A DNA stretch of 64,000 nt, taken from positions 1,254 to 65,253 of the forward strand of contig JBAZQN010000011.1 of assembly GCA_041645165.1 (NCBI GenBank), read 5' to 3'. Made by a program: the position numbers and the translations under genes. The first letter of the stretch is position 1. The number at the start of each line of letters is the position of its first letter. Source of the stretch: Patescibacteria group bacterium (GTDB taxonomy: Bacteria > Patescibacteriota > Patescibacteriia > 2-02-FULL-49-11). Below, piece by piece: positions 1-64,000 of this stretch. The notes beneath the pieces were generated by a model. It did no database searches and was not told the origin of the DNA. It worked only from the letters and a program-made list of their open reading frames with translations.

Positions 1-798
1 AAAATAAGCCCGGGAGGGAAATTATTAGGCATTGACCTGGATGATGAGGCTATCGCGCGCGCCAGGGAACGGCTTCGCCGATTCGGGAACAGGGTAATCC
101 TTGCACAGGGTAATTTTCGCGAACTCGCCGCATTGCGCCAGAAATTTTTCCCCTATCCTGTCTGTGCCGTGCTCCTTGACCTAGGGCTTTCAAGCGACCA
201 GTTGGATAATCCCCGTCGTGGTTTCTCCTTTCTCACGGAAGGGCCGCTCGATATGCGCCTTCGAGGGACAGGAGATGCTTCGACAATCTCTGCGCGCGAG
301 GTGGTCAATACCGCCCCCGAAGCGGATCTTGCACGCATCTTTAGGCAGTACGGTGAAGAACGATTTGCGAACGCGATTGCACATACTCTCGTAGTCGCCC
401 GGGAGCGCAAGCCCATCGAGACGACTCAGGCACTCGCTTCGCTCATTGTAAGCGCCGTACCTCCCCATGCTCGTCGTGTCTCGCGGGTTCATCCCGCAAC
501 GAGAATTTTTCAAGCGTTGAGGATTGCCGTGAATCAAGAACTCGGCTCACTCGAGGAGACCTTGCCGCAAGCGGCAGGTCTCCTCGAGCCTCAAGGCCGA
601 TGCGCGGTCATATCGTTCCATTCTTTGGAAGATCGGATCGTGAAGCACGGGTTCAATGCGCTCGCGCGAAAAAAGATCGTGCGCATCATCACTAAAACCC
701 CCCGCGTTCCCGCATCAGATGAAGTCATAAGAAATCCCCGCGCGCGGAGCGCAAAATTAAGAGTGATTGAAAGATTGGGAGAAAATTATCAATTATAA
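1..798 (+). CDS. rsmH: 16S rRNA (cytosine1402-N4)-methyltransferase RsmH/MraW, 5'-truncated at window edge
   Basis: The open frame runs from nt 1 with no stop. The translation (…GIDLDDEAIARARERL… LLDLGLSSDQLDNPRRGFSF…) matches the RsmH SAM-methyltransferase core. It sits at the head of the dcw cluster before ftsL-ftsI-murF. Confidence 0.85.
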   Translation, partial: KISPGGKLLGIDLDDEAIARARERLRRFGNRVILAQGNFRELAALRQKFFPYPVCAVLLDLGLSSDQLDNPRRGFSFLTEGPLDMRLRGTGDASTISAREVVNTAPEADLARIFRQYGEERFANAIAHTLVVARERKPIETTQALASLIVSAVPPHARRVSRVHPATRIFQALRIAVNQELGSLEETLPQAAGLLEPQGRCAVISFHSLEDRIVKHGFNALARKKIVRIITKTPRVPASDEVIRNPRARSAKLRVIERLGENYQL

Positions 799-799
799 A

Positions 800-930
800 A
801 TCTTGGAAGATTATCTGCGTTGATCTACGTTCGGCCCCGTCATTCGACGGGGTAAACCGCTTAAGTATATTGCGCTTGCCAGGTCGGATGACCTGGGCCG
901 AATATCTGCGTAGATCAGCGTGGAAACTCG
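800..930 (+). repeat. composite palindromic spacer between rsmH and ftsL
   Basis: atctgcgttgatctacg … ccgtcattcgacgg … ccaggtcggatgacctgg … atctgcgtagatcagcg. The cCGTCATTCGACGg hairpin motif recurs at 7140 and 29315. Confidence 0.6.
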
Positions 931-985
931 TCTTGTTGATTATCCATGAATCTCAAAAAATAAAAAGTGCGTCGAGAGGCTTACC

Positions 986-1363
986 ATGCTCCATGCCCAA
1001 ACGGTTACGTTAGAGCGTTTCACACCCACACGCGCCACTCAACGGCGTGCGCATGGTCGCACACGGACTGTGTCCTTGCCCTCTGCCATAGGGCTCTTGC
1101 TTGGATGCATTTCTGTAGGCATTGCCTATCTGGTTTCAGTGAGTGCGCAATCAACTACAGGATACGCCTTGCATACGCTGGAGAAGAATTATATTGTTCT
1201 TACCGATGAAGTGCGTACTTTAGAAAGGAGCATCCAAGAGCTTTCTTCCATCAGCGTAATCGAAACCGCCGCGCGGTCCATGGACCTCACAAGTATCGAT
1301 GATCCGCGTTACTTGACTCCTGATACAGGTGTGGCAGTTGGGGAGGGCGTGCAGAAACCGTGA
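986..1363 (+). CDS. ftsL: cell division protein FtsL-like (one TM helix plus coiled coil)
   Basis: 125 aa. It has an N-terminal basic region, one hydrophobic helix (LLLGCISVGIAYLV) and then a coiled-coil segment. It lies between rsmH and ftsI. Confidence 0.6.
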   Translation: MLHAQTVTLERFTPTRATQRRAHGRTRTVSLPSAIGLLLGCISVGIAYLVSVSAQSTTGYALHTLEKNYIVLTDEVRTLERSIQELSSISVIETAARSMDLTSIDDPRYLTPDTGVAVGEGVQKP

Positions 1364-1540
1364 GGAGAATAAATTAAGCTTTGCACTTTAGTGGCGTAAA
1401 CTGGCGTTGTTCTGGCGTATATTGGCTTCTATATAATGGCCATAGAAGCTATTTCGGGCTACATTGTCATCAAGATATGGCGAAGCCATACACGCTACTT
1501 TACGCTATACTATTGAAATTTCGATACGATAAAATAAGGT

Positions 1541-3304
1541 ATGGCTCGTCTCATTTCAGTTCGCTCCCGCAAGTCAGAGGATAAACGGTTGACAATATTG
1601 AAAACCGTTTTTTTTCTTTTTGGTTTGATATTAATAGGCAGGCTCTTTGAGCTTCAAGTGCTTAAAGGCAAAGCCTATTCCCTGAAGGCTGATGAGCAAT
1701 ATTCTGTGCGCAGGACCGTGGAGGCGCCGCGGGGGCTCATTTTTGTCCATGAGCGCACCCAAGAGGATGCAGATGATGAGTTGTTCCCCATCGCCCGAAA
1801 CGTAAACCGCCATTTGATTTACGCGGTTCCTAAGGATATTGAAAATCCGGAGGAAACCATCGGCATATTAAGCCCCCTCTTGGGATTATCGGCTGATGAG
1901 CTATCCAGAAAACTTAATAAACCGCTTGATCCGTTTGAGCCGCTCCTTCACGGGGCCAGTGACGAGATGTGGGCATTGCTGCAAGAGCGCAACATCACGG
2001 GAATCGGCGCACAGGTTGAATATGCCCGGGATTATCCTGAAGGGCTGCTCTTTGGGACGATTACAGGATTTATGCAAGGGGAAGGGGAGGACCGCCGCGG
2101 ACAATACGGCATCGAGCAGGCTTATGAGGATGCCCTGAAGGGCATAAGAGGATTATTTGACGTAGAGCAGGACGCAAATGGGAATGTCATTCCTATCGGA
2201 CGTGAGGATTCATACGCCGCAGTGCCGGGGAGCGATATTATCCTCACCATCGATCATGCGATCCAATATCGCGCCTGTGAGCGGCTTGACCACGCGGTAA
2301 AGCTTCATGGAGCAAAGGGAGGTTCTCTCTTGATTCTTGATCCTGTGACAGGCGCGGTACGCGCACTCTGCGTGACGCCTCGTTTTGATCCGAATAGTTA
2401 CGGATCTGTGAAAGATTTGAGCGTATACCTTAATCAGATAATTACAGCTCCATGGGAGCCAGGATCCATATTTAAAGCGATTACCATGGCTGCGGCATTG
2501 GAACATGAGGTAGTGACTCCTGATACGACGTATGTGGATATCGGGAGCGTGACCTTGGACAAAGAAACGATTAAAAATGCTGACAATAAGGTATATGGCG
2601 AACAGACCATGACGCAGGTGCTTGCGAATTCTATCAACACGGGCGCGGTGTATGCGCAGCGAAAGGTGGGAAAAGATATTTTCCGCACCACAGTGGAAGC
2701 GTTTGGGTTTGGGCGCAAGACCGGCATTGAGCTGCCTGCGGAAAATTCGGGCAATATATCTTCGCTTACCAAACGCGGAGAAATTTATGCCGCCACTGCC
2801 TCATTCGGGCAAGGCATTACCGTGACTCCCCTGCAGATGGCAGCGGCGTTTGGCGCCATTGCAAATGGCGGCGTGCTTATGAAGCCTTATATTGTCGAAG
2901 AAGTGATTGATGCGGACGGGAAAAAAATAAAAACTGCGCCGCAAGAGGTCGGGCGTGTGATTTCACAACGCACTGCGATTGTGCTGCGCGCAATGCTGGT
3001 GAACGTGGTCGAAGAAGGGCATGGCAAGCGCGCAGGCGTGCAAGGGTACTGGGTCGCGGGGAAAACCGGCACGGCCCAGGTCGCGCGGAAAGGCGGAAAG
3101 GGGTATGATCCGTACAAGACGATAGGCTCGTTTATCGGGTTTGGCCCGGTGGATGCGCCGCGATTTGTGATGCTGGTGAAGATAGACGAACCTTCCAGCG
3201 TAAAGTTTGCGGAGAGCACTGCGGCGCCGGTATTCGGCGAAATGGCAAATTTTTTGTTCCAGTATTACCGCATAAAACCGACACGTGAGGTGGTGAAGAA
3301 GTAA
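1541..3304 (+). CDS. ftsI: peptidoglycan D,D-transpeptidase FtsI / class B penicillin-binding protein
   Basis: 587 aa with the transpeptidase motifs SIFK (SxxK), NSINTG (SxN) and KTGTA (KTG), and an N-terminal membrane anchor. Confidence 0.9.
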   Translation: MARLISVRSRKSEDKRLTILKTVFFLFGLILIGRLFELQVLKGKAYSLKADEQYSVRRTVEAPRGLIFVHERTQEDADDELFPIARNVNRHLIYAVPKDIENPEETIGILSPLLGLSADELSRKLNKPLDPFEPLLHGASDEMWALLQERNITGIGAQVEYARDYPEGLLFGTITGFMQGEGEDRRGQYGIEQAYEDALKGIRGLFDVEQDANGNVIPIGREDSYAAVPGSDIILTIDHAIQYRACERLDHAVKLHGAKGGSLLILDPVTGAVRALCVTPRFDPNSYGSVKDLSVYLNQIITAPWEPGSIFKAITMAAALEHEVVTPDTTYVDIGSVTLDKETIKNADNKVYGEQTMTQVLANSINTGAVYAQRKVGKDIFRTTVEAFGFGRKTGIELPAENSGNISSLTKRGEIYAATASFGQGITVTPLQMAAAFGAIANGGVLMKPYIVEEVIDADGKKIKTAPQEVGRVISQRTAIVLRAMLVNVVEEGHGKRAGVQGYWVAGKTGTAQVARKGGKGYDPYKTIGSFIGFGPVDAPRFVMLVKIDEPSSVKFAESTAAPVFGEMANFLFQYYRIKPTREVVKK

Positions 3305-3349
3305 GATAATAACTGCTCATCTATCACCCATTTTCTGCAGGAACGCTTC

Positions 3350-3437
3350 GGGAACTGACAATTTTGTTCGGCGTCGCGATCAAGCAGCTTGATACGCCTT
3401 TCCGCCTCAAAAATTGCAGTCCCCTCGCTTTTCCATC
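3350..3437 (+). repeat. structured ~85-nt repeat family S (acaattttgttcggcgtcgcgatcaagcagcttgatacgcctttccgcctcaaaaattgc), copy 1
   Basis: Four copies lie in this window (3350, 15723, 34155, 57767). The outer inverted repeats differ between copies but stay complementary. Confidence 0.8.
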
Positions 3438-3526
3438 AAGTCTGTGTGCAGTTATTTAAGATTAGGGTAGAAAAGATTGATGGTTTGAGGTACAATTATT
3501 CTGTTCCATGTTCCATATTTTAACCT

Positions 3527-4822
3527 ATGTCACTGAAACGTAAATTAATACAACGAATCTTGGGTTGGTTCGCCCGTAAAATAATCCATAAATATCAGCC
3601 AAGGGTGATAGGGATTACGGGAAGCGTCGGCAAGACGTCAGCGAAGGAGGCGGTCGCCAAAGTGCTTGAGGGGAGTTTTGCGGTGCGCAAAAATGAGAGG
3701 AATTATAATACGGAAATCGGCATCCCGCTTGCCATTATTGGCTATGCAGGGCAGCCGAAATCTTTTTTTAATTGGCTAGAGGTGCTTCTGAATGCGATTG
3801 AGCTGCTGCTTTTTAAAGACCGCGGCTATCCCACTGTACTCGTGCTTGAGATGGGCGCTGACCATCCCGGCGATATTCGGACGCTCACAAAAATTGCGCC
3901 TTGCGATATCGGCGTCGTAACCGCAGTGGGGCCCACGCACTTGGAATATTTTAGTACGGTGGAAGAAGTGCTGAAGGAAAAATCCATCCTCGTTTCACAT
4001 TTACGAAAAGGGGGAACGGCGATACTCAATCACGATGACGCGCTTGTGTATCCCTTGCGGCACAGAACACAAGCGCAGGTGTTTACCTATGGCTATGCGG
4101 CATCCGCATCGGTACAAGCGGTCGAGGCGAAGACCTCACTTGATCCTTGGCTTCAAAATAAAAAGAGCGATTATTTGGGCGGCGTGACGTTCAAGCTGGT
4201 TTTTCAAGGCGCGACCGTGCCCATCCGTCTCCAAGGGCTTATCGGTAACCCGCCCGTGTATGCCGCACTCGCCGCTGCGGCCGTCGGCATCAACCTCGGC
4301 CTCAATCTCCATACGATCGCAGAGCGGTTGAGTGCATTGAAAGGATTGCCTGGACGGCTCACACTCATCCGTGGCGTGCGCGGCACGCTTATTATTGATG
4401 ATACCTATAATTCCTCGCCCGTAGCTGCAGTGGAGGCGTTGTCGCTCCTGCGGGATTTGGCGCCTTCTGGACATCGCACGTGGGCGGTATTGGGCGATAT
4501 GCTTGAATTGGGCGCATACACAAAAGAAGCGCATGAGGAGGTGGGGAGCGCGGTGGTGGCGAAAGCGAACGCCAGTATGCTCATAACCGTGGGAGAACGG
4601 GCACGCGATATTGCGCGCGCAGCAATGAAAGCGGGGTTAAGCAGTAATATGGTGTTTAGTTTCGCCACCCCAGAGGAGGCGGGACGATTTATCCAAAATA
4701 GACTCCAGGAGGGAGATGTGTTGCTGGTGAAGGGCTCGCGGGGAATGCATATGGAAACCGTGGTAAAAGAGCTTATGGCAGAACCCTTAAGGGCGGATGA
4801 ATTGCTTGTGCATGAGCATTGA
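3527..4822 (+). CDS. murF: UDP-N-acetylmuramoyl-tripeptide--D-alanyl-D-alanine ligase
   Basis: 431 aa with the Mur-ligase P-loop ITGSVGKTSAKE and the overall MurF domain order. Confidence 0.9.
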   Translation: MSLKRKLIQRILGWFARKIIHKYQPRVIGITGSVGKTSAKEAVAKVLEGSFAVRKNERNYNTEIGIPLAIIGYAGQPKSFFNWLEVLLNAIELLLFKDRGYPTVLVLEMGADHPGDIRTLTKIAPCDIGVVTAVGPTHLEYFSTVEEVLKEKSILVSHLRKGGTAILNHDDALVYPLRHRTQAQVFTYGYAASASVQAVEAKTSLDPWLQNKKSDYLGGVTFKLVFQGATVPIRLQGLIGNPPVYAALAAAAVGINLGLNLHTIAERLSALKGLPGRLTLIRGVRGTLIIDDTYNSSPVAAVEALSLLRDLAPSGHRTWAVLGDMLELGAYTKEAHEEVGSAVVAKANASMLITVGERARDIARAAMKAGLSSNMVFSFATPEEAGRFIQNRLQEGDVLLVKGSRGMHMETVVKELMAEPLRADELLVHEH

Positions 4823-4859
4823 GGGTGTATGCGCACATTGGGGATGTATATTCCTACAC

Positions 4860-4945
4860 AAAACCCCCTCTTTAGTCTCCCCCTTTCAGGGGGAGAACAT
4901 CCATCAATCGTCCTCCCCTTAAAAAGGGGGAGGATGAAGGTGGGG
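4860..4945 (+). terminator. pair of GC-rich hairpins downstream of murF (tctccccctttcagggggaga; cctccccttaaaaagggggagg)
   Basis: Two perfect 7-8 bp stems with no U-tract. Related C-rich palindromes occur inside the MITE-A copies. Confidence 0.4.
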
Positions 4946-5022
4946 GTGTCGATGGCCGGTGAGCATGTGCTTAAAGGTATCTTGACTTTAAAGTTATAAA
5001 CTGGTAACTCATTATTACGCAC

Positions 5023-5094
5023 GGCCTCTTCGTCTAGCGGCTAGGACATCTGGTTCTCAGCCAGAGAACAGGGGTTCAATTCCCCTAGAGGCTA
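5023..5094 (+). tRNA. tRNA-Glu (anticodon CUC)
   Basis: Manual cloverleaf: acceptor GGCCTCT/AGAGGCT (G1-U72 wobble), D arm GTCT-AGCGGCTA-GGAC, anticodon stem TCTGG/CCAGA with loop TTCTCAG, T arm AGGGG-TTCAATT-CCCCT, discriminator A. No encoded CCA. Confidence 0.8.
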
Positions 5095-5107
5095 ATTTCT
5101 AATTTAG

Positions 5108-5200
5108 GGTCAGCCATAGAACCCGGGTTCAAATCCCGGTGGCGGTAGTTGGTGCGGGGTCAGCGCAGGGACACCGGTTCAAATCCGATTGGGGCTGCCA
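5108..5200 (+). other. two tandem tRNA 3'-half fragments (anticodon-loop TCAG onward: variable region, T arm GGTTCAAATCC, acceptor 3' strand; the second ends in CCA)
   Basis: Fragment 1 is about 5108-5147 (…TCAGCCATAGAAC-CCGGG-TTCAAAT-CCCGG-TGGCGGT-A). Fragment 2 is about 5156-5200 (…TCAGCGCAGGGAC-ACCGG-TTCAAAT-CCGAT-TGGGGCT-G-CCA). No matching 5' acceptor strand, D arm or anticodon stem lies upstream of either. Confidence 0.6.
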
Positions 5201-5356
5201 TTTGAGAAAGGTCAAATTCACAGAAATCGCCTTGCTTCGCTCGACAATCAAATTATAAGGAATAATAGGCTTAAAAATCAGTTGGCGATTCTGGATTAGA
5301 AATAAAAGAAAATTTTTCATAGTTTTTATAAATTAATTTTTTAATTTACAAAATAT

Positions 5357-6130
5357 ATGTCATCTGAATTCGGACTGTCTCTCGAACAAATGGGAATAAA
5401 ACCGGAAGAAGTCAAAACTGAAACGCCAAAACAAGTTATTTATTCACCCACTTCTGTTGATAATCAACCTGACCATCGACAAGAAGAAATAGAAGTGAAA
5501 CAACGACAGGATACAGAAAAAATTAGAGAAAGTTTGAAAATAACTGAACCTACCGCGAAAATTGGTAATGCTGAAGAAAAAGGAGGTAATTCTGCAGAAA
5601 TACAAAAAGTTGATATAGCGCAAGCCACAGCTGATCTCGAACAGCAGTTTAATGATTTTCTTGAATCTTTTGCTAAGGAAAATGGGTTGGATGATTATAA
5701 TATTCATCAACTTCAGGAAGCTGCTCAAAAAATGCGGCTTAAAGGAGAAGCTGCGCTAGTAGAAAACAATATTAGAGAAAGAGATAAAGTGGAACAAATG
5801 CGCGTGGATGAGGCCACGGTTAATGAAAAAACTGAGCAACTTAATAGTATTGTTGGTAGGTGTAACAATGGATTAGATGAAATTGATGGCATAGAATTTA
5901 GGGGCAAGGTTCAGGCATTAAATGATGAGCTAAAGAAAGTAAATGAAGCTGCTGAAAGACAGGGCGAAAAGAAAATTCGGTCTTTTCTGTCAGCTGATTA
6001 TGGTGACGATTCATTTGTAAGGAAAATTTTTCGTGATAGAGACATGGCTAATGTAGCTCTCGAATCACTAAGAACAACTGTACAAAAAATTGCTGAAGGC
6101 ATAAAGCGAGGTTCGCGGTATGGTTATTAA
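5357..6130 (+). CDS. hypothetical Glu/Lys-rich coiled-coil protein (low GC)
   Basis: 257-aa ORF with AT-rich codon usage unlike its neighbours. No recognisable motif. Confidence 0.45.
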   Translation: MSSEFGLSLEQMGIKPEEVKTETPKQVIYSPTSVDNQPDHRQEEIEVKQRQDTEKIRESLKITEPTAKIGNAEEKGGNSAEIQKVDIAQATADLEQQFNDFLESFAKENGLDDYNIHQLQEAAQKMRLKGEAALVENNIRERDKVEQMRVDEATVNEKTEQLNSIVGRCNNGLDEIDGIEFRGKVQALNDELKKVNEAAERQGEKKIRSFLSADYGDDSFVRKIFRDRDMANVALESLRTTVQKIAEGIKRGSRYGY

Positions 6131-6305
6131 CTCATAAAGAATTTGCCGTCATAGAAAAACTAAAAATTGTCATCCCCGCGGCGAAGCCGCGTCAGAATTA
6201 TCAGATTTGGCGTGGTTCGGATGGCCGCCGCCTTCGGTGGCGAAATGAGTTCAAACTAATTTAAGAATACTCTATTTATAATTATAAATATTATTCACTA
6301 ATGTA

Positions 6306-7076
6306 TTGCTTATGATTATAGTATGGTCTATTCTCGGTTTTGCGTTATTATTGCTCATATCAGGTCTGCGGGTGATTGATCAGTATGAGCGGGGAGTAGT
6401 GCTTACCCTTGGAAAATATACGAGCACGCGAGTTCCTGGATTGAGATGGATATTTCCTGTGATCCAGCGGATGATCAAGATAGATCTTCGGATTACGACG
6501 ATTGACATTCCCCAGCAGGAAGTGATTACCAGAGACAACGTGCCGGTGGGGATCAATGCAGTGGTGTACTTCCAGGTAGAGGTGGCGGAAAATGCGATTT
6601 TGAATATCAAGGATTATACTCTTGCGGTGTCCCAGTACGCCCAGGCTGCTTTGCGGGATGTCATTGGCGGGATAGAGCTTGATTCGCTCCTGACGGAGCG
6701 GGAAAAGACCGCGGAGGTGATTAAAAAAATCGTGGACGAGGCCACGAAAGTATGGGGCATCAATGTCACTGACATCAAGATTCAGGATATTGAGCTGCCT
6801 GCGGATATGAAGCGCGTGATGGCCAAGCAGGCAGAAGCCGAGCGTGAACGCCGCGCCATTATCATTAAGGCAGAAGGGGAGTATTCCGCGTCAGAAAGGC
6901 TCGCACAGGCGGCAGAGCGCTTGAGCAGCGCCCCTGGCGGCATATCGCTGCGCACGCTTTCGACTATTGAAAAATTAAATCCTGATCCTTCGAAGATGGT
7001 CATCTTCACGCTGCCGGTAGAATTTTTTGAAGGTATCAAGACGCTCTCGTCATTCCTTCGCGACAAAAAGAAGTAG
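6306..7076 (+). CDS. SPFH/band-7 (stomatin/prohibitin-like) membrane protein
   Basis: 256 aa. N-terminal TM helix followed by the SPFH core (RVIDQYERGVVLTLGKY… QEVITRDNVPVGINAVVYFQV…) and a C-terminal coiled coil. Confidence 0.8.
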   Translation: MLMIIVWSILGFALLLLISGLRVIDQYERGVVLTLGKYTSTRVPGLRWIFPVIQRMIKIDLRITTIDIPQQEVITRDNVPVGINAVVYFQVEVAENAILNIKDYTLAVSQYAQAALRDVIGGIELDSLLTEREKTAEVIKKIVDEATKVWGINVTDIKIQDIELPADMKRVMAKQAEAERERRAIIIKAEGEYSASERLAQAAERLSSAPGGISLRTLSTIEKLNPDPSKMVIFTLPVEFFEGIKTLSSFLRDKKK

Positions 7077-7185
7077 AGGGGTTTATTCAAGCGTAGAGTA
7101 GCGTGGCAGTTTATCTGCCACCCACCATGTCGCAGACATCCCAGTCATTCGACGGGATAAAAGCTGCGACGCTACAGAGAGCTAA

Positions 7186-7285
7186 GGCGCCGTAAAAAAA
7201 TAACATATCCCGCCATCTACGCCGTACGTCAACAAAATAAGGACAAACCTATGGGACAAGTGAAATGTTATTTTTTTAAGCGCCC
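7186..7285 (+). repeat. ~100-bp dispersed repeat (ggcgccgtaaaaaaataacatatcccgccatctacgccgtacgtcaacaaaataaggacaaacctatgggacaagtgaaatgttatttttttaagcgcc), copy 1
   Basis: A near-identical copy lies at about 52324-52426, nested inside a MITE-A copy. Both copies generate the same spurious ORF start MGQVKCYFFKRP. Confidence 0.85.
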
Positions 7286-7301
7286 TAATGTGCTGAAGGG
7301 C

Positions 7302-8063
7302 TTATTTGATCACTTTCAAGAATCCCTCGACAAGGCTTGCCGTTTCTTCGGTGCTCTGGAATACCGATTTCCAGACCACGACAATGTCAGCGTCGTTGAA
7401 GATGACGCTCTGCGCTTCGCGGAGGGTGTCGCCGCCTGCGACCGCGATAAGCACGTCATAGTTCCCTTTGATCCTCCTGATCTCATGCAAGGGGAGCATC
7501 TTTTGCCTGTTAATCCGCTCTTCATCCACGCCGCGGTGGAGGATAACCACCGGCGGTATTTTTTTAAGCGCGCGCAGCACGGTGAGGGGAAATTCCACGT
7601 TCATCATGTCCACCATGGCGTCGAGCCCGAGCGATTGGCAGGTATCGATAAATGCATTAAGTGTTTCCACTGGCGCGTTTCCCAGTGCTACCGCGGCGCT
7701 CGCGCCGGCACGCGCCGCCATTTCGACTTCCGTGGATCCTCTGTCCATGGTTTTTAAGTCAGCAATGATATAAGGAATTTCAGTTATTTCATTTTGGAGT
7801 TGGAGAGGATGAGAGAGGGAGGAAAGTGCAAACCGGGGGTTAATCGTAAAGCGTCCGTATAATTTTTCGCTCCACCAATATACGATTTTTCTGATGCCCT
7901 CCTCGCCATACTGCTTGATAAGGGGTGTGCCCGCCTCTATCAAAATGCGGTTATCAGGAGGCAGCTGTTCAATAATACTGCGGGCTTCTTCAAGCGTATT
8001 GTTGAGCGCCACTTGCAGATAGCGCTTTTTATGGTCAAGTTTTGACTTATTCTTATTCATCAT
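7302..8063 (-). CDS. 3-hexulose-6-phosphate synthase-like protein (OMP-decarboxylase/KGPDC family)
   Basis: 253 aa. Motifs LQVALN…IEAGTPLIK…IIADLKTMDRG…GAS match the HPS/KGPDC TIM-barrel signature (LQVALD…EVGTPLI…ADxKxxDxG). Confidence 0.6.
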   Translation of the reverse strand: MMNKNKSKLDHKKRYLQVALNNTLEEARSIIEQLPPDNRILIEAGTPLIKQYGEEGIRKIVYWWSEKLYGRFTINPRFALSSLSHPLQLQNEITEIPYIIADLKTMDRGSTEVEMAARAGASAAVALGNAPVETLNAFIDTCQSLGLDAMVDMMNVEFPLTVLRALKKIPPVVILHRGVDEERINRQKMLPLHEIRRIKGNYDVLIAVAGGDTLREAQSVIFNDADIVVVWKSVFQSTEETASLVEGFLKVIK

Positions 8064-8104
8064 ACCTCATTAGTATACCAGCATTTGAATGAAAAAATAA
8101 TAGA

Positions 8105-8264
8105 GATGCATATATACGCTCACTGGCCATCGACACCCCTACCACGCCACTCCCTTTTTACGGGGAGGACATAATCGTTGTTCTCCCCCTCCGGTAGGGG
8201 GAGAATCACGAGAGGGGGTTTCATTCGGGAATACATATCCCCCCAGTGAGCGAGTACAGATGCA
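8105..8264. repeat. MITE-A copy 1: ~160-bp element with imperfect terminal inverted repeats (gatgcatatatacgctcactgg / ccagtgagcgagtacagatgcat)
   Basis: A 12-bp direct repeat gcatttgaatga flanks it. The interior contains the C-rich palindrome tctccccctccggtagggggaga. A second, larger copy lies at 52209-52502. Confidence 0.7.
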
Positions 8265-8482
8265 TTTGAATGAGAATTTAGTTTTCTTAAGAAGACGTTA
8301 AATTGTCGATCGATGATTTAACGTCATTCACTTTTATGGAATATTTGTAGGATAGTTGGTAGATGAGTGAGTTGAATGCAAAAAATCCCGTACTTGAATG
8401 TATATAAGCCGGGATTTTTTATAAGTTGACCCATATTTGGGCACCTCCTTTCCTAGGTTGAGATTAGAGGCAGTGGTCGTAG

Positions 8483-8665
8483 TTACGACCGTTTATTTTT
8501 TCTTTCTGGGTGGGCACAGGTGACTGAAGCACCCACCAATTCTTCGTAAACTGTCAAATTTTTTTTATATCGACAGTTTACCCTTTTTTGCTGCCAAAAG
8601 AACTCCCTAGTCTGCGCCGATTTCATCTCAACCAGCGGACATTTTTCTGAATGGCAGATTTCCAT
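8483..8665 (-). CDS. small Cys-containing peptide A (about 60 aa, MEICHSEKCPLVEMK…)
   Basis: Perfect SD aaaggaggtg 6 nt upstream of the ATG. Four Cys residues (C-x4-C … C … C). Paralogous to peptide B immediately upstream. Confidence 0.4.
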   Translation of the reverse strand: MEICHSEKCPLVEMKSAQTREFFWQQKRVNCRYKKNLTVYEELVGASVTCAHPERKNKRS

Positions 8666-8686
8666 GATACTCACCTCCTTTCAGGT

Positions 8687-8854
8687 TTATTTTTCATTCT
8701 TTTTTGGGAGGGGCAGTCGCTTGCACTCCCCATTCCCAGTAGGATTTGGAATACGATGTTTACATTTATTCCAAATCCACATCCACCCAACCTCTCCTTT
8801 CCCCTCAATAACAAGAGGGCAAGGCAACGAATGGCAATTTCCATACCTAGTCAA
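8687..8854 (-). CDS. small Cys-containing peptide B (about 55 aa, TTG start, …YGNCHSLPCPLVIEGK…)
   Basis: Perfect SD gaaaggaggtg 7 nt upstream of the TTG. Shares the CHSxxCPLVxE.K motif with peptide A at DNA and protein level. Its stop overlaps the SD of peptide A. Coordinates are good to about 1 nt. Confidence 0.35.
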   Translation of the reverse strand: MTRYGNCHSLPCPLVIEGKGEVGWMWIWNKCKHRIPNPTGNGECKRLPLPKKNEK

Positions 8855-8962
8855 TTTTATTCACCTCCTTTCATGGAGTTTTTAGGAGAACATTTTTTAC
8901 GCTCACACCATAGCATTGAAATCCCTGTATGTAAAGTGGTTCTGTGCAATATGGGATAGAAT

Positions 8963-9559
8963 TTGGTATACTGTTTAGAGAAGGAAGATACAAGGTACAA
9001 GAAACAAGTAACAAGAAATTTGATGTTGGATAAAAAGAGTATGCAAATTTCAGGGATAAGCGAAAAAGAATTACAAAAGAAATTGCGGGTGGGGTGGTTT
9101 ACGTTTACCTGCTGCGAGGATTCGACCATTATCATGACGGAAGTCATGAATGAGCATTGGGAAGAATGGAAGCGGTTTATTGATTTCCGCCACGCGCGGG
9201 TGTTGCGGACGGATAATATCCTCGATGAGCTTGACGTGGCGTTTGTGGAAGGCGCCATTTCGTCAGACCGTCAAGCGGCGCGCCTGAAGGAGATCCGCGA
9301 GAAAGCGAAACGCCTCGTGGCAGTAGGGGCGTGCGCGGTCATAGGGATGCCCTCATCCCAGCGCAATTTATTTGACGAGTCCACAAAGCGCGCCATCCAA
9401 TTCCTCGTGGACCGGTTTGGGCAGAAGGAATTGGTGAGGACGGTGAAGGAGCTTGTAAAGGTAGACGCAGAACTACCCGGTTGCCCGATGAATGAACAGA
9501 AATTTCTAGAAGTGTTGGAGAGGTATCTTAAGGAGTTTAATATTATCAAGGGATCATAA
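8963..9559 (+). CDS. [NiFe]-hydrogenase small subunit (NuoB-like Oxidored_q6 fold)
   Basis: Motifs WFTFTCCEDS … GACAVIGMP … GCPMNE match the proximal-cluster Cys ligands of hydrogenase small subunits. The likely true start is the ATG at 9041 (MQISGISEKEL…). It pairs with the large subunit at 11178. Confidence 0.7.
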   Translation: MVYCLEKEDTRYKKQVTRNLMLDKKSMQISGISEKELQKKLRVGWFTFTCCEDSTIIMTEVMNEHWEEWKRFIDFRHARVLRTDNILDELDVAFVEGAISSDRQAARLKEIREKAKRLVAVGACAVIGMPSSQRNLFDESTKRAIQFLVDRFGQKELVRTVKELVKVDAELPGCPMNEQKFLEVLERYLKEFNIIKGS

Positions 9560-9594
9560 CTCACCCCAGCCCTCTCTTATCCTAAGAGAGGGAG
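9557..9594 (+). repeat. HP1 palindromic element TAActcaccccagCCCTCTCTTAtccTAAGAGAGGGag, copy 1 (its TAA is the stop codon of the upstream gene)
   Basis: Perfect 10-bp stem with a 3-nt loop. Identical copies begin at 10514, 10627 and 11077. Three variant hairpins in reverse orientation lie at 14040-14165. Confidence 0.9.
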
Positions 9595-9634
9595 GTTGTC
9601 ATTCTTCATTGGTGTTTTATTAAGGAGAATTATT

Positions 9635-10516
9635 ATGAGACATAAAGGACACAATAGACCTCATGATGTAGCAAGCGAGAAACGCACCGCATGGAAACGT
9701 TCTCACCCGATAACTAAAGAATTGCTGGCCAAGGGCGCACAAAAATTTATGTCGAAAGAAAGACACCCTCAAATCGATAAGGCATTTTCCCCAAAAGTAC
9801 ATTGCGTATGCTGCATGGATGAAGGGACGGCGCATATGGAAAGAGGCAGTAAGCTGTTCATGGCAGGGAGCGGGATATTGTATCCCGCGGCAAGCTGGGA
9901 TGATCGACTTAATCGCGTGGCAGATTTGTTTATTGATTTGCATATCACAGAAATTACCAGCCATGACGGGTGCGGCGCCGCCGGCATTGCGTTTAAGCGG
10001 GATGGGGGGGGAGAAGGCACTGGATGCAAAACAGCTGATGAGTATGGGGAAAAATGGTGCAGTGATTTGCAGGCTATAATGGATACAAAGCTGGACGTGC
10101 CGGAAAATGTGGAGGGTGTACAAAACGTCCATATTCACGAACATGAAATGGAAAGGCCGGGAGAGTTCCATATCGCGAGAGTGGTCTGGTTTGATGCCAC
10201 CGGTGAATTTACCAAACCCGATATGTTGGGGGAGGAGATTCCAAAGGGATTTGCGATAAATTATCATGCGTTCGCTTCACGGGAGATGGGCGGCTATCCG
10301 CTTAGTGAATTGGAAGTGGCTATAAAAATCGCGTTCAGCGATCATGGGTTTGACAAAGAATTTACCAAAGGCCATCCTTTCGTCATTATCGTTATTGCCA
10401 AGGACGAGGATCAGAAGAAAGAAGTAACGGAATTGATTGGTGGAATCATGCAAGAGAAAGAAGAGATCTCGCAATACAAACACAGAATTCGTATTGATGG
10501 TTTTATTCATGAATAA
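9635..10516 (+). CDS. hypothetical Cys-rich protein inserted between the hydrogenase subunit genes
   Basis: SD aaggag 8 nt before the ATG at 9635 (the ORF track opens at an upstream TTG, 9596). Motifs VHCVCCMDEGTAH and SHDGCGAAG. No recognisable family. Bounded by HP1 copies. Confidence 0.5.
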   Translation: MRHKGHNRPHDVASEKRTAWKRSHPITKELLAKGAQKFMSKERHPQIDKAFSPKVHCVCCMDEGTAHMERGSKLFMAGSGILYPAASWDDRLNRVADLFIDLHITEITSHDGCGAAGIAFKRDGGGEGTGCKTADEYGEKWCSDLQAIMDTKLDVPENVEGVQNVHIHEHEMERPGEFHIARVVWFDATGEFTKPDMLGEEIPKGFAINYHAFASREMGGYPLSELEVAIKIAFSDHGFDKEFTKGHPFVIIVIAKDEDQKKEVTELIGGIMQEKEEISQYKHRIRIDGFIHE

Positions 10517-10551
10517 CTCACCCCAGCCCTCTCTTATCCTAAGAGAGGGAG
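10514..10551 (+). repeat. HP1 copy 2
   Basis: Same 38-nt element; its TAA is the stop codon of the 9635..10516 gene. Confidence 0.9.
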
Positions 10552-10664
10552 CCATTATTCCTCCTCGTGGTAAAGACCAATCTCTATGGAGTTCTGGAGA
10601 CAATTCTGCACATTCTTAAGGATTCGTAACTCACCCCAGCCCTCTCTTATCCTAAGAGAGGGAG
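10552..10664 (+). repeat. remnant of a tandem duplicate of the HP1-linker-DUF559 unit (linker stub, last 61 nt of the DUF559 ORF, HP1 copy 3)
   Basis: 10569-10629 is identical to the 3' end of the DUF559 gene (11019-11079). It is followed by a complete HP1, then the linker hairpin HP2 plus SD plus ATG of the intact gene. Confidence 0.8.
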
Positions 10665-10707
10665 CCATTATTCCTCCTCTTAAGGTAAGAGGAGGTAAGG
10701 AGGAGTT

Positions 10708-11079
10708 ATGAAGGCAACAAATCGGACATATAATGATCGAGAATTGAAATCGTTAAGAAGAACATTACGGAAGAATTTTACCGATCAAGAGAGATTATTG
10801 TGGAGTAAATTGCGCAATAGGCAATTAGACGGACATAAGTTTTATCGGCAATACGGTGTTGGTCGTTATGTGGTAGACTTTTATTGTCCTGAAAAACGAA
10901 TTGTAATTGAATTAGACGGAGGGCACCATACCGAGAAGACGAACCTTCAGCTTGATGCTGAAAGGGATAAGGCATTGAACACCCTCAACATTCGAGTATT
11001 AAGATTTTGGAACCATGAGGTAAAGACCAATCTCTATGGAGTTCTGGAGACAATTCTGCACATTCTTAAGGATTCGTAA
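10708..11079 (+). CDS. DUF559 / Vsr-like endonuclease-domain protein
   Basis: 123 aa with C-terminal motifs …VDFYCPEKRIVIELDGGHHTEK…DAERDKALNTLNIRVLRFWNHEV typical of the DUF559 restriction-endonuclease-like fold. Preceded by HP2 (cctcctcttaaggtaagaggagg) plus SD ggaggagtt plus ATG. Confidence 0.7.
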   Translation: MKATNRTYNDRELKSLRRTLRKNFTDQERLLWSKLRNRQLDGHKFYRQYGVGRYVVDFYCPEKRIVIELDGGHHTEKTNLQLDAERDKALNTLNIRVLRFWNHEVKTNLYGVLETILHILKDS

Positions 11080-11160
11080 CTCACCCCAGCCCTCTCTTAT
11101 CCTAAGAGAGGGAGCCATTATTTCTCCTCTTAAGGTAAGAGGAGGTAAGGAGGAGTTATG
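11077..11160 (+). repeat. HP1 copy 4 plus HP2-SD-ATG linker, exact duplicate of 10627-10710
   Basis: The 84-nt identity supplies an SD and ATG at 11158, opening a 10-codon mini-ORF that overlaps the large-subunit start at 11178. Confidence 0.9.
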
Positions 11161-11177
11161 ATTTATAACGTTACGTT

Positions 11178-12488
11178 ATGCATAAAATAGATTTTGATCT
11201 CTCATTGGAAGAGGTTACCAAAATAGAGGGCGCAGCGACTTTGAGCGTGAAAGTGCGGGATGCAAAGGTGGAGGAGTGCAAGTTCGGCATCGCCGAGTAT
11301 AAAAGGTTTTATACGCAGGCGATGGTGGGAAAGCCCGCCTCTGCGCTCCCGCAGCATTTGGCGCGCATCTGCGGCACCTGCTCAAACGCCCATATCATGG
11401 CGTCGCTCGATGCAGTGGAGCACGCACTGGGCATTGTCCCTTCGGCGCAAACGAAGGTGTTGCGCGCGCTTACGATGGATGGGCTCATGATCCGCGACCA
11501 TGCGCTTCATCTTTATCTTTTTTCCTTACCTGACCTTTTAGGAAAAGACTCGATTCTCGCATTGGATGAAAATGATCCGGAAGAACACCAGCTGCTCCAT
11601 GACGCGTTTGACGTCAAGGCCGCGGGTAATCACTTGTCGCAGCTTGTGGCAGGCAGGAGCGTGCATGCGCCGATGCCGGTGGTGGGAGGTTTTTTGAAAA
11701 TACCAGATTCCGCGGGCATTGAGAAATCTCGGCGGGAACTCGAGCAAATAAGGCCTGCTCTACTGCGGCTGATAGGCGTATACGGGAAAAGTACATTTAT
11801 TCTTCTTTCCAAGACCAATTATGTGGCGCTTACCGCCAATCCGTACAGTTTCTTGCAGGGAGATCTTTGCGCGAGCAATGTTGCGTGCATTCCGGAAGAG
11901 CAGTTTATGGAGCATTTAAGCCATGTGGTGGTGCCTTATTCGCAGGCCTCCGCCTACGCGTTCCAGGGAGAGCTTTATCGGGTTGGCGCTTTGGCTCGCT
12001 TGAATTTGAACAAAGATGCGCTCAATCCCCGCACGAAAGCGGACGCTGCCCAATATCTTGCACGGTTCCCTTCAGATAACGCATATGATAACAATCTCGC
12101 GCAGGCAATCGAAATCCTGCACTGCATAGATGAGGCGCTGGAGATGCTCTCTACCCATTCATTCCATGCAGAGACGCCGCAAAAGGCGAACCCTCATGCG
12201 GGCGAGGGCATTGGCGTGATTGAGGCTCCCCGCGGCACGCTCTACCATAAGGTGGAGCTGGATGAAAAGGGGATAGTCACGCACGGCGACATCGTGGTGC
12301 CCACGGGGCAGAACCAGCTCGCCATTGAATGGGATATCAAGCAGTTAGTGGAGCAGTGGTTGAAGGAGGGGAAGGAGATTGGGAATAAAAAAGCGCTCGA
12401 ACATGAAATCGAGCAGCTTATCCGCGCGTACGACCCTTGCATGAGCTGCGCGGCGCATTTTTTGGAAGTTACGTGGGATGAAGCATAG
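11178..12488 (+). CDS. [NiFe]-hydrogenase large subunit
   Basis: N-terminal RICGTCSNAH (RxCGxCxxxH, L1) and C-terminal DPCMSCAAH (DPCxxCxxH, L5) Ni-Fe ligand motifs. 436 aa fits a group-3-type enzyme. Confidence 0.85.
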   Translation: MHKIDFDLSLEEVTKIEGAATLSVKVRDAKVEECKFGIAEYKRFYTQAMVGKPASALPQHLARICGTCSNAHIMASLDAVEHALGIVPSAQTKVLRALTMDGLMIRDHALHLYLFSLPDLLGKDSILALDENDPEEHQLLHDAFDVKAAGNHLSQLVAGRSVHAPMPVVGGFLKIPDSAGIEKSRRELEQIRPALLRLIGVYGKSTFILLSKTNYVALTANPYSFLQGDLCASNVACIPEEQFMEHLSHVVVPYSQASAYAFQGELYRVGALARLNLNKDALNPRTKADAAQYLARFPSDNAYDNNLAQAIEILHCIDEALEMLSTHSFHAETPQKANPHAGEGIGVIEAPRGTLYHKVELDEKGIVTHGDIVVPTGQNQLAIEWDIKQLVEQWLKEGKEIGNKKALEHEIEQLIRAYDPCMSCAAHFLEVTWDEA

Positions 12489-12852
12489 CCGCAATTTCTT
12501 CAACGACGCGGCCATTGTCTTCGGGAGGCACACCAATAATCCGGACTTCAAGGTCCGGATTTATTTTTTTAAGCAGAAGCAGGTGGAGCCCAAGGTCGAA
12601 ATCGTGAAGGCTTACGTTGCTGCGTGTTTTTAGCGCGGCGGCAAAAGCATCAAGCGATTCGAAGCAGGACACGTCCTTGATCCCTTTCACCGTGTCAATG
12701 ATCCACCAGGGGTTTTCCGGCGGTATACATTCCTCGGTTGGGTCTTTTACTTCAAAGGTAATTTCTGGGAAACGTTTTTGAAGTTCTGGAAGAATTCTCA
12801 AGGGAAGCGAATCTTCTTCAAGAAGTGGATTGCCAAAAACAGTAATGGTCAT
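12469..12852 (-). CDS. hydrogenase maturation protease (HycI/HoxW-like)
   Basis: 127 aa. N-terminus ITVFGNPLLEEDSLPLRI matches the GNxLxxDDGxG signature. It is convergent with and overlaps the large-subunit gene by about 20 nt. Confidence 0.5.
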   Translation of the reverse strand: MTITVFGNPLLEEDSLPLRILPELQKRFPEITFEVKDPTEECIPPENPWWIIDTVKGIKDVSCFESLDAFAAALKTRSNVSLHDFDLGLHLLLLKKINPDLEVRIIGVPPEDNGRVVEEIAAMLHPT

Positions 12853-12964
12853 AGTCTTGACGGATAGCTATTTTTCTGTTAAATTTCTCTGTTTAAAAAG
12901 TCAGATGAGACTGAAAGGGCAAAAAAGTTTTCAGTCGCATCTTAAATGAAAGAGAGGAGAGGAG

Positions 12965-13162
12965 GTGAAGAAGATGAAGAAGAAAGTAAGCCTCTCATTT
13001 CAGTATAAGCATGAGCGTAAACCTTCATCAGTGAGGTTTATCGAGCTTATACCATATGGGTCGCCGGAGTTCGTTCTCTCGAAGATCGAAAGTGCATTAA
13101 GAATAATGCAAGAAACCGGTGATGAAATACTTACAATCTCCCAGGATGGGTGGTTGAGGTAG
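12965..13162 (+). CDS. small hypothetical protein (65 aa)
   Basis: SD ggaggtg 7 nt upstream of the ATG. Lys-rich N-terminus. No similarity recognised. Confidence 0.3.
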   Translation: MKKMKKKVSLSFQYKHERKPSSVRFIELIPYGSPEFVLSKIESALRIMQETGDEILTISQDGWLR

Positions 13163-13200
13163 TGTGGATGGGAGATTAGTCATAGCCCGGCTAATCTCTT

Positions 13201-14010
13201 TTATATTAATGAAAATTGTAACGAGAGTTTTGTATAATGTATCAAATTTTTAAGCTGCTGAGGATTTAATATTTCGCAGGGCATATCCCAGTGGATGGAA
13301 ATCGTGTCACCCTCCTTTACCTCTTCCATAAGCGAATCATCGTCCAGCCTGCGGGTGATGCGGTAGGGGTTGGGGGAGCCGAGGATTAAACGATTGGGAT
13401 TCCCTTTTAGTTTTTTTTGCCTGGATCCCGCATCAAGTGCGGGATGACAATGAGAAAGGATAAGCGGTTGCCGTGATACTGTGATAAATGGCCCGTCTAT
13501 GAGTATGACCTTCCCCCAGCTCACACGGCATTTGTCCATGCTTTCGAGTGTGTGTTCCGTTTCTGCGTGCCCCGTGCGCTGCCACACATTGAACACATGG
13601 AAATTATGATGAGGGAGCGGGTGATATTGTAGCGTCGCCGTGAGATGGTCGAAATTACGCGCGGTGAGGCGCTTTTTTAATTTCAGCGCGTCAGTGAAAT
13701 GGGTCAGGAGCATTTGTGGGGTGATGGGAGTGAGCAGTTCGTTGCCGAGCCAGTAGGATTCGACGATGCGTTCGTCAAAAGGATCCGCAATGCCGTTCGC
13801 ATGCGCAATCATCTCTAGGTAGGGATAGAGCGTTTTGAATTTATGGAGCAGGTTTTCAAGCCCTTGGCCGCTTTCTTTCGCGGTGAGGTAGGCGAGCACT
13901 TCGCGGTTCGCGTCAGGCCCGCACAGGTGCAGGCGATTGGGGCCGAAAGAATAACGCGCGCAGCGCGACACGCCGTCAACAGGCACAGAGGTGGATAAAG
14001 GCTGAACCAT
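13201..14010 (-). CDS. hypothetical protein (269 aa) carrying an in-frame copy of the ccgcatcaagtgcggg hairpin element
   Basis: Long ORF with no recognised motif. Nucleotides 13420-13453 (ctggatcccgcatcaagtgcgggatgacaatgag) match repeats at 25362 and 25941. Confidence 0.45.
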   Translation of the reverse strand: MVQPLSTSVPVDGVSRCARYSFGPNRLHLCGPDANREVLAYLTAKESGQGLENLLHKFKTLYPYLEMIAHANGIADPFDERIVESYWLGNELLTPITPQMLLTHFTDALKLKKRLTARNFDHLTATLQYHPLPHHNFHVFNVWQRTGHAETEHTLESMDKCRVSWGKVILIDGPFITVSRQPLILSHCHPALDAGSRQKKLKGNPNRLILGSPNPYRITRRLDDDSLMEEVKEGDTISIHWDMPCEILNPQQLKNLIHYTKLSLQFSLI

Positions 14011-14039
14011 ACGCGGAGAAATACGGTTCGTAACTCCTC

Positions 14040-14165
14040 CCCGCCTCCTCTTATCCTAAGAGGAGGAGTCGATTTTGGCCTTCCCTCTTATTTTAAGAGG
14101 GAAGATTTGATGCATCACCCTCTCTTAAAGTAAGAGAGGGATGGGGTGAGTTACGAGAAACGAGG
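14040..14165 (-). repeat. three HP1/HP2-type hairpins in reverse orientation (cctcctcttatcctaagaggagg, ccctcttattttaagaggg, ccctctcttaaagtaagagaggg) plus cgtaactcacccca
   Basis: This is the reverse complement of the ctcaccccag-hairpin unit. The DMT transporter ORF reads through it for about 23 codons. Confidence 0.8.
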
Positions 14166-15049
14166 GGAGTTATGAGTTTTCGCGTGCCCCAGATGAGGAG
14201 AGTGGAACCAAGAACGACCAATACGCCGTTATATACTTGAGGCAGCGTGATTGAATGGGTGATAAATATTCCACTCATGACGTTTGTTATGAGCGTCGCA
14301 GGCACCAGAAGCGCCGTGGCAACGGTGACGGGCAATTTTTTAAGCGCGCTATACCACGTGGTGACATACCCCAAGAGCAGCAGTGCGGTGAGCAAGGTCC
14401 ATCCCCATTGCATAGCATTCAGATGCACTATGGCGCCGCTGCCGTCCTTGAGCGCAAGAATAAGGAAAAGGAAGAGCGATCCTACTGCCATGCGCGCGCC
14501 CGCAACCGTGAGGCTTGAGATATTGGCCAATGCCTTTTTGGCAACGACATTCTCAAGCGCCCAAAATACGGTCGCCATCAGCACCAGCGCCTCACCTATG
14601 TTGAAATTAAATTTAGGAAATCCCAATGCGAGGTTACCGCCGAAAAGCAGAAGGAGGGCGGCTATCTGGGTAATGCCTATATGTTCTTTTAATAGAGGAA
14701 CAGCAAAAATGGCAGCCCAGAGGAAGAGGGTTTTATGGATGAATGCGGCACTGAGGGCGGGTATCATGGAGAGGCCTGTGAAGTAGAGGATAAAGGGCAC
14801 GCATCCGCCGATGACCGCAATGAAGAGCAGTTGGAGCGCTTGAGAAGATTTTAGTGAAATTAATTCTTTCCATCTCTTCGTGAGAAGAATAATTCCTACA
14901 AGCGTCGCGCCCACAAGCGCATTTCGTAGAGTGGTGGAGAGTATGGGATCCTTGAGCGCGGTCACTGCGATCTTTGTTAAAAAATTATTGGTGCCGGAAA
15001 AGAATGCGGTAGCAAGCGCGAGCATGATACCCTTGGTAGCATTGTTCAT
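14093..15049 (-). CDS. DMT-superfamily (EamA-like) transporter, 10 TM
   Basis: Two repeated 5-TM halves with hydrophobicity typical of EamA. The C-terminal ~23 aa are encoded by the repeat cluster. Confidence 0.7.
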   Translation of the reverse strand: MNNATKGIMLALATAFFSGTNNFLTKIAVTALKDPILSTTLRNALVGATLVGIILLTKRWKELISLKSSQALQLLFIAVIGGCVPFILYFTGLSMIPALSAAFIHKTLFLWAAIFAVPLLKEHIGITQIAALLLLFGGNLALGFPKFNFNIGEALVLMATVFWALENVVAKKALANISSLTVAGARMAVGSLFLFLILALKDGSGAIVHLNAMQWGWTLLTALLLLGYVTTWYSALKKLPVTVATALLVPATLITNVMSGIFITHSITLPQVYNGVLVVLGSTLLIWGTRKLITPLVSRNSPHPSLTLREGDASNLPS

Positions 15050-15198
15050 AGAATTGCTAGAGTTTTATCATGAATAAATTTTGATCTTCATTCTTAGGAG
15101 ACCTCCCCTCACGTGTCCCCTCCCCGTGATAAACACGGGGCAGGCTCTTAGTAGGGAGGGGATGGGGTGGTTTCCGTAATTTAAGTATTGACAGTATA

Positions 15199-17661
15199 TC
15201 ACTTTTTTAAATATACAAACACTTTTGTGGAACCAATCGTTGCCGTGTGGTCTGCGTCAAGAGAAGCGCGTGCGGATATCTTTTCTGCATCAAGCCAGTA
15301 AGAGTTAAGGACAAAATATGCGCGCGTGACACCCACAAGATCCATGGCGTTTTCCATTGTTACGCGAGATGCTTTTTGGTACACCATGTTGAGGTAGAAT
15401 TGATAGAGAGGTGAAGAGGTGGGAATGGGGTAATAGAATATAGTTTGACAGTCTGCAGTTTGGCAGTTTTTCAGTTTAAAGTATTTTTTAAAGCCGAATT
15501 CTTGCAGGGCGGCGGCGGCTATGGATTGGTTGGAAAGGACGATATGCGGCTCGTTCCCCGCGTTGGCTTCTATCCAATGCGCCGTGTCTATATCCGTTTG
15601 GGAGACAGAAAAGCCGCGGCTTTTGGAAAAGGCATCGACGCGGGGGTACGTGTAGTAGAAAGAAATGGTGATGAGGCAGGTGAATATTACGAGAGAAAGA
15701 ATTATCGATTTTGTTCCCGTTTGGGGATGGACAATTTTGTTCGGCGTCGCGATCAAGCGACCCTCGCGCCTTTCCGCCTCAAAAATTGCCATCCCCTCAC
15801 TGTCATTAATTATGACAGAATATAGTTCTCTACAGGAAAAGAGGGAGGAGATAGATCGATATAGTGTAATAATAAAGAGGGGAAGTATGGTGAGTCCTAT
15901 AAGGTCGAGGATACGTTCGGTAAACTCTGGGCGCTCATATGCGATCATCGCGGTGAGGGGAAGTGTGCGGATAAAAAGGTAATTGATGAAGAGGACCAGC
16001 GCAGTGAGCCATAAAGCGAGTGGGTATTTGTTTTCTTTGCGACGCAATAGCAGGTACGTCCCTGCCAAGGCGCCGATGAAGAAAAGGAGAGGGAGCGCTC
16101 GCATCCAGAGCTCGCTTGTGTGTGCGAGGGAGAGGAAAGGTAGGTAGTGGGGAATGAGATTGGGAAGTGGGAGCGCGTCAGCATATAAGGGTGCAATGCC
16201 CCCGTAGAGCTTGTTTGCCACCATAATCGCGGCAGGAAGCCCAAGCGAGCTCAATATGCTGATTATAATAGTTAAAACACGGGAGATACGTGGAGAAGTA
16301 TTATTCTGCACGGTTATATATGAAAGGAGCATGAGGGCAGGAATACCGGTGATGGGATGGATAAATATTATGCAAAACGCAATACCCCAGAGCAAGGATA
16401 GTGGTAAGTGGCGATGAAGGCATGATAAGGAAAGCAAAACGAGGATGAGATAAAAAAGGTTCGCAAGCGATTGCGGCACCGTGGCGATAAAAAGCGAGGG
16501 GGGGATGATGAGGAGCGAAAGAATTGTAATGAGTAAAAGATGTGTTTTTTGAAAATATTTTTTCAGTGTGAAAATTCCAATAATGGGAATGAGAATGCTT
16601 GCGAGGACAGGCAGAAGCCAGAGGTCAATGAGCGGAAGGGGAATCAGCATCACTTTTGAGAGAAAGACTACAAGGACATATTGCCCAAGATATGACAAAG
16701 GAGGCGGGGTGAGCAAGCCAGTTTCGAAGATAATTTTTTCAGTCGCACGGTGGATAAACGGATCAAAGCCATATCCGATGCGGTAGATGAGGAGCGCGAG
16801 AGAGAGGGTGAAGAAAAAATGAAATAATAGGAGTATTAGTTTGATCGAAGAAAAGGACGCGGGATCCGCTCGGGATGGTTCTCGGCGAACACGCGTCCCC
16901 GCCTCCTGCCCCGCCATGCGGGGCTCCGCCTCACCAGTCCCACTCCCGATAGTATCGGGAGACCATGCTGGGGCTGGCTCCGGAGGGTTCGCCAGAGAAC
17001 CAATCCCTCGCTGAGAGGTCAAGAACGGAAACTTCCTAGATGCTTTTATCCCCGACCAAGCCTCTTCTTTACGGGAGAAAAGAAATAAGAGAATAAAGGT
17101 AGCAAGTGCATAGAGATAAAGGAGCGAGTGGGGAAGGACTTCCCATGGTGTGCGTATTGAGGCGTCGGTGCGATGGTCGAGAATGAGGTTTATGGATATA
17201 GCGAAGAGGGTGAGATATGCAAAGGTAAGGAGTGTGGGGACAAGATATTTATTGAGCGGCAGTCGAGTATGTATTGGCTGTGATTCCGGTTTAGTATCAG
17301 CAGGGGGCTGGCGCTTGGTGCGAAGAAATAGGATTACATAACCGGCAAGAGGGATGAAGAACGTTATTGCGGTAATAGCGTACTCATTGAATGCCGCGAG
17401 GCGAAAATATGTGGATCCAGCGAGAATAACGAGCACAAGAACCGAGAGGAAGCCAAGAGTGTATTGTTCAATCCTTTCGCGGGAAGGCGCAAAAATGTTG
17501 CCCCAAAGCACGCACGAAACAACGAGCCAGAGGATGCTAAATGTAATCCCAATAATGAGAGAGTGGAAAAAGAAAAGGTTGAGCGCGAGTCCTGCAGGGA
17601 GCAGAAGCAAAATGGCGATTTTCGTAGCACGAGATTTTGTTAATATGTGGTAAGGGCGCAT
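15199..17661 (-). CDS. large polytopic membrane protein (possible GT-C-type glycosyltransferase) with two in-frame repeat insertions
   Basis: 820 aa, more than 12 predicted TM helices, soluble C-terminal domain. Repeat S copy 2 (15723-15804) encodes …INDSEGMAIFEAERREGRLIATPNKIVHPQTG…. A GC-rich composite palindrome (about 16878-17001) encodes a Pro/Gly-rich loop. Confidence 0.5.
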   Translation of the reverse strand: MRPYHILTKSRATKIAILLLLPAGLALNLFFFHSLIIGITFSILWLVVSCVLWGNIFAPSRERIEQYTLGFLSVLVLVILAGSTYFRLAAFNEYAITAITFFIPLAGYVILFLRTKRQPPADTKPESQPIHTRLPLNKYLVPTLLTFAYLTLFAISINLILDHRTDASIRTPWEVLPHSLLYLYALATFILLFLFSRKEEAWSGIKASRKFPFLTSQRGIGSLANPPEPAPAWSPDTIGSGTGEAEPRMAGQEAGTRVRREPSRADPASFSSIKLILLLFHFFFTLSLALLIYRIGYGFDPFIHRATEKIIFETGLLTPPPLSYLGQYVLVVFLSKVMLIPLPLIDLWLLPVLASILIPIIGIFTLKKYFQKTHLLLITILSLLIIPPSLFIATVPQSLANLFYLILVLLSLSCLHRHLPLSLLWGIAFCIIFIHPITGIPALMLLSYITVQNNTSPRISRVLTIIISILSSLGLPAAIMVANKLYGGIAPLYADALPLPNLIPHYLPFLSLAHTSELWMRALPLLFFIGALAGTYLLLRRKENKYPLALWLTALVLFINYLFIRTLPLTAMIAYERPEFTERILDLIGLTILPLFIITLYRSISSLFSCRELYSVIINDSEGMAIFEAERREGRLIATPNKIVHPQTGTKSIILSLVIFTCLITISFYYTYPRVDAFSKSRGFSVSQTDIDTAHWIEANAGNEPHIVLSNQSIAAAALQEFGFKKYFKLKNCQTADCQTIFYYPIPTSSPLYQFYLNMVYQKASRVTMENAMDLVGVTRAYFVLNSYWLDAEKISARASLDADHTATIGSTKVFVYLKK
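15723..15804 (+). repeat. repeat family S copy 2, in-frame inside the 15199..17661 gene
   Basis: The outer stem ggggatgg…ccatcccc covaries relative to the other copies. Confidence 0.8.
16878..17001. repeat. GC-rich composite palindrome (ggttctcggcgaac … ccccgccatgcgggg … ctcccgatagtatcgggag … gttcgccagagaacc) inside the coding sequence
   Basis: Nested perfect palindromes. GC far above the host gene. It encodes a low-complexity PPEPAPAWSPDTIGSGTGEAEP segment. Confidence 0.55.
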
Positions 17662-17867
17662 AAAAAATTACTATTTCAAGGTAATCATCATAGAATTGTC
17701 ACATTACGGTATTAATCTCATTATACATTAAAGTGGTGAATATGTTATTTTACAGCGCCTAAATGTAGCAGTACTGTGCATTCATGCAAATAGGTTTATT
17801 GATAATAAAATGAGCCCTCATAAAGGGCACATGGTGTTTAATTGTGAAATATACTAATTTGCCAACC

Positions 17868-18038
17868 CAATTCCGATTGTCATTCCAGACCGAGATCTGG
17901 AATCCAGACATAAAACAAACAAAAAGATCAATTTTCTTTTGGTTTTCCCCGATCTCGGTCGAGGACGGCGTCTGGATTCCCGCTGGAGCTTGCCCCGTAC
18001 CTTGATACGGGGCGGGAATGACGATGGAATCGGAATTG
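17868..18038 (+). repeat. MITE-B copy 1 (~170 bp, long internal inverted repeats gtcattccagac…gtctggattcc…gggaatgac)
   Basis: About 90% identical, in reverse orientation, to 53324-53497. Confidence 0.85.
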
Positions 18039-18064
18039 AATAGCAATTGAGTATAAATGATTAA

Positions 18065-18715
18065 TTATTTTATTAAAAAAACATAGTAGCCGCTTGTTTG
18101 TTTTGACTTTTGTTTTTTTAACAGGATATCGGTAGTTCTTGCGAGCGTATTGAGGAGAGTAAAGCGGCCCAAGGGGCTCAAGTGTACCCATGTCTCGAGC
18201 GGCCCTCTTACTTTTTGTATTTCTAGAGAAGAGAAATTGCGGCTTAAATACTTTAGTGAATCTTCCGTATATCTCCAAAAGTCGCCATAATATCCCGGCT
18301 GCGCGTGGTAATAGTAGAGAAATGGGACATAGAGGAAGCAATAGCCGCCTTTTTTCAGCACGCGGTGCATTTCTTCAAAAGCCTTGAACGGGTTTTCAAT
18401 GTGTTCCAAAACTGCGATACAAATAATCGCATCGGTCGATGCGTCGCCCAGTGGCATGCGATGGATGTCCCCGATAATGTCAGGGTGGTAGTCCGGCACG
18501 GGATCAAGGATTTTATAATTTACCGCATTGAGATATTGTTTTATCCACGCGCGGTGCGGGTCATACCGGTTTCCTTTTGTGTCAGAAATTCTCAATCCTC
18601 CGCCAATGTCAATAATATCCTTTTTTTGCTCAAAGATTTGTCTTATCTTTTCGTAGAAGAAAGTATCCCAGGGAGTCATACGAAGAGCATTACCAAGAGG
18701 CGCATGTATCGCCAA
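18065..18715 (-). CDS. class I SAM-dependent methyltransferase
   Basis: Motif I DIGGG, and LEHIENPFKAFEEMHRVLKKGG (Methyltransf_11-like). Confidence 0.75.
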   Translation of the reverse strand: MAIHAPLGNALRMTPWDTFFYEKIRQIFEQKKDIIDIGGGLRISDTKGNRYDPHRAWIKQYLNAVNYKILDPVPDYHPDIIGDIHRMPLGDASTDAIICIAVLEHIENPFKAFEEMHRVLKKGGYCFLYVPFLYYYHAQPGYYGDFWRYTEDSLKYLSRNFSSLEIQKVRGPLETWVHLSPLGRFTLLNTLARTTDILLKKQKSKQTSGYYVFLIK

Positions 18716-18784
18716 AGAGCCGCACTTGAACCAGAACGGTTGCTGTTGTTATTAATTGACCCCATGGCTATAGCATATTGAAAT

Positions 18785-19738
18785 TTATTTTGAAATTTTT
18801 CGCTGTCGGGTTCTATTTTTAAGGTATCGCTCGATTGCCTCTTTTGAAGTTAACCAATTCCTGCCTTCTTTGTATGCTTCGAGTTTTCCTTGTCTCGCAA
18901 GTAAGTTTAGATATTTGGCGGAAAATGGGGTATTTTTAGATATCTCTGCCAATGTTACGAACTTTTCTTGTTTTTGTGTTGCCGGAGTTAAAGTTTTTAG
19001 ATAAATATCAAGGGAGCGCTCTATGGATTGAGCGATAAATTTCACCAATGGTTCATATTTTCCACTGTCTGCCTTGTCCAACACATCGTAATATTTTTTG
19101 TGGTCATTTTTCAAAATAATAACCAGCGGATAGCCAGTTTTCATCAGCAATACATTCATGGCTAAACGTGCGGTCCTGCCATTGCCGTCAAAAAATGGAT
19201 GAATATGTGTTAGTTTATGATGCAGTAAAGCTGAAAGCTCAATGATATTAATCTTATTTTTTTGTGAATTAAGCCAGTTGATTAAATCTCTCATTTTTTG
19301 GGGCACTTGCAATGCGTCGGGTGGTGTATGTTTCGCTCCGCCAATAATTACGTTAGCGTTCCTGTATTTCCCGGCCCACTCTTTGTCAGTTTCCCGTATA
19401 ATAATTTGGTGTAAATTTCGTATGAGCATTTCAGAGATGGTGTGTTTTTTATTTTTATCTATTAAGTCATACAGATATTCCAGCGCGGCATGATGGTCTT
19501 TTGCTTCCAAATGGTCTTTTAAAGGTTTTCCCTTTACTGTTATGCCTTCGTTAATAACTAAAAATGTCTCTTTTAAAGTTAAGGAATTGCCTTCAATGGC
19601 ATTTGAGTTGTAGGTCATTTCTATTTGAAATTTTTCCCGCAGTTTTTGTACCGCAGATTTTGGTAGGGGACGAAGTTTATTTAGTTTAATGAGTTTTTCT
19701 TCCAGTCGGGTTTTTATAATTGGCGATAGATAAGTCAT
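18785..19738 (-). CDS. Fic-family protein (AMPylation/Doc fold)
   Basis: Canonical Fic motif HPFFDGNGRTARL. 317 aa with a C-terminal HTH-like tail. Confidence 0.85.
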   Translation of the reverse strand: MTYLSPIIKTRLEEKLIKLNKLRPLPKSAVQKLREKFQIEMTYNSNAIEGNSLTLKETFLVINEGITVKGKPLKDHLEAKDHHAALEYLYDLIDKNKKHTISEMLIRNLHQIIIRETDKEWAGKYRNANVIIGGAKHTPPDALQVPQKMRDLINWLNSQKNKINIIELSALLHHKLTHIHPFFDGNGRTARLAMNVLLMKTGYPLVIILKNDHKKYYDVLDKADSGKYEPLVKFIAQSIERSLDIYLKTLTPATQKQEKFVTLAEISKNTPFSAKYLNLLARQGKLEAYKEGRNWLTSKEAIERYLKNRTRQRKISK

Positions 19739-19924
19739 AGGATAATACTTAATATGGTTTAGTTAATTATTTAGAGTATACCATATTAAGGAATTGGGTC
19801 AATTTCAGATATAAATTTGTCGTTTTTGGAGCTCCGCATCAAGTGCGGGGTAAACTCCGCGGAAAAAACACTATATTTCCCCTCTAAAAATAAAAAAGAA
19901 AAAATTTTATAAAAAATAATATTT

Positions 19925-20040
19925 CACATAACATTTGCGTATATCTGATGTTTTGTGGAGCGTAGCGGAGCAAAATATGGGTGTAGGCTCACGAAAGAGC
20001 CGTAGCCAGATATACGTTGTTAGCTGATGTATATGTTTTT
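19925..20040. repeat. attC-like palindrome A (gcgtatatctg … cagatatacg, then tGTTAGCTgatgtatatg)
   Basis: Its core gcgtagc…aaatatgggtg is shared with element C at 21588. Confidence 0.45.
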
Positions 20041-20095
20041 CCTTGTCGTTTATCCACCTCCGCCGAATACTCTGCAGTTCCGCTCGAGGAGGGGT

Positions 20096-20413
20096 TCATT
20101 TTTTGATTTTGTTGAACAATGCGGCAAACAACCAAACAGCAAGAATCGTCACAATGTTCCAGATAACTAAACCTGAAATAAAGTAGCCAAAGCTAAGAAA
20201 ATCTGATTTAAAAGATACATCGGTATGCAGAGAAAATTTCATAAATAGTTCCCTGCTTGGTGGATAGATTGCTACGCCGACATAACAGATTGTATAAACT
20301 ATACTTACCCACGCTGAGGCGATTTTTATCAAATGTTTTGAATTTATCATATTTTTAAAATTAATTACCATGTAAAATAATAGTTTTTTAATTTTGTTCG
20401 CGTTTGCTGGCAA
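20096..20413 (-). CDS. hypothetical small membrane protein
   Basis: 105 aa, three hydrophobic helices, AT-rich. Overlaps the next ORF by 26 nt. Confidence 0.45.
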   Translation of the reverse strand: MPANANKIKKLLFYMVINFKNMINSKHLIKIASAWVSIVYTICYVGVAIYPPSRELFMKFSLHTDVSFKSDFLSFGYFISGLVIWNIVTILAVWLFAALFNKIKK

Positions 20414-20966
20414 GATTAATGATGCAAACGTAGAAAATGTAAGACAGAATAGTAGCGGGAATATTGATAATGTTATAGACCAAATTATTTAGCTCATTTG
20501 GATTCAAATAATGCAACCTTTGAATTATTGGTGATGTTTCTCCTGTAAGATTTACAAGTTTGAGAGCTAATAGGATAATCACACCAATTAGCACAATCAG
20601 GATAAATTTTATTATCCATCTATAAACAAAAAGGTTGATAATATTTTTAAGTGTAAGAGATCTATGAAATAATTTCAGGATCAGTTTAGTGGCCAATATA
20701 ACTATAGTGACAATAACAAGAACACTTAGTAGCATCAACAATATAGCAACAACACCACCAAATAGTTTTGTCCCTAAACCAATGTGTGCATACTGAATAT
20801 TAAATTCTGCTATTTGGTTTAGTAGTTTGCTATAACCCGTAAACAAATTTAGTAGTATGGTTATCAAATAAAAGCCGACCAACCAGAGAATTAGTTTGAT
20901 AGATATTTTATTGTCGGGCAGTTGGTGAATAAATTGTTTAGGATGGAAGAGTAGCTTTATGTTCAT
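20388..20966 (-). CDS. hypothetical polytopic membrane protein
   Basis: 192 aa, five or six TM helices, AT-rich. Confidence 0.45.
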   Translation of the reverse strand: MNIKLLFHPKQFIHQLPDNKISIKLILWLVGFYLITILLNLFTGYSKLLNQIAEFNIQYAHIGLGTKLFGGVVAILLMLLSVLVIVTIVILATKLILKLFHRSLTLKNIINLFVYRWIIKFILIVLIGVIILLALKLVNLTGETSPIIQRLHYLNPNELNNLVYNIINIPATILSYIFYVCIINLASKREQN

Positions 20967-21050
20967 ATTTTTTTCGGTCTTTAAAAAATTAAAAAGGGCT
21001 CTTATAATAAAAAAGAAAAAATTTAATAAATGAAAACCGAGTAATATGTC

Positions 21051-21127
21051 GCCTAACGTTTCGGGATCAAGCGAAGTATTTTCGCTAGAAAATATTTTGC
21101 TTATCCCGTGTTATCGGATGTAATTTT
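21051..21127. repeat. attC-like palindrome B (GCCTAAC-gtttcgggat … atcccgtg-GTTATCG-gatgtaatttt)
   Basis: 77 bp. Follows the TAA stop of the 21133..21561 ORF by 6 nt on the coding strand. Confidence 0.5.
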
Positions 21128-21132
21128 ATTTT

Positions 21133-21561
21133 TTAACGAATAAATTTACAATAAGACTTAGAGCAATCAACGTTTGTCAATTTATTTGGATAATTAGAAT
21201 ATTCTTTTTTTACGTAATTAAAATAACGATTTAGTATGGTACGTCTTGCTTCTAATGCATTTTTTGAATAATCTGGATTATGTGGTTTGCCGGGATTATT
21301 TGTATCTTCTTCGTATATTAAAATATATTCATCATCATTAATTAATCCTAATTTTTTTGCATTAGAGAAGAAGGTTGGGCATCTAGATGTGTTATGATCA
21401 AAACAACTGTCATAAGAATCATGTTCACTGGCAATTAAAAAATCAACTTTTTTCTTGTCTTGCTCAGACAATTGTTCATAATTGGAATAAGATAAGTTAT
21501 TAGCAGAGCATCCTGATAGCAAGATTGTCACTAAAATAAAAATGAGTTGTTTGTTAAGCAT
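21133..21561 (-). CDS. hypothetical lipoprotein
   Basis: Signal peptide plus lipobox LLSGC. 142 aa. Confidence 0.5.
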   Translation of the reverse strand: MLNKQLIFILVTILLSGCSANNLSYSNYEQLSEQDKKKVDFLIASEHDSYDSCFDHNTSRCPTFFSNAKKLGLINDDEYILIYEEDTNNPGKPHNPDYSKNALEARRTILNRYFNYVKKEYSNYPNKLTNVDCSKSYCKFIR

Positions 21562-21587
21562 AAGTAAAAATTAGGATTAAATAATAT

Positions 21588-21681
21588 TATTTCCGATAAC
21601 GTCCGCGTGTATGCGATGTTTGCGTAGCAAATATGGGTGGAGCGACCGTAGGGAGCGTAACCGCATACACGCTGTTAGGCG
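21588..21681. repeat. attC-like palindrome C (cGATAAC-gtccgcgtgtatgcg … cgcatacacgc-tGTTAGGC)
   Basis: 94 bp. On the coding strand the TAA stop of the 21675..22493 ORF lies inside the GCCTAAC box. Confidence 0.55.
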
Positions 21682-22493
21682 ATGTAAATTTTAGACTTTT
21701 TTAATCTCGCAACAAATTCATCTTTTGTCATCACCACTTGTCTTACCTCTGGCTTTTCTCCCGTTGTCAAATATTTTTCCAGAGATCTCTTGTTGTATTG
21801 TAATGCTAAGTGTTGAACGGCTACAACGTCGCTATCGTCTGGCAAAGTATCTTCTATTGAAATTTCATCACCCAAGAGCAGTCTGGCTTTCCCTTCCATT
21901 TTTTTATTAAGTAGCCAAGATTTCATCATAATTCTGTCTGCCGTGATTTCTCCCGTTTCTAATTTAGCACCTATCGTTTGAAAGCCATCTATGATTTTAG
22001 AAATTAATTCTGCGCTTTTCACTCCCGTTGGTCTAATATGTAATGAAATTTCATCATCACCAGCTTTTTTGTATGCGATAACATCATTGACATGAACCAT
22101 GCCAGATCCTTCCTCAACCTCATCCGCTTTTCTGTTCCATTCAGCGAAAAATAGATTGGCAATTGGTGAAGAGGCTAATCTGTTGGCGAAGTTATCTCTG
22201 GAAAAATTATTTTCTTGACATTCCTGCAGGGCGGAATTAATTATTTGATATAATTCTTGTTTTGCTTCGGAATGTTGAATCTCTTCGCCTGAGCTACCCA
22301 ATCTAGAAACATAAAGATCAGCCATTCTTTCTGTAATTGCGCTTTTGTTTTCAGCGCCCTCGGCATGGAGTAAGTTTTGATATAGTTCAAATCCACCAGC
22401 AAATCTAATAAACGCAGGGTTTGATAAAACCATCTCCTTTGTTTTTTCTATTCCTTCTTGATGAATTTGTTGCGGTTGTTCGTTTTCTCCCAT
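21675..22493 (-). CDS. hypothetical protein (272 aa)
   Basis: Long AT-rich ORF with no recognised motif. Its stop is embedded in the repeat box. Confidence 0.45.
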   Translation of the reverse strand: MGENEQPQQIHQEGIEKTKEMVLSNPAFIRFAGGFELYQNLLHAEGAENKSAITERMADLYVSRLGSSGEEIQHSEAKQELYQIINSALQECQENNFSRDNFANRLASSPIANLFFAEWNRKADEVEEGSGMVHVNDVIAYKKAGDDEISLHIRPTGVKSAELISKIIDGFQTIGAKLETGEITADRIMMKSWLLNKKMEGKARLLLGDEISIEDTLPDDSDVVAVQHLALQYNKRSLEKYLTTGEKPEVRQVVMTKDEFVARLKKSKIYIA

Positions 22494-22504
22494 ATTTAAA
22501 AAAG

Positions 22505-22722
22505 TCTAAAATTTATTTCGCCTAACGTATCTGTGTATGAGAAGTCCCGCGCCATTGTAAAACGATTAATTCGTGGAACTTCTTACACAGTTATTTTATC
22601 AAATTAAATGTGGTATTAGCAATAGCGGGATTTGGGTGAAAAAAATATGGCGACCTTAAAATTTATATAAATGCCATATTTTTTGAACCTCATACACAGT
22701 GTTGTGCGATGTAAATTTTTTA
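22505..22722. repeat. attC-like palindrome D (aaaatttatttc-GCCTAAC-gtatctgtgtatgag … ctcatacacag-tGTTGTGC-gatgtaaatttt)
   Basis: About 215 bp with an unusually long central region. Its end motifs match B and C and the attI-like site. Confidence 0.45.
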
Positions 22723-22878
22723 TCCTCGTTTTTAATGGTATAAGCTTTATCTGTTCTAAAAGAAAATTTGATTTTTTGTCTTGGCTCAAAAAAGAGGGGT
22801 TAGGGGTGAATTTTTTGAGCCAAGACACATTAAAGAATTTTTATTTCAACTGCTTTTAGGATGTAACGATAACACAAC

Positions 22879-23430
22879 TTAGTCTTTAAAATCAAATTCA
22901 ATTTGGCTATCGCCGGGACGGATATATTGGGGATGAGGCCCGGTAAGATCAAAGCTTGCTTCGCAATATACTGTGGAGTTTTTTTCTTGAGATAAACGAG
23001 GAAAAGTAGCTGTTTGGACATGAGAGACAACAACATGCCACTGACTGTATAGTATATTTTGGTTTAGTAGTTTTTTTACCTTGCCCAAGCGTTCAAAATG
23101 CATGTTAACTATTGTTCCGTCGATAGTAATTGGCTGTTGAAATTTCATATTAAACTTGGTGGTATAAAATCTATTCTCTAATCCTGCTTTAGCAATATGT
23201 TTTAAAAATGCCTCACCTATATAACCCTGTAATTTATAACCACCGACATGGTCATCCTTATCTGGATGCATATGAGTTTTAATTTGTTCATCAAACTCAC
23301 TAAACTCAGATGAAGGTAAAACTTCGCTGGCCCGATTAAACGCAAGATCTACCTTCTTCTGATGTTCAGGGGTTTTGAGTACCTGGTCCCTAGTTGAACC
23401 GTAAAAATTTTCAGTATATTCTTTTGTCAT
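22879..23430 (-). CDS. hypothetical protein (183 aa)
   Basis: AT-rich ORF. The HMHPDKDDH segment is only loosely MBL-like, so no call is made. Confidence 0.4.
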   Translation of the reverse strand: MTKEYTENFYGSTRDQVLKTPEHQKKVDLAFNRASEVLPSSEFSEFDEQIKTHMHPDKDDHVGGYKLQGYIGEAFLKHIAKAGLENRFYTTKFNMKFQQPITIDGTIVNMHFERLGKVKKLLNQNILYSQWHVVVSHVQTATFPRLSQEKNSTVYCEASFDLTGPHPQYIRPGDSQIEFDFKD

Positions 23431-23450
23431 ATAAGAAAAATTACTATTTT

Positions 23451-24320
23451 TTAATTTTTACGAAATAAATTATGCCGAAATTCCGTACAAAGAGGCAGTT
23501 TAGTTTTATTAATTAAGTCAAGATTATCAGCTGTACAAATTCTGGCCTTAATACCGAATTTATGAAAGGCATTGATTAACCTTTGAAACGCTAGAATTCT
23601 TTTTCTAAATGGTAAAGTATAACCAAGTTTGGTTGTTACTTGTCTGACGGCAGTCATTTTGCTAATGGCTTTCAAAATCAACTTATCATTTAAATCAACG
23701 ATCCGTTGTTTCTGTGGCTCCGGTAATACGCCGGTACCAATGATGCATCGTTTTACTCCAATCCCGCTTAATACCCGTGGAAGATCTTCAATACTTTCAT
23801 TTTTTTCATAAATATCAAACCACGGCATCACCACGACGATAACTGGTACGCCGCCTCTAATTAATTTTCTTATTATTTCCAGTCTTTTGATAATTGGAGC
23901 CGCACCGGGCTCTAAAAGAGAAAGAAGTCTCTGGTTTAGACTCGGTAATGATATTTGAACAACAACGCGATGTTTATTTGTTATTAACAATTTGATAGAT
24001 TTATTAGGAATCACTTGTTTAGTGACTATTAATGGCACAAAATCTTCTTTTCTTTTCCAAACATGTTCTAACAGATAATGGGTCAGGTCGCAATTGGCGG
24101 GCAAAAAACAGTCAGCGACGGCGCTAAAGTAAGTTCCCTTAAACTTCTGTAAATTTTTCAAAACCTCTTTCCGGCCAGAGACGATTATTTGATCACTATC
24201 AAATTGTTTCCGGTGAAGATCACAATACAAACAGGGTTTTGGACAACGTTTCCCGAAGACCACCACTGGTACAGCCTGACAAGGATACATTGGTTTCACT
24301 AATATAATATCGTTTGTCAT
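23451..24320 (-). CDS. radical SAM domain protein (SplB-like CxxxCxxC)
   Basis: Motif CPKPCLYC near the N-terminus. 289 aa, AT-rich. Confidence 0.55.
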   Translation of the reverse strand: MTNDIILVKPMYPCQAVPVVVFGKRCPKPCLYCDLHRKQFDSDQIIVSGRKEVLKNLQKFKGTYFSAVADCFLPANCDLTHYLLEHVWKRKEDFVPLIVTKQVIPNKSIKLLITNKHRVVVQISLPSLNQRLLSLLEPGAAPIIKRLEIIRKLIRGGVPVIVVVMPWFDIYEKNESIEDLPRVLSGIGVKRCIIGTGVLPEPQKQRIVDLNDKLILKAISKMTAVRQVTTKLGYTLPFRKRILAFQRLINAFHKFGIKARICTADNLDLINKTKLPLCTEFRHNLFRKN

Positions 24321-24435
24321 ACTATAATTTGTAAAATTAAGTCTTTAATTTGTTCCCCTCTTAAATAAAATAAAAAATCAAATTTTCTTCGTGGTTAATG
24401 GATTAAAACTTGGAATTAATAGAAAAGATAAAAAA

Positions 24436-24475
24436 TTTATTTCGTACAACTGGTTAATATGTGGAAAGATATATG
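24436..24475. promoter_or_regulatory. attI-like half-site (aaaatttatttcGTACAACtggttaat) between the recombinase gene and the first cassette
   Basis: On the cassette strand it reads GTTGTAC-gaaataaatttt, the same extended 3' box as the attC-like elements (GTTAGGC-gaaataaatttt), with no partner 5' box. Confidence 0.4.
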
Positions 24476-24494
24476 ATTAGTATACCAAATTTGT

Positions 24495-25346
24495 ATGATA
24501 TGTGGAGTGTATGATATTCTAATTGTAGATTCTATGGCTAATCTACTGGATATTTTAACTCGGGAGATGGTATTGCGCAATTATAGCCGGAAAACCATTG
24601 CGGCGTATACCAGCGCGGTCAAAGGCCTGTTTACTTTTTACAGAAAACCATTGCGTGATTTGTCATTGGAAGAGATTAAGGAATACTTGTACATCAAGCA
24701 GCAAAAGAAATTTTCCAGCCAGACGATCGCGCTCGCGGCCAATGCCATTAATTTCCTCTATACTCAGATTTACAAGAGACCTAACTTTGAAAAAATTCGG
24801 CATCCCAAACGAAGCCAGAGGTTGCCGGAAGTATTGAGCCGCATTGAAATTGAAAAAATATTGGAGCAGATTGAGAACATCAAGCATCGTTTGCTTATCG
24901 CCTGCGCCTATGGAGCGGGATTGCGGGTAAGCGAGGTGGTGCGGCTGCGCGTACAGGATATTGATATGGCAGATAAAACGATCACGGTCAGACAGGGCAA
25001 AGGCAGAAAAGACCGGCTGACCGTGTTATCAGGAAAGATCGTTAGTGACTTGGAAAAGTTCCTTGTTGGCAAAGAAGGACGAGATTGGGTGTTTGAGAGC
25101 GAACGCGGCGGACGGCTGACCGAAGCCACGGCGCAAAAAGTATTTTATGCCGCTCTTAAGAGAGCGGGGATTAAAAAGCATGCGACATTCCATTCTCTGC
25201 GGCATAGTTTTGCCACGCACCTTTTGGAAAACGGGGTAGACGTGCGTTATGTGCAGGAACTTTTGGGGCATGCGAATATCAGGACCACGCAGATTTACAC
25301 CAAAGTGACGAATCCAAGTCTGAAGAATATAAGAAGCCCGTTGTGA
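24495..25346 (+). CDS. tyrosine site-specific recombinase (XerC/XerD/integrase family)
   Basis: Catalytic residues R (AGLRVSE), K (KGRKDR), HSLRHSF, GHANIRTTQIY with the nucleophile Tyr. The likely start is the ATG at 24534 (MANLLDILT…), giving about 271 aa, which is too short for a canonical IntI. Confidence 0.85.
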   Translation: MICGVYDILIVDSMANLLDILTREMVLRNYSRKTIAAYTSAVKGLFTFYRKPLRDLSLEEIKEYLYIKQQKKFSSQTIALAANAINFLYTQIYKRPNFEKIRHPKRSQRLPEVLSRIEIEKILEQIENIKHRLLIACAYGAGLRVSEVVRLRVQDIDMADKTITVRQGKGRKDRLTVLSGKIVSDLEKFLVGKEGRDWVFESERGGRLTEATAQKVFYAALKRAGIKKHATFHSLRHSFATHLLENGVDVRYVQELLGHANIRTTQIYTKVTNPSLKNIRSPL

Positions 25347-25361
25347 TCGTGAAATTTCATT

Positions 25362-25403
25362 GTTTGTTTCTGGATCCCGCATCACGTGCGGGATGACATG
25401 AAA
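25362..25403 (+). repeat. hairpin-element family H (ttgtttctggatcccgcatcacgtgcgggatgaca), copy at the recombinase 3' end
   Basis: Perfect palindrome atcccgcatca(a/c)gtgcgggat. Other copies lie at 13420 (in-frame), 25941 (in-frame) and a partial one at 19828. Confidence 0.85.
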
Positions 25404-25410
25404 CGCATCA

Positions 25411-27114
25411 TTGGCACGCATTATGAAGCGATATTATTTCATTATTTTGCTTTGCGGCATAGGGGCTCTCTTTTTCCTGCTCTCGATCTTAAGCGCTCCC
25501 GAGCGGAAAGGGGATCCGATGTTTGATTCTCCCGACGAGACTGCGAATTATTTTTGGGCCCAAAGGGTGGCGAAGGGCGAGCCGCTGTGGTACAGCGAGC
25601 CGCTGGAAGTTGTGGGGAATTCTCTTCTCAAACCCCGGAGCATGAATGTGATCGGCACAAGGGTAGTGCCGGGGAGTTTCCTCGGCCTTCCATTGTTATA
25701 TGGTTACATGGCTCAATGGTTTGGCATATGGTTAATCCCATATCTCACGCCGTTATTTGCTTCGCTCGCAGTAATTGCGTTTGGGTTATTGATGAGAAGG
25801 TTATTCGGCGCTTCTATGGGGTTGTTGAGCGCAGCGCTGCTCGCTTTTTTGCCACCATGGTGGTATTACGCGAGCAGGGGGATGTATCATAACGTGCTGT
25901 TTGTGAGTTTGGTGATCATCGGCATGAGTTTGCTGATGTGTGCTTGTTTCTGGATCCCAAGCATCTCGGTGCGGGATGACAATAAAGCGAGGGTATTTAT
26001 ACGACAAGCGATAAGGCTGATTGCGTATGGCATCGCAGGTTTATGCATTGGATTTTCTCTCGTGGTACGTTCATCGGAATTGGTTTGGGTAGCCTTCCTG
26101 ACTGTTTTTTGTTTCATATCTGGGTGGCGGAGGGTAAGAGTATCGGGCGCGTTGTTATTTATAGCGTGCGGCCTATTCGCTTTTTTGCCGTTGTTTACCA
26201 CTAACATTGAATTATACGACGCGCCGATATCCATCGGGTATCGCGGCGTACAAGGGATGGAGTTGGGTGAGTTTATAACCAAATTGCCTGATGCGCAATT
26301 CCGCAATCTTTTCTTTGCGCCATTCGGTATTAATTTTTCACAAACGGTATTGGCGATGCAGCAATTCCTGGTCATCTATTATTGGTGGTGGTGCGCGTTG
26401 GGTGCGGCAGGCATACTCCTTATGGTTATCAGGTTTTTTAGCACTTCTCGAGATGAAAAAATGAAATGGGCAGGGTATAGCGCGTCTGCCGCGGCAGTCA
26501 CCATCTTGCTGGTGATCTATTATGGCTCGTGGGCGTTTTCAGACCGTATTGACCGGAACACGATATCGCTCAACACGTCTTTTTTCCGTTATTGGCTGCC
26601 TATTTATATGTTGGGAATACCCTTCGTGGCATATGCAATTCTTGCATTGAGCAGGTTATTGCGCCGATCGCGTATGCGTAATGCGGCGGCGTGCATGGCA
26701 GTGTGCATGCTGGCATTTTTCTCAGCGCGTTTGGCGCTTTTAGATACTGATGAAAGCCTTATGTCAGTGCGCATGAGGCTCTCTGCAGCTCATTTTGAGC
26801 TTCAAGCAGCGAAGAGCCATATGCAACCACAGGCAGTCATTATAATTTTCCCGCAAGCGGATAAAATACTTTTCCCTGCATACCGGAGGCTCATTACCGC
26901 AATGGTGACGCCTGATGATTTCCGTGCGGCAAGGAGATTGGCGGAATTGCTGCCGGTGTATTACTATACGTATGCGCCTCCGGAATATATTGGGCAAATA
27001 ATTACACCGCTATTCAAGAAATATAATCTGCAAATCGTAAACGGTAAGAAAGTGTATGCGAATCACTGGGTTTGGCAGATATTGCCGCTCACGGAAGCTT
27101 TAGTTCGTTTTTAA
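25411..27114 (+). CDS. polytopic membrane protein, GT-C-like (ArnT/PMT-type) glycosyltransferase candidate, with an in-frame family-H insertion
   Basis: 567 aa, more than 10 TM helices, acidic DSPDE motif in the first loop. Nucleotides 25941-25988 (tgtttctggatccc…gcgggatgac) encode CFWIPSISVRDDNK. Confidence 0.5.
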   Translation: MARIMKRYYFIILLCGIGALFFLLSILSAPERKGDPMFDSPDETANYFWAQRVAKGEPLWYSEPLEVVGNSLLKPRSMNVIGTRVVPGSFLGLPLLYGYMAQWFGIWLIPYLTPLFASLAVIAFGLLMRRLFGASMGLLSAALLAFLPPWWYYASRGMYHNVLFVSLVIIGMSLLMCACFWIPSISVRDDNKARVFIRQAIRLIAYGIAGLCIGFSLVVRSSELVWVAFLTVFCFISGWRRVRVSGALLFIACGLFAFLPLFTTNIELYDAPISIGYRGVQGMELGEFITKLPDAQFRNLFFAPFGINFSQTVLAMQQFLVIYYWWWCALGAAGILLMVIRFFSTSRDEKMKWAGYSASAAAVTILLVIYYGSWAFSDRIDRNTISLNTSFFRYWLPIYMLGIPFVAYAILALSRLLRRSRMRNAAACMAVCMLAFFSARLALLDTDESLMSVRMRLSAAHFELQAAKSHMQPQAVIIIFPQADKILFPAYRRLITAMVTPDDFRAARRLAELLPVYYYTYAPPEYIGQIITPLFKKYNLQIVNGKKVYANHWVWQILPLTEALVRF

Positions 27115-27188
27115 ATGTCGGAGACCCCAAGTAGTAGAAACTTCGTTTCACTACGGGGCAGGCAAGCTCCGACGCTACAATTATAAAT

Positions 27189-28391
27189 ATGTTCATACCC
27201 CCTCGGCATATATTAGAAAAGTACGCTAAAGTCCTTATACGTTTCGCGCTCAATTCAGGCAAAGGCATCAAGAAGGGGGATGTTGTGCTTTTGCAGGTTT
27301 CGGAATCAGCCAAGCCTCTCTATGTGGCGTTGAGGAATGAGGTGCTGCGTGCGGGAGGAACCTTTATTTCACAGTATGCGCCGGATGACGTTGCCCGCGA
27401 TTATTATAAGCTCGCATCTCCGGAGCAGTTGCGCGCGTTTCCCACACAATACTACCGCGGGCTTATAGACCAGATAGACCATTCGGTATTCGTGGCGGCG
27501 GAGAGCGATATGCATGAGTTGGAAGGCATACCTCCGAAAAAAATAATGCTGCGCCATCTTTCTCTGAAACCCTATCAGCTCTGGCGGGAAGACAAGGAGA
27601 ATAAAGGCAGATTTACCTGGACCATCGGCCTTTACGGCACCGAGGCAATGGCGCGAGAGGCGCATATGAGCACAAAGGAATACTGGCGACAGATTATCAA
27701 AGCCTGTTTCCTCGATTATGCGGATCCTGTGGCGCAATGGAAAAAGGTATTTTTGAAGGTGGAAAAGACGCAACGCGCGCTCAATCGTTTGCGCATTGAA
27801 TCGCTTGAGGTGAAAGGCGAAGGAGTTGATTTAAGCGTCCGTCTGGGGAAGGGGAGACGGTGGCTTGGAGGGAGCGGAAGGAATATTCCCAGCTTTGAAT
27901 TGTTCATTTCACCCGATTGGAGAGGGGTTGAGGGCACCATACGGTTTAATCAGCCATTGTACCGCTATGGGAACCTCATGGAAGGCGTTTCTTTGGTTTT
28001 CAAAAATGGCGAAGTGGTGAGTGCGCGTGCGCAGAAGAATGGAAAATTGTTGAGGGAAATGATCCGGACTGACCGCGGCGCGAAAAGGGTAGGCGAGTTT
28101 TCGCTAACCGACCGCAGGATGTCCCGCATCACAAAATTTATGGCAGAGACATTGTATGACGAGAACAGGGGCGGCAGGTATGGCAATATGCACATTGCGC
28201 TCGGGAAGGCATATAAGGATTCCTATCCCGGCAATGCGGCCAATCTTTCGAAAGCCGCGTGGCGGGCGCTCGGATATAACGAATCAGCGATTCATACCGA
28301 TGTGGTGAGCACGACGAAAAGAGTGGTGACTGCGGTGCTCAAAGGCGGGAAGAAGAAAGTGATTTATAAGGACGGGGAATTTTTAATGTAA
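27189..28391 (+). CDS. M29-family aminopeptidase (AmpS/PepS-like)
   Basis: 400 aa, matching M29 aminopeptidases in length and in the pattern of conserved acidic and His residues in the C-terminal half. This is a pattern-level call. Confidence 0.5.
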   Translation: MFIPPRHILEKYAKVLIRFALNSGKGIKKGDVVLLQVSESAKPLYVALRNEVLRAGGTFISQYAPDDVARDYYKLASPEQLRAFPTQYYRGLIDQIDHSVFVAAESDMHELEGIPPKKIMLRHLSLKPYQLWREDKENKGRFTWTIGLYGTEAMAREAHMSTKEYWRQIIKACFLDYADPVAQWKKVFLKVEKTQRALNRLRIESLEVKGEGVDLSVRLGKGRRWLGGSGRNIPSFELFISPDWRGVEGTIRFNQPLYRYGNLMEGVSLVFKNGEVVSARAQKNGKLLREMIRTDRGAKRVGEFSLTDRRMSRITKFMAETLYDENRGGRYGNMHIALGKAYKDSYPGNAANLSKAAWRALGYNESAIHTDVVSTTKRVVTAVLKGGKKKVIYKDGEFLM

Positions 28392-28404
28392 AATCTCAAT
28401 GACC

Positions 28405-28500
28405 AAATCCTCCCGCCTCAGCGGGATCCCGCTTACCTTAAGAAAATAGAATCAAGGTGCGGGACAATGACCAATGAAATTCCAAATCCCAAATTCAAAA
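28405..28500. repeat. MITE-C copy (gcgggatcccgcttaccttaagaaaatagaatcaaggtgcgggac) plus an aaatcccaaat heptamer tract
   Basis: The reverse complement recurs at 54284-54340. The tract overlaps the start of ORF 28474. Confidence 0.75.
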
Positions 28501-29076
28501 TCCAAAGTGGTAATAATTGTGACGAGGAAGATTTTCTTAAGTGTTATCATCCTATTTTTTCTTTATTTTTTTATCCGCGATTTGAATCCTTCTGGGGCAC
28601 GAGATATAAAATATGATTTTTGCAGGCCTTCCCCGTATGTCTCTGAACTCTCGCCGCTGGGAAGAGTGCTTGCTATAGAAAAGACAGAAGATTTTTGTTA
28701 CCAACGCATGGTGATAGATCCGGTGTACGTAGATGTGCGCCTGCCGCAGTCATATGATGCAGTGACCGTGAGCGCGGTATATAAAAAACCCAGGAGCCAA
28801 ACGTTGTCGCTCGGGGTGAGAGCTTCGCTCTACGAGTGGCAATGGAAGATGGAAACGCTTATCAGTGCCGTACACAATGATTGGCAAACGCAGGAGGTCC
28901 ATTTTGATATAACTGCGCTGCCGCTTGAGCGTCGCCGTATCCGTTTTATTATCTCATCCCCCGGTTTGGGGGATTCAGGCAAGGAAATTGAATTTCGTGA
29001 ATTGACATTTAAATTTAATAAGCAGCCGTTTAACTTAGGCATGGTTAAGAGATGGCTTAAGTCGTTTGTGCGATAA
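28474..29076 (+). CDS. hypothetical membrane-anchored protein
   Basis: 200 aa with an N-terminal TM helix. The annotated start lies in repeat DNA, so the true start is uncertain. Confidence 0.4.
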   Translation: MKFQIPNSKSKVVIIVTRKIFLSVIILFFLYFFIRDLNPSGARDIKYDFCRPSPYVSELSPLGRVLAIEKTEDFCYQRMVIDPVYVDVRLPQSYDAVTVSAVYKKPRSQTLSLGVRASLYEWQWKMETLISAVHNDWQTQEVHFDITALPLERRRIRFIISSPGLGDSGKEIEFRELTFKFNKQPFNLGMVKRWLKSFVR

Positions 29077-29368
29077 GACAGATAGGTTGGATAAGACACA
29101 TAAGTCGGATAAATGAATTATGGCAAGTATTTTACTTCACGAATTCACCCGTGCGCTCGGCGTTTTCACATTAGGAGGATTTGTGTTGGAGTTTATCAAA
29201 GAAGGGTTAGTGTCAAATTCCTTTGATTTGCATATCGCTGTTTTAGCCCTGATTCCTTTGCTTCTCCTTGATATTTTCTTTATACTACATAACAGCAGTT
29301 AGATTCATCCGGTCATTCGACCGGATGCCCGATCGGATGATCGGGCAGATTCTAAATTCTTCACAGGT

Positions 29369-30253
29369 ATGACTATTGTACTGTGCGCGAGCATGAGTTT
29401 TGCCAAAGAGGTGACCGAGACGGCCCTTGCGCTTGAGCGTGCAGGGCATAACGTGCTTCGCCCTTTAAGCCATGAATTGTGGCTTGAGCATGGGATGGAA
29501 AAGGGGAAAGAGGGGGAACTGGAATTTATGCGCGAGTATGATCTCATGCGGAAGCATTATGAGCATATGAAGCGCACAGATGCGCTGGTGGTATTGAATT
29601 ATGAAAAAAGAGGGACCCCGGGCTATATCGGAGGAGGCGTGTTAATGGAAATGGGATTTGCACATGTGCTCCATAAGCCAATCTATCTTTTGCAGCCTTT
29701 GCCTGAAGCGCCTTACCGTGATGAAATTGAGGTAATGAATCCCATACTCCTTCATGGGAATTTGAAAAATATTCCAATAGAGACCACCCCTCCTCTTCTC
29801 CTTACTAAGGAGGGAATCATGGGGGAGGTGAAAGGAGGGCAGATGAAGCGAGTAGCCACGTATGGCCAAAATGACAAAGAGAATGGCTTTTTAATGGAAT
29901 TATTAAAGGAGGGGAGGTTTACGAAAGCGTACCTCACCTCGGTGTTCCCTGAATCATTTAAAGGGTATCACCTCCATAGGGTGCGGGAGACCAACTATGC
30001 GGCAGTGCGCGGTAAAATGCATGTAGTACTTTATGCGATACATGGGCAAGGATGGCGCCGTACCGAATACGTGCTCGACAGCGCCCAGGGCGATACACTC
30101 CATATACCCGTAAATGTGGCGACAGGTTTTGAAAGCGCCACGAAGGAGGAGGCATGGATGATTAATTTTCCCGAACCTGCTTATGACCCGGAACTGAAAG
30201 ATGAGCAAGTTGAATATTCTCAGGAGGAGTTAATACAAGGTATAGTAAAATGA
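29369..30253 (+). CDS. hypothetical two-domain protein (N-terminal Rossmann-like; C-terminal FdtA/WxcM-like cupin)
   Basis: The C-terminal segment KGYHLHRVRETNYAAVRGKMHVVLYAIHGQ…GDTLHIPVNVATGFE resembles sugar 3,4-ketoisomerase cupins. This is a weak call. Confidence 0.35.
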   Translation: MTIVLCASMSFAKEVTETALALERAGHNVLRPLSHELWLEHGMEKGKEGELEFMREYDLMRKHYEHMKRTDALVVLNYEKRGTPGYIGGGVLMEMGFAHVLHKPIYLLQPLPEAPYRDEIEVMNPILLHGNLKNIPIETTPPLLLTKEGIMGEVKGGQMKRVATYGQNDKENGFLMELLKEGRFTKAYLTSVFPESFKGYHLHRVRETNYAAVRGKMHVVLYAIHGQGWRRTEYVLDSAQGDTLHIPVNVATGFESATKEEAWMINFPEPAYDPELKDEQVEYSQEELIQGIVK

Positions 30254-30284
30254 TATTGTTAAAATTTTTCAGTAATATTATTTT

Positions 30285-30400
30285 ATAAGCCCCAAACCCC
30301 AATACCCAATGACCAATAAAATCCCAAATCCCAATATTTCAAATTGGTTATTTGGATTTTGAGTTTTATTGGAAATTGGGATTTGGACATTGGGATTTAA
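30285..30400. repeat. heptamer-periodic quasi-palindrome (ccccaaa/ccccaat/acccaat/gaccaat/aaaatcc… mirrored by …ttgggatttgg)
   Basis: Same family as 59150-59262 (shared string ggattttattggaaatt.gggatttgg) and the tracts at 28450 and 54215. Confidence 0.8.
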
Positions 30401-30403
30401 TCA

Positions 30404-30823
30404 ATGCCTATGCCCGACTGTCTTTTTTGCAAAATCGGCACACACGAAATCCAATCGAAAGTGGTGCACGAGGATAGCGAGACGATTGCATTCCTCGACA
30501 TTCATCCCTTGTCTGCGGGGCACACCGTGCTTGTTTCGAAAACCCACACGCCTACGGTGACGACCTTACCCTCGCATGCGCTTTCTCCGCTCATCGTGGC
30601 GGTGCAGCGCGTCACCCATATTATAGAATCAGCCCTCAAACCTGACGGCTTTAATATCGGATGGAATCATGGTGAAGCAGGAGGGCAGACTATAGGGCAT
30701 CTGCATATCCACATAATCCCCCGGTGGCAGGGCGACGGCGGAGGGTCCATCCATACCATCGTGCACAATCCGCCCGCGGAAGATTTGGAGTCGATTTATA
30801 AAAAATTAAAATCAGTCACATGA
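30404..30823 (+). CDS. HIT-family (histidine triad) hydrolase
   Basis: Histidine triad HLHIHIIP and N-terminal CLFCKI. Confidence 0.85.
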   Translation: MPMPDCLFCKIGTHEIQSKVVHEDSETIAFLDIHPLSAGHTVLVSKTHTPTVTTLPSHALSPLIVAVQRVTHIIESALKPDGFNIGWNHGEAGGQTIGHLHIHIIPRWQGDGGGSIHTIVHNPPAEDLESIYKKLKSVT

Positions 30824-30921
30824 GGTATTAGGCATTATGTATCAGGTATTAGGGAGTTGAAGTGCATAATACGTAATACGAAATACGTGATACGAAACCT
30901 TTGTACTATTAATATTTTAAT

Positions 30922-32175
30922 ATGCATTCTCATATAAAGGATATATCGTTCGCGCCTCAAGGGAAACGCCGCATTGAATGGGCTTCCCGCGAAATGCCCG
31001 TATTGAAGCTGATCGCGTCGCGTTTCCAAAAAGAGCAGCCTTTGAAAGGCGTGCGTGTTTCCGCGTGCCTGCATGTGACTGCGGAAACTGCTAATTTAAT
31101 GAAAACATTGCGCGCGGGCGGCGCTGAAGTGCTCCTCTGCGCTTCCAATCCGCTCTCGACCCAAGATGATGTGGCGGCAGCGCTTGTGAAAGAGGGGATG
31201 CCGGTGTTTGCCAAACGGGGGGAGGATCGCGCATCATTCTATCGCCATCTGGTGGCGGCGCTTGACCATCATCCTCAAATCACCATGGACGATGGGGGCG
31301 ACCTTATCTACCTTCTCCATACGAAACGCAAGTCGCAGCTGAAACAGGTTGCCGGCTCGTGCGAGGAAACGACAACCGGGGTGATACGGCTGCGCGCCAT
31401 GGAGAAAGAGGGAAAGCTACGCGTGCCGGTCATTGACGTGAATGATGCCAAAACCAAGCATTTTTTTGATAACCGATATGGCACCGGGCAATCTACCGTG
31501 GACGGCATTGTGCGCGCGACTAACGTGCTCCTCGCAGGCAAGGTTTTTGTGGTTGCGGGATATGGATGGTGCGGAAGGGGGCTTGCCATGCGCGCGCGCG
31601 GCATGGGTGCCCGCGTGGTGGTGACGGAAGTGGATCCGGTTGCCGCGATTGAAGCGGTGATGGACGGATATGAAGTGAAATCCATGGCAGCAGTGGCGGC
31701 GGAAGGAGACATTTTTGTAACCGCGACCGGCGATGTGAGCGTGGTGCGCAAAGAGCACATGCTGCGCATGAAAGACGGGGCGATCCTTGCGAACACGGGG
31801 CATTTCAATGTGGAAATTGACGTCCAAGACCTTGAGAAAATAACGAAAGCGAAGAAGGCAGTGAGGGAGAACGTAGTTGAATTTACATTAAAATCAGGCA
31901 TGCGGCTCAATCTTATTGCAGAGGGCAGGCTTGTCAATTTAGCCGCTGCCGAAGGGCACCCTTCCGCAGTCATGGACATGAGCTTTGCCAATCAGTCTTT
32001 ATCAGCAGAATACCTTTGGCTTCATCGGGGCACGCTCCTGCCGAAGGTGTACCATGTGCCGCAAGAAATAGACGAACGCATTGCTACATTGAAGTTGAAG
32101 GCGATGGGAGTCAGGATAGATACCTTGACTGCTAAACAGGAGAGGTATCTCCAGAGTTGGAGAGAGGGAACTTAG
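30922..32175 (+). CDS. ahcY: adenosylhomocysteinase
   Basis: 417 aa with full-length SAH-hydrolase architecture (substrate domain, NAD domain [11 protein letters not shown]). Confidence 0.9.
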
Positions 32176-32251
32176 TTGTTTTCGTATTAGTGAACGGCTT
32201 GATTAAGAAATGTCAATCCGTAATACGTGATACGTAATACTTAATACCCCA

Positions 32252-33115
32252 ATGATCGACCTCCACACCCACTCGCTCCACTCCGACGGCACGGAGACGC
32301 CGCGGCAGCTGGTGGAGCGCGCAGAAAAAGCGCATCTTGCCTTATTTGCCATTGCAGACCATGATACGGTTGCAGGACTTGAGGAAGCGGTGGCTGTCGC
32401 GCGTGAGCTTCAAGTGCGGCTGCTGCCCGCGATTGAGCTCACGGTTGACCTTCATGGCGGCCACGTGCACATACTAGGTTACGGGATTGACTGGCAGAAC
32501 AAGGAATTGCGAGAAGCGCTTGTATGGCGGCAAGAAGGGCGGCGCGTGCAATTTTATGAGAAGGTGCGGCTCGCCAATGAACGGTTGCGCGCTGACGGCA
32601 AAAGCCACTTGGACGCAGAAGCACTCTTAAAAACCATTCAGGGGATTCCGGGAAGGCCCCACATCGCGCACGCGATTGTAGCCAAAGGGTGGGAACCGCA
32701 TTTCCGTCCTGCATTTGATAAGTATTTACTTGACTATGTGCCTGAGACCACCGCGTTTAAATCCCAGCAGGCGATTGAGCTCATCCATCGCGCAGGCGGC
32801 ATTGCGTCACTTGCCCATCCGGGTTCGAGTGAGATAGGATTGGGGAGATTTGCGAAGACCGAAAAAGAGGTAAGTGGTGCGCTTAAGGAATTGATCGCGC
32901 AAGGAATTGATGGAGTAGAAGCTTGGACTCCCGCGCATACGTTTGAAACGCGCGTATTCTATGAAAAGCTGGCGCAGGAGTTGCATCTCATCATAACCGG
33001 CGGCACCGACTGGCACGGACCCACGTTTGACGCGCCGGCGCCGGGGGAGTTTGAGATACCGGATGAGGTATGTAATAAATTAAAGAGCGCACTGAAGATT
33101 GATAATCCTTTTTAA
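32252..33115 (+). CDS. PHP-domain metal-dependent phosphoesterase
   Basis: N-terminus MIDLHTHSLHSDG (HxH) plus later His/Asp ligands. Confidence 0.8.
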   Translation: MIDLHTHSLHSDGTETPRQLVERAEKAHLALFAIADHDTVAGLEEAVAVARELQVRLLPAIELTVDLHGGHVHILGYGIDWQNKELREALVWRQEGRRVQFYEKVRLANERLRADGKSHLDAEALLKTIQGIPGRPHIAHAIVAKGWEPHFRPAFDKYLLDYVPETTAFKSQQAIELIHRAGGIASLAHPGSSEIGLGRFAKTEKEVSGALKELIAQGIDGVEAWTPAHTFETRVFYEKLAQELHLIITGGTDWHGPTFDAPAPGEFEIPDEVCNKLKSALKIDNPF

Positions 33116-33119
33116 GTAT

Positions 33120-34130
33120 ATGCGCATTTTTGTCACAGGCGGAGCAGGATTCATGGGATCGAATTTTGTTCATTACCTCCTCGGGAAATATCCGGGGTAT
33201 GAAGTATTGAATTTTGATAAATTGACCTATGCGGGAAATTTGGAAAATGTGCGTGATCTTGAAACCGATAAGCGCTACCAATTCATCAAGGGAGACATTG
33301 CAGACGAGAAAGCGGTAAGAGGCGCAATGGAGGCTTTTAAGCCAGACGCGGTGATAAATTACGCCGCGGAAACGCATGTGGACCGCTCGATCCAAGCACC
33401 GCGCGATTTTTTATTCACCGATGTGATTGGCACCTACACGCTCCTTGAAGCGGTGAGAGAATTTAACGTGACCCGTTTTATCCAGATTTCCACCGATGAG
33501 GTGTATGGCAGCACCACGCAGGGGAAATTCAGCGAAGAGAGCAGTTTTAATCCTTCAAGCCCTTATTCGGCATCAAAGGCGGGAGGGGATCACATGGTGA
33601 TGGCGTATTGGAGGACGTATAAGGCGCCCGTCATCCGCACTCACTCGTGCAATAATTTTGGCCCCTTTCAGTATCCGGAAAAAATTATTTCATTGTTCAT
33701 CACCAATATCTTGGAAGGCAAGAAGGCACCCTTGTACCAAGGCGGAGAAAAAAATGTGCGCGAATGGATTTATGTGGAAGACCATTGCCGCGCCATTGAC
33801 CACATCCTCCATTATGGGGAATTGGGCGAGGTGTATAATATCGGATCCGGCGATGAGATCGCCAATATTGACCTCACTAAGCGTCTTCTGCAGTTATTGC
33901 ATGTGGGCGAGGAGATGATAGAATATGTGACTGACCGTCCGGGGCATGATTACCGCTATGCCTTAGACTCGAACAAATTGCGCGAGCTTGGCTGGGCGCC
34001 GAAATGGTCGTTTGAGGAGGCGTTAGCGGAGACCGTGGAGTGGTATAAAACACATGCAATCTGGTGGAAGAAATTAAAAAATAAGGATTTTGATAAGTAT
34101 TATAAAAAGCAGTATGGAGAGAGAGTTTGA
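33120..34130 (+). CDS. rfbB: dTDP-glucose 4,6-dehydratase
   Basis: MRIFVTGGAGFMGSNF…, YxxxK and a TDE-type catalytic triad region. The ORF track starts at 33099, and the ATG at 33120 is the likelier start. Confidence 0.9.
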   Translation: MRIFVTGGAGFMGSNFVHYLLGKYPGYEVLNFDKLTYAGNLENVRDLETDKRYQFIKGDIADEKAVRGAMEAFKPDAVINYAAETHVDRSIQAPRDFLFTDVIGTYTLLEAVREFNVTRFIQISTDEVYGSTTQGKFSEESSFNPSSPYSASKAGGDHMVMAYWRTYKAPVIRTHSCNNFGPFQYPEKIISLFITNILEGKKAPLYQGGEKNVREWIYVEDHCRAIDHILHYGELGEVYNIGSGDEIANIDLTKRLLQLLHVGEEMIEYVTDRPGHDYRYALDSNKLRELGWAPKWSFEEALAETVEWYKTHAIWWKKLKNKDFDKYYKKQYGERV

Positions 34131-34154
34131 AATTATTGTGTGTAAAAATGCTCG

Positions 34155-34240
34155 TGATGGGACGATTTTATTCGGCGTCGCGATCTAGCAGCTTGATGCG
34201 CCTTTCCGCCTCAAAAATCGCCCATCCCTCGCTTCATAGG
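34155..34240 (+). repeat. repeat family S copy 3
   Basis: Outer stem gatggg…cccatc. The internal acgatttt/aaaatcgc change is compensated on both arms. Confidence 0.8.
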
Positions 34241-34245
34241 TTTTT

Positions 34246-35289
34246 ATGCCTATTTTAGATAAGGGGATATTACAAAAATATAAGAAAGGGGATGAGTGGC
34301 GTTGGTTGTGGAAACTCCATCCCGGGCATTTGCGGTGGAATGGAGGAGGGAAGAATAGCGTGCTAAGGGATCGAAACGCGTATCCCTGGTGGCAGCGTGT
34401 TGCCCATTGGTTTATTCCTCATGAACGAAACGGCTTCAGGCCCCATGCGGTGCGGCACAACGCGTTAATCGGCTATTCGTTTATTCTCATTGCGGCAAAA
34501 GTGGGATTAACGCTCACGCTCTTCTTGAGCGTTCCCAATGAAGCGTATTTTTCTACACTAACCGCCCAGCGGGTGATAGATCTTACCAACCAGGCGCGGG
34601 TGGAAATCGGTATCGCACCCTTGACGGTGAATCCGCTTCTTGAACGGTCTGCTGGCTTGAAAGTGGAAGATATGGCGAAGATGGGTTATTTCACGCATAC
34701 GAATCCTAAAGGAGAAAGCCCGTGGGAGGATTTCAAGCGGGCAGGGTATGAATATACGTATGCCGGAGAAAACCTCGCAATGGATTTTCGGGAAGCGGAA
34801 GAAGTTGTACAGGCATGGATGGAGAGCCCGAAACACCGCGAAAATATACTTAATCCAAAATATCAAGAAATCGGCATTGCGGTGACTACGGGCACGGTGA
34901 AGGGGAGGACGGTGAGTTTGATTGTGCAGCATTTTGGCACGTCGTATCTTGCGGGAACAAAACGCGAATTTGCGCCTGCCGCGCTTGGCGCGGCCACGCA
35001 GAGCCCCCAGGGAGAGCCTGCGCTTGCCGCCGCAGCCACCCAAGTCACGCTTACCCAAGGCGCCACGCCATTTTCCCTGAATAAGCTCATGAACGTGGCA
35101 TTATGGACTTTCGCGGTGTTTGCGCTCGGGATGATCGTACAGCTCTTGCTCACCATTGTCATCCATATAAAAATACAGCACCGCGGGACGATTTATGCGT
35201 GCCTCGCGGTGATTGCGCTCGCGGTAGGGTTGCTCTATACGAATGTCCACTTCTTGGAGCGTCTGGGCAGCGTGCCGATTATATTTTAA
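34246..35289 (+). CDS. CAP/SCP/PR-1-domain protein with a C-terminal membrane anchor
   Basis: Motifs GYFTHTNPKGESPWED … GENLA … HRENILNPKYQEIGIAV match the CAP-domain signature. Confidence 0.75.
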   Translation: MPILDKGILQKYKKGDEWRWLWKLHPGHLRWNGGGKNSVLRDRNAYPWWQRVAHWFIPHERNGFRPHAVRHNALIGYSFILIAAKVGLTLTLFLSVPNEAYFSTLTAQRVIDLTNQARVEIGIAPLTVNPLLERSAGLKVEDMAKMGYFTHTNPKGESPWEDFKRAGYEYTYAGENLAMDFREAEEVVQAWMESPKHRENILNPKYQEIGIAVTTGTVKGRTVSLIVQHFGTSYLAGTKREFAPAALGAATQSPQGEPALAAAATQVTLTQGATPFSLNKLMNVALWTFAVFALGMIVQLLLTIVIHIKIQHRGTIYACLAVIALAVGLLYTNVHFLERLGSVPIIF

Positions 35290-35423
35290 TGGTATCAGCT
35301 TTTTAATACTATTGCGTAAAGTAGCGTATCATGTAGCGCGAAGTAGCTTCTATGCCCTATCAGTAGAAGCCACTTTTCGCCAGCACATGGGCCAGTGTGC
35401 GCCACTAACGTGAAGAGTTTAAT

Positions 35424-36821
35424 TTATCGTCCTGCGCCGGAGAGAACGGTTTTAATCGTCCGCAGGAGAATTGCCGTATCGAGGACAAACGAGCGGTTCT
35501 TGATGTAGTAAAGGTCATATTGCAATTTTTCCATGGTATCTTCCGGCGAAGCACTGTGGTACGTACCCGAGATTTGATCCCATCCCGTGAGCCCTGGTTT
35601 AACCACCAGGCGTTCTTTGTAAAATGGGATTTTATCGCTTAATGCTTCCACAAATTCCGGCCTTTCCGGCCGCGGACCCACGAAACTCATATCCCCCTTG
35701 AGCACATTGATAAGCTGGGGAAGCTCGTCAAGCCTTGTTTTCCGCAGGAAGCGACCCACTTTTGTAACGCGGGGATCGCCCTGGGTCGCCCATTGCGGCC
35801 CGTTTTTTTCCGCGTGTATATCCATGGAGCGGAATTTCATGGCAAGGAACACTTTGCCATTTTTACCAACGCGGTGCTGCATGAAGAATCCTGATCCGGG
35901 AGATTCAAGCTTTATGGCAGCATAGATGAAAGGGGCAAGCGGCGCGGCCACGATAAGCGAGAAAAGAGAGAGCACAATATCGGAAGTGCGTTTGAATATC
36001 TCATAGAGCGGTTTGTGCGCGCCAGTCGCATGTTTCATGAACCACAGTTCGCCAATGCTCTCGACAGGCACTTTTCCCGTAGCTGTTTCATAGAGGGTGG
36101 GCAGATCAGTGATTTGAGTTCTTAAATTCCGATGCATAAAGAGCGCCTGTAAAAGCGTTGGGCTCATGTGCTGATCCGTGGCAGCGACAATAAGTTCGAC
36201 GCGTTCGTTCATGATGAGGGGCGCGATCTCTTCGAGCGTAGCGGTTGTTTTTACGGGCATGCCCATTCGGCGCAGCCGTTCAGTCTCCTCAAGCGAACAT
36301 TCATCAGAATTAATTACCCAATATACCAGAAGGTAGCCGAGCTGGGGGTTATGCTGAAGCGTGCTGCTTAAAGCAAAAGCATCTTTGGAATATCCAAGGA
36401 TGAGGGTGCGGATAAGGAGCGCGGTCCCCAAAATATGGTTAAGCAAACGCCGCCAGAGTGTAATTAAAAGTGCGGTAAGTGCGACAAATAGTATGAGGTT
36501 CAAGCGCGGGGTAATGCCAGGACGCACGACATAGAAAAATATGGCCGCAAGCGCGGTAGCGCCAACCATTGCCTGGATAAGAGCGCTTGAGAAGATTTTC
36601 GAATTGCGCGCAATCGAAAGCTGATAAAGTCCAGTAATGGCAAAACTCACTAAATAAATTATAAAGACGAGAGAGAAAGGGAAGAAGTGCTGCTGCCACC
36701 GTTCGGCGCTGGGAATGCTTCCATAGCGGATAAGGAGCGTAAAAAAAAGGGCGGAATACAGGACGACGATATCACCTGCGAATAACGTTAGGGTGCGCCA
36801 GCGGTGGGTAGAATAAGTCAT
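35424..36821 (-). CDS. undecaprenyl-phosphate sugar phosphotransferase (WbaP/ExoY-type bacterial sugar transferase)
   Basis: Five N-terminal TM helices. C-terminal motifs PRPERPEFV… KPGLTGWDQISG. Confidence 0.85.
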   Translation of the reverse strand: MTYSTHRWRTLTLFAGDIVVLYSALFFTLLIRYGSIPSAERWQQHFFPFSLVFIIYLVSFAITGLYQLSIARNSKIFSSALIQAMVGATALAAIFFYVVRPGITPRLNLILFVALTALLITLWRRLLNHILGTALLIRTLILGYSKDAFALSSTLQHNPQLGYLLVYWVINSDECSLEETERLRRMGMPVKTTATLEEIAPLIMNERVELIVAATDQHMSPTLLQALFMHRNLRTQITDLPTLYETATGKVPVESIGELWFMKHATGAHKPLYEIFKRTSDIVLSLFSLIVAAPLAPFIYAAIKLESPGSGFFMQHRVGKNGKVFLAMKFRSMDIHAEKNGPQWATQGDPRVTKVGRFLRKTRLDELPQLINVLKGDMSFVGPRPERPEFVEALSDKIPFYKERLVVKPGLTGWDQISGTYHSASPEDTMEKLQYDLYYIKNRSFVLDTAILLRTIKTVLSGAGR

Positions 36822-36906
36822 AGAACAAATGAGAATACCTTAATTCTGACTCATTGTCCATTGTTTTTCAAGTGCATGCGATTATGGTATTATAGTAGCA
36901 CTGTCC

Positions 36907-37138
36907 TATGCCCCGCAATACAACATCCAAGAGGGAGGCAGAGACATTAGCGCAGAGAATGGATAATATAAGGGAATCTGCATGAGTGCGCTAATAGGTA
37001 TTTTTATGGCCTCCCTCACCGATCGCCAAACGTTTTCTCCCATCATAATTATGCATCACTACTCCAAGGTCGCATTCATTCTAGGTATTTATACCATGCC
37101 AGCCGCGTTTGGCGTTGGATGTTGATATACGGGGTATG
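36907..37138 (+). promoter_or_regulatory. conserved ~230-nt structured 5' leader L, copy 1 (upstream of the Wzy-like gene)
   Basis: Shares tatgccccgYaatacaacatccaagagggaggca … gcctccctcaYcgatcgcca … ggcgttggatgttgatatacggggt(ATG) with 50649-50876. The 5' end is complementary to the segment covering the start codon. Confidence 0.6.
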
Positions 37139-39421
37139 ACTCAAAAATTGCCACACGATAAGGCCGTGCTTCATCCTCTTGCGTGGGGGGTTCTCATACC
37201 GCTTGCGCTGTGTTTGGTGACGCCGCTGTTGGTGCATTCTTCATTTATTTTCCCCTTTATCTCGACGAAGACTTTTTGGTTCCGCAGCTGGGTGGAAGTG
37301 GCCGCCGCATGCTACGCGATCCTCGCATTTAAAGTACCCGGTTACCGTCCGCGCTTTACGCCGGTCATGAAAGCGATTGCCGGATATTTTACAGTTGCGG
37401 TGATCGCGAGTTTGTTTGGAGAAAATCTCTATCGCAGTTTTTGGGGGAACATCGAACGCGGCGAAGGGCTCCTGACACTGATGCATGTATTTGTGTACGG
37501 ATTCTTATGTGCGCAGACTTTAAGGACCAAGAAGCTCTGGGAATATTTTTTTGCGGGCAGCCTAATCGTTGCTATCCTTGTGTCGCTCTATGGCATCGGC
37601 CAGCGTATGGGCGTGAGTTGGGTATTGCATTCAGGCGACACCAGGCTATCGGCGACTATCGGCAATGCATCGTTCCTTGCCGGGTACCTCCTTATGCATA
37701 CCTTCATAGCGCTTTGGTTCGCGCTGACCCCCCGTCATATCGTGTGGCAGATCACCGCGGGGATCGCGTATGTGTTTTTGTGGTACGTGACATATAATAC
37801 CGGCACGCGCGGCGCACTGATTGCAGGAATTATCGTCACCTCTCTTATGGGCTGCGTACTTGCATTCCGCGCGCGAACACGTAAAAGAGCAATACGATTA
37901 GCGACTATTGCTGCCGTGATGGTTGTTATCGGCATCACTGCAAGTATTTTTGTAAAGCGCGATGCGCCCTGGGTGCAGCAGAGCCCGACTCTGAGACGCA
38001 TAGCTTCCATATCCTTTTCAGATATAACCACGCAGTCCCGGTTGCTCACCTGGGAATCTTCGCTGAAAGGCCTGCGCGACCGTCCGCTCTTGGGATACGG
38101 CTATGAGAATTATAATATCGCGTTCAACCGTTATTTCAATCCGCTTATTTATCGGGATGCCGGTTCACAGGTGTGGTTTGATAGGGCGCATAATGTCATT
38201 TTTGATATTGCGCTTACTTCTGGCATAGTCGGTCTCCTTGCTTACTTTTTAATGTTTGGCATGGCGCTTCGCGCGGCGTGGCAATGCGCGCGGCGTGAAG
38301 AACTCGAATCCTCCGTGACAGGCGTGTTATTTGCAAGCCTCCTTATCGCGCACCTTCTCCAGAATCTTTTTGTGTTTGACATTCTCGCTACCTATATCCC
38401 TCTCATGTTGGTATTCGGATTTTTAGATGCAGTGAGCAGCAGGATCCCGTACTCAACGCAAGGCGCGATCGTACCCTCTGGCATGCCGAAATCGGGAGCA
38501 GCTCCCGCAGTGGCAACGATTATCGTGTTAATATTTACATGGTACCATTTTAACTATTTGCCTGCGTCAGTGAATCGCGAGGGGCTGGATGCGATGCGTA
38601 TGAGGATGGAAGGAAGGGGCGCAGAAGCGACTGATAAGTTTAAGAAAGTGATCGGGAGAGACACGTATCAGGCAGGCGAGATTCGGTTAAAGCTTGCCGA
38701 ACACGCGCTCGATATAAGGGCAGGCACGGGTTCAGTGACTGATGAAATTGCGGCAAATACCTTTAACGATGCGATTGATGAAGTTTTGAAAAATATTGAA
38801 GTTTCTCCCAAGGATGCACAGCTTTATTTATACCTCATGAATTTATATTATGCGGGGGGCAAGTATCAGTCAGATCGATTAGGCTTAATAGAGCGCGTAG
38901 GCAAGGAAGCGCTTGCGCTTACTCCCACAAGGCCGCAAACGTATTACCTCCTCGGTCAAGGCGCAGCGGGGAGGGGAGAGTATGAAAAAGCGGCGGATTA
39001 TTTTAAAACTGCAGTTGATTTAAACCCTGCAGTGGTTGAATCGCACTGGAACCTGTCGGTGGCATACCGCCTTGCTAACCGGAAAGACGACGAGCGGAAG
39101 GAATATGAGATCCTCGAAGGCATGGGAATGGGCTATGCGCAGAGAGAAAACCTTGCCGACATTGATCTTATGCGCCTTACGCAAGGCTATGCATCCCTTA
39201 GCGAATATGCGCGCCTTGCAGGCGTATATGAAGTGTTGGCGAGCCGTTATCCCACCAATGCGGAATATATCGCGAAACTGGCTGCCGCATACAAATCAGC
39301 AGGGGATTACCCGCGCGCGCGCGCCATTGCGGCCAAAATGCTTGAGCTTAAACCCGACATGAAAGCTGACGTAGAATCATTTCTCGCGGAAATTGAACAG
39401 GCGGAAAAGGGCAGCCAATAG
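37136..39421 (+). CDS. O-antigen ligase/polymerase-like (Wzy_C) membrane protein with C-terminal TPR repeats
   Basis: Multi-TM. Loop motif RAHNVIFDIALTSGIVGL. C-terminal TPR-like repeats. The ORF track opens inside the leader at 37109. Confidence 0.7.
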   Translation: MTQKLPHDKAVLHPLAWGVLIPLALCLVTPLLVHSSFIFPFISTKTFWFRSWVEVAAACYAILAFKVPGYRPRFTPVMKAIAGYFTVAVIASLFGENLYRSFWGNIERGEGLLTLMHVFVYGFLCAQTLRTKKLWEYFFAGSLIVAILVSLYGIGQRMGVSWVLHSGDTRLSATIGNASFLAGYLLMHTFIALWFALTPRHIVWQITAGIAYVFLWYVTYNTGTRGALIAGIIVTSLMGCVLAFRARTRKRAIRLATIAAVMVVIGITASIFVKRDAPWVQQSPTLRRIASISFSDITTQSRLLTWESSLKGLRDRPLLGYGYENYNIAFNRYFNPLIYRDAGSQVWFDRAHNVIFDIALTSGIVGLLAYFLMFGMALRAAWQCARREELESSVTGVLFASLLIAHLLQNLFVFDILATYIPLMLVFGFLDAVSSRIPYSTQGAIVPSGMPKSGAAPAVATIIVLIFTWYHFNYLPASVNREGLDAMRMRMEGRGAEATDKFKKVIGRDTYQAGEIRLKLAEHALDIRAGTGSVTDEIAANTFNDAIDEVLKNIEVSPKDAQLYLYLMNLYYAGGKYQSDRLGLIERVGKEALALTPTRPQTYYLLGQGAAGRGEYEKAADYFKTAVDLNPAVVESHWNLSVAYRLANRKDDERKEYEILEGMGMGYAQRENLADIDLMRLTQGYASLSEYARLAGVYEVLASRYPTNAEYIAKLAAAYKSAGDYPRARAIAAKMLELKPDMKADVESFLAEIEQAEKGSQ

Positions 39422-39425
39422 CTTT

Positions 39426-41600
39426 ATGGCGATTTTTATGGTTCATAAAATAAAATTAAAAATAATAGCCTGCTTTTTTGTTTTTACCATTTGCATCGGC
39501 ATTGATGGGTCAGGCACATCGCAATCAAGTTTAATGCATGACGAGCAGGAGGGGGTCATCCGCATGGCAGCAATTGCGGAAATCACTTCATCCGTCACGC
39601 GGACGCAAGCGACGGGTACCGTGGTCCCCAATGATCCTGATTTTTTTAAACAGGAATATTTGCAACGAATCAATGCGCCTGAAGCATGGGCGAGGAGCAC
39701 GGGCGCAGAGAGCATTATTGCCGCGGTCATTGATTCCGGCATTGACATCGCTCATCCGGATTTGAAGGACAATATTTGGGTTAATTACCGGGAAATACCG
39801 GGTAATCACGTTGATGACGACGTCAACGGTTATGTGGACGATGTGAACGGTTGGGATTTTATCACCAACACATCAGATCCTAGCCCGAAGTTTACCGAGC
39901 CGTATTCAAAATTAGGAATTAATCACGGCACTATAGTGGCAGGAGTGCTTGCCGCGCGGGGAAACAACAGCATGGGCATCGCAGGCATCGCATGGAAGAC
40001 GAAAATCATGGCGTTGAGAGTGCTTGATGGCGTCGGTGAAGGGCGCACTGATCAGGTAGCGGCCGCCATCAATTATGCGAGGGCAAACGGCGCACGTATT
40101 ATCAACTTGAGCTTCGTCGGACATGATTCCAGCGTGACTATGACCCAGGCGATTTCTGATGCATGGAAAGCAGGCATTCTCATAGTCGCCGCGGCCGGTA
40201 ATGAAGTGAGAGAAGGCATCAATCTTGACGTGACCCCTGCGTACCCCGTATGCCAGTCAGGCACGAATGGGGAGAATTGGGTATTTGGCGTGACCTCAGT
40301 CGATTTGGCGGACCGGCGCGCAAATTTTTCAAATTATGGCAGGCGCTGCGTGGACGTGGCAGCACCGGGCATGTCTGTGTATTCTACGGTGGTGTTTAGG
40401 CCATCGATCATGGGTTATGATGAACCTTACTCGGGCTGGTGGACAGGCACGTCTGTGGCGGTGCCGCAGGTCTCCGGTCTTGCGGCCCTTATTTGGTCCA
40501 TAAAACCTACTTTTACTCTGAGTCAGGTTCAGGATATCATAAAAGAACAGGCGCAGGATATTGATAATAATAATCCGGAAATCGGCGGCCTTTTGGGGCG
40601 CGGAAGGGTGGATATGTATGCATCGCTTGAAAAAGCGATAGCGACCACCCCTGGGTCTAGAGAGGATTATCCCAAGATTTCATCAGGTCCTGCCCCCTCA
40701 TTTATCATTGTGGCACAAAAGTCAGTGGAAGCGCCTGAGGTAAAGGTTTATAATAATAAGACAGAGCTTATAAAAAGTTTTTACGCCTACAATAAGGCAT
40801 CACGCATCGCCGTCAACATTGCGGCCGCTGACCTAGACGGTGACCGTGAGCTTGATGTGGTGACAGGGGTAGGGAAAGGCGGCGCGCCGCAGGTGAATAT
40901 TTTTTCGCTCCAAGGTGTCCTTAAGTCATCCTTTTATGCGTATAACCCGACCTATCTGCGGGGATTCAGCGTCGCCGCAGGCGATGTGGACGGTGACGGG
41001 TATAAGGAAATCGTGACCGCTCCCATGCCCGGCGGCGGGCCGCATATAAGGATTTTTTCTTTTGATGGGAGGCTGAAGAGCCAATTTTTCGCTTTTGAGG
41101 AAAGTACGCGGTATGGGACGAGTGTCGCGACTGGCGATATGGATGGCGATGGTGTGGATGAAATTATTGTGGGTTCTGGCCAGGGCAGGTCTGCAGCAGT
41201 GCGGGTGTTTACCTGGAAAGGGATTTTGAAGCGAGAACTCATTGTGTTCCCTGAATCTTTCGCGGGAGGTGTTTCTGTAGCCACTATCGATTTAGAAGGT
41301 GATAACAAAAAAGAGATTGTCGTGGGCGCGGGACCAGGCGGAGGTCCGCAGGTGAGGATCATCAATCAGGATGGCGGCGTTTTGATGCAATTTTTCGCAT
41401 TTGCGCGGGCGTTTAAAGGGGGAGTACAGGTCGCAAGCGGCGATGTGAATCAGGACCGCCGTGATGAAATAATTGTAGGCGCAGGGACGGGTGGGGGACC
41501 GCAGGTGAGGGTATTTAATTCTTATGGTTCACTCATGACCCAATTTTTTTCTTTTGCGTCTAGTTATCGCGGCGGAGTAAACGTGGCCAGCGGGCAGTGA
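39426..41600 (+). CDS. secreted S8 subtilisin-like protease with C-terminal FG-GAP/VCBS repeats
   Basis: Catalytic D (AVIDSGID), H (HGTIVAG), S (GTSVAVPQVSG). Six or more DxDGDG repeat units. Signal peptide from the M at 39426. Confidence 0.85.
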   Translation: MAIFMVHKIKLKIIACFFVFTICIGIDGSGTSQSSLMHDEQEGVIRMAAIAEITSSVTRTQATGTVVPNDPDFFKQEYLQRINAPEAWARSTGAESIIAAVIDSGIDIAHPDLKDNIWVNYREIPGNHVDDDVNGYVDDVNGWDFITNTSDPSPKFTEPYSKLGINHGTIVAGVLAARGNNSMGIAGIAWKTKIMALRVLDGVGEGRTDQVAAAINYARANGARIINLSFVGHDSSVTMTQAISDAWKAGILIVAAAGNEVREGINLDVTPAYPVCQSGTNGENWVFGVTSVDLADRRANFSNYGRRCVDVAAPGMSVYSTVVFRPSIMGYDEPYSGWWTGTSVAVPQVSGLAALIWSIKPTFTLSQVQDIIKEQAQDIDNNNPEIGGLLGRGRVDMYASLEKAIATTPGSREDYPKISSGPAPSFIIVAQKSVEAPEVKVYNNKTELIKSFYAYNKASRIAVNIAAADLDGDRELDVVTGVGKGGAPQVNIFSLQGVLKSSFYAYNPTYLRGFSVAAGDVDGDGYKEIVTAPMPGGGPHIRIFSFDGRLKSQFFAFEESTRYGTSVATGDMDGDGVDEIIVGSGQGRSAAVRVFTWKGILKRELIVFPESFAGGVSVATIDLEGDNKKEIVVGAGPGGGPQVRIINQDGGVLMQFFAFARAFKGGVQVASGDVNQDRRDEIIVGAGTGGGPQVRVFNSYGSLMTQFFSFASSYRGGVNVASGQ

Positions 41601-41700
41601 GGTAATTGAAAATCAAAATGTAAAATTCAAAACTCAAAATTATGGAGTCCCGCATTAGCGGGACGTAATACCATCATTTTGATTTTTGATTTTTGGATTT
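41600..41700. repeat. heptamer-periodic quasi-palindrome (aaaatca repeats) around the hairpin gagtcccgcattagcgggac
   Basis: Mirror arms aatcaaaatgtaaaattcaaaactcaaaat / attttgatttttgatttttggatttt. Related to 45565-45660. Confidence 0.75.
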
Positions 41701-42730
41701 TAACTTTATTTATATGTCCGTATTTTACGTTTCAGGGAGGCCAAATATTATTGTGACCGGCGCGGCAGGGTTTTTGGGATCGCATCTTGTCGAGATGCTT
41801 CTCAAAAGCGCGAACGTGATCGGCATAGATAATTTTATCACCGGAGACGAACGAAATATCGACACCTTCCTTTCTGACCCTCATTTTGAATTTATCCGCC
41901 ATGATCTGACCGTGCCCATTGATGTGCGGGTATTGCCAGAGCTTAAAAAATTTAAAGCAGCGGTTCAAGGAATCCAGCAGGTCTATCACCTCGCATGCCC
42001 GACCTCGCCAAAAGAATATAACCGCATACCGATTGAGACGCTTAATGCCAATGCCTATGCCACTAAAAATATGCTTGACTTGGCACAGCAGCATAAGGCA
42101 AGATTCCTGTTCACCTCCTCGAGTGCGGTCTATGGCGAACCGAGCGAAAATGCCCCGGTGCCGGAGAAGTGGTGGGGGTACGTCGACCCTGTCGGGCCTC
42201 GTTCGGCGTATAATGAGGGAAAGCGTTTTGCCGAAGCGATCTGCGCCAATTACCGGAATACCTACAGCATGGAGGTGGTAATTGTGAGGATTTTCAATAC
42301 GTTCGGGCCGCGGATGAAGCTCAATGACGGCCGTTTAATTCCTGATCTTATACGGGCGGCATTCAGGAACGAGCCGTTGGTGATCAATGGAGATAAAAAT
42401 GCGATTTCGACATTTTGTTATGTCACCGACATGATCGATGGCATATTGAAAGCGATGGAGGCGAATATGAATCAGCCGGTGAATCTGGGAAGCGATGACC
42501 CAAAACCGATCCGTGAAGTCGCAGAGATGATAGTGCGCCTTGCGAAGTCTACATCTATCATTGAATATCAACCGCACTTGCCCTATACCTCCCGCCAGCT
42601 TACCCCTGATATTGGGGTTGCGCGCAATGAATTAAGCTGGTGGCCCATGGTGGCGCTGGAGGAGGGATTGAGCCAAACAGTCGAATATATGCGCTCCATG
42701 ACGCATGTGTATGATATTGAAAGAGAGTAG
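41693..42730 (+). CDS. UDP-glucuronate decarboxylase (UXS-type NAD-dependent epimerase/dehydratase)
   Basis: VTGAAGFLGSHL, FEFIRHDLTVP, YHLACPTSP, YGEP…YNEGKR match UXS closely. The start may be the ATG at 41714. Confidence 0.8.
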   Translation: MDFNFIYMSVFYVSGRPNIIVTGAAGFLGSHLVEMLLKSANVIGIDNFITGDERNIDTFLSDPHFEFIRHDLTVPIDVRVLPELKKFKAAVQGIQQVYHLACPTSPKEYNRIPIETLNANAYATKNMLDLAQQHKARFLFTSSSAVYGEPSENAPVPEKWWGYVDPVGPRSAYNEGKRFAEAICANYRNTYSMEVVIVRIFNTFGPRMKLNDGRLIPDLIRAAFRNEPLVINGDKNAISTFCYVTDMIDGILKAMEANMNQPVNLGSDDPKPIREVAEMIVRLAKSTSIIEYQPHLPYTSRQLTPDIGVARNELSWWPMVALEEGLSQTVEYMRSMTHVYDIERE

Positions 42731-42734
42731 AAGG

Positions 42735-42875
42735 AAAATATAAATCGAAGTTCTAAATCCGAAACCCTAAACCCTAAACACCCCATCGACTCGGCTCAGG
42801 GTGACAAAGCGGTTGTCATGGTGAGCCGAGTCGAACCATGTTTAGAGTTTAGAGCTTAGAATTTAGAGTTTATTC
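42735..42875. repeat. heptamer-periodic quasi-palindrome (ctaaatc/cgaaacc/ctaaacc… mirrored by gtttaga repeats) with central hairpin cgactcggctca…tgagccgagtcg
   Basis: Arms homologous to 55305-55445. Sits upstream of metK. Confidence 0.8.
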
Positions 42876-42878
42876 AAT

Positions 42879-44060
42879 ATGCAAAAGTCAAAACATTATA
42901 TCTTTACTTCAGAATCAGTAACCGAGGGGCATCCGGACAAAGTCTGCGACCAGGTGTCTGACGCCGTGCTCGACGCGATTTATAAAAATGATCCCTATGC
43001 GCGCGTGGCGTGCGAATGTTTGACTACGACCGGGCTGTTGGTGGTCGCGGGAGAAATCACGACGACCACGTATGTAGATGTCCCCGGCATCGCGCGCAAA
43101 GTTATCCGTGATATCGGCTACAACGATCCTGCCTACGGATTCGATGCTGATTCTTGCGGCGTGATTACCTCCATACATGAGCAAAGCCCAGATATCGCGC
43201 AAGGCGTGGTGGACGGCGAAGGGAAAAAAGGAGAAGGCGCCAGGGAAGTGAAAGGCGCCGGCGACCAAGGGTTGATGTTTGGATATGCCATCAGGGAAAC
43301 AAAAGAGCTTATGCCCCTTCCTATCATGCTCGCGCACAAGCTCGCGCGCCGCTTGGCGCAGGTGAGGAAGGAAGGAGTGCTTCCCTATTTGCGGCCTGAC
43401 GGCAAGACAGAGGTGGCGGTTGAATATGTCAATGGTAAAGCAGTGCGACTTGCCTCGGTTGTCATTGCGGCGCAGCACAATCCCGAGGTGGATGAGTTTA
43501 CCGTGCAGAATGATGTGGTGCAGAAAGTCATTAAGCCTGTATGCGGGAAATTGTTTGACCGAAAAACGCAAGTATTTGTAAATGCCACGGGAAAATTCGT
43601 GATTGGAGGCCCTGCGGGCGATACCGGTCTCACCGGAAGAAAAATCATCGTGGACACCTACGGCGGGCACGGGGCGCACGGCGGCGGTTGCTTCTCGGGC
43701 AAAGACCCTTCCAAGGTGGATCGCTCCGCTTCCTATATGGCGCGTTACGTTGCCAAGAATATCGTAGCCGCACGGCTCGCGGACCGCTGTGAAGTGCAGT
43801 TGGCCTATGTGATAGGGGTAAAAGACCCGGTGAGCATACTCGTGGATACCAAAGGAACAGGAAAAGTGCCTGATGAGAAACTCGCAATGGCAGTGCGCGA
43901 AGTGTTTCCCTTGGATCCCGCGGGGATTATCAAGCATCTCAAACTTCGCCGTCCCATATACCTCAAAACCGCTGCCTACGGCCACTTCGGCCGCTTGGAA
44001 CCTACGTTTACATGGGAAAAGACGGATAAGGTTAATCAATTAAAGAAGAGGTTAAAATAG
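42879..44060 (+). CDS. metK: S-adenosylmethionine synthase
   Basis: Motifs [45 protein letters not shown]-type. Confidence 0.95.
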
Positions 44061-44064
44061 ATTT

Positions 44065-44640
44065 ATGTCTAAGCAAGAGATTCCAGACGGCGGAACTTAC
44101 GAGGAAGACATAGAAAAAAAAGAGCTGGAAAAACCAGTGATTCACTTTGTTTGTCAGCAAGGTAGTTCATCAGGTGAACTATGTAGAAAAGTGGAAGATA
44201 ATATGGAAAGAAATATGGCAGAATTGAAGAAATTAATAAAGTTTAAGGTAGATCCATCTGACGAAATAGGTTTATACCCCACATTACAATATGTTATGAA
44301 ATTATTAGACTCAAATCCAAATGACATTGTTGTTTTTTCCATAGGTAATATTTATGATGTTTTAAAAAAGGTAGAATCGTATAAATCCGATAAAGTCTGG
44401 TTGTCAAGTGTTGAAGAAATGGAGATTATTATTGAAAGGCTTCGTGCCGAATTGGCAAAAGAGCATAGCAGGCTTCTAAGTCTTCCAAAGTTTTATCCTA
44501 TACTAACAGGAGCAGAAGAAGAAGAAGAAAAAGAGATACAATTATTGGCGGAGAAGATAGTAAATTTAGCTGAATTTTTAGCATCACAAAAAGTGCAGAT
44601 ACTGAAGGAAGAGGGGGATACACTCAAGATCAAAGAATAA
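44065..44640 (+). CDS. hypothetical acidic protein (191 aa)
   Basis: AT-rich ORF with no motifs. Begins 4 nt after metK. Confidence 0.4.
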   Translation: MSKQEIPDGGTYEEDIEKKELEKPVIHFVCQQGSSSGELCRKVEDNMERNMAELKKLIKFKVDPSDEIGLYPTLQYVMKLLDSNPNDIVVFSIGNIYDVLKKVESYKSDKVWLSSVEEMEIIIERLRAELAKEHSRLLSLPKFYPILTGAEEEEEKEIQLLAEKIVNLAEFLASQKVQILKEEGDTLKIKE

Positions 44641-44652
44641 AATTTAAAATTT

Positions 44653-45597
44653 ATGGAAATAATTGTCACCGGCGGAGCGGGGTTTATCGGATCGCATGTT
44701 GTGGATGCGCTGATTGGGCGTGGATTTCAGGTAACGGTGATTGATAATCTTATTACTGGCAAGCGGGCAAACGTGCACAAAATAGCTAAGCTGATTAGGT
44801 TGGATGTCAGAAACCCTAAACTTAATAATTTATTTAAAACAATAAAACCTGTATACGTTTTTCATCTTGCAGCGCAAATGGACGTGAAAAAATCATTGAG
44901 AGAGCCGCTTTTTGACGCGAGTGTGAACATATTAGGATCGCTCAACGTGATTAAATCAGCTGCTGATGTTGGGGTGAAAAAATTTATCTTTACCTCAACT
45001 GGCGGCGCAGTCTACGGCGACACATCAATTATTCCCACACCCGAAACAGTACCCGAGGCGCCCATTTCACCATATGGGGTGGCAAAGCTCGCGGTAGATA
45101 AATACCTCCATCAATTTTGGCACGTTGCAGGCATGCCCTATGTGAGCTTGAGATTTGGCAACGTGTATGGACCGCGCCAGCGTGCTGACGGCGAGGCGGG
45201 CGTGGTGGCAATCTTTGCAGGAAGGCTCGTACGCGGATTGCCCTGCGCGATAAATGGGAGCGGTAAACAAACGCGCGATTTCGTATATGTGGGCGATGTA
45301 GTAGATGCGGCTATGAAGGCAATGTATAAACCTTTTGTGGGCACGGTCAACATTGCAACAGGGAAGGAATCATCGGTAAATACGGTATATATGTTGTTGG
45401 CGAAAAACATACAGACGCGTTTGAAGGCCACACATAATCCTGCGATTCAGGGGGAGCAAATGCGCAGCGTGCTAGATTGGAAAAAAGCGAAAAAAGTGCT
45501 AGGATGGAAGCCGAAGGTGAATTTAGAGGAAGGATTGAGGAGAACTATTGCATGGCATTGTCATAATGCAAAAATCAAAAATCAAAAATCAAAATGA
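44653..45597 (+). CDS. NAD-dependent epimerase/dehydratase (GalE-like)
   Basis: VTGGAGFIGSHV, YGVAK (YxxxK). 314 aa. Confidence 0.8.
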   Translation: MEIIVTGGAGFIGSHVVDALIGRGFQVTVIDNLITGKRANVHKIAKLIRLDVRNPKLNNLFKTIKPVYVFHLAAQMDVKKSLREPLFDASVNILGSLNVIKSAADVGVKKFIFTSTGGAVYGDTSIIPTPETVPEAPISPYGVAKLAVDKYLHQFWHVAGMPYVSLRFGNVYGPRQRADGEAGVVAIFAGRLVRGLPCAINGSGKQTRDFVYVGDVVDAAMKAMYKPFVGTVNIATGKESSVNTVYMLLAKNIQTRLKATHNPAIQGEQMRSVLDWKKAKKVLGWKPKVNLEEGLRRTIAWHCHNAKIKNQKSK

Positions 45598-45660
45598 TAG
45601 ATCAAAATTTATAAATTTTGTATTCTCATTTTGCATTTTGAGATTTACATTTTGATTTAT
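45565..45660. repeat. heptamer-periodic quasi-palindrome ((aaaaatc)n … attttgatttt)
   Basis: Overlaps the epimerase C-terminus (…KIKNQKSK). Confidence 0.75.
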
Positions 45661-46336
45661 GACTGTGGTAGTTGTAATTCCCGCTTTTAACGAATCTCGG
45701 ACCATTGCCGAAGTTATCCATGGCTGTTTGCAGCACGCGAGTGAGGTCATGGTCATAAATGACGGTTCGTGCGATGATACTGCGCTGCGCGCGCGTCAGG
45801 CAGGCGCTGCTGTTTTTGAGCATATGGTGAACAGGGGATATGGCGCGGCATTGCAAACCGGCATACAGGCGGCGCTTATGCGCGGTGCGGACATCATCGT
45901 GACCATTGATGCGGACGGCCAGCATGAGCCGGAAGAGATCATAAAGGTTATTGAGCCGCTCCAAAAAGGCGAAGCTGATATCGTGATAGGCGACAGGTTC
46001 GGTACGCAGTCAAAGCGCGAAGGAATGAGTTTATTAAGAAAAGCCTACATTACCGCGGGGAACCTCCTCACATGGATCCTCTACGGCGTATGGCTCTCTG
46101 ATACCCAGTCGGGATTCCGCGCTTATACGCGCAATGCGTTAAGAAATTTGCAGACTCATGCACAGGGTATGGAATTTTCTTCTGAAATCATTGGAGAAGC
46201 GGCTAGACTGGGTTTGAGAATTGCGACTATCCCCATCACAGTGCGCTATACTGACTATTCGATAGGAAAGGGGCAGAATATATCTACAGGTATTGGGACT
46301 GCATTTCGGCTGTTCTTAAGAAGAATTTTGAGATAA
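45659..46336 (+). CDS. GT2 glycosyltransferase (polyprenol-phosphate sugar synthase/DPM1-like)
   Basis: VVIPAFNESRTI … VINDGSCDDT … DADGQH. Confidence 0.8.
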   Translation: MTVVVVIPAFNESRTIAEVIHGCLQHASEVMVINDGSCDDTALRARQAGAAVFEHMVNRGYGAALQTGIQAALMRGADIIVTIDADGQHEPEEIIKVIEPLQKGEADIVIGDRFGTQSKREGMSLLRKAYITAGNLLTWILYGVWLSDTQSGFRAYTRNALRNLQTHAQGMEFSSEIIGEAARLGLRIATIPITVRYTDYSIGKGQNISTGIGTAFRLFLRRILR

Positions 46337-46337
46337 T

Positions 46338-46450
46338 ATAAAGCGTCGAGGTATAAGAAACAAGATACAAGAAACAAACATCAAGCTACAAGATACAATA
46401 ACCAATATTGGTGTTTGTGAGTTGGTTATTGGTGATTATTTGATGATTGT
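46338..46450. repeat. heptamer-periodic quasi-palindrome (aagaaac/aagatac … mirrored gtttcttgg)
   Basis: A related tract lies at 8985-9020. Confidence 0.7.
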
Positions 46451-46453
46451 TTC

Positions 46454-46858
46454 TTGGTAATTGATTATTTACATATGGTTTTCCAGATCATCGCGTGCGC
46501 GTTAATCATATTGATTGTGGGGCGGATCGCATGGCAATTCCGCCGAGGCACGATCAGCGGGAAAGAATTTTTCTTTTGGTCGTTTTTTTGGGTGCTTGCC
46601 GCGGCGGCCATACTCGTGCCCAACGCCTTAACCATGATCGCGAATATATTAGGCATCGGGCGGGGGACTGACCTCGCATTTTACGGCTCATTCGTCATCG
46701 TCGCCTATGTGCTCTTCAGAATTGTGGTACGGATGGATAAGATGGAAAGGGATATCACAAAAGTAGTGAGACATTTGGCGCTTGATGATACGCATCAGGT
46801 ATCACGTATTAAGTATCAGGGGACTGACCGCGATACGCTTGAGAATCGTGATACGTAA
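46454..46858 (+). CDS. small 4-TM membrane protein (DUF2304-like, GT2-associated); the C-terminal ~25 aa are encoded by a taatac heptamer repeat
   Basis: Hydrophobic profile. Nucleotides 46775-46875 are the cgtgatacgtaatacctaatacc repeat. Confidence 0.4.
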   Translation: MVIDYLHMVFQIIACALIILIVGRIAWQFRRGTISGKEFFFWSFFWVLAAAAILVPNALTMIANILGIGRGTDLAFYGSFVIVAYVLFRIVVRMDKMERDITKVVRHLALDDTHQVSRIKYQGTDRDTLENRDT

Positions 46859-46889
46859 TACCTAATACCTAATACTTACTATTATCACC

Positions 46890-48044
46890 ATGCCCCGCGT
46901 CGCCGTGATCATAGTCACCTATAATAGCGCCCGGTTCCTCCCGGAACTTTTCGTAAGCCTTAAGGCCATGCAGCATCCCGCCGGCGGGGTGCAGTTTATT
47001 TTTGTGGACAATGCTTCTGCCGATCACAGTCCAGAATTGGTACGCGAGGCAATGCCGGATGCGGCATTGGTTCGTGAAAAAGAAAATAGAGGATTTTCTG
47101 CAGGTGTGAATGCAGGCTTGAGGCACCCGTTGGCGCAAGGCGTGGAATTTATCGCGCTTCTCAATCCTGACACGGTGGTGCATCCGGATTGGCTCACGGC
47201 CCTCGTGAACGCGTTGGAAGGACAGCGTAAGGCTGTCTCTGCTCAATCTCTTATTCTTTACGCGCAGGATCGCGAGAAGGTAAATTCAGCGGGAAATAGT
47301 ATCCACTTTTTAGGGTTTGGTTTTAGTCAAGCTAACGGGCAGTCCCGATCTGTCATTCTGAACGAAGTCCCGATACCATCGGGACGGAATGAGGAATCGC
47401 CCACGAATGTGGGCTCGCATACGCGAGAGATCCTTCGTCCCGATGCGCTTGGGACTCAGGATGACGTTAAACTCAGCACACATTTCATCACCTACGCGAG
47501 CGGGGCTGCAGTGCTGTACCGACACAATGCGTTGAAGGAAATTGGTTTATTCGACGAAAACCTTTTTATGTACCATGATGATCTTGACGTGGGGTGGAAA
47601 TTTTTGTTACGCGGATACCAGAATATTTTAGTACCCTCCTCGATAGTTTATCATCATTACGAATTTTCACGCAGCATCCGGAAATATTACTGGATAGAGC
47701 GCAATAGGCTCTTGCTCCTGCTTACGCATTATAAATTCAGCACCCTGTTATTAATTTTACCCGCATTAATTATTCTTGAATTCGGGTTGATGTTTTTCGC
47801 GCTCTACCGCGGTTTTTTTGGCGCGCGACTGCGTGCGTACGTATGGATATTTGTTCATGTGCCTTTAATTATGAAAAAACATAAATACGTGCAGAATATA
47901 AGAACACAGCCTGATAAGGCCGTACTTGGATCATTTACCGGTGTCATTACTGACCAAGAGATAAGCAATCCTCTTGTGGAATATGTTATGAATCCGGTGT
48001 TTGCATTATATCTTGCCTTTCTCCGTTATGTTATACGATGGTAG
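46890..48044 (+). CDS. GT2 glycosyltransferase carrying an in-frame RPE-like palindromic insertion
   Basis: VAVIIVTYNSARFL … FVDNASAD … DxD region. Nucleotides 47345-47465 (gtcattctgaacgaagtcc…gggactcaggatgac) encode …SRSVILNEVPIPSGRNEESPTNVGSHTREILRPDALGTQDD…. Confidence 0.8.
   Translation: MPRVAVIIVTYNSARFLPELFVSLKAMQHPAGGVQFIFVDNASADHSPELVREAMPDAALVREKENRGFSAGVNAGLRHPLAQGVEFIALLNPDTVVHPDWLTALVNALEGQRKAVSAQSLILYAQDREKVNSAGNSIHFLGFGFSQANGQSRSVILNEVPIPSGRNEESPTNVGSHTREILRPDALGTQDDVKLSTHFITYASGAAVLYRHNALKEIGLFDENLFMYHDDLDVGWKFLLRGYQNILVPSSIVYHHYEFSRSIRKYYWIERNRLLLLLTHYKFSTLLLILPALIILEFGLMFFALYRGFFGARLRAYVWIFVHVPLIMKKHKYVQNIRTQPDKAVLGSFTGVITDQEISNPLVEYVMNPVFALYLAFLRYVIRW
47345..47465 (+). repeat. 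RPE-like palindromic element, copy 1 (gtcattctgaacg…cccacgaatgtgggctcgcatacgcgagagatccttc…ggtcaggatgac)
   Basis: Terminal arms are inverted-complementary. Copies lie at 48701-48794 and, reversed, at 50514-50573. Confidence 0.85.
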
Positions 48045-48078
48045 GGGCAGAAAATTTTCTGCCCCTACAAGTGAATTT

Positions 48079-49494
48079 ATGCCATACCGAATCGCGCATA
48101 TCACCCCCGTGTACCCGCCTTATGCAGGCGGTATTGGGGTTGTGGCGAAAAATATGGCGGGAGGGTTGGCAGGAAGAAGATGGCAAGTGGAAACGTTTAC
48201 GCCCACGTTGGATAACTCCACCCAACCTCCTCTTAAGTTAAGAGGAGGGGAAGGAGGAGTTATGGATAATAAAATAACGTATCTCAAACCATGGTTGCAT
48301 GTGGGCAATGCGGCGCTCGTGCCGCAATTAAGGAAATTAGAAGGATACGATATCATTCATCTGCATTATCCTTTTTTCGGCGGGGCTGAATTTGTTCTTC
48401 TGGGTATAATTTTTCAACGATTTAATTCCGCGTTTTTCAGCGATAAGGCCACGCGTGACGTTCCGCGTAAGTCAGCGTTCATTTTACAATACCATCATGA
48501 CGCAGACGCTAAAGGTTTGAAGGGGATGATGTTTAAACTTTATGACAGGATTGTGCTCCCGCGTTTGATCACGCGCGCCGACAGGGTGATCGTATCAGCG
48601 ATGGATTATGCGCAACATTCACGCATTGCGAAATACATAAGCGATAAGTTTGTCGAAATACCGTTTGGGGTTGATGCGAAACGATTTGAACCGTTAGGTA
48701 GTCATTCTGAACGTAGTGAAGAATCTCCCGTGCATACGGGCACACCGCTGGCATTCGCCAGAGATCCTTCCCCCGACTCGCGGGGTCAGGATGACAAATC
48801 CGTTATTGTTCTCTTCGTCGGTTCCCTCGACCGCGCGCATTGGTTTAAAGGGTTAGAGGTATTACTTCACGCGTTCGCCATACTGAAACAAGAAAATGAA
48901 CAAAATCGTTTAAAATCTACTCATTTAAACCCTACCCTAAATACCACGAGCCAACTTCGCCATAGTAGCCAAAGGCTACGTCGGCTGAATCGTGGTAATC
49001 CTGCCTGCGCAGGCAGGAGGGAGGGATTGAATTTGAAATGTTTGGTTATAGGCGAAGGTAATCTTAAAGAGAAATATAAAAAAATGGCACAAGATTTAGG
49101 GATTCAAGACCAAGTGCAGTTTTTTGGCAACGTGTCTCAAACGCAATTGCCTGATTATTACCGCAACGCGGACCTTTTTGTGTTTCCTTCGGTATCGCGC
49201 GCGGAAGCATTCGGATTGGTGGCGCTTGAAGCAATGGCGTCAGGTTTGCCCGTCATCGTAAGCGATCTGCCGGGAGTGCGGACGCTGGTGGAAGAGGGGA
49301 TAAACGGATTTAAGGTGCCTGTGAATGATCCACGTGCGTTGGCGCGACGCATTCAGGATCTGATTGAAGATAAGTCACTACGCGGCAGTATGGGACAAAA
49401 AAGCAGAGAAAAGGTTTTAGAGGGTTATACATGGGATAAGGCTATTGACAAGATAGAGAGAGTGTACTTAGATATGTTGGTAAATAAACCATGA
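48079..49494 (+). CDS. GT4 glycosyltransferase with three in-frame repeat-derived insertions
   Basis: N-terminus MPYRIAHITPVYPPYAGGIG. C-terminus EAFGLVALEAMASGLPVIVSD (Glycos_transf_1). Insertions: 48216-48273 (HP2 hairpin plus ggaggagttATG), 48701-48794 (RPE-like), about 48900-49030 (palindromes gccatagtagcc…ggctacg and cctgcctgcgcaggcagg). Confidence 0.75.
   Translation: MPYRIAHITPVYPPYAGGIGVVAKNMAGGLAGRRWQVETFTPTLDNSTQPPLKLRGGEGGVMDNKITYLKPWLHVGNAALVPQLRKLEGYDIIHLHYPFFGGAEFVLLGIIFQRFNSAFFSDKATRDVPRKSAFILQYHHDADAKGLKGMMFKLYDRIVLPRLITRADRVIVSAMDYAQHSRIAKYISDKFVEIPFGVDAKRFEPLGSHSERSEESPVHTGTPLAFARDPSPDSRGQDDKSVIVLFVGSLDRAHWFKGLEVLLHAFAILKQENEQNRLKSTHLNPTLNTTSQLRHSSQRLRRLNRGNPACAGRREGLNLKCLVIGEGNLKEKYKKMAQDLGIQDQVQFFGNVSQTQLPDYYRNADLFVFPSVSRAEAFGLVALEAMASGLPVIVSDLPGVRTLVEEGINGFKVPVNDPRALARRIQDLIEDKSLRGSMGQKSREKVLEGYTWDKAIDKIERVYLDMLVNKP
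48216..48273 (+). repeat. HP2-SD-ATG element (cctcctcttaagttaagaggagg ggaaggaggagttATG) inserted in-frame inside the GT4 gene
   Basis: Same module that precedes the DUF559 and hydrogenase-large-subunit starts. It creates an internal SD plus ATG at 48271. Confidence 0.8.
48701..48794 (+). repeat. RPE-like palindromic element, copy 2 (in-frame in GT4)
   Basis: gtcattctgaacgtagtgaagaatctccc…agatccttcccccgactcgcggggtcaggatgac encodes HSERSEESPVHTGTPLAFARDPSPDSRGQDD. Confidence 0.85.
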
Positions 49495-49532
49495 AATAGC
49501 ATTTTCACAAAATTTGAGAGGAGGTGAGGAAG

Positions 49533-49673
49533 TTGAAAAAGTTCCCACTTTTTCTAATATTTCTGTTGTTGCTAGGTGGTTGCAAGGAGGAGGAGAAGAA
49601 AGAAAAGCAGCAAGATCAGCAACAACAGCAAGAGAAGGAGCAGGAATATACGGGGAAAGAATTAGATGTGTAG
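49533..49673 (+). CDS. small lipoprotein (46 aa, TTG start)
   Basis: SD gaggaggtgagg 7 nt upstream. Signal peptide LKKFPLFLIFLLLLGGC (lipobox) followed by a Glu/Lys/Gln tail. Confidence 0.3.
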   Translation: MKKFPLFLIFLLLLGGCKEEEKKEKQQDQQQQQEKEQEYTGKELDV

Positions 49674-49886
49674 CTCCTTCTTTTAAAAATGCGGCAGGGG
49701 TAATTGACTTGCCGCGGCTTTCTTAGATGAGAATGCATTTATCCTTTAAGAAAGCTTAGGAACTTTGAAGTAGTGAGAGCTTCATGATGCAATTCAGGGG
49801 CTCTTTTATTTATGCACATTGTTGGATTATGAAGAGTGTTATAAGGTGAAGTAATAAACCAATGTAGTTGATATCGAACCTTTACA

Positions 49887-50402
49887 ATGGAGGTCATTAT
49901 GTCCCCGAGAGAGAAGATTGTTGTGAGGGGGATCGTAACATTAGTTTTATTAGTTGGGGGTGGTTGGTGTTTGGTATGTGATTACCTCATGCATAAGTAT
50001 GAGGAGTCACAAATTGGTACAACGTCGACATGGGTGGGGTCGACTGGTACCGTTAATTCACTAGATCTTCCTGAATTAGATAATTTCCAAGCACAGGAGG
50101 ATCTCGAGATGTTCATCCAGCGTCATGAGCTGGCGGACATCCTCCACCGACGGGAATGCTACAGGGTGGCGTTCCCTCATGGAGAGCGACCGGATAGTAC
50201 AGTCGAGTGGCGTGGGCACAGGTCCGATCGTGGCCTTTTCCTTCTTGGGCCACCAACGGGGAGGACCGAACTCTATGAGGAGGGCGGTGAGTGTTATTAT
50301 ATTTTCACCGTTACCTCATTTGCTTCACAACGTTACTTCCTCCCGGGAATAACGATATTCAACGGGTCGCTCTGGCCCGGAGATTACCTTTTCGTTTTTT
50401 AA
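49887..50402 (+). CDS. hypothetical protein with an N-terminal TM helix
   Basis: 171-aa ORF with no motifs. Confidence 0.4.
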   Translation: MEVIMSPREKIVVRGIVTLVLLVGGGWCLVCDYLMHKYEESQIGTTSTWVGSTGTVNSLDLPELDNFQAQEDLEMFIQRHELADILHRRECYRVAFPHGERPDSTVEWRGHRSDRGLFLLGPPTGRTELYEEGGECYYIFTVTSFASQRYFLPGITIFNGSLWPGDYLFVF

Positions 50403-50513
50403 ATCCCGCCGATTTTTTAAAGGAGGAAAACCATTTTCCTCCTTCTGCCCTAGGAGATAAGTTAATTTGTCTTTTAAGGCGGGATTTAGAGAGATGGAGA
50501 AGGTTATGGTATA

Positions 50514-50573
50514 CCGTCCTCGCGCATACGAGCCCACATTCGTGGGAGATTCTTCACTACGTTCAGAATGACG
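50514..50573 (-). repeat. RPE-like element, copy 3 (partial, intergenic)
   Basis: Reverse complement atcgtcattctgaacgtagtgaagaatctcccacgaatgtgggctcgtatgcgcgag. Confidence 0.8.
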
Positions 50574-50605
50574 ATAGGAAGGGTATAAGGGTGTTTTTAT
50601 AGAAG

Positions 50606-50632
50606 AGAGTGTAGTAAGACACTCTTTTTTGA
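50606..50632 (+). terminator. rho-independent terminator (agagtgtagtaagacactct tttttt)
   Basis: 7-bp perfect stem followed by a T6 run, downstream of the 49887..50402 ORF. Confidence 0.6.
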
Positions 50633-50648
50633 TATACAATGATAATGT

Positions 50649-50876
50649 TATGCCCCGTAATACAACATCCAAGAGGGAGGCATAAATTTGAAAAATAGAG
50701 AATGGATTTACTAGGGGAGTCTCGGCGAGTGCATTAAGTGGTTCTTTCCTCGCCTCCCTCATCGATCGCCATACTAATGCCAAGTTTTTTGCGTAACATT
50801 TCATCTTAATCTCATTTATCCATCATAATCATTTTACGCCGTTTGTGTGGCGTTGGATGTTGATATACGGGGTATG
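50649..50876 (+). promoter_or_regulatory. conserved structured 5' leader L, copy 2 (upstream of the GT4 gene)
   Basis: See copy 1 at 36907-37138. It ends …ggcgttggatgttgatatacggggtATG. Confidence 0.6.
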
Positions 50877-52193
50877 AAAGTATTACTTATTAATCATCTT
50901 TATCCCGAAGGCGGGGGCGCAGAAGCGGCGGCGAGAGGATTGGTGCAATTCCTTAAAGTACAAGGGCATGAGGTCGCGGCGCTTACCTTAGGTGATGATA
51001 CAGCAAAGGGTGGAATGAGCGGACGTGATGAAGGTGGCGTTCAAATATATTCTTATAAAACTTTAAGCCGCCGTTTTTCAGAGAAACTGATCGTTTGCTT
51101 ATTCTACGATCGCCCGCCTGCCGCCGCCTTTCATGAGGCTACTATATGTAATGATTTATCTAAAACAAAGCGTGTTAATAGAAGAACTAATAATAGGCTA
51201 TGGCGGGCAGGTAGTATATGCAAACGAGTATTTTTCAGAGCAGGGGCATTTTTGTGCGACTGGATTAATTTGAACGGCCCCTTAAAGGCTTTGCGATTAA
51301 TACAGAAATTAAAACCAGATGTGGTGCATACGCACAATCTGCGCGGGATGGGGATGCTCCTGCCTCTTTTTATCCGATTTGGCAAAGGTAATGCGCGGTG
51401 GATCCATACGCTCCATGATATCCAATTAGTTTATCCCAGCGGCGTGGTGAGGAATTCGAAGTCTGCGCAGATATATGAAATTATCAGAAAGATATATGAG
51501 CAACAGCAGAGGTTGGTTTGGGGTTCGCCGAATGTGGTGGCGTCGCCATCTGATTTTTTAAAAAAGTTTTACGCGGAAAGAGGATTTTTTAGGAAATCGA
51601 AATTTGAGGTAATTCCTAATGTGATAATGGGTGCGGCGCAAGGAGATGAAGAGATGGGGGAGGGGAAGAATTCTATTTCGTTCATTGGCGCGTTGGAGGA
51701 GAGTAAAGGAATACAGATTCTCCTTGAGGCTGCGCAAAGGGTGGGACAGGAATTTCAGCAACGCGCGTTTACCTTAGATATCGTTGGCGACGGGTCATTG
51801 AGGAACAAATTGGCAGCACAATATGCGCGATTCCCGTGGATTCGGTTTCGCGGTGCGTTAAAAGACAAATCATTAAAGGATATTTTTGCACGCGCTTTGG
51901 TCACCGTTATTCCCTCACTGACGCTGGAAAATGCGCCTATGGCAATCCTTGAGAGTTTTCATTTTGGCGTACCGGTTATCGCGAGCCGCATCGGCGGTAT
52001 TCCCGAATATGTGAAAGAAGGGGAGACGGGTTGGCTGTTTAACCTTGGGTCTGTTGATGAGTTAGCTGCATTGTTAAGAAAAATTATTAATGAAGGAGTT
52101 TCCGAAGAGATTTCCCGAAATTGCCAGCGCGTGTCGGTTGATTTGGGCGTACAGGCATATGCCGGCCATGCTGCGCTCTATAATTCGTCATAA
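50874..52193 (+). CDS. GT4 glycosyltransferase
   Basis: MKVLLINHLYPEGGGAE … E-x7-E region … FGVPVIASRIGGIPEYV. The ORF track begins inside the leader at 50847. Confidence 0.8.
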   Translation: MKVLLINHLYPEGGGAEAAARGLVQFLKVQGHEVAALTLGDDTAKGGMSGRDEGGVQIYSYKTLSRRFSEKLIVCLFYDRPPAAAFHEATICNDLSKTKRVNRRTNNRLWRAGSICKRVFFRAGAFLCDWINLNGPLKALRLIQKLKPDVVHTHNLRGMGMLLPLFIRFGKGNARWIHTLHDIQLVYPSGVVRNSKSAQIYEIIRKIYEQQQRLVWGSPNVVASPSDFLKKFYAERGFFRKSKFEVIPNVIMGAAQGDEEMGEGKNSISFIGALEESKGIQILLEAAQRVGQEFQQRAFTLDIVGDGSLRNKLAAQYARFPWIRFRGALKDKSLKDIFARALVTVIPSLTLENAPMAILESFHFGVPVIASRIGGIPEYVKEGETGWLFNLGSVDELAALLRKIINEGVSEEISRNCQRVSVDLGVQAYAGHAALYNSS

Positions 52194-52208
52194 TGCGTAT
52201 TTGGGAAG

Positions 52209-52502
52209 GTATCTCATACGTACGCGCTCACTGTCCATCAACACCCCCACCACACCTCCCCCTTTATATCATCAAGATATGGCGAAGCCATAGGGGGAGG
52301 ACAAGGCGTGTGGTCTCCCCCTTAGGCGCCGTAAAAAAATAACATATCCCGCCATCTACGCCGTACGTCAACAAAATAAGGACAAACCTATGGGACAAGT
52401 GAAATGTTATTTTTTTAAGCGCCCTTATCAAGGGGGAGATCAAGAGGGGGGTTTAAACCGCGAGGATGGCGATGCCCCCAGTGAGCGCGTACATCTCATA
52501 CC
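52209..52502. repeat. MITE-A copy 2 (TIRs ggtatctcatacgtacgcgctcactg / cagtgagcgcgtacatctcatacc) with nested 25-bp and 100-bp elements
   Basis: Its interior aligns with copy 1 except for the inserted catcaagatatggcgaagccata (also at 1466) and the 100-bp repeat (also at 7186). Confidence 0.75.
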
Positions 52503-52504
52503 TC

Positions 52505-52533
52505 TTGACAAGGGGTATAATGCTCAATATACT
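52505..52533 (+). promoter_or_regulatory. sigma-70-type promoter TTGACA-17 bp-TATACT for hrcA
   Basis: Consensus -35, 17-bp spacer and a near-consensus -10 immediately upstream of the CIRCE operator. Confidence 0.6.
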
Positions 52534-52537
52534 GCAA

Positions 52538-52564
52538 TTAGCACTCTAACCATGCGAGTGCTAA
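52538..52564 (+). promoter_or_regulatory. CIRCE operator (TTAGCACTC-N9-GAGTGCTAA), HrcA binding site
   Basis: Perfect match to the 9-N9-9 CIRCE consensus, about 50 nt upstream of hrcA. Confidence 0.9.
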
Positions 52565-52611
52565 TCCCTTAAAGAGTATAATATGCATAAGTATTTTGTT
52601 ATTTGACGGGT

Positions 52612-53298
52612 ATGGACGAACGGCAAGGCACACTTCTCTCGCATTTAATAGAAGAATATGTGGAGACCATCGAACCGGTGGGATCCAAACTGCTTGCAGA
52701 AAAATATGAGATGTCGGTAAGCCCCGCGACTATCCGCAATGACATGGCCGTGCTTGAAGAGGAAGGGTATCTCTCCCAGCCGCATATTTCTGCGGGAAGA
52801 GTGCCCACAGAACGGGCGTATCGCTATTGGATCACGCATGGGGAGGCTAAACCGGTTGAGAGAAAAGAACGGTCAATGTACGAGCGGGTATGGCATGAGG
52901 ATGGCGAAGCCGCAAGCTTCAAAGCAATCGCGCGTGCCCTGTCAGAGGTATCAGAGAATGCCGTAGTGGTCGCGTTTAGCCCCGAAGATTTTTATTATAC
53001 TGGTTTGAGCGCACTTTTTGCACAGCCGGAATTTGAAGAGCAAGGATATGCGGTGTCGCTTGCGAAAGTCATTGACCATTTGGACCAGATTTTAGGCAGG
53101 CTCGTGAAGGAGATGAGCGAACATCAGACGCTTTTGGGGAGCGATAATCCATTTGGCGATGCGTGCGGATTTGTCGGCACGTCATATTCGAGGAAGGCGA
53201 AACAGAAAGGATGTATCGGCATCTTAGGCCCTCTGCGCATGCATTATCCCAGAAATATTGCGCGGATTAGGCTGATATCGGAATTGATCAACAGTTAG
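52612..53298 (+). CDS. hrcA: heat-inducible transcription repressor HrcA
   Basis: MDERQGTLLSHLIEEYVETIEPVGSKLL… winged-helix N-terminus characteristic of HrcA. The ORF track starts at the TTG at 52603. Confidence 0.85.
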   Translation: MDERQGTLLSHLIEEYVETIEPVGSKLLAEKYEMSVSPATIRNDMAVLEEEGYLSQPHISAGRVPTERAYRYWITHGEAKPVERKERSMYERVWHEDGEAASFKAIARALSEVSENAVVVAFSPEDFYYTGLSALFAQPEFEEQGYAVSLAKVIDHLDQILGRLVKEMSEHQTLLGSDNPFGDACGFVGTSYSRKAKQKGCIGILGPLRMHYPRNIARIRLISELINS

Positions 53299-53323
53299 TA
53301 TTTTGTATAGTGCATTGCTATTC

Positions 53324-53497
53324 AGATTCCGATTTTCAACGTCATTCCCGCCCCGTATCGCGGTACGGGGCAAGCTCCGGCGGGAATCCAGACGCCGTCC
53401 TCGACCGAGATCGGGGAAAATCAAAAGAAAACACCGATTTTTTGTTTGTTTTTTGTCTGGATTCCAGATCAGGTCTGGAATGACATTATCGGAATTA
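53324..53497 (-). repeat. MITE-B copy 2, between hrcA and grpE
   Basis: Reverse complement of 17868-18038 at about 90% identity. Confidence 0.85.
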
Positions 53498-53524
53498 GGT
53501 TAACAATTTAGTATAATAAAAATT

Positions 53525-54079
53525 ATGGATGATGCACCATCTCAAAACGCAACACCACAGGCAGCTGCACAGCCGGACTCGGGCCACTCGCCATCGGACA
53601 TCATTACCATGAGCAATGAAGAATATGAAAAATTAAAAACGCAGGCCGTCGAATACCTTGACGGATGGAAACGCGCGAAAGCCGATTATATAAATTTTAA
53701 AAAAGAAACAGAGGAGCGCCAGAGTGAATTTATAAAATTTTCCGCCCAAGCCGCACTCATGGGGTTTATCCCCCTCTATGACCATTTGAAGGGCGCATTT
53801 GCGCATCTGCCGCCGGAACGGAATAAGGATCCATGGATTGACGGAGTGCTCAAGATTAAGCAGGAATTTGCTTCATATTTGCGCGATGCGGGCATAGAAG
53901 AAATTCTTACCATAGGTAAACCATTTGATCCGACTAAACATGAATCAGTAGGCATTGAGATTGAAAAAGAGGCGCCTGTCCATACGGTGGTCAAAGAAAT
54001 AAAAGGAGGTTATACCCTGTATGGGAAAGTGATTATTCCCGCGCAAGTGGTCATCAGCGAACAAGTACCGTTACCATAA
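53525..54079 (+). CDS. grpE: nucleotide exchange factor GrpE
   Basis: Coiled-coil N-terminus, …YINFKKETEERQSEF…, C-terminal beta domain. Position is upstream of dnaK. Confidence 0.9.
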   Translation: MDDAPSQNATPQAAAQPDSGHSPSDIITMSNEEYEKLKTQAVEYLDGWKRAKADYINFKKETEERQSEFIKFSAQAALMGFIPLYDHLKGAFAHLPPERNKDPWIDGVLKIKQEFASYLRDAGIEEILTIGKPFDPTKHESVGIEIEKEAPVHTVVKEIKGGYTLYGKVIIPAQVVISEQVPLP

Positions 54080-54214
54080 AGTTTTTATATAATCCTCTCC
54101 TGCAAATACCCAGTACACACTGCTTGTATGAAATGTGCCTCTCGTAAGAATTAAATGGTAACGGCACAAGGAGAGCGATCAGGCACTGCAACAACAAAGG
54201 CCGAAACAAATGAA

Positions 54215-54340
54215 AAATCCCAAACCTGAAATCCCAATATAAATTGGAATTTAAGATTTATTTGGAATTTGTCCCGCACCTTGAATCTTTTTTTCTAAGG
54301 TAAGCGGGATCCCGCCGGAGCGGGAGATATTAAGATTTGG
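54215..54340. repeat. aaatcccaa heptamer tract plus MITE-C copy (gtcccgcaccttgaatctttttttctaaggtaagcgggatcccgc)
   Basis: Reverse complement of 28405-28460. Mirror arms aaatcccaa…ttggaatttaagattt. Confidence 0.75.
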
Positions 54341-54423
54341 AATTTAATAAGGTATTTTTTCCAATTCAGTTTATTATTGAATAATCTCTCTGGCGTGCAC
54401 CAGTGAGAATTAAAGGAGGCAGT

Positions 54424-54852
54424 ATGACTCTTATTCCATGGCGTCCCATGGTCGAACCCTTCGACGATATGACGAGGTTTTTCGACGATATGTGGCCTAC
54501 GGGGACTTTTCGGTCCTTGGCAGGCATGGTTCCCGCGATCGATGTCTACGAGGATGTGGACAATGTGTATGTGGAGACACCGCTTCCCGGCGTGGATCCG
54601 GAAAAGGTTACGGTATCGGTAGAAAATGACGTCCTTACCATTGAAGGGAAATCTCAGCGCAAGACAGAGGTGGAGGATAAAAAGTTCTATCGTAAAGAGG
54701 TGAGCTATGGCAGTTTCCACCGTGCAGTGGCGCTTCCGTCCGCAGTAAAGGGCGAAGAGGCAAAAGCAACCTATGAGAAAGGCGTGCTGAAAGTTGCGAT
54801 TCCGAAAGAAGAGCGCGCGAAACCGAAGACGGTCAAGGTGGAGGTGAAGTAA
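54424..54852 (+). CDS. Hsp20/alpha-crystallin small heat-shock protein
   Basis: Alpha-crystallin domain (VDVYEDVDNVYVETPLPGVDPEKVTVSVENDVLTIEG…). SD aaaggagg 6 nt before the ATG at 54424. Confidence 0.85.
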   Translation: MTLIPWRPMVEPFDDMTRFFDDMWPTGTFRSLAGMVPAIDVYEDVDNVYVETPLPGVDPEKVTVSVENDVLTIEGKSQRKTEVEDKKFYRKEVSYGSFHRAVALPSAVKGEEAKATYEKGVLKVAIPKEERAKPKTVKVEVK

Positions 54853-54997
54853 TAGTGAGGGGTTGGAAGAGTAGAGAAGTTAGAATCTAGAAGCTGGAAT
54901 TTAGGATTTGAAATTTAATTTTCCTCGATTTCGATTTTGGCGTGCACTCTCGTGATATCCGCGGGAGTGACGGGAGGATCGAAAGAACATTTTATCA

Positions 54998-55324
54998 GTG
55001 ATCAGGCGTATGACACCAAAAGAAAACAATAAAAATGAAGCATTGATGCTTTTACGGGAATGCCCTTCATGCCGTTCGCGGTATACCCACACATCGGTAC
55101 AGGTGCTTTCTGCCAATGAGAAAGGGTCGCTGGTATCGTTTACCTGCGGTGAGTGCCGACTTGATGTCTTGGTAGCGGTATCGCCGATGCCTTTCGGGCT
55201 GGTGGGCACTGGGATGCCGACTGACTGCGCGACCGACGAAGTGATGAGATTTATGGATTCAAACGAAATTACCGAAGATGATGTGATAGAGGCGCATACG
55301 TTGCTTGAAAATCCGAAATCCTAA
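54998..55324 (+). CDS. hypothetical zinc-ribbon protein
   Basis: CPSCRS…CGECRL double CxxC. 108 aa. Confidence 0.4.
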   Translation: MIRRMTPKENNKNEALMLLRECPSCRSRYTHTSVQVLSANEKGSLVSFTCGECRLDVLVAVSPMPFGLVGTGMPTDCATDEVMRFMDSNEITEDDVIEAHTLLENPKS

Positions 55325-55445
55325 ATCCGAAATCCTAAACAAGCTCAAAACACAAAATTCGAAATATTCCTATCCCTTAATATTTCGATGATTTGAATCT
55401 CGAATTTTGGATTTGTTTAGGGTTTAGAGTTTAGAATTTAGTATT
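55305..55445. repeat. heptamer-periodic quasi-palindrome upstream of dnaK (ctaaatc/cgaaatc/ctaaaca … gtttagg/gtttaga/gtttaga)
   Basis: Homologous to 42735-42875. Confidence 0.8.
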
Positions 55446-55452
55446 TATATAT

Positions 55453-57363
55453 TTGAGTATGTCAAAAATTATAGGCATAGACCTCGGTACTACCAATTCA
55501 GCGGTTGCCGTCATTGAAGGCGGCAGCCCAAAAATATTAGAAAACAGCGAAGGCGCGCGCACCACGCCCTCCGTTGTGGCCGTCAATAAGAACGGCGAGC
55601 GGTTCGTGGGGATGACGGCGAAACGCCAGGCAGTCACCAATCCCCAAAATACCATTTACTCGGTAAAGCGCCTTATCGGGCGCAGATACGATGACCCCGA
55701 AGTGCAGCGTTCGCAAAAAACCCTGCCTTACAGAATCGTGAAGTCGGGTGAAGGCGTGAAAGTGGCCATGGCAGAGAAGGAATATTCCCCACAGGAGATT
55801 TCCGCAATGATTTTGCAGAAGATCAAGGCGGACGTGGAGGCAAGACTGGGCGAAAAGGTGACGGAGGCGGTGATCACCTGCCCGGCGTATTTTGACGATT
55901 CGCAGCGTAAAGCAACGAAAGAAGCAGGCGAGATCGCGGGATTTACCGTGAAAAGGGTGCTCAATGAACCTACGGCTGCGGCGCTGGCGTATGGATTCCA
56001 GAAGAAGAAGGATGAAAAGATCGCCGTGTATGATTTGGGCGGCGGCACCTATGACATTTCCATTCTAGAAGTATCCAGCGATACCGTGGAGGTAAAGGCC
56101 ACCAACGGGGACACGCACCTTGGAGGGGATGATTTTGACCAAAGGGTCATTGATTGGATTATTGCAGAATTCAAGAAGGATCAAGGCATCGACCTTTCGA
56201 AAGACACGCTCTCGCTCCAGCGCATCAAAGAGGCCGCGGAAAAGGCGAAGATCGAGCTGTCCACGGCCATGGAAACGGAAATTAACCAGCCGTTTATCAC
56301 CTCTGGCGCTGACGGCCCAAAGCATCTGCTCTTGAAGCTGACCCGGGCGAAATATGAGGATCTGGTGGGCGATCTGATTGAAAAAACCAAAGAGCCGATG
56401 AAGAAAGCATTGAGCGACGCAAAGCTCACCGTGAAGGACATTGATGAAATTGTCATGGTGGGAGGAATGACGAGAATGCCCAAAGTATTAGCGATGGTGG
56501 AAGAGTTTTTCGGGAAGAAGCCGCATATTGGCGTAAACCCCGATGAGGTCGTGGCGGCAGGCGCGGCGGTTCAAGCAGGCATCATGCAGGGTGAGGTGAA
56601 AGACGTATTACTGCTTGATGTGACTCCTCTTACGCTCGGCATTGAAACGCTGGGCAGCGTGGCCACGCCTATCATTCAGAGGAATACCACCGTCCCGACG
56701 AAAAAATCACAGGTCTTTTCGACCGCCGCTGACGGGCAAACCTCCGTGGAGGTGCACGTGGTGCAGGGAGAGCGCCCCTTAGCGCACGATAATAAGAGTT
56801 TGGGGAAATTCATTCTTGACGGCATTCCTCCCTCGCCGCGCGGGATCCCGCAGGTTGAGGTTACCTTTGACATTGACGCGAACGGCATACTCCATGTCAC
56901 CGCAAAAGATCGCGCCACGGGCAAAGAGCAGAAAATCACCATCACCGCGTCCACCGGCCTTTCCAAAGATGAGATTGAGCGGATGAAAAAAGAAGCGGAA
57001 GCGCATGCCGTTGACGACGCGAAAAAGAAAGAGCAGATCGAATTAAAGAATACTGCCGACAGCATGGTCTATACCACCGAAAAGACCTTGCGCGATGCGG
57101 GCGACAAGGTATCGGCAGAGGTGAAGAAGGGGATCGAGGAGAAGGTGGAGGCGCTCAAAAAGGTGAAAGACGGCGACGACACCGATGCGATAAAGAAGGC
57201 AACCGATGCTCTCTCTCAGGAAATCCAAAAGGTAGGCGAACAGCTTTATAAAGCCGCCGCGGAAGCGAAAGGAAATACGGAGGGAGAGGTGAAGGCAGAA
57301 GATAAACAGGAGGATAAAAAAACTGTAGATGCGGAGTACAAGGATGTGAAGGATGATAAATAA
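55453..57363 (+). CDS. dnaK: molecular chaperone DnaK (Hsp70)
   Basis: [18 protein letters not shown], and full-length Hsp70 domain structure. Confidence 0.95.
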
Positions 57364-57364
57364 T

Positions 57365-57450
57365 GACGTATCCCGTATTATGTATTACGTTATGTCGTGA
57401 TATCTATATACGTAATACCTAATACCTAATACCTAATACTTCAACCACTA
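57365..57450. repeat. heptamer repeat tract (cgtaatacctaatacctaatacctaatac)
   Basis: Same word family as 30835-30905, 32180-32250 and 46775-46875. Confidence 0.8.
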
Positions 57451-57755
57451 TGATTGATAATAAATCGGGACAAACACAGATTCAAATTCGTGCGTCAGAC
57501 GAGGTGTTGCGAGGCTTGTACGCCAACGCGATGCAGGTGGTGCATACTAAAGAAGAGTTCATAATTGATTTTCTTAATCTCTATCCGCACCAAGGGCTTG
57601 GAGTAGTGAATGCGCGGGTGTTGACCTCGCCGGGGCATGCGAAAAGGATTGTGGCCGCGCTCGCGGACAATATTAAGAAATATGAAGCGCAATTCGGCGC
57701 GATAGAGGCGGCGCAAGAGCCTGCGGAGGGCAAGGAGATGGGATTTAAGGCATAA
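57450..57755 (+). CDS. hypothetical small protein (DUF3467-like) between dnaK and dnaJ
   Basis: 101-aa ORF with operon position only. Confidence 0.4.
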   Translation: MIDNKSGQTQIQIRASDEVLRGLYANAMQVVHTKEEFIIDFLNLYPHQGLGVVNARVLTSPGHAKRIVAALADNIKKYEAQFGAIEAAQEPAEGKEMGFKA

Positions 57756-57766
57756 CTTCGTTCGTC

Positions 57767-57848
57767 CTGGACAATTTTCTCGGCGGCGCGATCTAGCAGC
57801 TTGATGCGCCAGACCGCCTCGTAAATTGCCAGGACTCACTTTTAGGGA
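57767..57848 (+). repeat. repeat family S copy 4
   Basis: Outer stem cctgg…ccagg. Confidence 0.8.
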
Positions 57849-58035
57849 GGATATATAGATCTCACACTATGACATGGCACTGCGCTTAAGGCAGACCGCG
57901 ATTCTTGTTGCGGAACTCGTCCCGCTATGCGGGACTCAAACAGTCCTCACGGCGAACACTGTCTCCCCGCCAAAATAAGGCGGGGAGAGTAGTTGGTGGA
58001 GGTACGATTCACAAGATTTTTAAGTGAAGTATTAT

Positions 58036-59130
58036 ATGGCAAAAGATTACTATAGTATTTTGGGTGTTTCTAAGAATGCCAGTCAAGAGGAGATCAAGAA
58101 GGCATTCCGCAAGCTCGCGCACCAGCATCATCCAGACAAGGGCGGCGGCAATGAAGAAAAGTTTAAAGAAATAAATGAGGCATATCAGGTGCTCTCTGAC
58201 ACACAGAAGAGAGAGCAGTATGACCAGTTTGGCACGACGTTTGAAGGAGGGACGGGGGGCGGTGCACAATGGCAGGATTTTGCGCAAGGAGGGCCTTTTG
58301 GAGGGTTCCGCACGAACGTGGATTTTAATGATATCGGCGACCTGTTCGGCGATATGTTCGGTTTCGGGTCTGGGGGGCGGGGAAAGCGGGGACGCAAGCG
58401 CAAGGAAGGAAGGGACTTGGAAATCGATACCACCATAGAATTCATAGATGCGGTGCGCGGAGTGACGAAGCGCATCACGCTTGAGAAATTGCAGGAATGC
58501 GAGTCGTGCCGCGGATCAGGGAGCGAGGGAAAGGGCGGAGTGAAAACCTGCAGCACATGCGACGGCGCAGGCGTGGTGGAGCAAGCCCAGCGTACCTTTT
58601 TTGGCACGTTCACTTCGCAATCAGTGTGCCCCGCGTGCCATGGCGAAGGAAGCGTCATAGAAAAGCCATGCGGCAAGTGCCGCGGTGAAGGCCGTGTGCT
58701 CAAAGAACATGCATTTGAAATAACCATTCCGCCGGGCGTGGCAGAAGGCACCACCCTGCGCATGGAAGGGAAAGGAGAGGCAGGCGTGCGGGGTGCCTCG
58801 GCGGGGAACCTTTTTATCACGGTGCATATAAAACCTGACAGCCGCTTCCGGCGGGAACATGACGATATCCACAGCGACGCGAGCATCACTTTGCCGCAGG
58901 CAGCGCTTGGCGATTCGATGAGAGTGCCTACCGTGGATGGGCTGGTGGAAGTGAAAATCCCTTCAGGCACGCAGTCAGCCACGGTGATACGCTTGAAAGG
59001 CAAAGGCATACCGCACCTTGAATCCGCGGGAAGGGGAGACCATTTATTGCATGTCACGGTTGCGGTACCCACGCGTTTAAACAGGAAACAGAAAGAGCTT
59101 TATGAGGCGCTTGCGAGGGAAGAGGAGTAA
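58036..59130 (+). CDS. dnaJ: molecular chaperone DnaJ
   Basis: J domain with HPD (HQHHPDKGG), G/F-rich linker, four CxxCxGxG zinc-finger repeats. Confidence 0.95.
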
Positions 59131-59149
59131 TACCTCGTAACTTAATGTC

Positions 59150-59262
59150 AAAATCCAAATGTCAAATAAATGTCCAATATTCAATTCCCAATGACCAATT
59201 TTCGGATTTGAGGGTTTGGATTTTATTGGAAATTTGAAATTGGGATTTGGGATTTAACGACA
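59150..59262. repeat. heptamer-periodic quasi-palindrome (aaatccaaat … cccaatgaccaat … ggattttattggaaatttgaaattgggatttggg)
   Basis: Homologous to 30285-30400. Confidence 0.8.
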
Positions 59263-59317
59263 CAGAGGAGACCATAATGATTTTGTACCTGTTATATTTT
59301 ATGGTATAATAATTATC

Positions 59318-59860
59318 GTGGACACTTTTATATCGTCACTTACCCAAGCGATACGCCAGATTGATTTAACCACGCCGTCGTGGGACGTGTTTGTACTCCT
59401 TTTTTTCCTCATAGGAGTTTTTTTGTATGGGATTGCGTTGGGGAGGAATAAGGTCATAATCATTTTGCTTTCCTTGTATTTTTCCTTGGCGATTTTCGAA
59501 GTGTCTTCATTTGTGCGGACTCTAGGCACTACGTTTTTCCATGATAATCCTTTTGGCGCGCTCTTCACCTTTTTTATCCTCTTTCTCCTTACGTTCCTCG
59601 TGGTCGGCCAGTCGGGCGCGGGCAGGTCGCTTGCAAACGATGCGGTGGGGTCATTCTGGCAGACGATTATTTTTTCAATACTCCAAGTGGGGCTTACCAT
59701 TTCCATCGCGCTGCTTCTTTTGCCTGCTTCGCTGCAGCTCAGATTCTCTCCTACGATCCTTAATGTTTTTATAAACCCTGTAGGGCAATTTTTATGGCTC
59801 TCACTTCCCATTGTGTGTCTGATTCTCACAAGAACCAAGAGCAGTGCATTGAAGGTGTAA
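59318..59860 (+). CDS. small 4-5-TM membrane protein (CvpA-like)
   Basis: Hydrophobicity profile and size only. Confidence 0.3.
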   Translation: MDTFISSLTQAIRQIDLTTPSWDVFVLLFFLIGVFLYGIALGRNKVIIILLSLYFSLAIFEVSSFVRTLGTTFFHDNPFGALFTFFILFLLTFLVVGQSGAGRSLANDAVGSFWQTIIFSILQVGLTISIALLLLPASLQLRFSPTILNVFINPVGQFLWLSLPIVCLILTRTKSSALKV

Positions 59861-59919
59861 ATTACTATTATAATAAATCTCCCCTCGTATGAGGGGAGAT
59901 TAGTATTTGTAATGAATGG

Positions 59920-61350
59920 TTACTTTCTTTTTATAACTTGTCCTTCAGGAGTATCCTCGATGATATAGCCTTTTGCAGTAAGAGTCTTCCTTAAAACGTC
60001 GGCATCGGCGAATTTTTTTTGTTGCCTTAAAAGTTCGCGTTGTGCCACCAGCTCTCTTATATCCTCTGGCAAATCCTTAAGGTCTATTCTCGCGCTTACT
60101 GCGTGTGCCAAGTCTAGTCCGAGTATAGCATCAAATTTAAGCAGGCTCGCTTTTTTCGCGGCAGCTGGATAGTCAGATTTTATAAGATCCCATACTACCG
60201 AAAGCGCTTGAGGGAGGTTCAAATCGTCATTTATCGCGTCCATAAAACGCTGCTCATATTCTGCACATCCGATTTTAGGCTCATCCAGTAGTGCTGTTGT
60301 TTCTTTTAGATTTTTAAGCGCGGTTGCAGCGGCATCGAGCGCTTCCCATGAAAAATTTAATTTCTGCCGGTAATGGGCTGTAAAGGTAAAGTAGCGGTAT
60401 ATGAGCGGATCGTAACCCTTATCTATGAGAGTCTGTAGCCGGAGGAGATTGCCTTCTGATTTTCCCATTCTCCCCTCGTTAATTTGCAAAAATTCTCCGT
60501 GCACCCACCAGCGCGCGAGGGGCTTTCCTGTAGCCGCTTCTGCTTGCGCGATTTCATTGGTGTGATGGACGGGAATATGGTCAATGCCGCCCGCATGGAT
60601 GTCAAACGTTTCCCCCAGGTATTTCATGCTCATGGCAGAGCACTCGATGTGCCAGCCGGGGAACCCTATGCCCCAGGGAGAGGGCCATTCCATTAACCTT
60701 TTGTGATGTTTTTCATTATCTGCGTTGATCTGCGTTTTCGATCTGCGTTGATCTGCGTCGTGTGAAAATTTCCACAATGCAAAATCGGTCGGATTTCTTT
60801 TGCCCTTTACCATCTCAATTCTTGCGCCCGCCCTAAGGCCTTCGATATCAAGCCGTGCCAGCGCGCCATAGTGGGGGAATTTTGAAGTGTCAAAATAGAC
60901 ACCATCGCCAGCCACATAGGTAAAACCTTTCTGCTCCAATTTTTGGATGAGCTCGATTTGTTCTTTAATATGGTCAGTCGCCTTGCACCAGATATTGGGC
61001 TCAATAATATTGAGGCTCTTCAGGTCTTCCTTGAACGCGTCCGTATAGTACGCGGCAATTTCCCAGACTGTCTTGCCTTCGCGTCGCGCCCCTTTCATCA
61101 TCTTATCTTCACCCTCATCTGCGTCTGACGTGAGGTGTCCCACATCAGTAATATTCATGACGTGGTTCATTTGGTAGCCATTTGCCGTTATGACCCTTTT
61201 AAGAATATCTTCAGTGATGTAGGTCCTCAAATTGCCGATATGCGCATAGTCATAGACCGTGGGGCCACAAGTATAAAGACCCACGTGAGGGGGATTAATG
61301 GGTTTGAATTCTTCTTTTTTACGCGTAAGGGTGTTGTAGAGCTTGAGCAT
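59920..61350 (-). CDS. cysS: cysteine--tRNA ligase with an in-frame tandem-palindrome insertion
   Basis: HIGN ([19 protein letters not shown]), KMGKSEGN (KMSKS), and [17 protein letters not shown] zinc site. Nucleotides 60718-60760 (atctgcgttgatctgcg twice) encode an extra [20 protein letters not shown] segment. Confidence 0.9.
60718..60760. repeat. tandem atctgcgttgatctgcg palindrome units inside cysS
   Basis: The same 17-mer family occurs at 818-834 and 906-922 in the rsmH-ftsL spacer. Confidence 0.75.
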
Positions 61351-61407
61351 GTATTTAAGAATAAAGAATTCAGAAGCTAGAATCTTGATACTATCATACC
61401 ACCATTT

Positions 61408-62592
61408 TTATAATTTATCTAAAGCCTGTTCTAGGTCCATAATAAGGTCCTTCATATCTTCAATCCCCACGGACATGCGGATAAGGGTGTCTGAAATGCC
61501 AAGCTGCGTGCGCAGTGCGGACGGGAGGGAAGCGTGCGTCATGCGCGCGGGGTGCTCGATAAGCGATTCCACCCCCCCGAGGCTTTCTGCCAGGGAGAAA
61601 ATGCGAAGCGATGACAAGAATTGCTTTGCATCGTCGAGGCCTCCTTTGAGTTCGAAAGAGATAATTCCGCCGAATCCTGTCATTTGCTTTTTGGCGAGTT
61701 CGTATTGCGGATGACTCGGAAGCCCCGGATAAATGACGCGGGCAATGTGAGAGTGGCGCGCTAACCGCAGCGCGATCTTCCGCGCATTTTTTTCATGCTT
61801 TTCCATACGGAGCGCGAGCGTTTTTATACCCCGCAGCACGAGCCAGCAATCGAAGGGAGAAGGCACGGCACCGGCGGCATTTTGGATAAATTTAAGCTGC
61901 TGATACACATCGCTGCGGTTCGTGATAACTGCGCCTCCTACTGCGTCACTATGCCCTCCGATGTACTTGGTGGTGCTATGGAGAGAAATATCCGCACCCA
62001 ATGAGAGCGGCTTTTGGAAATAGGGCGAGGCAAACGTATTATCCACTACCACGAGCGCGTCAGGATTTTGCTTCTTGGCGCACGCGGCGATCTTTTGGAT
62101 GTCGCAGAGTTTCAGGAGGGGATTGGTGGGTGTCTCCAACCATATCATTTTTGTTCGTTTCGAAATGAAATCCGTTATCGTTTCCGGCGATGAAAGATCC
62201 GCATAGGAAAATGTGATATCGAATTTAATGGCAATCATGTCAAACAGCCGCCGTGTGCCTCCATAGAGATCATCGCAGGCAATCGCCTCATCTCCGTGTT
62301 TTAAGAGTTTCATCACGCTATCAATCGCCGCAAGGCCTGAAGCGAAGGCAAGGCTGTGCGCGGCATATTCAAGGCTCGCAAGCACCAATTCAAGCGCATG
62401 GCGCGTGGGATTGCCTGTCCGGGAATATTCGTATCCCTGGGTAGGAGATTCCACCTCCTTGCGGGCGAACGTCGTTGCCATATGAATCGGCACCACGACA
62501 TCGCCGCTCCCTCCTTCTTTGAGGTTTGGTTCTTGGCCAATGTGTATTGCGCGGGTAGCAAATTGCATAGTGGGAGAAAGAGACCTCCCCAT
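61408..62592 (-). CDS. PLP-dependent cystathionine gamma-synthase/lyase-family enzyme (Cys/Met metabolism)
   Basis: Cys_Met_Meta_PP signature …STTKYIGGHSDAVGGAV… with the PLP lysine region. 394 aa. Confidence 0.8.
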   Translation of the reverse strand: MGRSLSPTMQFATRAIHIGQEPNLKEGGSGDVVVPIHMATTFARKEVESPTQGYEYSRTGNPTRHALELVLASLEYAAHSLAFASGLAAIDSVMKLLKHGDEAIACDDLYGGTRRLFDMIAIKFDITFSYADLSSPETITDFISKRTKMIWLETPTNPLLKLCDIQKIAACAKKQNPDALVVVDNTFASPYFQKPLSLGADISLHSTTKYIGGHSDAVGGAVITNRSDVYQQLKFIQNAAGAVPSPFDCWLVLRGIKTLALRMEKHEKNARKIALRLARHSHIARVIYPGLPSHPQYELAKKQMTGFGGIISFELKGGLDDAKQFLSSLRIFSLAESLGGVESLIEHPARMTHASLPSALRTQLGISDTLIRMSVGIEDMKDLIMDLEQALDKL

Positions 62593-62631
62593 CCCCTCCT
62601 TGCTAAGGAGGGGACTTGAGGGGCGGTTTCC

Positions 62632-63552
62632 TTAATTCGAATAGTAATTCTTTGTAAGATATGCGCGTCCTGAATCAGCGATGATAAATACGGCGAGATC
62701 ATCCTTGGCGAGCTTTCGCGCATATTGCCGTACGGCATACGCGACTGCGCCGCTCGAGGGACCCATGAGAAGCCCGAATTTTTTCGCCATCACTTTCAGC
62801 ATGCGAAGCGCCTGCTTATCAGTTATCGGTATCATTTTATCTATCACTTCAAGGTTAAGGATTGGCGTATCATGGTCTATTCCCATACCCTCGATTTGGT
62901 AGGGTTTCGGATTTCCTTTGGTAGAAAAATATGAGTGCGCCGCATCCACCCCGAACACTTTAACTTTCGGGTTTTTCTTTTTAAGATATTTTCCGGTACC
63001 GGAGATCGTGCCGGCAGTGCCTGCTGCCGCAAAAAAATGGGTAAGTCTGCCTCCTGTCTGCCGCCATACTTCCGGGCCGGTGGAGCGATAATGCGCTTCA
63101 ACATTAGTAAAGTTAAAATGCTGGTCAGGCATAAATGAGCCCGGGGTTTCGTGCGCAAGTCTTTTTGCCACAGCCCAACAGCCTTGAGGGTCGTCGTAGC
63201 GCTCTACGGCGGGGCACACCACTAATTCTGCGCCATAGGCAAGGATGGTGTTTTTCTTTTCCGCGCTTGCTTTTTCAGAGACCGTGATGATGACGCGGTA
63301 TTTTTTTATCGCGCCGATCATGGCGAGTGCGATTCCCTGGTTGCCCGAGGATGCTTCAATAATCGTTCCGTTTGGCCGCAACATTCCTTGCCTTTCGGCG
63401 TCCTCAATCATCGCAAGAGCGCTCCTGTCCTTGATGCTTCCGCCAGGATTGAGATATTCGAGCTTTGCGTATATTGCCGCACGGCTCTCAAAATTGATTT
63501 TTACAAGGGGAGTGTTGCCTATTATTGAGAGGATGTTGTCATGGTATTGCAT
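62632..63552 (-). CDS. cysK: cysteine synthase / O-acetylserine sulfhydrylase (PALP family)
   Basis: NPGGSIKDRSALAMI (PLP lysine), GNQGIALA, GTGGT-like loop. Confidence 0.85.
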   Translation of the reverse strand: MQYHDNILSIIGNTPLVKINFESRAAIYAKLEYLNPGGSIKDRSALAMIEDAERQGMLRPNGTIIEASSGNQGIALAMIGAIKKYRVIITVSEKASAEKKNTILAYGAELVVCPAVERYDDPQGCWAVAKRLAHETPGSFMPDQHFNFTNVEAHYRSTGPEVWRQTGGRLTHFFAAAGTAGTISGTGKYLKKKNPKVKVFGVDAAHSYFSTKGNPKPYQIEGMGIDHDTPILNLEVIDKMIPITDKQALRMLKVMAKKFGLLMGPSSGAVAYAVRQYARKLAKDDLAVFIIADSGRAYLTKNYYSN

Positions 63553-63730
63553 AATGGTATCAATTGGTATAAATAAAAAACACTCATTTTTAGAGTGTTC
63601 CCTTGAGAAACGGCGAGGTTCTTATCTTATGCGGGACAAGCGTTTACCTCACCCTTTTCCAAGGGAGCGCCGGAACAGCAACAGGATGAGGCTATGGGAT
63701 AATGCATAAGAGAGATCAAGCTGATGACAG
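63553..63730 (-). promoter_or_regulatory. candidate structured 5' leader with an intrinsic terminator (aacactctaaaaatgagtgtttttt) about 25 nt upstream of cysK
   Basis: On the minus strand there is a long-range stem tcttatgc/gcataaga, internal hairpins, and a terminator hairpin plus T-run immediately before the start codon. No SAM-I or T-box consensus was recognised by eye. Confidence 0.35.
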
Positions 63731-64000
63731 GTTAACACAAGTCGGGACAAGAGGCAAGCGCCGTGGTTGCATGTGTTCAGTATTTTCCAAAAAGAGCCAA
63801 ATGAAACCGCCCCTCAAGTCCCCTCCTTGCTAAGAGCTTGCCCCGTGTTTATCACGGGGAGGGGATGGGGAGGTCTCCTTTGAGAAAAGATGAATAGTTA
63901 CCTATGGTTTTAGAGCCATTTTCTTCGCTTGAAAAATACTAACATGAAGATTCCTAATACCGCCATGCCGCTGATGACATACCAAAACGCGTCGGGATGT

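Follow-up and report, generated by a model that had tools for sequence, protein, structure and literature searches.

Nested small non-coding elements upstream of hrcA and a 24-nucleotide module that may be mobile in its own right

The 64-kb window analysed here (the whole stretch of DNA under study, 64,000 nucleotides) carries a composite of three parts upstream of hrcA: a MITE designated MITE-A, a 100-bp element (E100) nested in it, and a 24-nt module. We read the whole as the layered work of three elements without coding capacity, the 24-mer being a passenger at this site and yet a discrete unit, and we put the probability of this account at roughly 0.6. The parts of the account differ in strength. 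MITE-A and E100 are almost certainly real transposable elements that have been mobile recently. That the 24-mer is an independently mobile, ultra-small and non-autonomous module of the 'small dispersed repeat' (SDR) type is a tentative proposal, to which we give slightly less than even odds, though it accounts best for the exact but patchy occurrence of the block in two unrelated hosts. A sequence-only reading of the same DNA had listed features that are all present, some with altered coordinates or sizes, and had seen recent activity of several small elements at this locus. For MITE-A and E100 this is borne out by an empty site, by target-site duplications and by the identity of copies, but for the 24-mer it extrapolates from four copies in two contexts. 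The coordinates of all features are collected in Table 1.

CPR/Patescibacteria are commonly portrayed as having small and streamlined genomes. In the present lineage, MITE families and heptamer tandem repeats crowd the intergenic regions, where insertions are also nested in one another. Close relatives lack at least two of the insertions (MITE-A and a second family, MITE-B), indicating active remodelling of the genome, also beside the promoter of a heat-shock regulator.

Of the composite, MITE-A copy 2, 147 bp are backbone; the 24-mer module, when counted from its leading T, adds a net 23 nt, and E100 with its duplication a further 103 bp. As the sequence-only reading had it, this copy aligns with copy 1 except for two inserts: with both inserts removed, the backbone of copy 2 can be aligned end to end with copy 1 (8113-8257), at an identity of ~68%. 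The terminal inverted repeats reported for copy 2 are also real, being perfect over 14 bp, but the ends as originally quoted had taken in the 9-bp duplication. The two arms of that duplication match at 9/9 positions in copy 2 and at 8/9 in copy 1. In two further copies recovered from JGI metagenomes (L002 and L003), the flanking 9-mers are degenerate as judged by eye; the inverted ends are conserved in copy 1, L002 and L003. A 12-bp direct repeat, GCATTTGAATGA, had been put forward as flanking copy 1. The repeat exists (8081-8092 and 8262-8273), but it is not the target-site duplication of that copy: its left copy is separated from the end of the element by 20 nt, its right copy runs into the true duplication, and the repeat belongs to the target region and is no insertion footprint. 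The decayed copy 3, which was absent from the first list of copies, adjoins a tRNA-Glu gene.

MITE-A is short and non-coding, with inverted ends, a duplication of fixed length and insertion polymorphism. A single strand of the element is predicted to fold into a long terminal stem with two internal C-rich/G-rich hairpins (DNA fold of copy 1: -30.8 kcal/mol, z = -4.45). No Pfam-bearing ORF was found in MITE-A, and a concatenated six-frame translation of five of its copies yielded no scoring match in a protein database. A gapped MITE-A pattern gave a single match in the species genomes, a Candidatus Uhrbacteria MAG (labelled 49% G+C) that holds three MITE-A-like units (L006a, L006b and L006c), and 0 matches in viral contigs. 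Rfam reported no family at the locus, and no similarity was detected to plasmid or phage records.

Relatives of the present lineage reveal the state of the locus before MITE-A arrived. Four contigs (L011-L014; three from ENA assemblies and one from a Logan run), in which HrcA is 97% identical, share the glycosyltransferase-hrcA neighbourhood, with a spacer of 136 nt as against 418 nt in the window. At the corresponding position these contigs have a single 9-mer, ATCTTATAC, and no element (aligned reading GGTATCTTATACCTCTTGACA), whereas the filled site in the window reads ATCTCATAC, element, ATCTCATAC. In a global pairwise alignment against L011 the gap fell exactly at 52211-52492, that is, 282 bp or 273 + 9. 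With an empty site and a lone 9-mer in all four relatives, MITE-A copy 2 is a real insertion that is specific to the present lineage and postdates its divergence from these relatives.

The insertion left intact the hrcA promoter, which is near consensus (TTGACA-17-TATACT at 52505-52533) and is followed downstream by a CIRCE operator, TTAGCACTC-N9-GAGTGCTAA, at 52538-52564. The gene order is hrcA-grpE-hsp20-dnaK-dnaJ, and HrcA is short (228 aa). The closest homologues of HrcA and of a penicillin-binding protein (PBP) belong, by name, to Patescibacteria group, Candidatus Uhrbacteria, Magasanikbacteria, Komeilibacteria or Kerfeldbacteria, and the host is an uncultivated CPR/Patescibacteria bacterium, probably of the Uhrbacteria/ABY1 type, with which the gene order and the short HrcA agree. 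Heptamer tandem repeats are numerous in the window. A cyanobacterial origin, which these repeats had brought to mind, was ruled out by the absence of HIP1 (GCGATCGC) from the window, the hrcA-grpE-dnaK order and the patescibacterial homologues.

The larger of the two inserts, E100, had been noted to occur also alone at 7186-7285, and this is the case: the nested and the solo copies (52325-52424 and 7186-7285) are identical at 100/100 positions, which implies that the nested insertion is very recent. The inverted ends of E100 match at 16/21 positions ungapped and at about 18/21 with one gap, and the element combines such ends with a target duplication and multiple copies. In every other MITE-A copy the loop of hairpin 2 is uninterrupted and 4-7 nt long, and taking E100 and one TTA out of copy 2 leaves a normal MITE-A loop, TTATCAA. 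E100 is certainly an insert into MITE-A, as (i) it has inverted ends of its own, (ii) 3-bp duplications border it, (iii) a solo copy exists and (iv) the loops are short elsewhere. The converse reading, in which copies with inserts represent the ancestral form and deletion produced the shorter ones, is excluded for E100 by its own inverted ends, the 3-bp duplications at both sites and the identical solo copy. A search of viral contigs with the E100 end returned 0 matches.

Chimeric joins through repeats during metagenome assembly might also have produced the composite. The window is part of a single 66.4-kb MEGAHIT-style contig (ENA metagenome contig ERZ27249422 k141_110275), Logan contigs from the same sample break inside repeats (L005 stops inside the solo E100, as expected for a repeat), and a 60-aa ORF that runs across the E100/MITE-A junction is on record for this contig only. 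Nevertheless, E100 and the 24-mer are both shorter than the k of 141 suggested by the contig name, so that k-mers would span both flanks, and the junctions carry exact duplications throughout, unlike chimeric joins. Moreover, the 24-mer copy at 1467-1490 was recovered at 100% identity in the independent Logan assembly of SRR8449827, and MITE-A together with the 24-mer occurs independently in a JGI assembly. An assembly artefact thus has next to no chance of explaining the locus. Logan contigs L005, L008 and L010 (SRR8449827) are 100% identical to the window, with no polymorphism, and a second long contig with an identical HrcA exists.

Table 1. Positions of the elements, their ends and their duplications in the window
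Feature	Position	Strand	Remarks
MITE-A copy 2	52220..52492	+	273-bp composite of three parts
9-bp target-site duplication ATCTCATAC, left copy	52211..52219	+	exact match to 52493-52501
9-bp target-site duplication ATCTCATAC, right copy	52493..52501	+	3 nt upstream of the hrcA -35 box
Inverted ends of MITE-A copy 2, GTACGCGCTCACTG / CAGTGAGCGCGTAC	52220-52233 / 52479-52492		perfect, 14 bp
24-nt module TCATCAAGATATGGCGAAGCCATA in MITE-A copy 2	52269..52292	+	loop of hairpin 1
E100 inside MITE-A copy 2	52325..52424	+	loop of MITE-A hairpin 2
Inverted ends of E100, GGCGCCGTAAAAAAATAACAT / ATGTTATTTTTTTAAGCGCCC			about 21 bp; reverse complement of right end GGGCGCTTAAAAAAATAACAT
TTA duplication around nested E100	52322..52324 (left), 52425..52427 (right)	+	
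E100 solo copy	7186..7285	+	TAA at 7183-7185 and 7286-7288
MITE-A copy 1	8113..8257	+	145 bp, without nested inserts
Flanking duplication of copy 1, AGATGCATA / AGATGCATT	8104-8112 / 8258-8266		directly abuts the inverted ends
MITE-A copy 3	about 4836..4966	-	decayed; weak inverted ends, no clear duplication
MITE-B (the 'different repeat' of the sequence-only reading)	1379..1528	+	150 bp, carries the 24-nt module
10-bp flanks of MITE-B, ATAAATTAAG / ATAAAATAAG	1369-1378 / 1529-1538	+	
24-nt module in MITE-B	1467..1490	+	identical; reproduced in independent assembly L008
MITE-B copy without module	35300..35433	-	35280-35420 aligns with 1379-1528 on the opposite strand

The smaller insert, TCATCAAGATATGGCGAAGCCATA, begins with a single-stranded head of 8-9 nt, TCATCAAGA, and continues into the hairpin TATGGC-GAA-GCCATA; the predicted fold has a 6-bp stem and a GAA loop (z = -3.1), and all copies are identical. 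The core GCGAAGC corresponds to the d(GCGAAGC) mini-hairpin motif and is present on the top strand only. Two exact copies of the 24-mer are found in the window, as against none in 100 shuffles. The element had been described as a 25-mer shared by two sites; the sites do share it and are identical, but it is 24 nt long, and the letters first given for it numbered 23. Degenerate copies with up to 7 mismatches were sought in the 64-kb window, and none was found. The core 20-mer gave two matches in the JGI metagenomes (L002 and L003), both inside MITE-A, 0 matches in 185,579 GTDB species genomes and 0 matches in viral contigs, and no further copies or relics of the 24-mer were found in the loci of relatives. 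The known set amounts to four identical copies in two sequence contexts, MITE-A and MITE-B.

MITE-B had been recognized as a second repeat harbouring the same mini-element. This holds, with the start of the module moved to 1467: a third MITE-B copy, L003:2318-2392, is 96% identical to the module-free copy in the window and is also without the module, and both of these sister copies are short of exactly the 24-nt block when compared with 1379-1528. The junction is untidy: without the 24 nt, 1379-1528 would have TGCA at a place occupied by GATA in both sister copies. No similarity between MITE-A and MITE-B was detected outside the 24-mer. In the relative L016 (PBP 91% identical), MITE-B is wholly absent from the orthologous site, the window having a 160-bp insertion there (150 + 10). 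As L016 is without the entire MITE-B, it supplies no orthologous module-free MITE-B site and is uninformative on the 24-mer. The empty sites in relatives that the sequence-only reading had suggested looking for are thus there for MITE-A, as the single 9-mer of L011-L014, but are silent on the 24-mer.

That reading had also placed a nested insertion of the mini-element in copy 2, and here the comparison of MITE-A copies speaks against it. Three copies, from two assemblies, have the module (copy 2, L002 and L003), and in all three it occupies the same position, on the 3' side of the hairpin-1 loop and abutting the GGGGGAGG stem. Because L002 and L003 hold the module at the identical loop position, the 24-mer at 52269 most likely travelled in with copy 2, and a separate event at this site appears unlikely from the aligned sequences. 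The five remaining copies, namely copies 1 and 3 and the three MITE-A-like units of the Candidatus Uhrbacteria MAG, lack the module precisely. The backbone of copy 2 is nearest to two of the module-free Uhrbacteria copies (80-82% overall, 39-40/43 spacer positions), as against 69-71% overall and 26-30/43 in the spacer for the other carriers. Neighbour joining of the MITE-A backbones places two non-carriers, L006a and L006c, within the carriers and so leaves the latter paraphyletic. Copy 2 looks mosaic, its left arm being nearest to L002 and its right part nearest to L006. The distribution of the module is out of step with the relatedness of the backbones, which points to repeated clean gain or loss: the MITE-A copies require two or more precise gain/loss events of the module, or recombination between copies. 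Altogether, the module has therefore been cleanly gained or lost at least three times.

Outside the block, identity among the carriers falls to 66-77%, and the hairpin-1 block around the module is nearly invariant among them. The idea that the 24-mer is younger than its hosts was dropped, as the contrast in identity is uninformative when the surrounding hairpin-1 block is nearly invariant too. The perfect conservation of the 24-mer is undatable for the same reason.

As the same 24 nt lie in two MITE families that are otherwise unrelated, we strongly favour the 24-mer being an insertion in its hosts. The earlier claim of inserts rather than deletions is accordingly proven for E100 and, for the 24-mer, goes as far as this strong preference. 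Derivation of the module-free copies by deletion is very improbable. It can draw on the paraphyly of the carriers around L006a and L006c, under which a gain followed by a precise loss costs no more steps than two gains, and on the fact that hairpins are deletion hot spots. However, since MITE-A and MITE-B share nothing beyond the block, it must still have entered at least one of them, and it is missing from all of the most divergent copies of MITE-A (copies 1 and 3 and L006b).

Whether the inserted 24-mer can move by itself is a further issue. It may instead have been copied only rarely, for instance by template switching at a stalled replication fork or by patch repair, and then carried along as a passenger of MITE-A; the stable hairpin would set the limits of the copied block, and the patchy distribution would result from recombination among MITE-A copies or from slippage deletion at the hairpin. 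Several observations fit such a history: three of the four copies sit at one fixed position in MITE-A, copy 2 is mosaic, the MITE-B junction is untidy (TGCA versus GATA), neither further copies nor relics turned up in the ~64 kb or the related loci, and the species genomes gave 0 matches. Against it, the boundaries are exact (24/24) in two unrelated hosts that share no flank, which would be hard to obtain by untargeted copying, and the conserved stems flanking the loop measure just 8-9 bp, short for homologous exchange. We regard a 24-mer that is not self-mobile as unlikely, without dismissing it.

The following series of events can be put together for the locus. MITE-A landed 3 bp upstream of the hrcA -35 box, duplicating 9 bp, and E100 then entered the AT-rich loop of MITE-A hairpin 2, duplicating TTA; the sequences show both of these steps directly. 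The transposases that mobilise the two elements presumably act in trans from genes in other parts of the genome, and no transposase of any kind was found in the 64-kb window. The TWA (TAA/TTA) duplication of E100 suggests an enzyme of the IS5 type, and the 9-bp duplication of MITE-A would be compatible with several families of DDE transposases. The module was probably already present in the hairpin-1 loop of a donor MITE-A and arrived together with copy 2. As for the module itself, we propose that copying proceeds through a single strand, with the very stable GCGAAGC hairpin defining the unit, and that it lands in an exposed loop or in AT-rich DNA without a clear target duplication. A single-strand intermediate is attractive because the GCGAAGC motif lies on the top strand only. 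No shared target motif or consistent target duplication was found among the 24-mer sites. A TA duplication was considered and rejected: it fits the MITE-A site (TA|...|TA) and fails in MITE-B (TG|...|TA). The most specific version of the proposal, in which the 24-mer is a trans-mobilised SDR-like unit, the first outside cyanobacteria, that spreads by hairpin-guided single-strand copy-and-insert with neither terminal inverted repeats nor duplication, is doubtful.

Compared with known systems, the larger elements appear conventional. Nested MITE-in-MITE insertions are ordinary, and MITE-A, MITE-B and E100 resemble bacterial MITEs in being 100-150 bp long, non-coding, bounded by inverted ends and present in several copies, with duplications of 9 bp (MITE-A), 10 bp (MITE-B) and 3 bp (E100) and with empty sites in relatives for MITE-A and MITE-B. 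They differ in that the window contains no parent insertion sequence or transposase for any of the three. They are new sequence families of an ordinary kind in a poorly studied phylum; among the papers searched, none on MITEs in Patescibacteria was found. Some groups of the IS5 family typically duplicate 3 bp of the form TWA. E100 agrees with these in duplicating TTA and TAA and in having inverted ends that begin with GG; neither an IS5-type transposase nor a full-length element was seen, and it is the duplication that makes E100 a candidate IS5 derivative.

For the 24-mer, the closest parallel is provided by the SDRs of cyanobacteria. Elhai et al. 2008 (Genome Res 18:1484) reportedly distinguished SDR1-SDR8 in Nostoc punctiforme and relatives, and these repeats are said to be confined to one cyanobacterial subgroup and to number hundreds of copies. 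Two papers that cite this work (PMC4390886, PMC3116915) describe the Nostoc SDRs as stem-loop units of 21-27 nt that insert with precision into one another and into HIP1, mini-transposons and heptamer repeats. The 24-mer falls in the same 21-27 nt class, has a predicted stem-loop and no coding capacity, and forms a precise presence/absence block in other repeats, mini-transposons among them, with nested arrangements; its host, too, has many heptamer tandem repeats, the setting in which SDRs were described. Unlike them, it resides in a member of the Patescibacteria and not in a Nostoc-type cyanobacterium, and just four copies in two contexts stand against hundreds, the likeness being drawn from the description of the SDRs. 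Of the features that define an SDR, the precise block and the stem-loop are present in the 24-mer, and many contexts and a high copy number are not seen in the searched data.

REP/REPIN sequences are likewise short (20-40 nt), extragenic and hairpin-forming repeats, and are mobilised by RAYT tyrosine transposases (Bertels and Rainey 2011, PMC3116915; Di Nocera et al. 2013, PMC3733652). The 24-mer differs from them in having no GTAG or CGTC head on either strand, no inverted doublets and, as far as visible, a very low copy number. It was rejected as a REP/REPIN on account of the missing head and doublets and because no Y1/RAYT gene was found in the window. By analogy, a mechanism that recognises a hairpin in single-stranded DNA would seem the most natural way to move so small a unit.

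The 24-nt module may be among the smallest mobile DNA units known. If it is mobile, a little-studied class of the smallest mobile units extends beyond the cyanobacteria into a CPR genome of roughly 1 Mb, and the GCGAAGC mini-hairpin offers a structural handle on the mechanism of movement, a question open since 2008. If it is not, the locus is a textbook case of MITE-in-MITE nesting. Hirao and colleagues are said to have described d(GCGAAGC) as an extraordinarily stable DNA mini-hairpin; it is not known to form part of a mobile element, and the connection with mobility is our own suggestion. The motif is on record as a feature of physical chemistry and of replication origins. It is exceptionally stable, melting at 76.5 C, staying folded in 7 M urea and resisting nucleases (PMC13037366). 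The hairpin of the 24-mer, TATG-GCGAAGC-CATA, contains exactly this motif, extended by four more base pairs.

The promoter of hrcA, a heat-shock regulator gene, is of the sigma-70 type and near consensus, and its -35 box lies 3 nt downstream of copy 2 of the miniature transposon family MITE-A. A CIRCE operator (TTAGCACTC-N9-GAGTGCTAA) is placed between this promoter and hrcA, which encodes a short HrcA of 228 aa and opens an operon of the order hrcA-grpE-hsp20-dnaK-DUF3467-dnaJ. The spacer between hrcA and grpE measures 226 nt in the window, as opposed to 66 nt in the relative L011, and is occupied by the copy of a 210-nt repeat at 53306-53515, which includes a member of the 44-nt hairpin family GGATCCCGCATCAAGTGCGGGATGACA. 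The positions of these features and of further repeat families are listed in the table.

Positions of promoter elements and repeat families in the window
Feature	Positions	Remarks
Sigma-70-type promoter (TTGACA-17-TATACT, 11/12) and CIRCE operator	52505-52564	upstream of hrcA
210-nt repeat, two copies, 88% identical	53306-53515; 17850-18055	opposite strands
44-nt hairpin family GGATCCCGCATCAAGTGCGGGATGACA, other copies	13406, 25355, 33546	
Heptamer tandem repeats, examples	30823-30897, 32215-32247, 42753-42872, 45569-45608, 46355-46398, 46851-46875, 55309-55441, 57408-57439	
83-nt repeat family, four copies	3348-3430, 15721-15803, 34152-34234, 57760-57842	

We noticed that an identical HrcA is present on a second contig (50-200 kb). 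Proteins identical to the penicillin-binding protein, the PALP protein and the integrase have one further similar place on record each, probably on that same contig, and a single contig is on record both for the identical 448-aa glycosyltransferase and for the 60-aa ORF that spans E100 (a 100-bp miniature transposon) and MITE-A. The second contig may represent a strain variant which differs at the MITE site.

A 1.4-kb segment (49478-50872) lies between two glycosyltransferase genes which overlap directly in the relatives L011-L014; its two ORFs, of 171 and 159 aa, gave no Pfam match, and parts of the segment recur at 36907-37139, 47384-47465 and 48701-48796. Compared with L011, a glycosyltransferase gene carries an extra in-frame 99 nt (33 codons) at 51111-51209.

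Many intergenic regions of the window contain heptamer tandem repeats, often as inverted pairs (ATACCTA, AATACGT, AAGATAC, CTAAACC/GTTTAGA, AAATCCG and others). These are similar to the STRR repeats found in heterocystous cyanobacteria, albeit the host here is a CPR bacterium. The copies of the 83-nt repeat are located just downstream of genes, and one of them adjoins insertions relative to L011 at 57858-58040.

Among the smaller modules, an extended GCGAAGC mini-hairpin, CGCGGCGAAGCCGCG, was also found at 6170-6200, ~45 nt past a stop codon; it is single-copy and shares the stem-GAA-stem design of the 24-nt hairpin module. The copy of MITE-B, a 150-bp element unrelated to MITE-A, in the metagenome contig L003 (2270-2420) lacks a 22-nt segment that is present in both window copies (at 1395-1420 and at 35380-35405). 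This segment is bounded by TGGC on both sides; it may have been deleted from L003 by slippage, or it may be a further small indel module.

At 4822-9041, ~4 kb comprising MITE-A copy 3, tRNA-Glu, a 257-aa ORF, a Band_7 protein, hexulose-phosphate synthase, E100 and MITE-A copy 1 separate murF from the NiFe-hydrogenase small-subunit gene; no counterpart of this region was found in the 82%-identical relative L017, in which murF directly precedes the hydrogenase genes. The stretches 18000-24400 and 24495-25346 hold a low-G+C island (33-38% vs ~48% elsewhere) and the tyrosine recombinase (Phage_integrase) gene that adjoins it. The island carries genes for Fic, a methyltransferase, DUF5676 and, as weak matches, radical SAM, and may be an integrated element in view of the neighbouring recombinase gene.

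Finally, a DUF559 endonuclease gene (10708-11079; region 10513-11161) is placed between two 143-bp repeats that are 99% identical. In each repeat, the final 60 nt of the gene are accompanied by two C/T-G/A hairpins and a ribosome-binding site, and the 3' end of the gene is found once more, as a stray copy, upstream of it (10567-10629). DUF559 genes and their associated hairpin modules may constitute a mobile cassette; in L006 (515-1264), from a Candidatus Uhrbacteria MAG, a DUF559 gene is flanked in tandem by MITE-A-like units without inverted ends.

Follow-up and report, generated by a model that had tools for sequence, protein, structure and literature searches.

The cysS gene and its product

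The DNA analysed here, referred to below as the window, is a stretch of 64,000 nucleotides from a Patescibacteria group bacterium. It contains a gene for cysteinyl-tRNA synthetase (CysRS) that carries a short array of repeated heptamers within an enlarged loop. The features of this locus are as follows.

59920-61350, minus strand: cysS, encoding a CysRS of 476 aa (ORF, homologs and domains)
60691-60768, minus strand: expanded CysRS loop, residues 195-220, 26 aa, from LWK to EWPSPWG (loop lengths, alignment and AlphaFold2)
60718-60758, plus strand: 2+2 element of 41 nt, formed from two ATCTGCG heptamers separated by TTG, the spacer TTTTCG, and a second such pair followed by T (sequence and repeat scan)

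The product of cysS resembles solved CysRS structures over its entire length, with residues 1-476 covered (3sp1, E=6e-110; 1li5, E=3e-96). Its precomputed Pfam domains are PF01406, PF09190 and PF23493, from the families tRNA-synt_1e, DALR_2 and CysS_C. In an alignment of 23 CysRS sequences C28, H37-N40, W233-H234, E236-C237, H262-E266 and K297-S298 form invariant columns that are kept in the window protein. The class I aminoacyl-tRNA synthetase motifs, HIGN at 37-40 (HIGH-type) and GKS at 296-298 (KMSKS-type), fall in such columns, as do C28, C237 (within HIECS), H262 and E266 of the zinc/cysteine-binding site. In E. coli numbering we take the zinc ligands to be C28, C209, H234 and E238 (1LI5 and 1U0B structures). 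The WPSPWG strand, directly after the insert, is undamaged and, judged by the alignment, no catalytic or zinc-binding residue has been lost.

As the contig belongs to a metagenome-assembled genome (MAG), and related enolase genes look mosaic (see below), the array might be the product of a repeat-induced misassembly or a binning error. This is hardly credible, given that a 100% identical 476-aa protein is on record in NCBI, JGI, Logan and ENA, that the ORF is intact and in-frame, and that the ortholog L001, from an independent assembly (ENA), also shows the four units.

The loop that holds the array closes the CP insertion (at the CP/Rossmann junction) and immediately precedes the WPSPWG/HIEC zinc-site strand. 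Among the 120 closest CysRS proteins, 90 have a loop of 10 aa here (FSPxxxKRQM). The loop of the window protein has 26 aa, an excess of 16 aa over the modal length, with the array itself coding for 14 residues (198-211). The earlier note had recognized a lengthened loop, although its figure of roughly 20 added residues was too large. In the AlphaFold2 model the pLDDT is 84.6 overall and falls below 50 at residues 199-215; the low values are confined to the insert and the flanking strands are confident. The insert-bearing loop is therefore predicted to be disordered and solvent-exposed, at what the model suggests is a structurally permissive surface site of the kind that Rickettsia palindromic elements (RPEs) occupy. 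The same loop in other lineages contains different palindromic DNAs. One of these, in P0053, was considered as array-derived on the appearance of its peptide and was rejected, the underlying DNA being an unrelated GC-rich hairpin.

The heptamer array within cysS

The ATCTGCG cores of the array start at 60718, 60728, 60741 and 60751, giving periods of 10, 13 and 10 nt, and Tandem Repeats Finder describes 60718-60758 as 3.8 copies of period 10. The heptamer as written corresponds to the non-coding strand of cysS. The 17-mer ATCTGCGTTGATCTGCG occurs exactly at 60718-60734 and at 60741-60757, which bears out the tandem units that had been described at 60718-60760. Both copies stretch to 18 nt (ATCTGCGTTGATCTGCG(T)) with a spacing of 23 nt, and the two 18-mers are 100% identical to each other. 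Because of this spacing the halves fall into different reading frames, one giving DADQRRS and the other TQINAD, and the repetition therefore exists at the DNA level and not at the peptide level. The chimeric QINAD peptide gave no match as a protein-search query. The array is free of stop codons in five of the six frames. A simple repeat made by slippage would have a constant period at a single locus, and here the periods alternate and other loci are involved. The cysS copy had also been taken for a palindrome. It is a direct repeat that folds no better than its shuffles (z = -0.85), and there are no terminal inverted repeats around it.

A search of the whole 64 kb for the 17-mer with up to three mismatches gives four matches at two loci, all on the plus strand, against 0.22 expected, and none of 100 shuffles reached four. 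The only matches outside cysS are at 813-829 and 904-920, 60 kb away. The heptamer ATCTGCG by itself shows no enrichment in the window (15 occurrences versus 9.75 expected). A connection with GATC and Dam was tried and discarded, since GATC is about as frequent as expected (ratio 0.91) and the cluster does not stand out. A Tandem Repeats Finder scan finds many heptamer arrays in the 64-kb window.

A composite hairpin between rsmH and an ftsL-like ORF

The second locus of the 17-mer lies within a spacer downstream of rsmH (133-798, PF01795), followed by an ORF at 986-1363 and ftsI at 1541-3304. The features of this spacer, and of two related modules of the window, are as follows.

805-933, plus strand: composite hairpin in the spacer between rsmH and an ftsL-like ORF (fold -67 kcal/mol, z = -8.1)
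813-829, plus strand: left arm pair ATCTGCGTTGATCTACG, one mismatch to the cysS 17-mer (mismatch search)
830-903, plus strand: inner cargo between the arm pairs, about 74 nt (sequence and fold)
904-920, plus strand: right arm pair ATCTGCGTAGATCAGCG, two mismatches to the cysS 17-mer (mismatch search and fold)
4911-4953, plus strand: intergenic hairpin module CCTCCCCTTAAAAAGGGGGAGGATGAAGG...GTGTCGAT, downstream of murF (blastn)
7140-7157, plus strand: second copy of the hairpin module CCCCGTCATTCGACGGGG of 835-852, two mismatches, intergenic (window search)

The earlier note had placed the cysS 17-mer itself in the outer arms of a palindrome at 800-930. The arms are near-copies of it, but are not identical, and it is the changed bases of the right arm that allow it to pair with the left. 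Of the copies in the window only the spacer composite is palindromic, and both copies have direct, not inverted, arms. The cargo stands where the cysS copy has its 6-nt TTTTCG spacer, and consists of a closing stem (TTCGGCCC/GGGCCGAA) with two hairpins, at 835-852 and 879-896. The first of these hairpins has two matches in the window against 0.05 expected. The module at 4911-4953 is 91% identical by blastn, over 43 nt, to an in-frame module in the cysS loop of two orthologs, L004 and L005, where the hairpin module adjoins the heptamer array; L005 cysS has a module of this type at two sites. Rfam 15 models identify a tRNA at 5023-5094 alone in the whole window and return noise only for the 805-933 spacer (mir-1420, E=0.87).

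Variation among cysS orthologs

The loop differs between closely related cysS genes. L002, the closest ortholog (91% identical to the window gene outside the inserts), contains one repeat unit and is exactly 33 nt shorter, equal to three units; L003 likewise has one unit at this site, so that the number ranges from one (L002 and L003) to four (the window and L001). L001 (90%) contains the same four units together with a nested 102-nt hairpin-bounded module within a unit. This mirrors the spacer at 813-920, where some 74 nt of hairpins stand between the arm pairs, and blastn finds no relation between the 102-nt module and the 74-nt cargo. L004 and L005 (85 and 82%) have four ATCTGCG units in the opposite orientation, plus the hairpin module. 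An ortholog of 71% identity has no insert. The insert thus keeps the host ORF and varies among orthologs in the manner of RPEs. It had been proposed that the segment is a repeat insertion and not a lineage-specific loop, for which orthologs would be expected to carry segments of equal length and unrelated sequence. The orthologs show the opposite, with unit loss, a nested module, an inverted array and, for the most part, a 10-aa loop, and the proposal is supported. The window, L001 and L002 form a trichotomy which gives no polarity for gain versus loss, and this counts against reading the array as a dispersed repeat.

The variation also bears on whether the loop could be an adaptation of CysRS, such as a charged surface that contacts tRNA or a partner, for which the repeat was simply the raw material. 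The loop adjoins the zinc/cysteine-binding strand, each of the five clade members at >=80% identity has it extended to some degree, and insertion-bearing enolases are common in Patescibacteria. An adaptive role is nevertheless very improbable. Since orientation and frame differ, close relatives have unrelated peptides at this position (14 residues in the window, compared with just NAD or with PPHKKGEDKGEGVDLRESASYLRPSA). Disorder is predicted for the region, and the insert-free state dominates (90 of 120).

The same element in enolase, leuS and dnaE

A 2+2 element of the form TATCTGCGTT[G/A]ATCTGC-N5/6-ATCTGCGTTGATCTGCG is found in-frame in an enolase gene (L506) and in leuS (L394), on two other low-GC contigs. 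The enolase copy is situated inside Enolase_C and its contig is assigned to Patescibacteria by homologs. A Wolfebacteria enolase (L511) has the same architecture with ATCCGCG units, and array-type peptides occupy the insert loop in 25 of 112 enolase homologs. Related arrays are also in-frame in an Anaerolineae dnaE. Together with the two loci of the window, L506, L394 and L511 place the element at several unrelated loci, intergenic and genic, as is the case for RPEs. Two observations count against a dispersed repeat. The enolase insert is kept in orthologs down to 73% identity, and the copy number is low where it can be counted, with two loci in the 64-kb window and one in the 21 kb Wolfebacteria contig. 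In three enolase orthologs the insert has 0 differences in 45 nt, compared with 9-17% divergence elsewhere in genes that are mosaics of identical and divergent blocks.

These copies are relevant to a purely local origin, in which slippage or tandem duplication enlarged a native ACGCAGAT seed, the state seen in L002, and the likeness to the spacer arose by chance or by later conversion. Exactly one unit is present at the L002 site, within a trichotomy that leaves this direction available, the identity of the 18-mers is what recent duplication predicts, and the ancestral RQM codons (CGN CAG ATG) already hold CAGAT. However, steps of 10, 13 or 23 nt each break the frame alone, and a near-identical 2+2 arrangement recurs in the enolase and leuS contigs and in the spacer 60 kb off. 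The array is also inverted in sister lineages, and among the 120 metagenome matches listed for the 17-mer nearly all are arrays of the same ATCTGCG family. Local growth is consequently unlikely.

ATCTGCG arrays across prokaryotes

Bacteria, archaea and viral contigs abound in ATCTGCG arrays with variable spacers, and these frequently form convergent inverted pairs. Searches with three heptamers gave at least 120 matches in the genome and in the viral collections each. This abundance was set aside as evidence, since searches of the viral collection with shuffled heptamers had 38 and 105 matches; it is spacer variability, inverted partners and a period of 9-10 that set the ATCTGCG family apart, and not its count. 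Across these arrays the heptamers, at a period of 9-10 bp, are conserved and the spacers vary (identical spacers in 21-27% of ATCTGCG arrays versus 61-85% for control heptamers). There are exactly three units in 141 of 160 arrays, with a G after the last unit in 79%. In other taxa some 28% of arrays are convergent, and the inverted arms enclose a short, genome-specific interior. The family is found in Nostocales genomes and plasmids, and Geothrix fuzhouensis is another carrier; nine annotated plasmid records match, mostly cyanobacterial, of which eight have no annotated feature underneath and one has a cupin-domain protein gene.

Signs of a transposition mechanism were sought at these loci. 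Of 60 convergent array pairs from other taxa, 40 had no flanking direct repeat at all, and the longest one measured 1 nt in 17 pairs and 2 nt in the other 3; lengths of 0-1 nt are what chance predicts, and the arrays thus lack the target-site duplication of a MITE. No transposase or autonomous partner is common to the array loci within the ~8-15 kb fetched for each. All-versus-all clustering of 2472 ORFs from 120 loci revealed no linked gene, the families shared near arrays being only the generic ABC transporters, response regulators and AMP-ligases. No tRNA is near the arrays in 60 loci, and DUF559 is not enriched near them. Array orientation shows no bias relative to flanking ORFs (31/25/21/20) or to GC skew as a measure of replication strand (39/77 and 26/50). 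The Rfam 15 covariance models gave no gathering-score match at eight array loci. The array sequences have no match in the literature, where keyword searches returned general MITE/RPE and heptamer-repeat papers only.

Conserved heptamers with variable spacers fit a protein-binding site, and a description of the element as functionless may therefore fail at the DNA level. A protein multimer could bind four heptamers on one helix face (10, 13 and 10 bp), in which case the heptamers and not the peptide would be under selection. The preference for three units, the absence of transcription or replication-strand bias, as for a duplex-DNA site, and the unchanged enolase insert are all in keeping with such a functional cis site. 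Against it, no candidate binding protein or linked gene is near the arrays, and a single conserved factor would hardly explain why one heptamer is shared by bacteria, archaea and viral contigs. Furthermore, the unit number and orientation vary at cysS among close relatives, and the enolase conservation lies inside mosaic blocks that perhaps reflect recombination or chimeric assembly. A cis function is, on balance, rather unlikely to account for the array.

Origin and persistence of the array

The 41-nt array in cysS is probably a copy of a small dispersed repeat that is tolerated in a permissive loop and has, in all likelihood, no role in CysRS. The element is the same at several loci and in three genes, and among orthologs it is polymorphic in presence and in orientation. 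Mobility, like the direction of events, the neutrality of the insert and its mode of arrival, is what we infer from this distribution and not from a mechanism, as no terminal inverted repeat flanks the cysS copy, the 60 convergent pairs from other taxa have no target-site duplication, and no transposase or shared neighbour came to light at the array loci fetched. The absence of a transposase signature favours recombination or template-switch-type copying over cut-and-paste transposition. By analogy with RPEs, the element is most likely neutral or selfish DNA filtered by reading-frame selection.

The following course is envisaged. A repeat with two pairs of decamer-like units (2+2), each unit built on an ATCTGCG core and the pairs parted by a short spacer, would have entered cysS at a permissive exposed loop where the CP insertion ends. 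Its persistence there would be due to a length that keeps the frame, to the five stop-free frames and to the disordered peptide. Once in cysS it may behave as unstable repeat DNA, with recombination or slippage between units removing or adding them; the only unit deletion that preserves the frame would be one of 33 nt, the state of the closest relative. The central spacer would be able to take up nested hairpin modules, as suggested by the 102 nt in one relative and the 74 nt in the rsmH-ftsL copy.

It is conceivable, if doubtful, that the element represents, in Patescibacteria, an undescribed class of micro-repeats that extends across the prokaryotes, consisting of 3-4 ATCYGYG heptamers at 9-10 bp spacing with freely varying spacers. 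Members of this class may often form convergent pairs without target-site duplication, transposase or strand bias, and may lie in-frame in cysS, leuS, eno and dnaE. If so, the class would either spread or regenerate by a new mechanism or serve as a binding array for a factor that very many organisms have in common. The heptamer-array family appears to be very widespread and has no name. If it is indeed widespread, its arrays are a common and so far unexplained trait of the intergenic DNA of prokaryotes, as well as of numerous spurious ORFs, and one that has become directly testable.

The occurrence of selfish DNA inside essential genes, best known in Rickettsia, would be extended by this element to the reduced genomes of Patescibacteria, and with a new build in which direct heptamer arrays take up nested hairpin modules. 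The CP/Rossmann junction of CysRS and the loop of the enolase barrel appear to be recurrent landing sites for repeat DNA and may therefore serve as natural markers of permissive sites. Length variation in such loops can mislead orthology, annotation and structure prediction in proteins of candidate phyla.

Comparison with known repeat systems

The REP and BIME elements of enterobacteria, and REPINs, are similarly short repeats in module mosaics, as is the spacer at 805-933 with its arm pairs and two hairpins, one of which recurs at 7140. Neither they nor the arrays have a target-site duplication, and convergent pairs make long hairpins in both. REPs, however, are individual, imperfectly palindromic sequences that have a conserved head of the GTAG type, depend on a dedicated RAYT transposase and are essentially extragenic, whereas the arms described here are tandem heptamers and no RAYT is evident in the 64 kb. 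MITEs share with the arrays a small size, occasional in-frame fusions and, in other taxa, convergent inverted arms around a short interior. They differ in that the arrays from other taxa show no target-site duplication in 60 pairs and no autonomous partner within the ~8-15 kb fetched per locus, and in that the arms are direct in cysS and in the spacer.

The cyanobacterial STRRs and small dispersed repeats, reportedly described by Elhai and colleagues in 2008, are said to be 21-27 nt long and to occur nested, both inside tandem short repeats and inside one another. The very small size and the nesting are alike, and there are heptamer arrays in the window and ATCTGCG arrays in Nostocales. The sequences are different, and the 7-nt units of STRRs are contiguous, in contrast to the 7-nt core with a 2-3 nt spacer found here. 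Coding VNTRs and in-frame tandem repeats are known in contingency genes and Borg elements. As in these, the unit number differs in close relatives (one versus four) and a disordered protein segment is probably made, but the period of the cysS array is neither constant nor a multiple of three, and the element occurs in unrelated loci and genes in both orientations.

Among small repeats, RPEs, ERIC and some MITEs have been recorded in-frame within genes (PMC10969869). According to the same account, RPEs (Ogata et al., 2000) are intergenic and also in-frame in unrelated housekeeping genes; they are palindromes of ~100-150 bp with a conserved encoded peptide, from Rickettsia only. The cysS element is similarly a small non-coding repeat that leaves the ORF intact, adds a peptide where the fold tolerates it and is present or absent among close relatives. 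It differs in its length of ~41 nt and its four direct heptamer units, in peptides, frames and orientations that vary, and in belonging to a motif family that extends across many phyla. The best reading would thus be an element analogous to the RPEs yet built differently, the likeness being one of properties and not of compared sequences.

The array in cysS

The gene for cysteinyl-tRNA synthetase (CysRS), cysS (59920-61350, minus strand), encodes a 476-aa protein that is identical in NCBI, JGI, Logan and ENA, where it is labelled cysteine--tRNA ligase of a Patescibacteria group bacterium. Its matches to solved structures span the whole protein (3sp1, E=6e-110; E. coli 1li5, E=3e-96). The two tandem units described in an earlier note are confirmed as exact copies by a sequence search of the window, in which only two further sites match with up to three mismatches:

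60718-60734, plus strand (non-coding strand of cysS), exact ATCTGCGTTGATCTGCG
60741-60757, plus strand (non-coding strand of cysS), exact ATCTGCGTTGATCTGCG
60718, 60728, 60741 and 60751, plus strand, ATCTGCG cores separated by TTG, TTTTCG and TTG
813-829, plus strand, ATCTGCGTTGATCTGCG with one mismatch
904-920, plus strand, ATCTGCGTTGATCTGCG with two mismatches

The four hits, all on the plus strand, compare with 0.22 expected, and four were reached by no shuffle; bare ATCTGCG is not enriched (15 against 9.75 expected). The four units in two pairs around a short centre will be referred to as a ‘2+2’ element. Both cysS copies can be extended to 18 nt, and their starts lie 23 nt apart. The coding-strand sequence of the array is GAC GCA GAT CAA CGC AGA TCG AAA ACG CAG ATC AAC GCA GAT and encodes 14 aa (residues 198-211). 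Because of the 23-nt spacing its two halves are translated in different frames, and the repetition therefore exists in the DNA, not in the CysRS protein. The cysS copy had also been called a palindrome, which it is not, folding no better than shuffled sequence (z = -0.85).

The CysRS loop in relatives

Among the 120 closest CysRS proteins, the loop between LWK and EWxSPWG has 10 aa (FSPxxxKRQM) in 90, compared with 26 aa in the window protein; the loop is thus longer than the canonical one, as had been claimed, but by 16 residues and not some 20. The site was read in the DNA of the nearest relatives, with amino acid identities to the window protein computed outside the inserts:

L002 and L003 (contigs with relatives' cysS), 91% identity: CAC-A-ACGCAGAT-TAT, one unit, exactly 33 nt shorter
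L001, 90% identity: the same four units as the window, plus a 102-nt module
L004 and L005, 85% and 82% identity: GATCTGCGT GAATCTGCGT CTTATCTGCGT CCATCTGCG, coding strand
P0006 (CysRS homologue), 71% identity: without insert

Deletions between units could remove 10, 13, 23 or 33 nt; only the last keeps the frame, and it is the one observed. The L001 module, bounded by CCCGCC...GGCGGG, lies inside a unit, after its first base as read on the ATCTGCG strand. In L004 and L005 the same heptamer array runs the other way and follows a hairpin module (CCTCCCCATAAAAAGGGGGAGG...) that is 91% identical to intergenic positions 4911-4953 of the window, downstream of murF, and that recurs at another site in L005 cysS. 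A lineage-specific loop would appear in relatives as an unrelated segment of equal length; the orthologues instead hold one unit, four units plus a module, an inverted array or no insert, which supports the repeat insertion originally proposed.

Other Patescibacteria have unrelated palindromic DNA in this loop: CGCCCGCCTCGC...GCGGGCG in P0053, CCCTCTCCCC-TGGC-GGGAGAG in P0017 and GAGCACT...AGTGCTC in P0069. The CysRS loop is a hotspot that has captured repeat DNA repeatedly.

A second insertion of 14 aa (NADGVFSGEQCRTI / NTDGTLSGEPSRTI), whose DNA contains one ACGCTGAT unit, occurs between KYLG and DIHAGG in cysS of L001 (6001-7578) and L004 (1076-2575). The two are not nearest relatives of one another, and the insertion is absent from the window, L002 and L005.

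Consequence for the CysRS protein

In an alignment of CysRS proteins the HIGH-type and KMSKS-type motifs are intact, as are the zinc/cysteine-site residues C28, C237, H262 and E266 and the WPSPWG strand. Aligned with E. coli CysRS, the insert takes the place of the short MSKEGE-PS segment ending at about residue 193. From structures 1LI5 and 1U0B this is presumably where the CP insertion joins the second half of the Rossmann fold. AlphaFold2, run on the alignment of CysRS proteins, gives a model that is confident overall (mean pLDDT 84.6, pTM 0.82). Its pLDDT is below 50 in two stretches: residues 199-215, which comprise what the array encodes plus the residues directly C-terminal to it, and the short segment 171-177.

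The spacer copy

The remaining two matches lie downstream of rsmH:

ending at 798, rsmH (PF01795)
805-933, a single long hairpin (-67 kcal/mol, z = -8.1)
starting at 986, an unassigned 125-aa ORF, with ftsI next

The 17-mer had been said to form the outer arms of this palindrome; the positions agree, with one and two mismatches, and the arms (813-829 and 904-920) can pair because of their point differences. Since they flank an inner structure, the spacer shares the 2+2 layout of the cysS copy; its centre holds about 74 nt of modules where cysS has the 6-nt TTTTCG. These comprise a closing stem TTCGGCCC/GGGCCGAA and two small hairpins. The spacer hairpin CCCCGTCATTCGACGGGG has a second copy in a different intergenic region (7140-7157).

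A widespread family of arrays

A scan for three ATCTGCG units with gaps of 2-7 nt gave at least 120 matches each in a genome and a viral collection. The matches listed include Verrucomicrobiota, Planctomycetota, Chloroflexota, Acidobacteriota, cyanobacteria, Bacteroidota, Proteobacteria, Methanosarcinales and Methanoperedens. Shuffled control heptamers also match (38 and 105), so that abundance by itself is no proof. The ATCTGCG arrays are qualitatively unlike the controls:

Comparison of ATCTGCG arrays with control heptamers
Identical spacers: 21-27% against 61-85%
Gaps: 2-3 nt (period 9-10, non-coding) against mostly equal gaps of 2-5 nt (period 9-12)
At least two inverted units within 150 nt upstream: 28% against 0%

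Exactly three units are present in 141 of 160 arrays, and the base after the unit is T for 75% of internal units and G for 79% of last ones. Nearly all of the 120 listed metagenome matches to the 17-mer fall in arrays of this type, and neighbouring arrays of the same architecture use related heptamers (ATCCGTG, ATCTGTG, ATCAGCG, ATCGGCG, ATTCGCG). The arrays are mostly intergenic; of nine matching annotated plasmid records, eight have no feature under the match and one has a cupin-domain protein gene. Array orientation shows no bias relative to flanking ORFs (31/25/21/20) or GC skew (39/77 and 26/50). No gene family is shared by the neighbourhoods, no tRNA lies near the arrays within 60 loci, no target-site duplication surrounds 60 convergent array pairs, and neither Rfam nor the papers searched contain the array sequences. 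The cysS element is thus part of a very widespread heptamer-array motif for which no name was found in the literature searched or in Rfam. That the heptamers are conserved while the spacers are free to vary suggests the main alternative to a neutral or selfish repeat, namely a putative functional binding site in duplex DNA.

The element in other essential genes

Metagenome contigs were scanned for ATCTGCGTTGATCTRCG, giving at least 120 matches. Among those listed, two low-GC contigs, L394 and L506, have the match deep within long ORFs. L394 encodes LeuRS (tRNA-synt_1, editing and anticodon domains), in which ...AAQIEAQINADKEQINADSQRQSAFSQRQSAFS... follows the editing domain and precedes the second catalytic half. 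L506 encodes an enolase with SQINADGKQINADK in its Enolase_C barrel; within Patescibacteria, this enolase belongs to Wolfebacteria/Paceibacterota. When the cysS, leuS and enolase copies are aligned in repeat orientation, they share TATCTGCGTT[G/A]ATCTGC-N5/6-ATCTGCGTTGATCTGCG. The ground state of the enolase loop is 15-19 aa, and array-type peptides (INAD, INTD, ADLR) occur in 25 of 112 homologues. One Candidatus Wolfebacteria enolase has CGCTGAT-TTA-CGCGGAT-TAAAAA-CGCGGAT-TAA-CGCGGAT, a 2+2 array of ATCCGCG units with a T-rich 6-nt centre. The heptamer-array family is also represented in-frame in the HhH domain of DnaE on an Anaerolineae contig (135 aa on 88 profile positions) and in an 823-aa BT4734-like (primase-type) protein (contig L093, 4170-6641; …AAERKSAKSAESARE…SQISQMTQINERS…). 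The tolerance of repeat DNA within an essential gene, noted for cysS, extends to leuS, enolase and dnaE.

Between enolase orthologues the insert has 0/45 differences compared with 9-17% elsewhere. Identical blocks alternate with divergent ones along these genes, so this conservation is uninformative about a binding site. Pairwise differences between the enolase genes of L506, L512 and L513 alternate between blocks of 0/60 and of more than 20/60 nt, which points either to frequent exchange between strains by homologous recombination or to chimeras in the metagenome assemblies.

Other repeats and features of the window

Intergenic regions hold dozens of tandem arrays with 7-nt units (AAGATAC, AATACGT, ATACCTA, AAATCCG/AAACCCT, CAAAAAT, GTTTAGA and others), often as inverted pairs or palindromes (e.g. 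45560-45663). They resemble the heptamer repeats of cyanobacteria and Beggiatoaceae that are mentioned in PMC4853749. Examples of these and further features are:

8985-9018, 28477-28506, 30368-30398, 30823-30897, 32215-32247, 41604-41701, 42753-42872, 45569-45658, 46355-46398, 46790-46875, 55309-55460, 57408-57439 and 59225-59255, 7-nt-unit arrays
10708-11079, DUF559 (Vsr/REase-like) gene, 123 aa, flanked by direct repeats
9557-9609, 10514-10566, 10627-10679, 11077-11129, 14031-14156 and 48226-48248, polypyrimidine/polypurine hairpins (TAACTCACCCCAGCCCTCTCTTATCCTAAGAGAGGGAG and relatives)
3348-3430, 15721-15803, 34152-34234 and 57760-57842, 83-nt element with inverted ends GGGAACTGACAATTTT ... 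AAAAATTGCAGTCCCC, four copies, 61-84% identical
7182-7289 and 52321-52428, 108-nt direct repeat, 98% identical, 45 kb apart
17932-18029 / 53334-53431, inverted repeat, 98 nt, 94% complementary
28410-28495 / 54241-54326, inverted repeat, 86 nt, 80%

The DUF559 gene lies between 143-nt repeats (10569-10711 and 11019-11161, 99% identical) that include the 3' end of its ORF and the hairpin modules CCCTCTCTTATCCTAAGAGAGGG and CCTCCTCTTAAGGTAAGAGGAGG; region 10569-11161 has the appearance of a small selfish gene cassette. Near ATCTGCG arrays elsewhere, DUF559 shows no enrichment. The P0017 CysRS loop has DNA in the style of the polypyrimidine/polypurine hairpins. The first 83-nt copy lies between ftsI and murF, and the element has no match in Rfam. 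The 108-nt repeat covers an intergenic stretch and an ORF start (ATG at 7251). The arms of the two inverted repeats are 25-35 kb apart and are possible substrates for inversion. GC content falls to 38% at 16001-24000, against 46-50% in the rest of the window, and this region may therefore be foreign or specialized. Across the whole window, CTAG is strongly avoided (0.16 of expectation) and GCGC/CGCG over-represented 2.4-2.8-fold.

Comparison with known in-gene repeats

The evidence best supports a scenario in which a small dispersed repeat was inserted into a CysRS loop that tolerates it and has persisted there as neutral or selfish DNA. Transposon hallmarks are absent, so arrival by recombination or template-switch copying would be favoured. 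In the loop, the number of units would change by deletion between repeats or by slippage, and nested hairpin modules could be taken up at the element's centre. In-frame repeat DNA in essential genes is already known, and what is new is this structural variant and its occurrence in Patescibacteria, a phylum for which the literature searched gave no such description. Precedents are the Rickettsia palindromic elements, intragenic ERIC elements and MITEs (PMC10969869). Unlike these, the cysS copy is not a palindrome, and has neither a conserved peptide nor terminal inverted repeats with a target-site duplication; it shares with them the same logic of repeats carried within genes.
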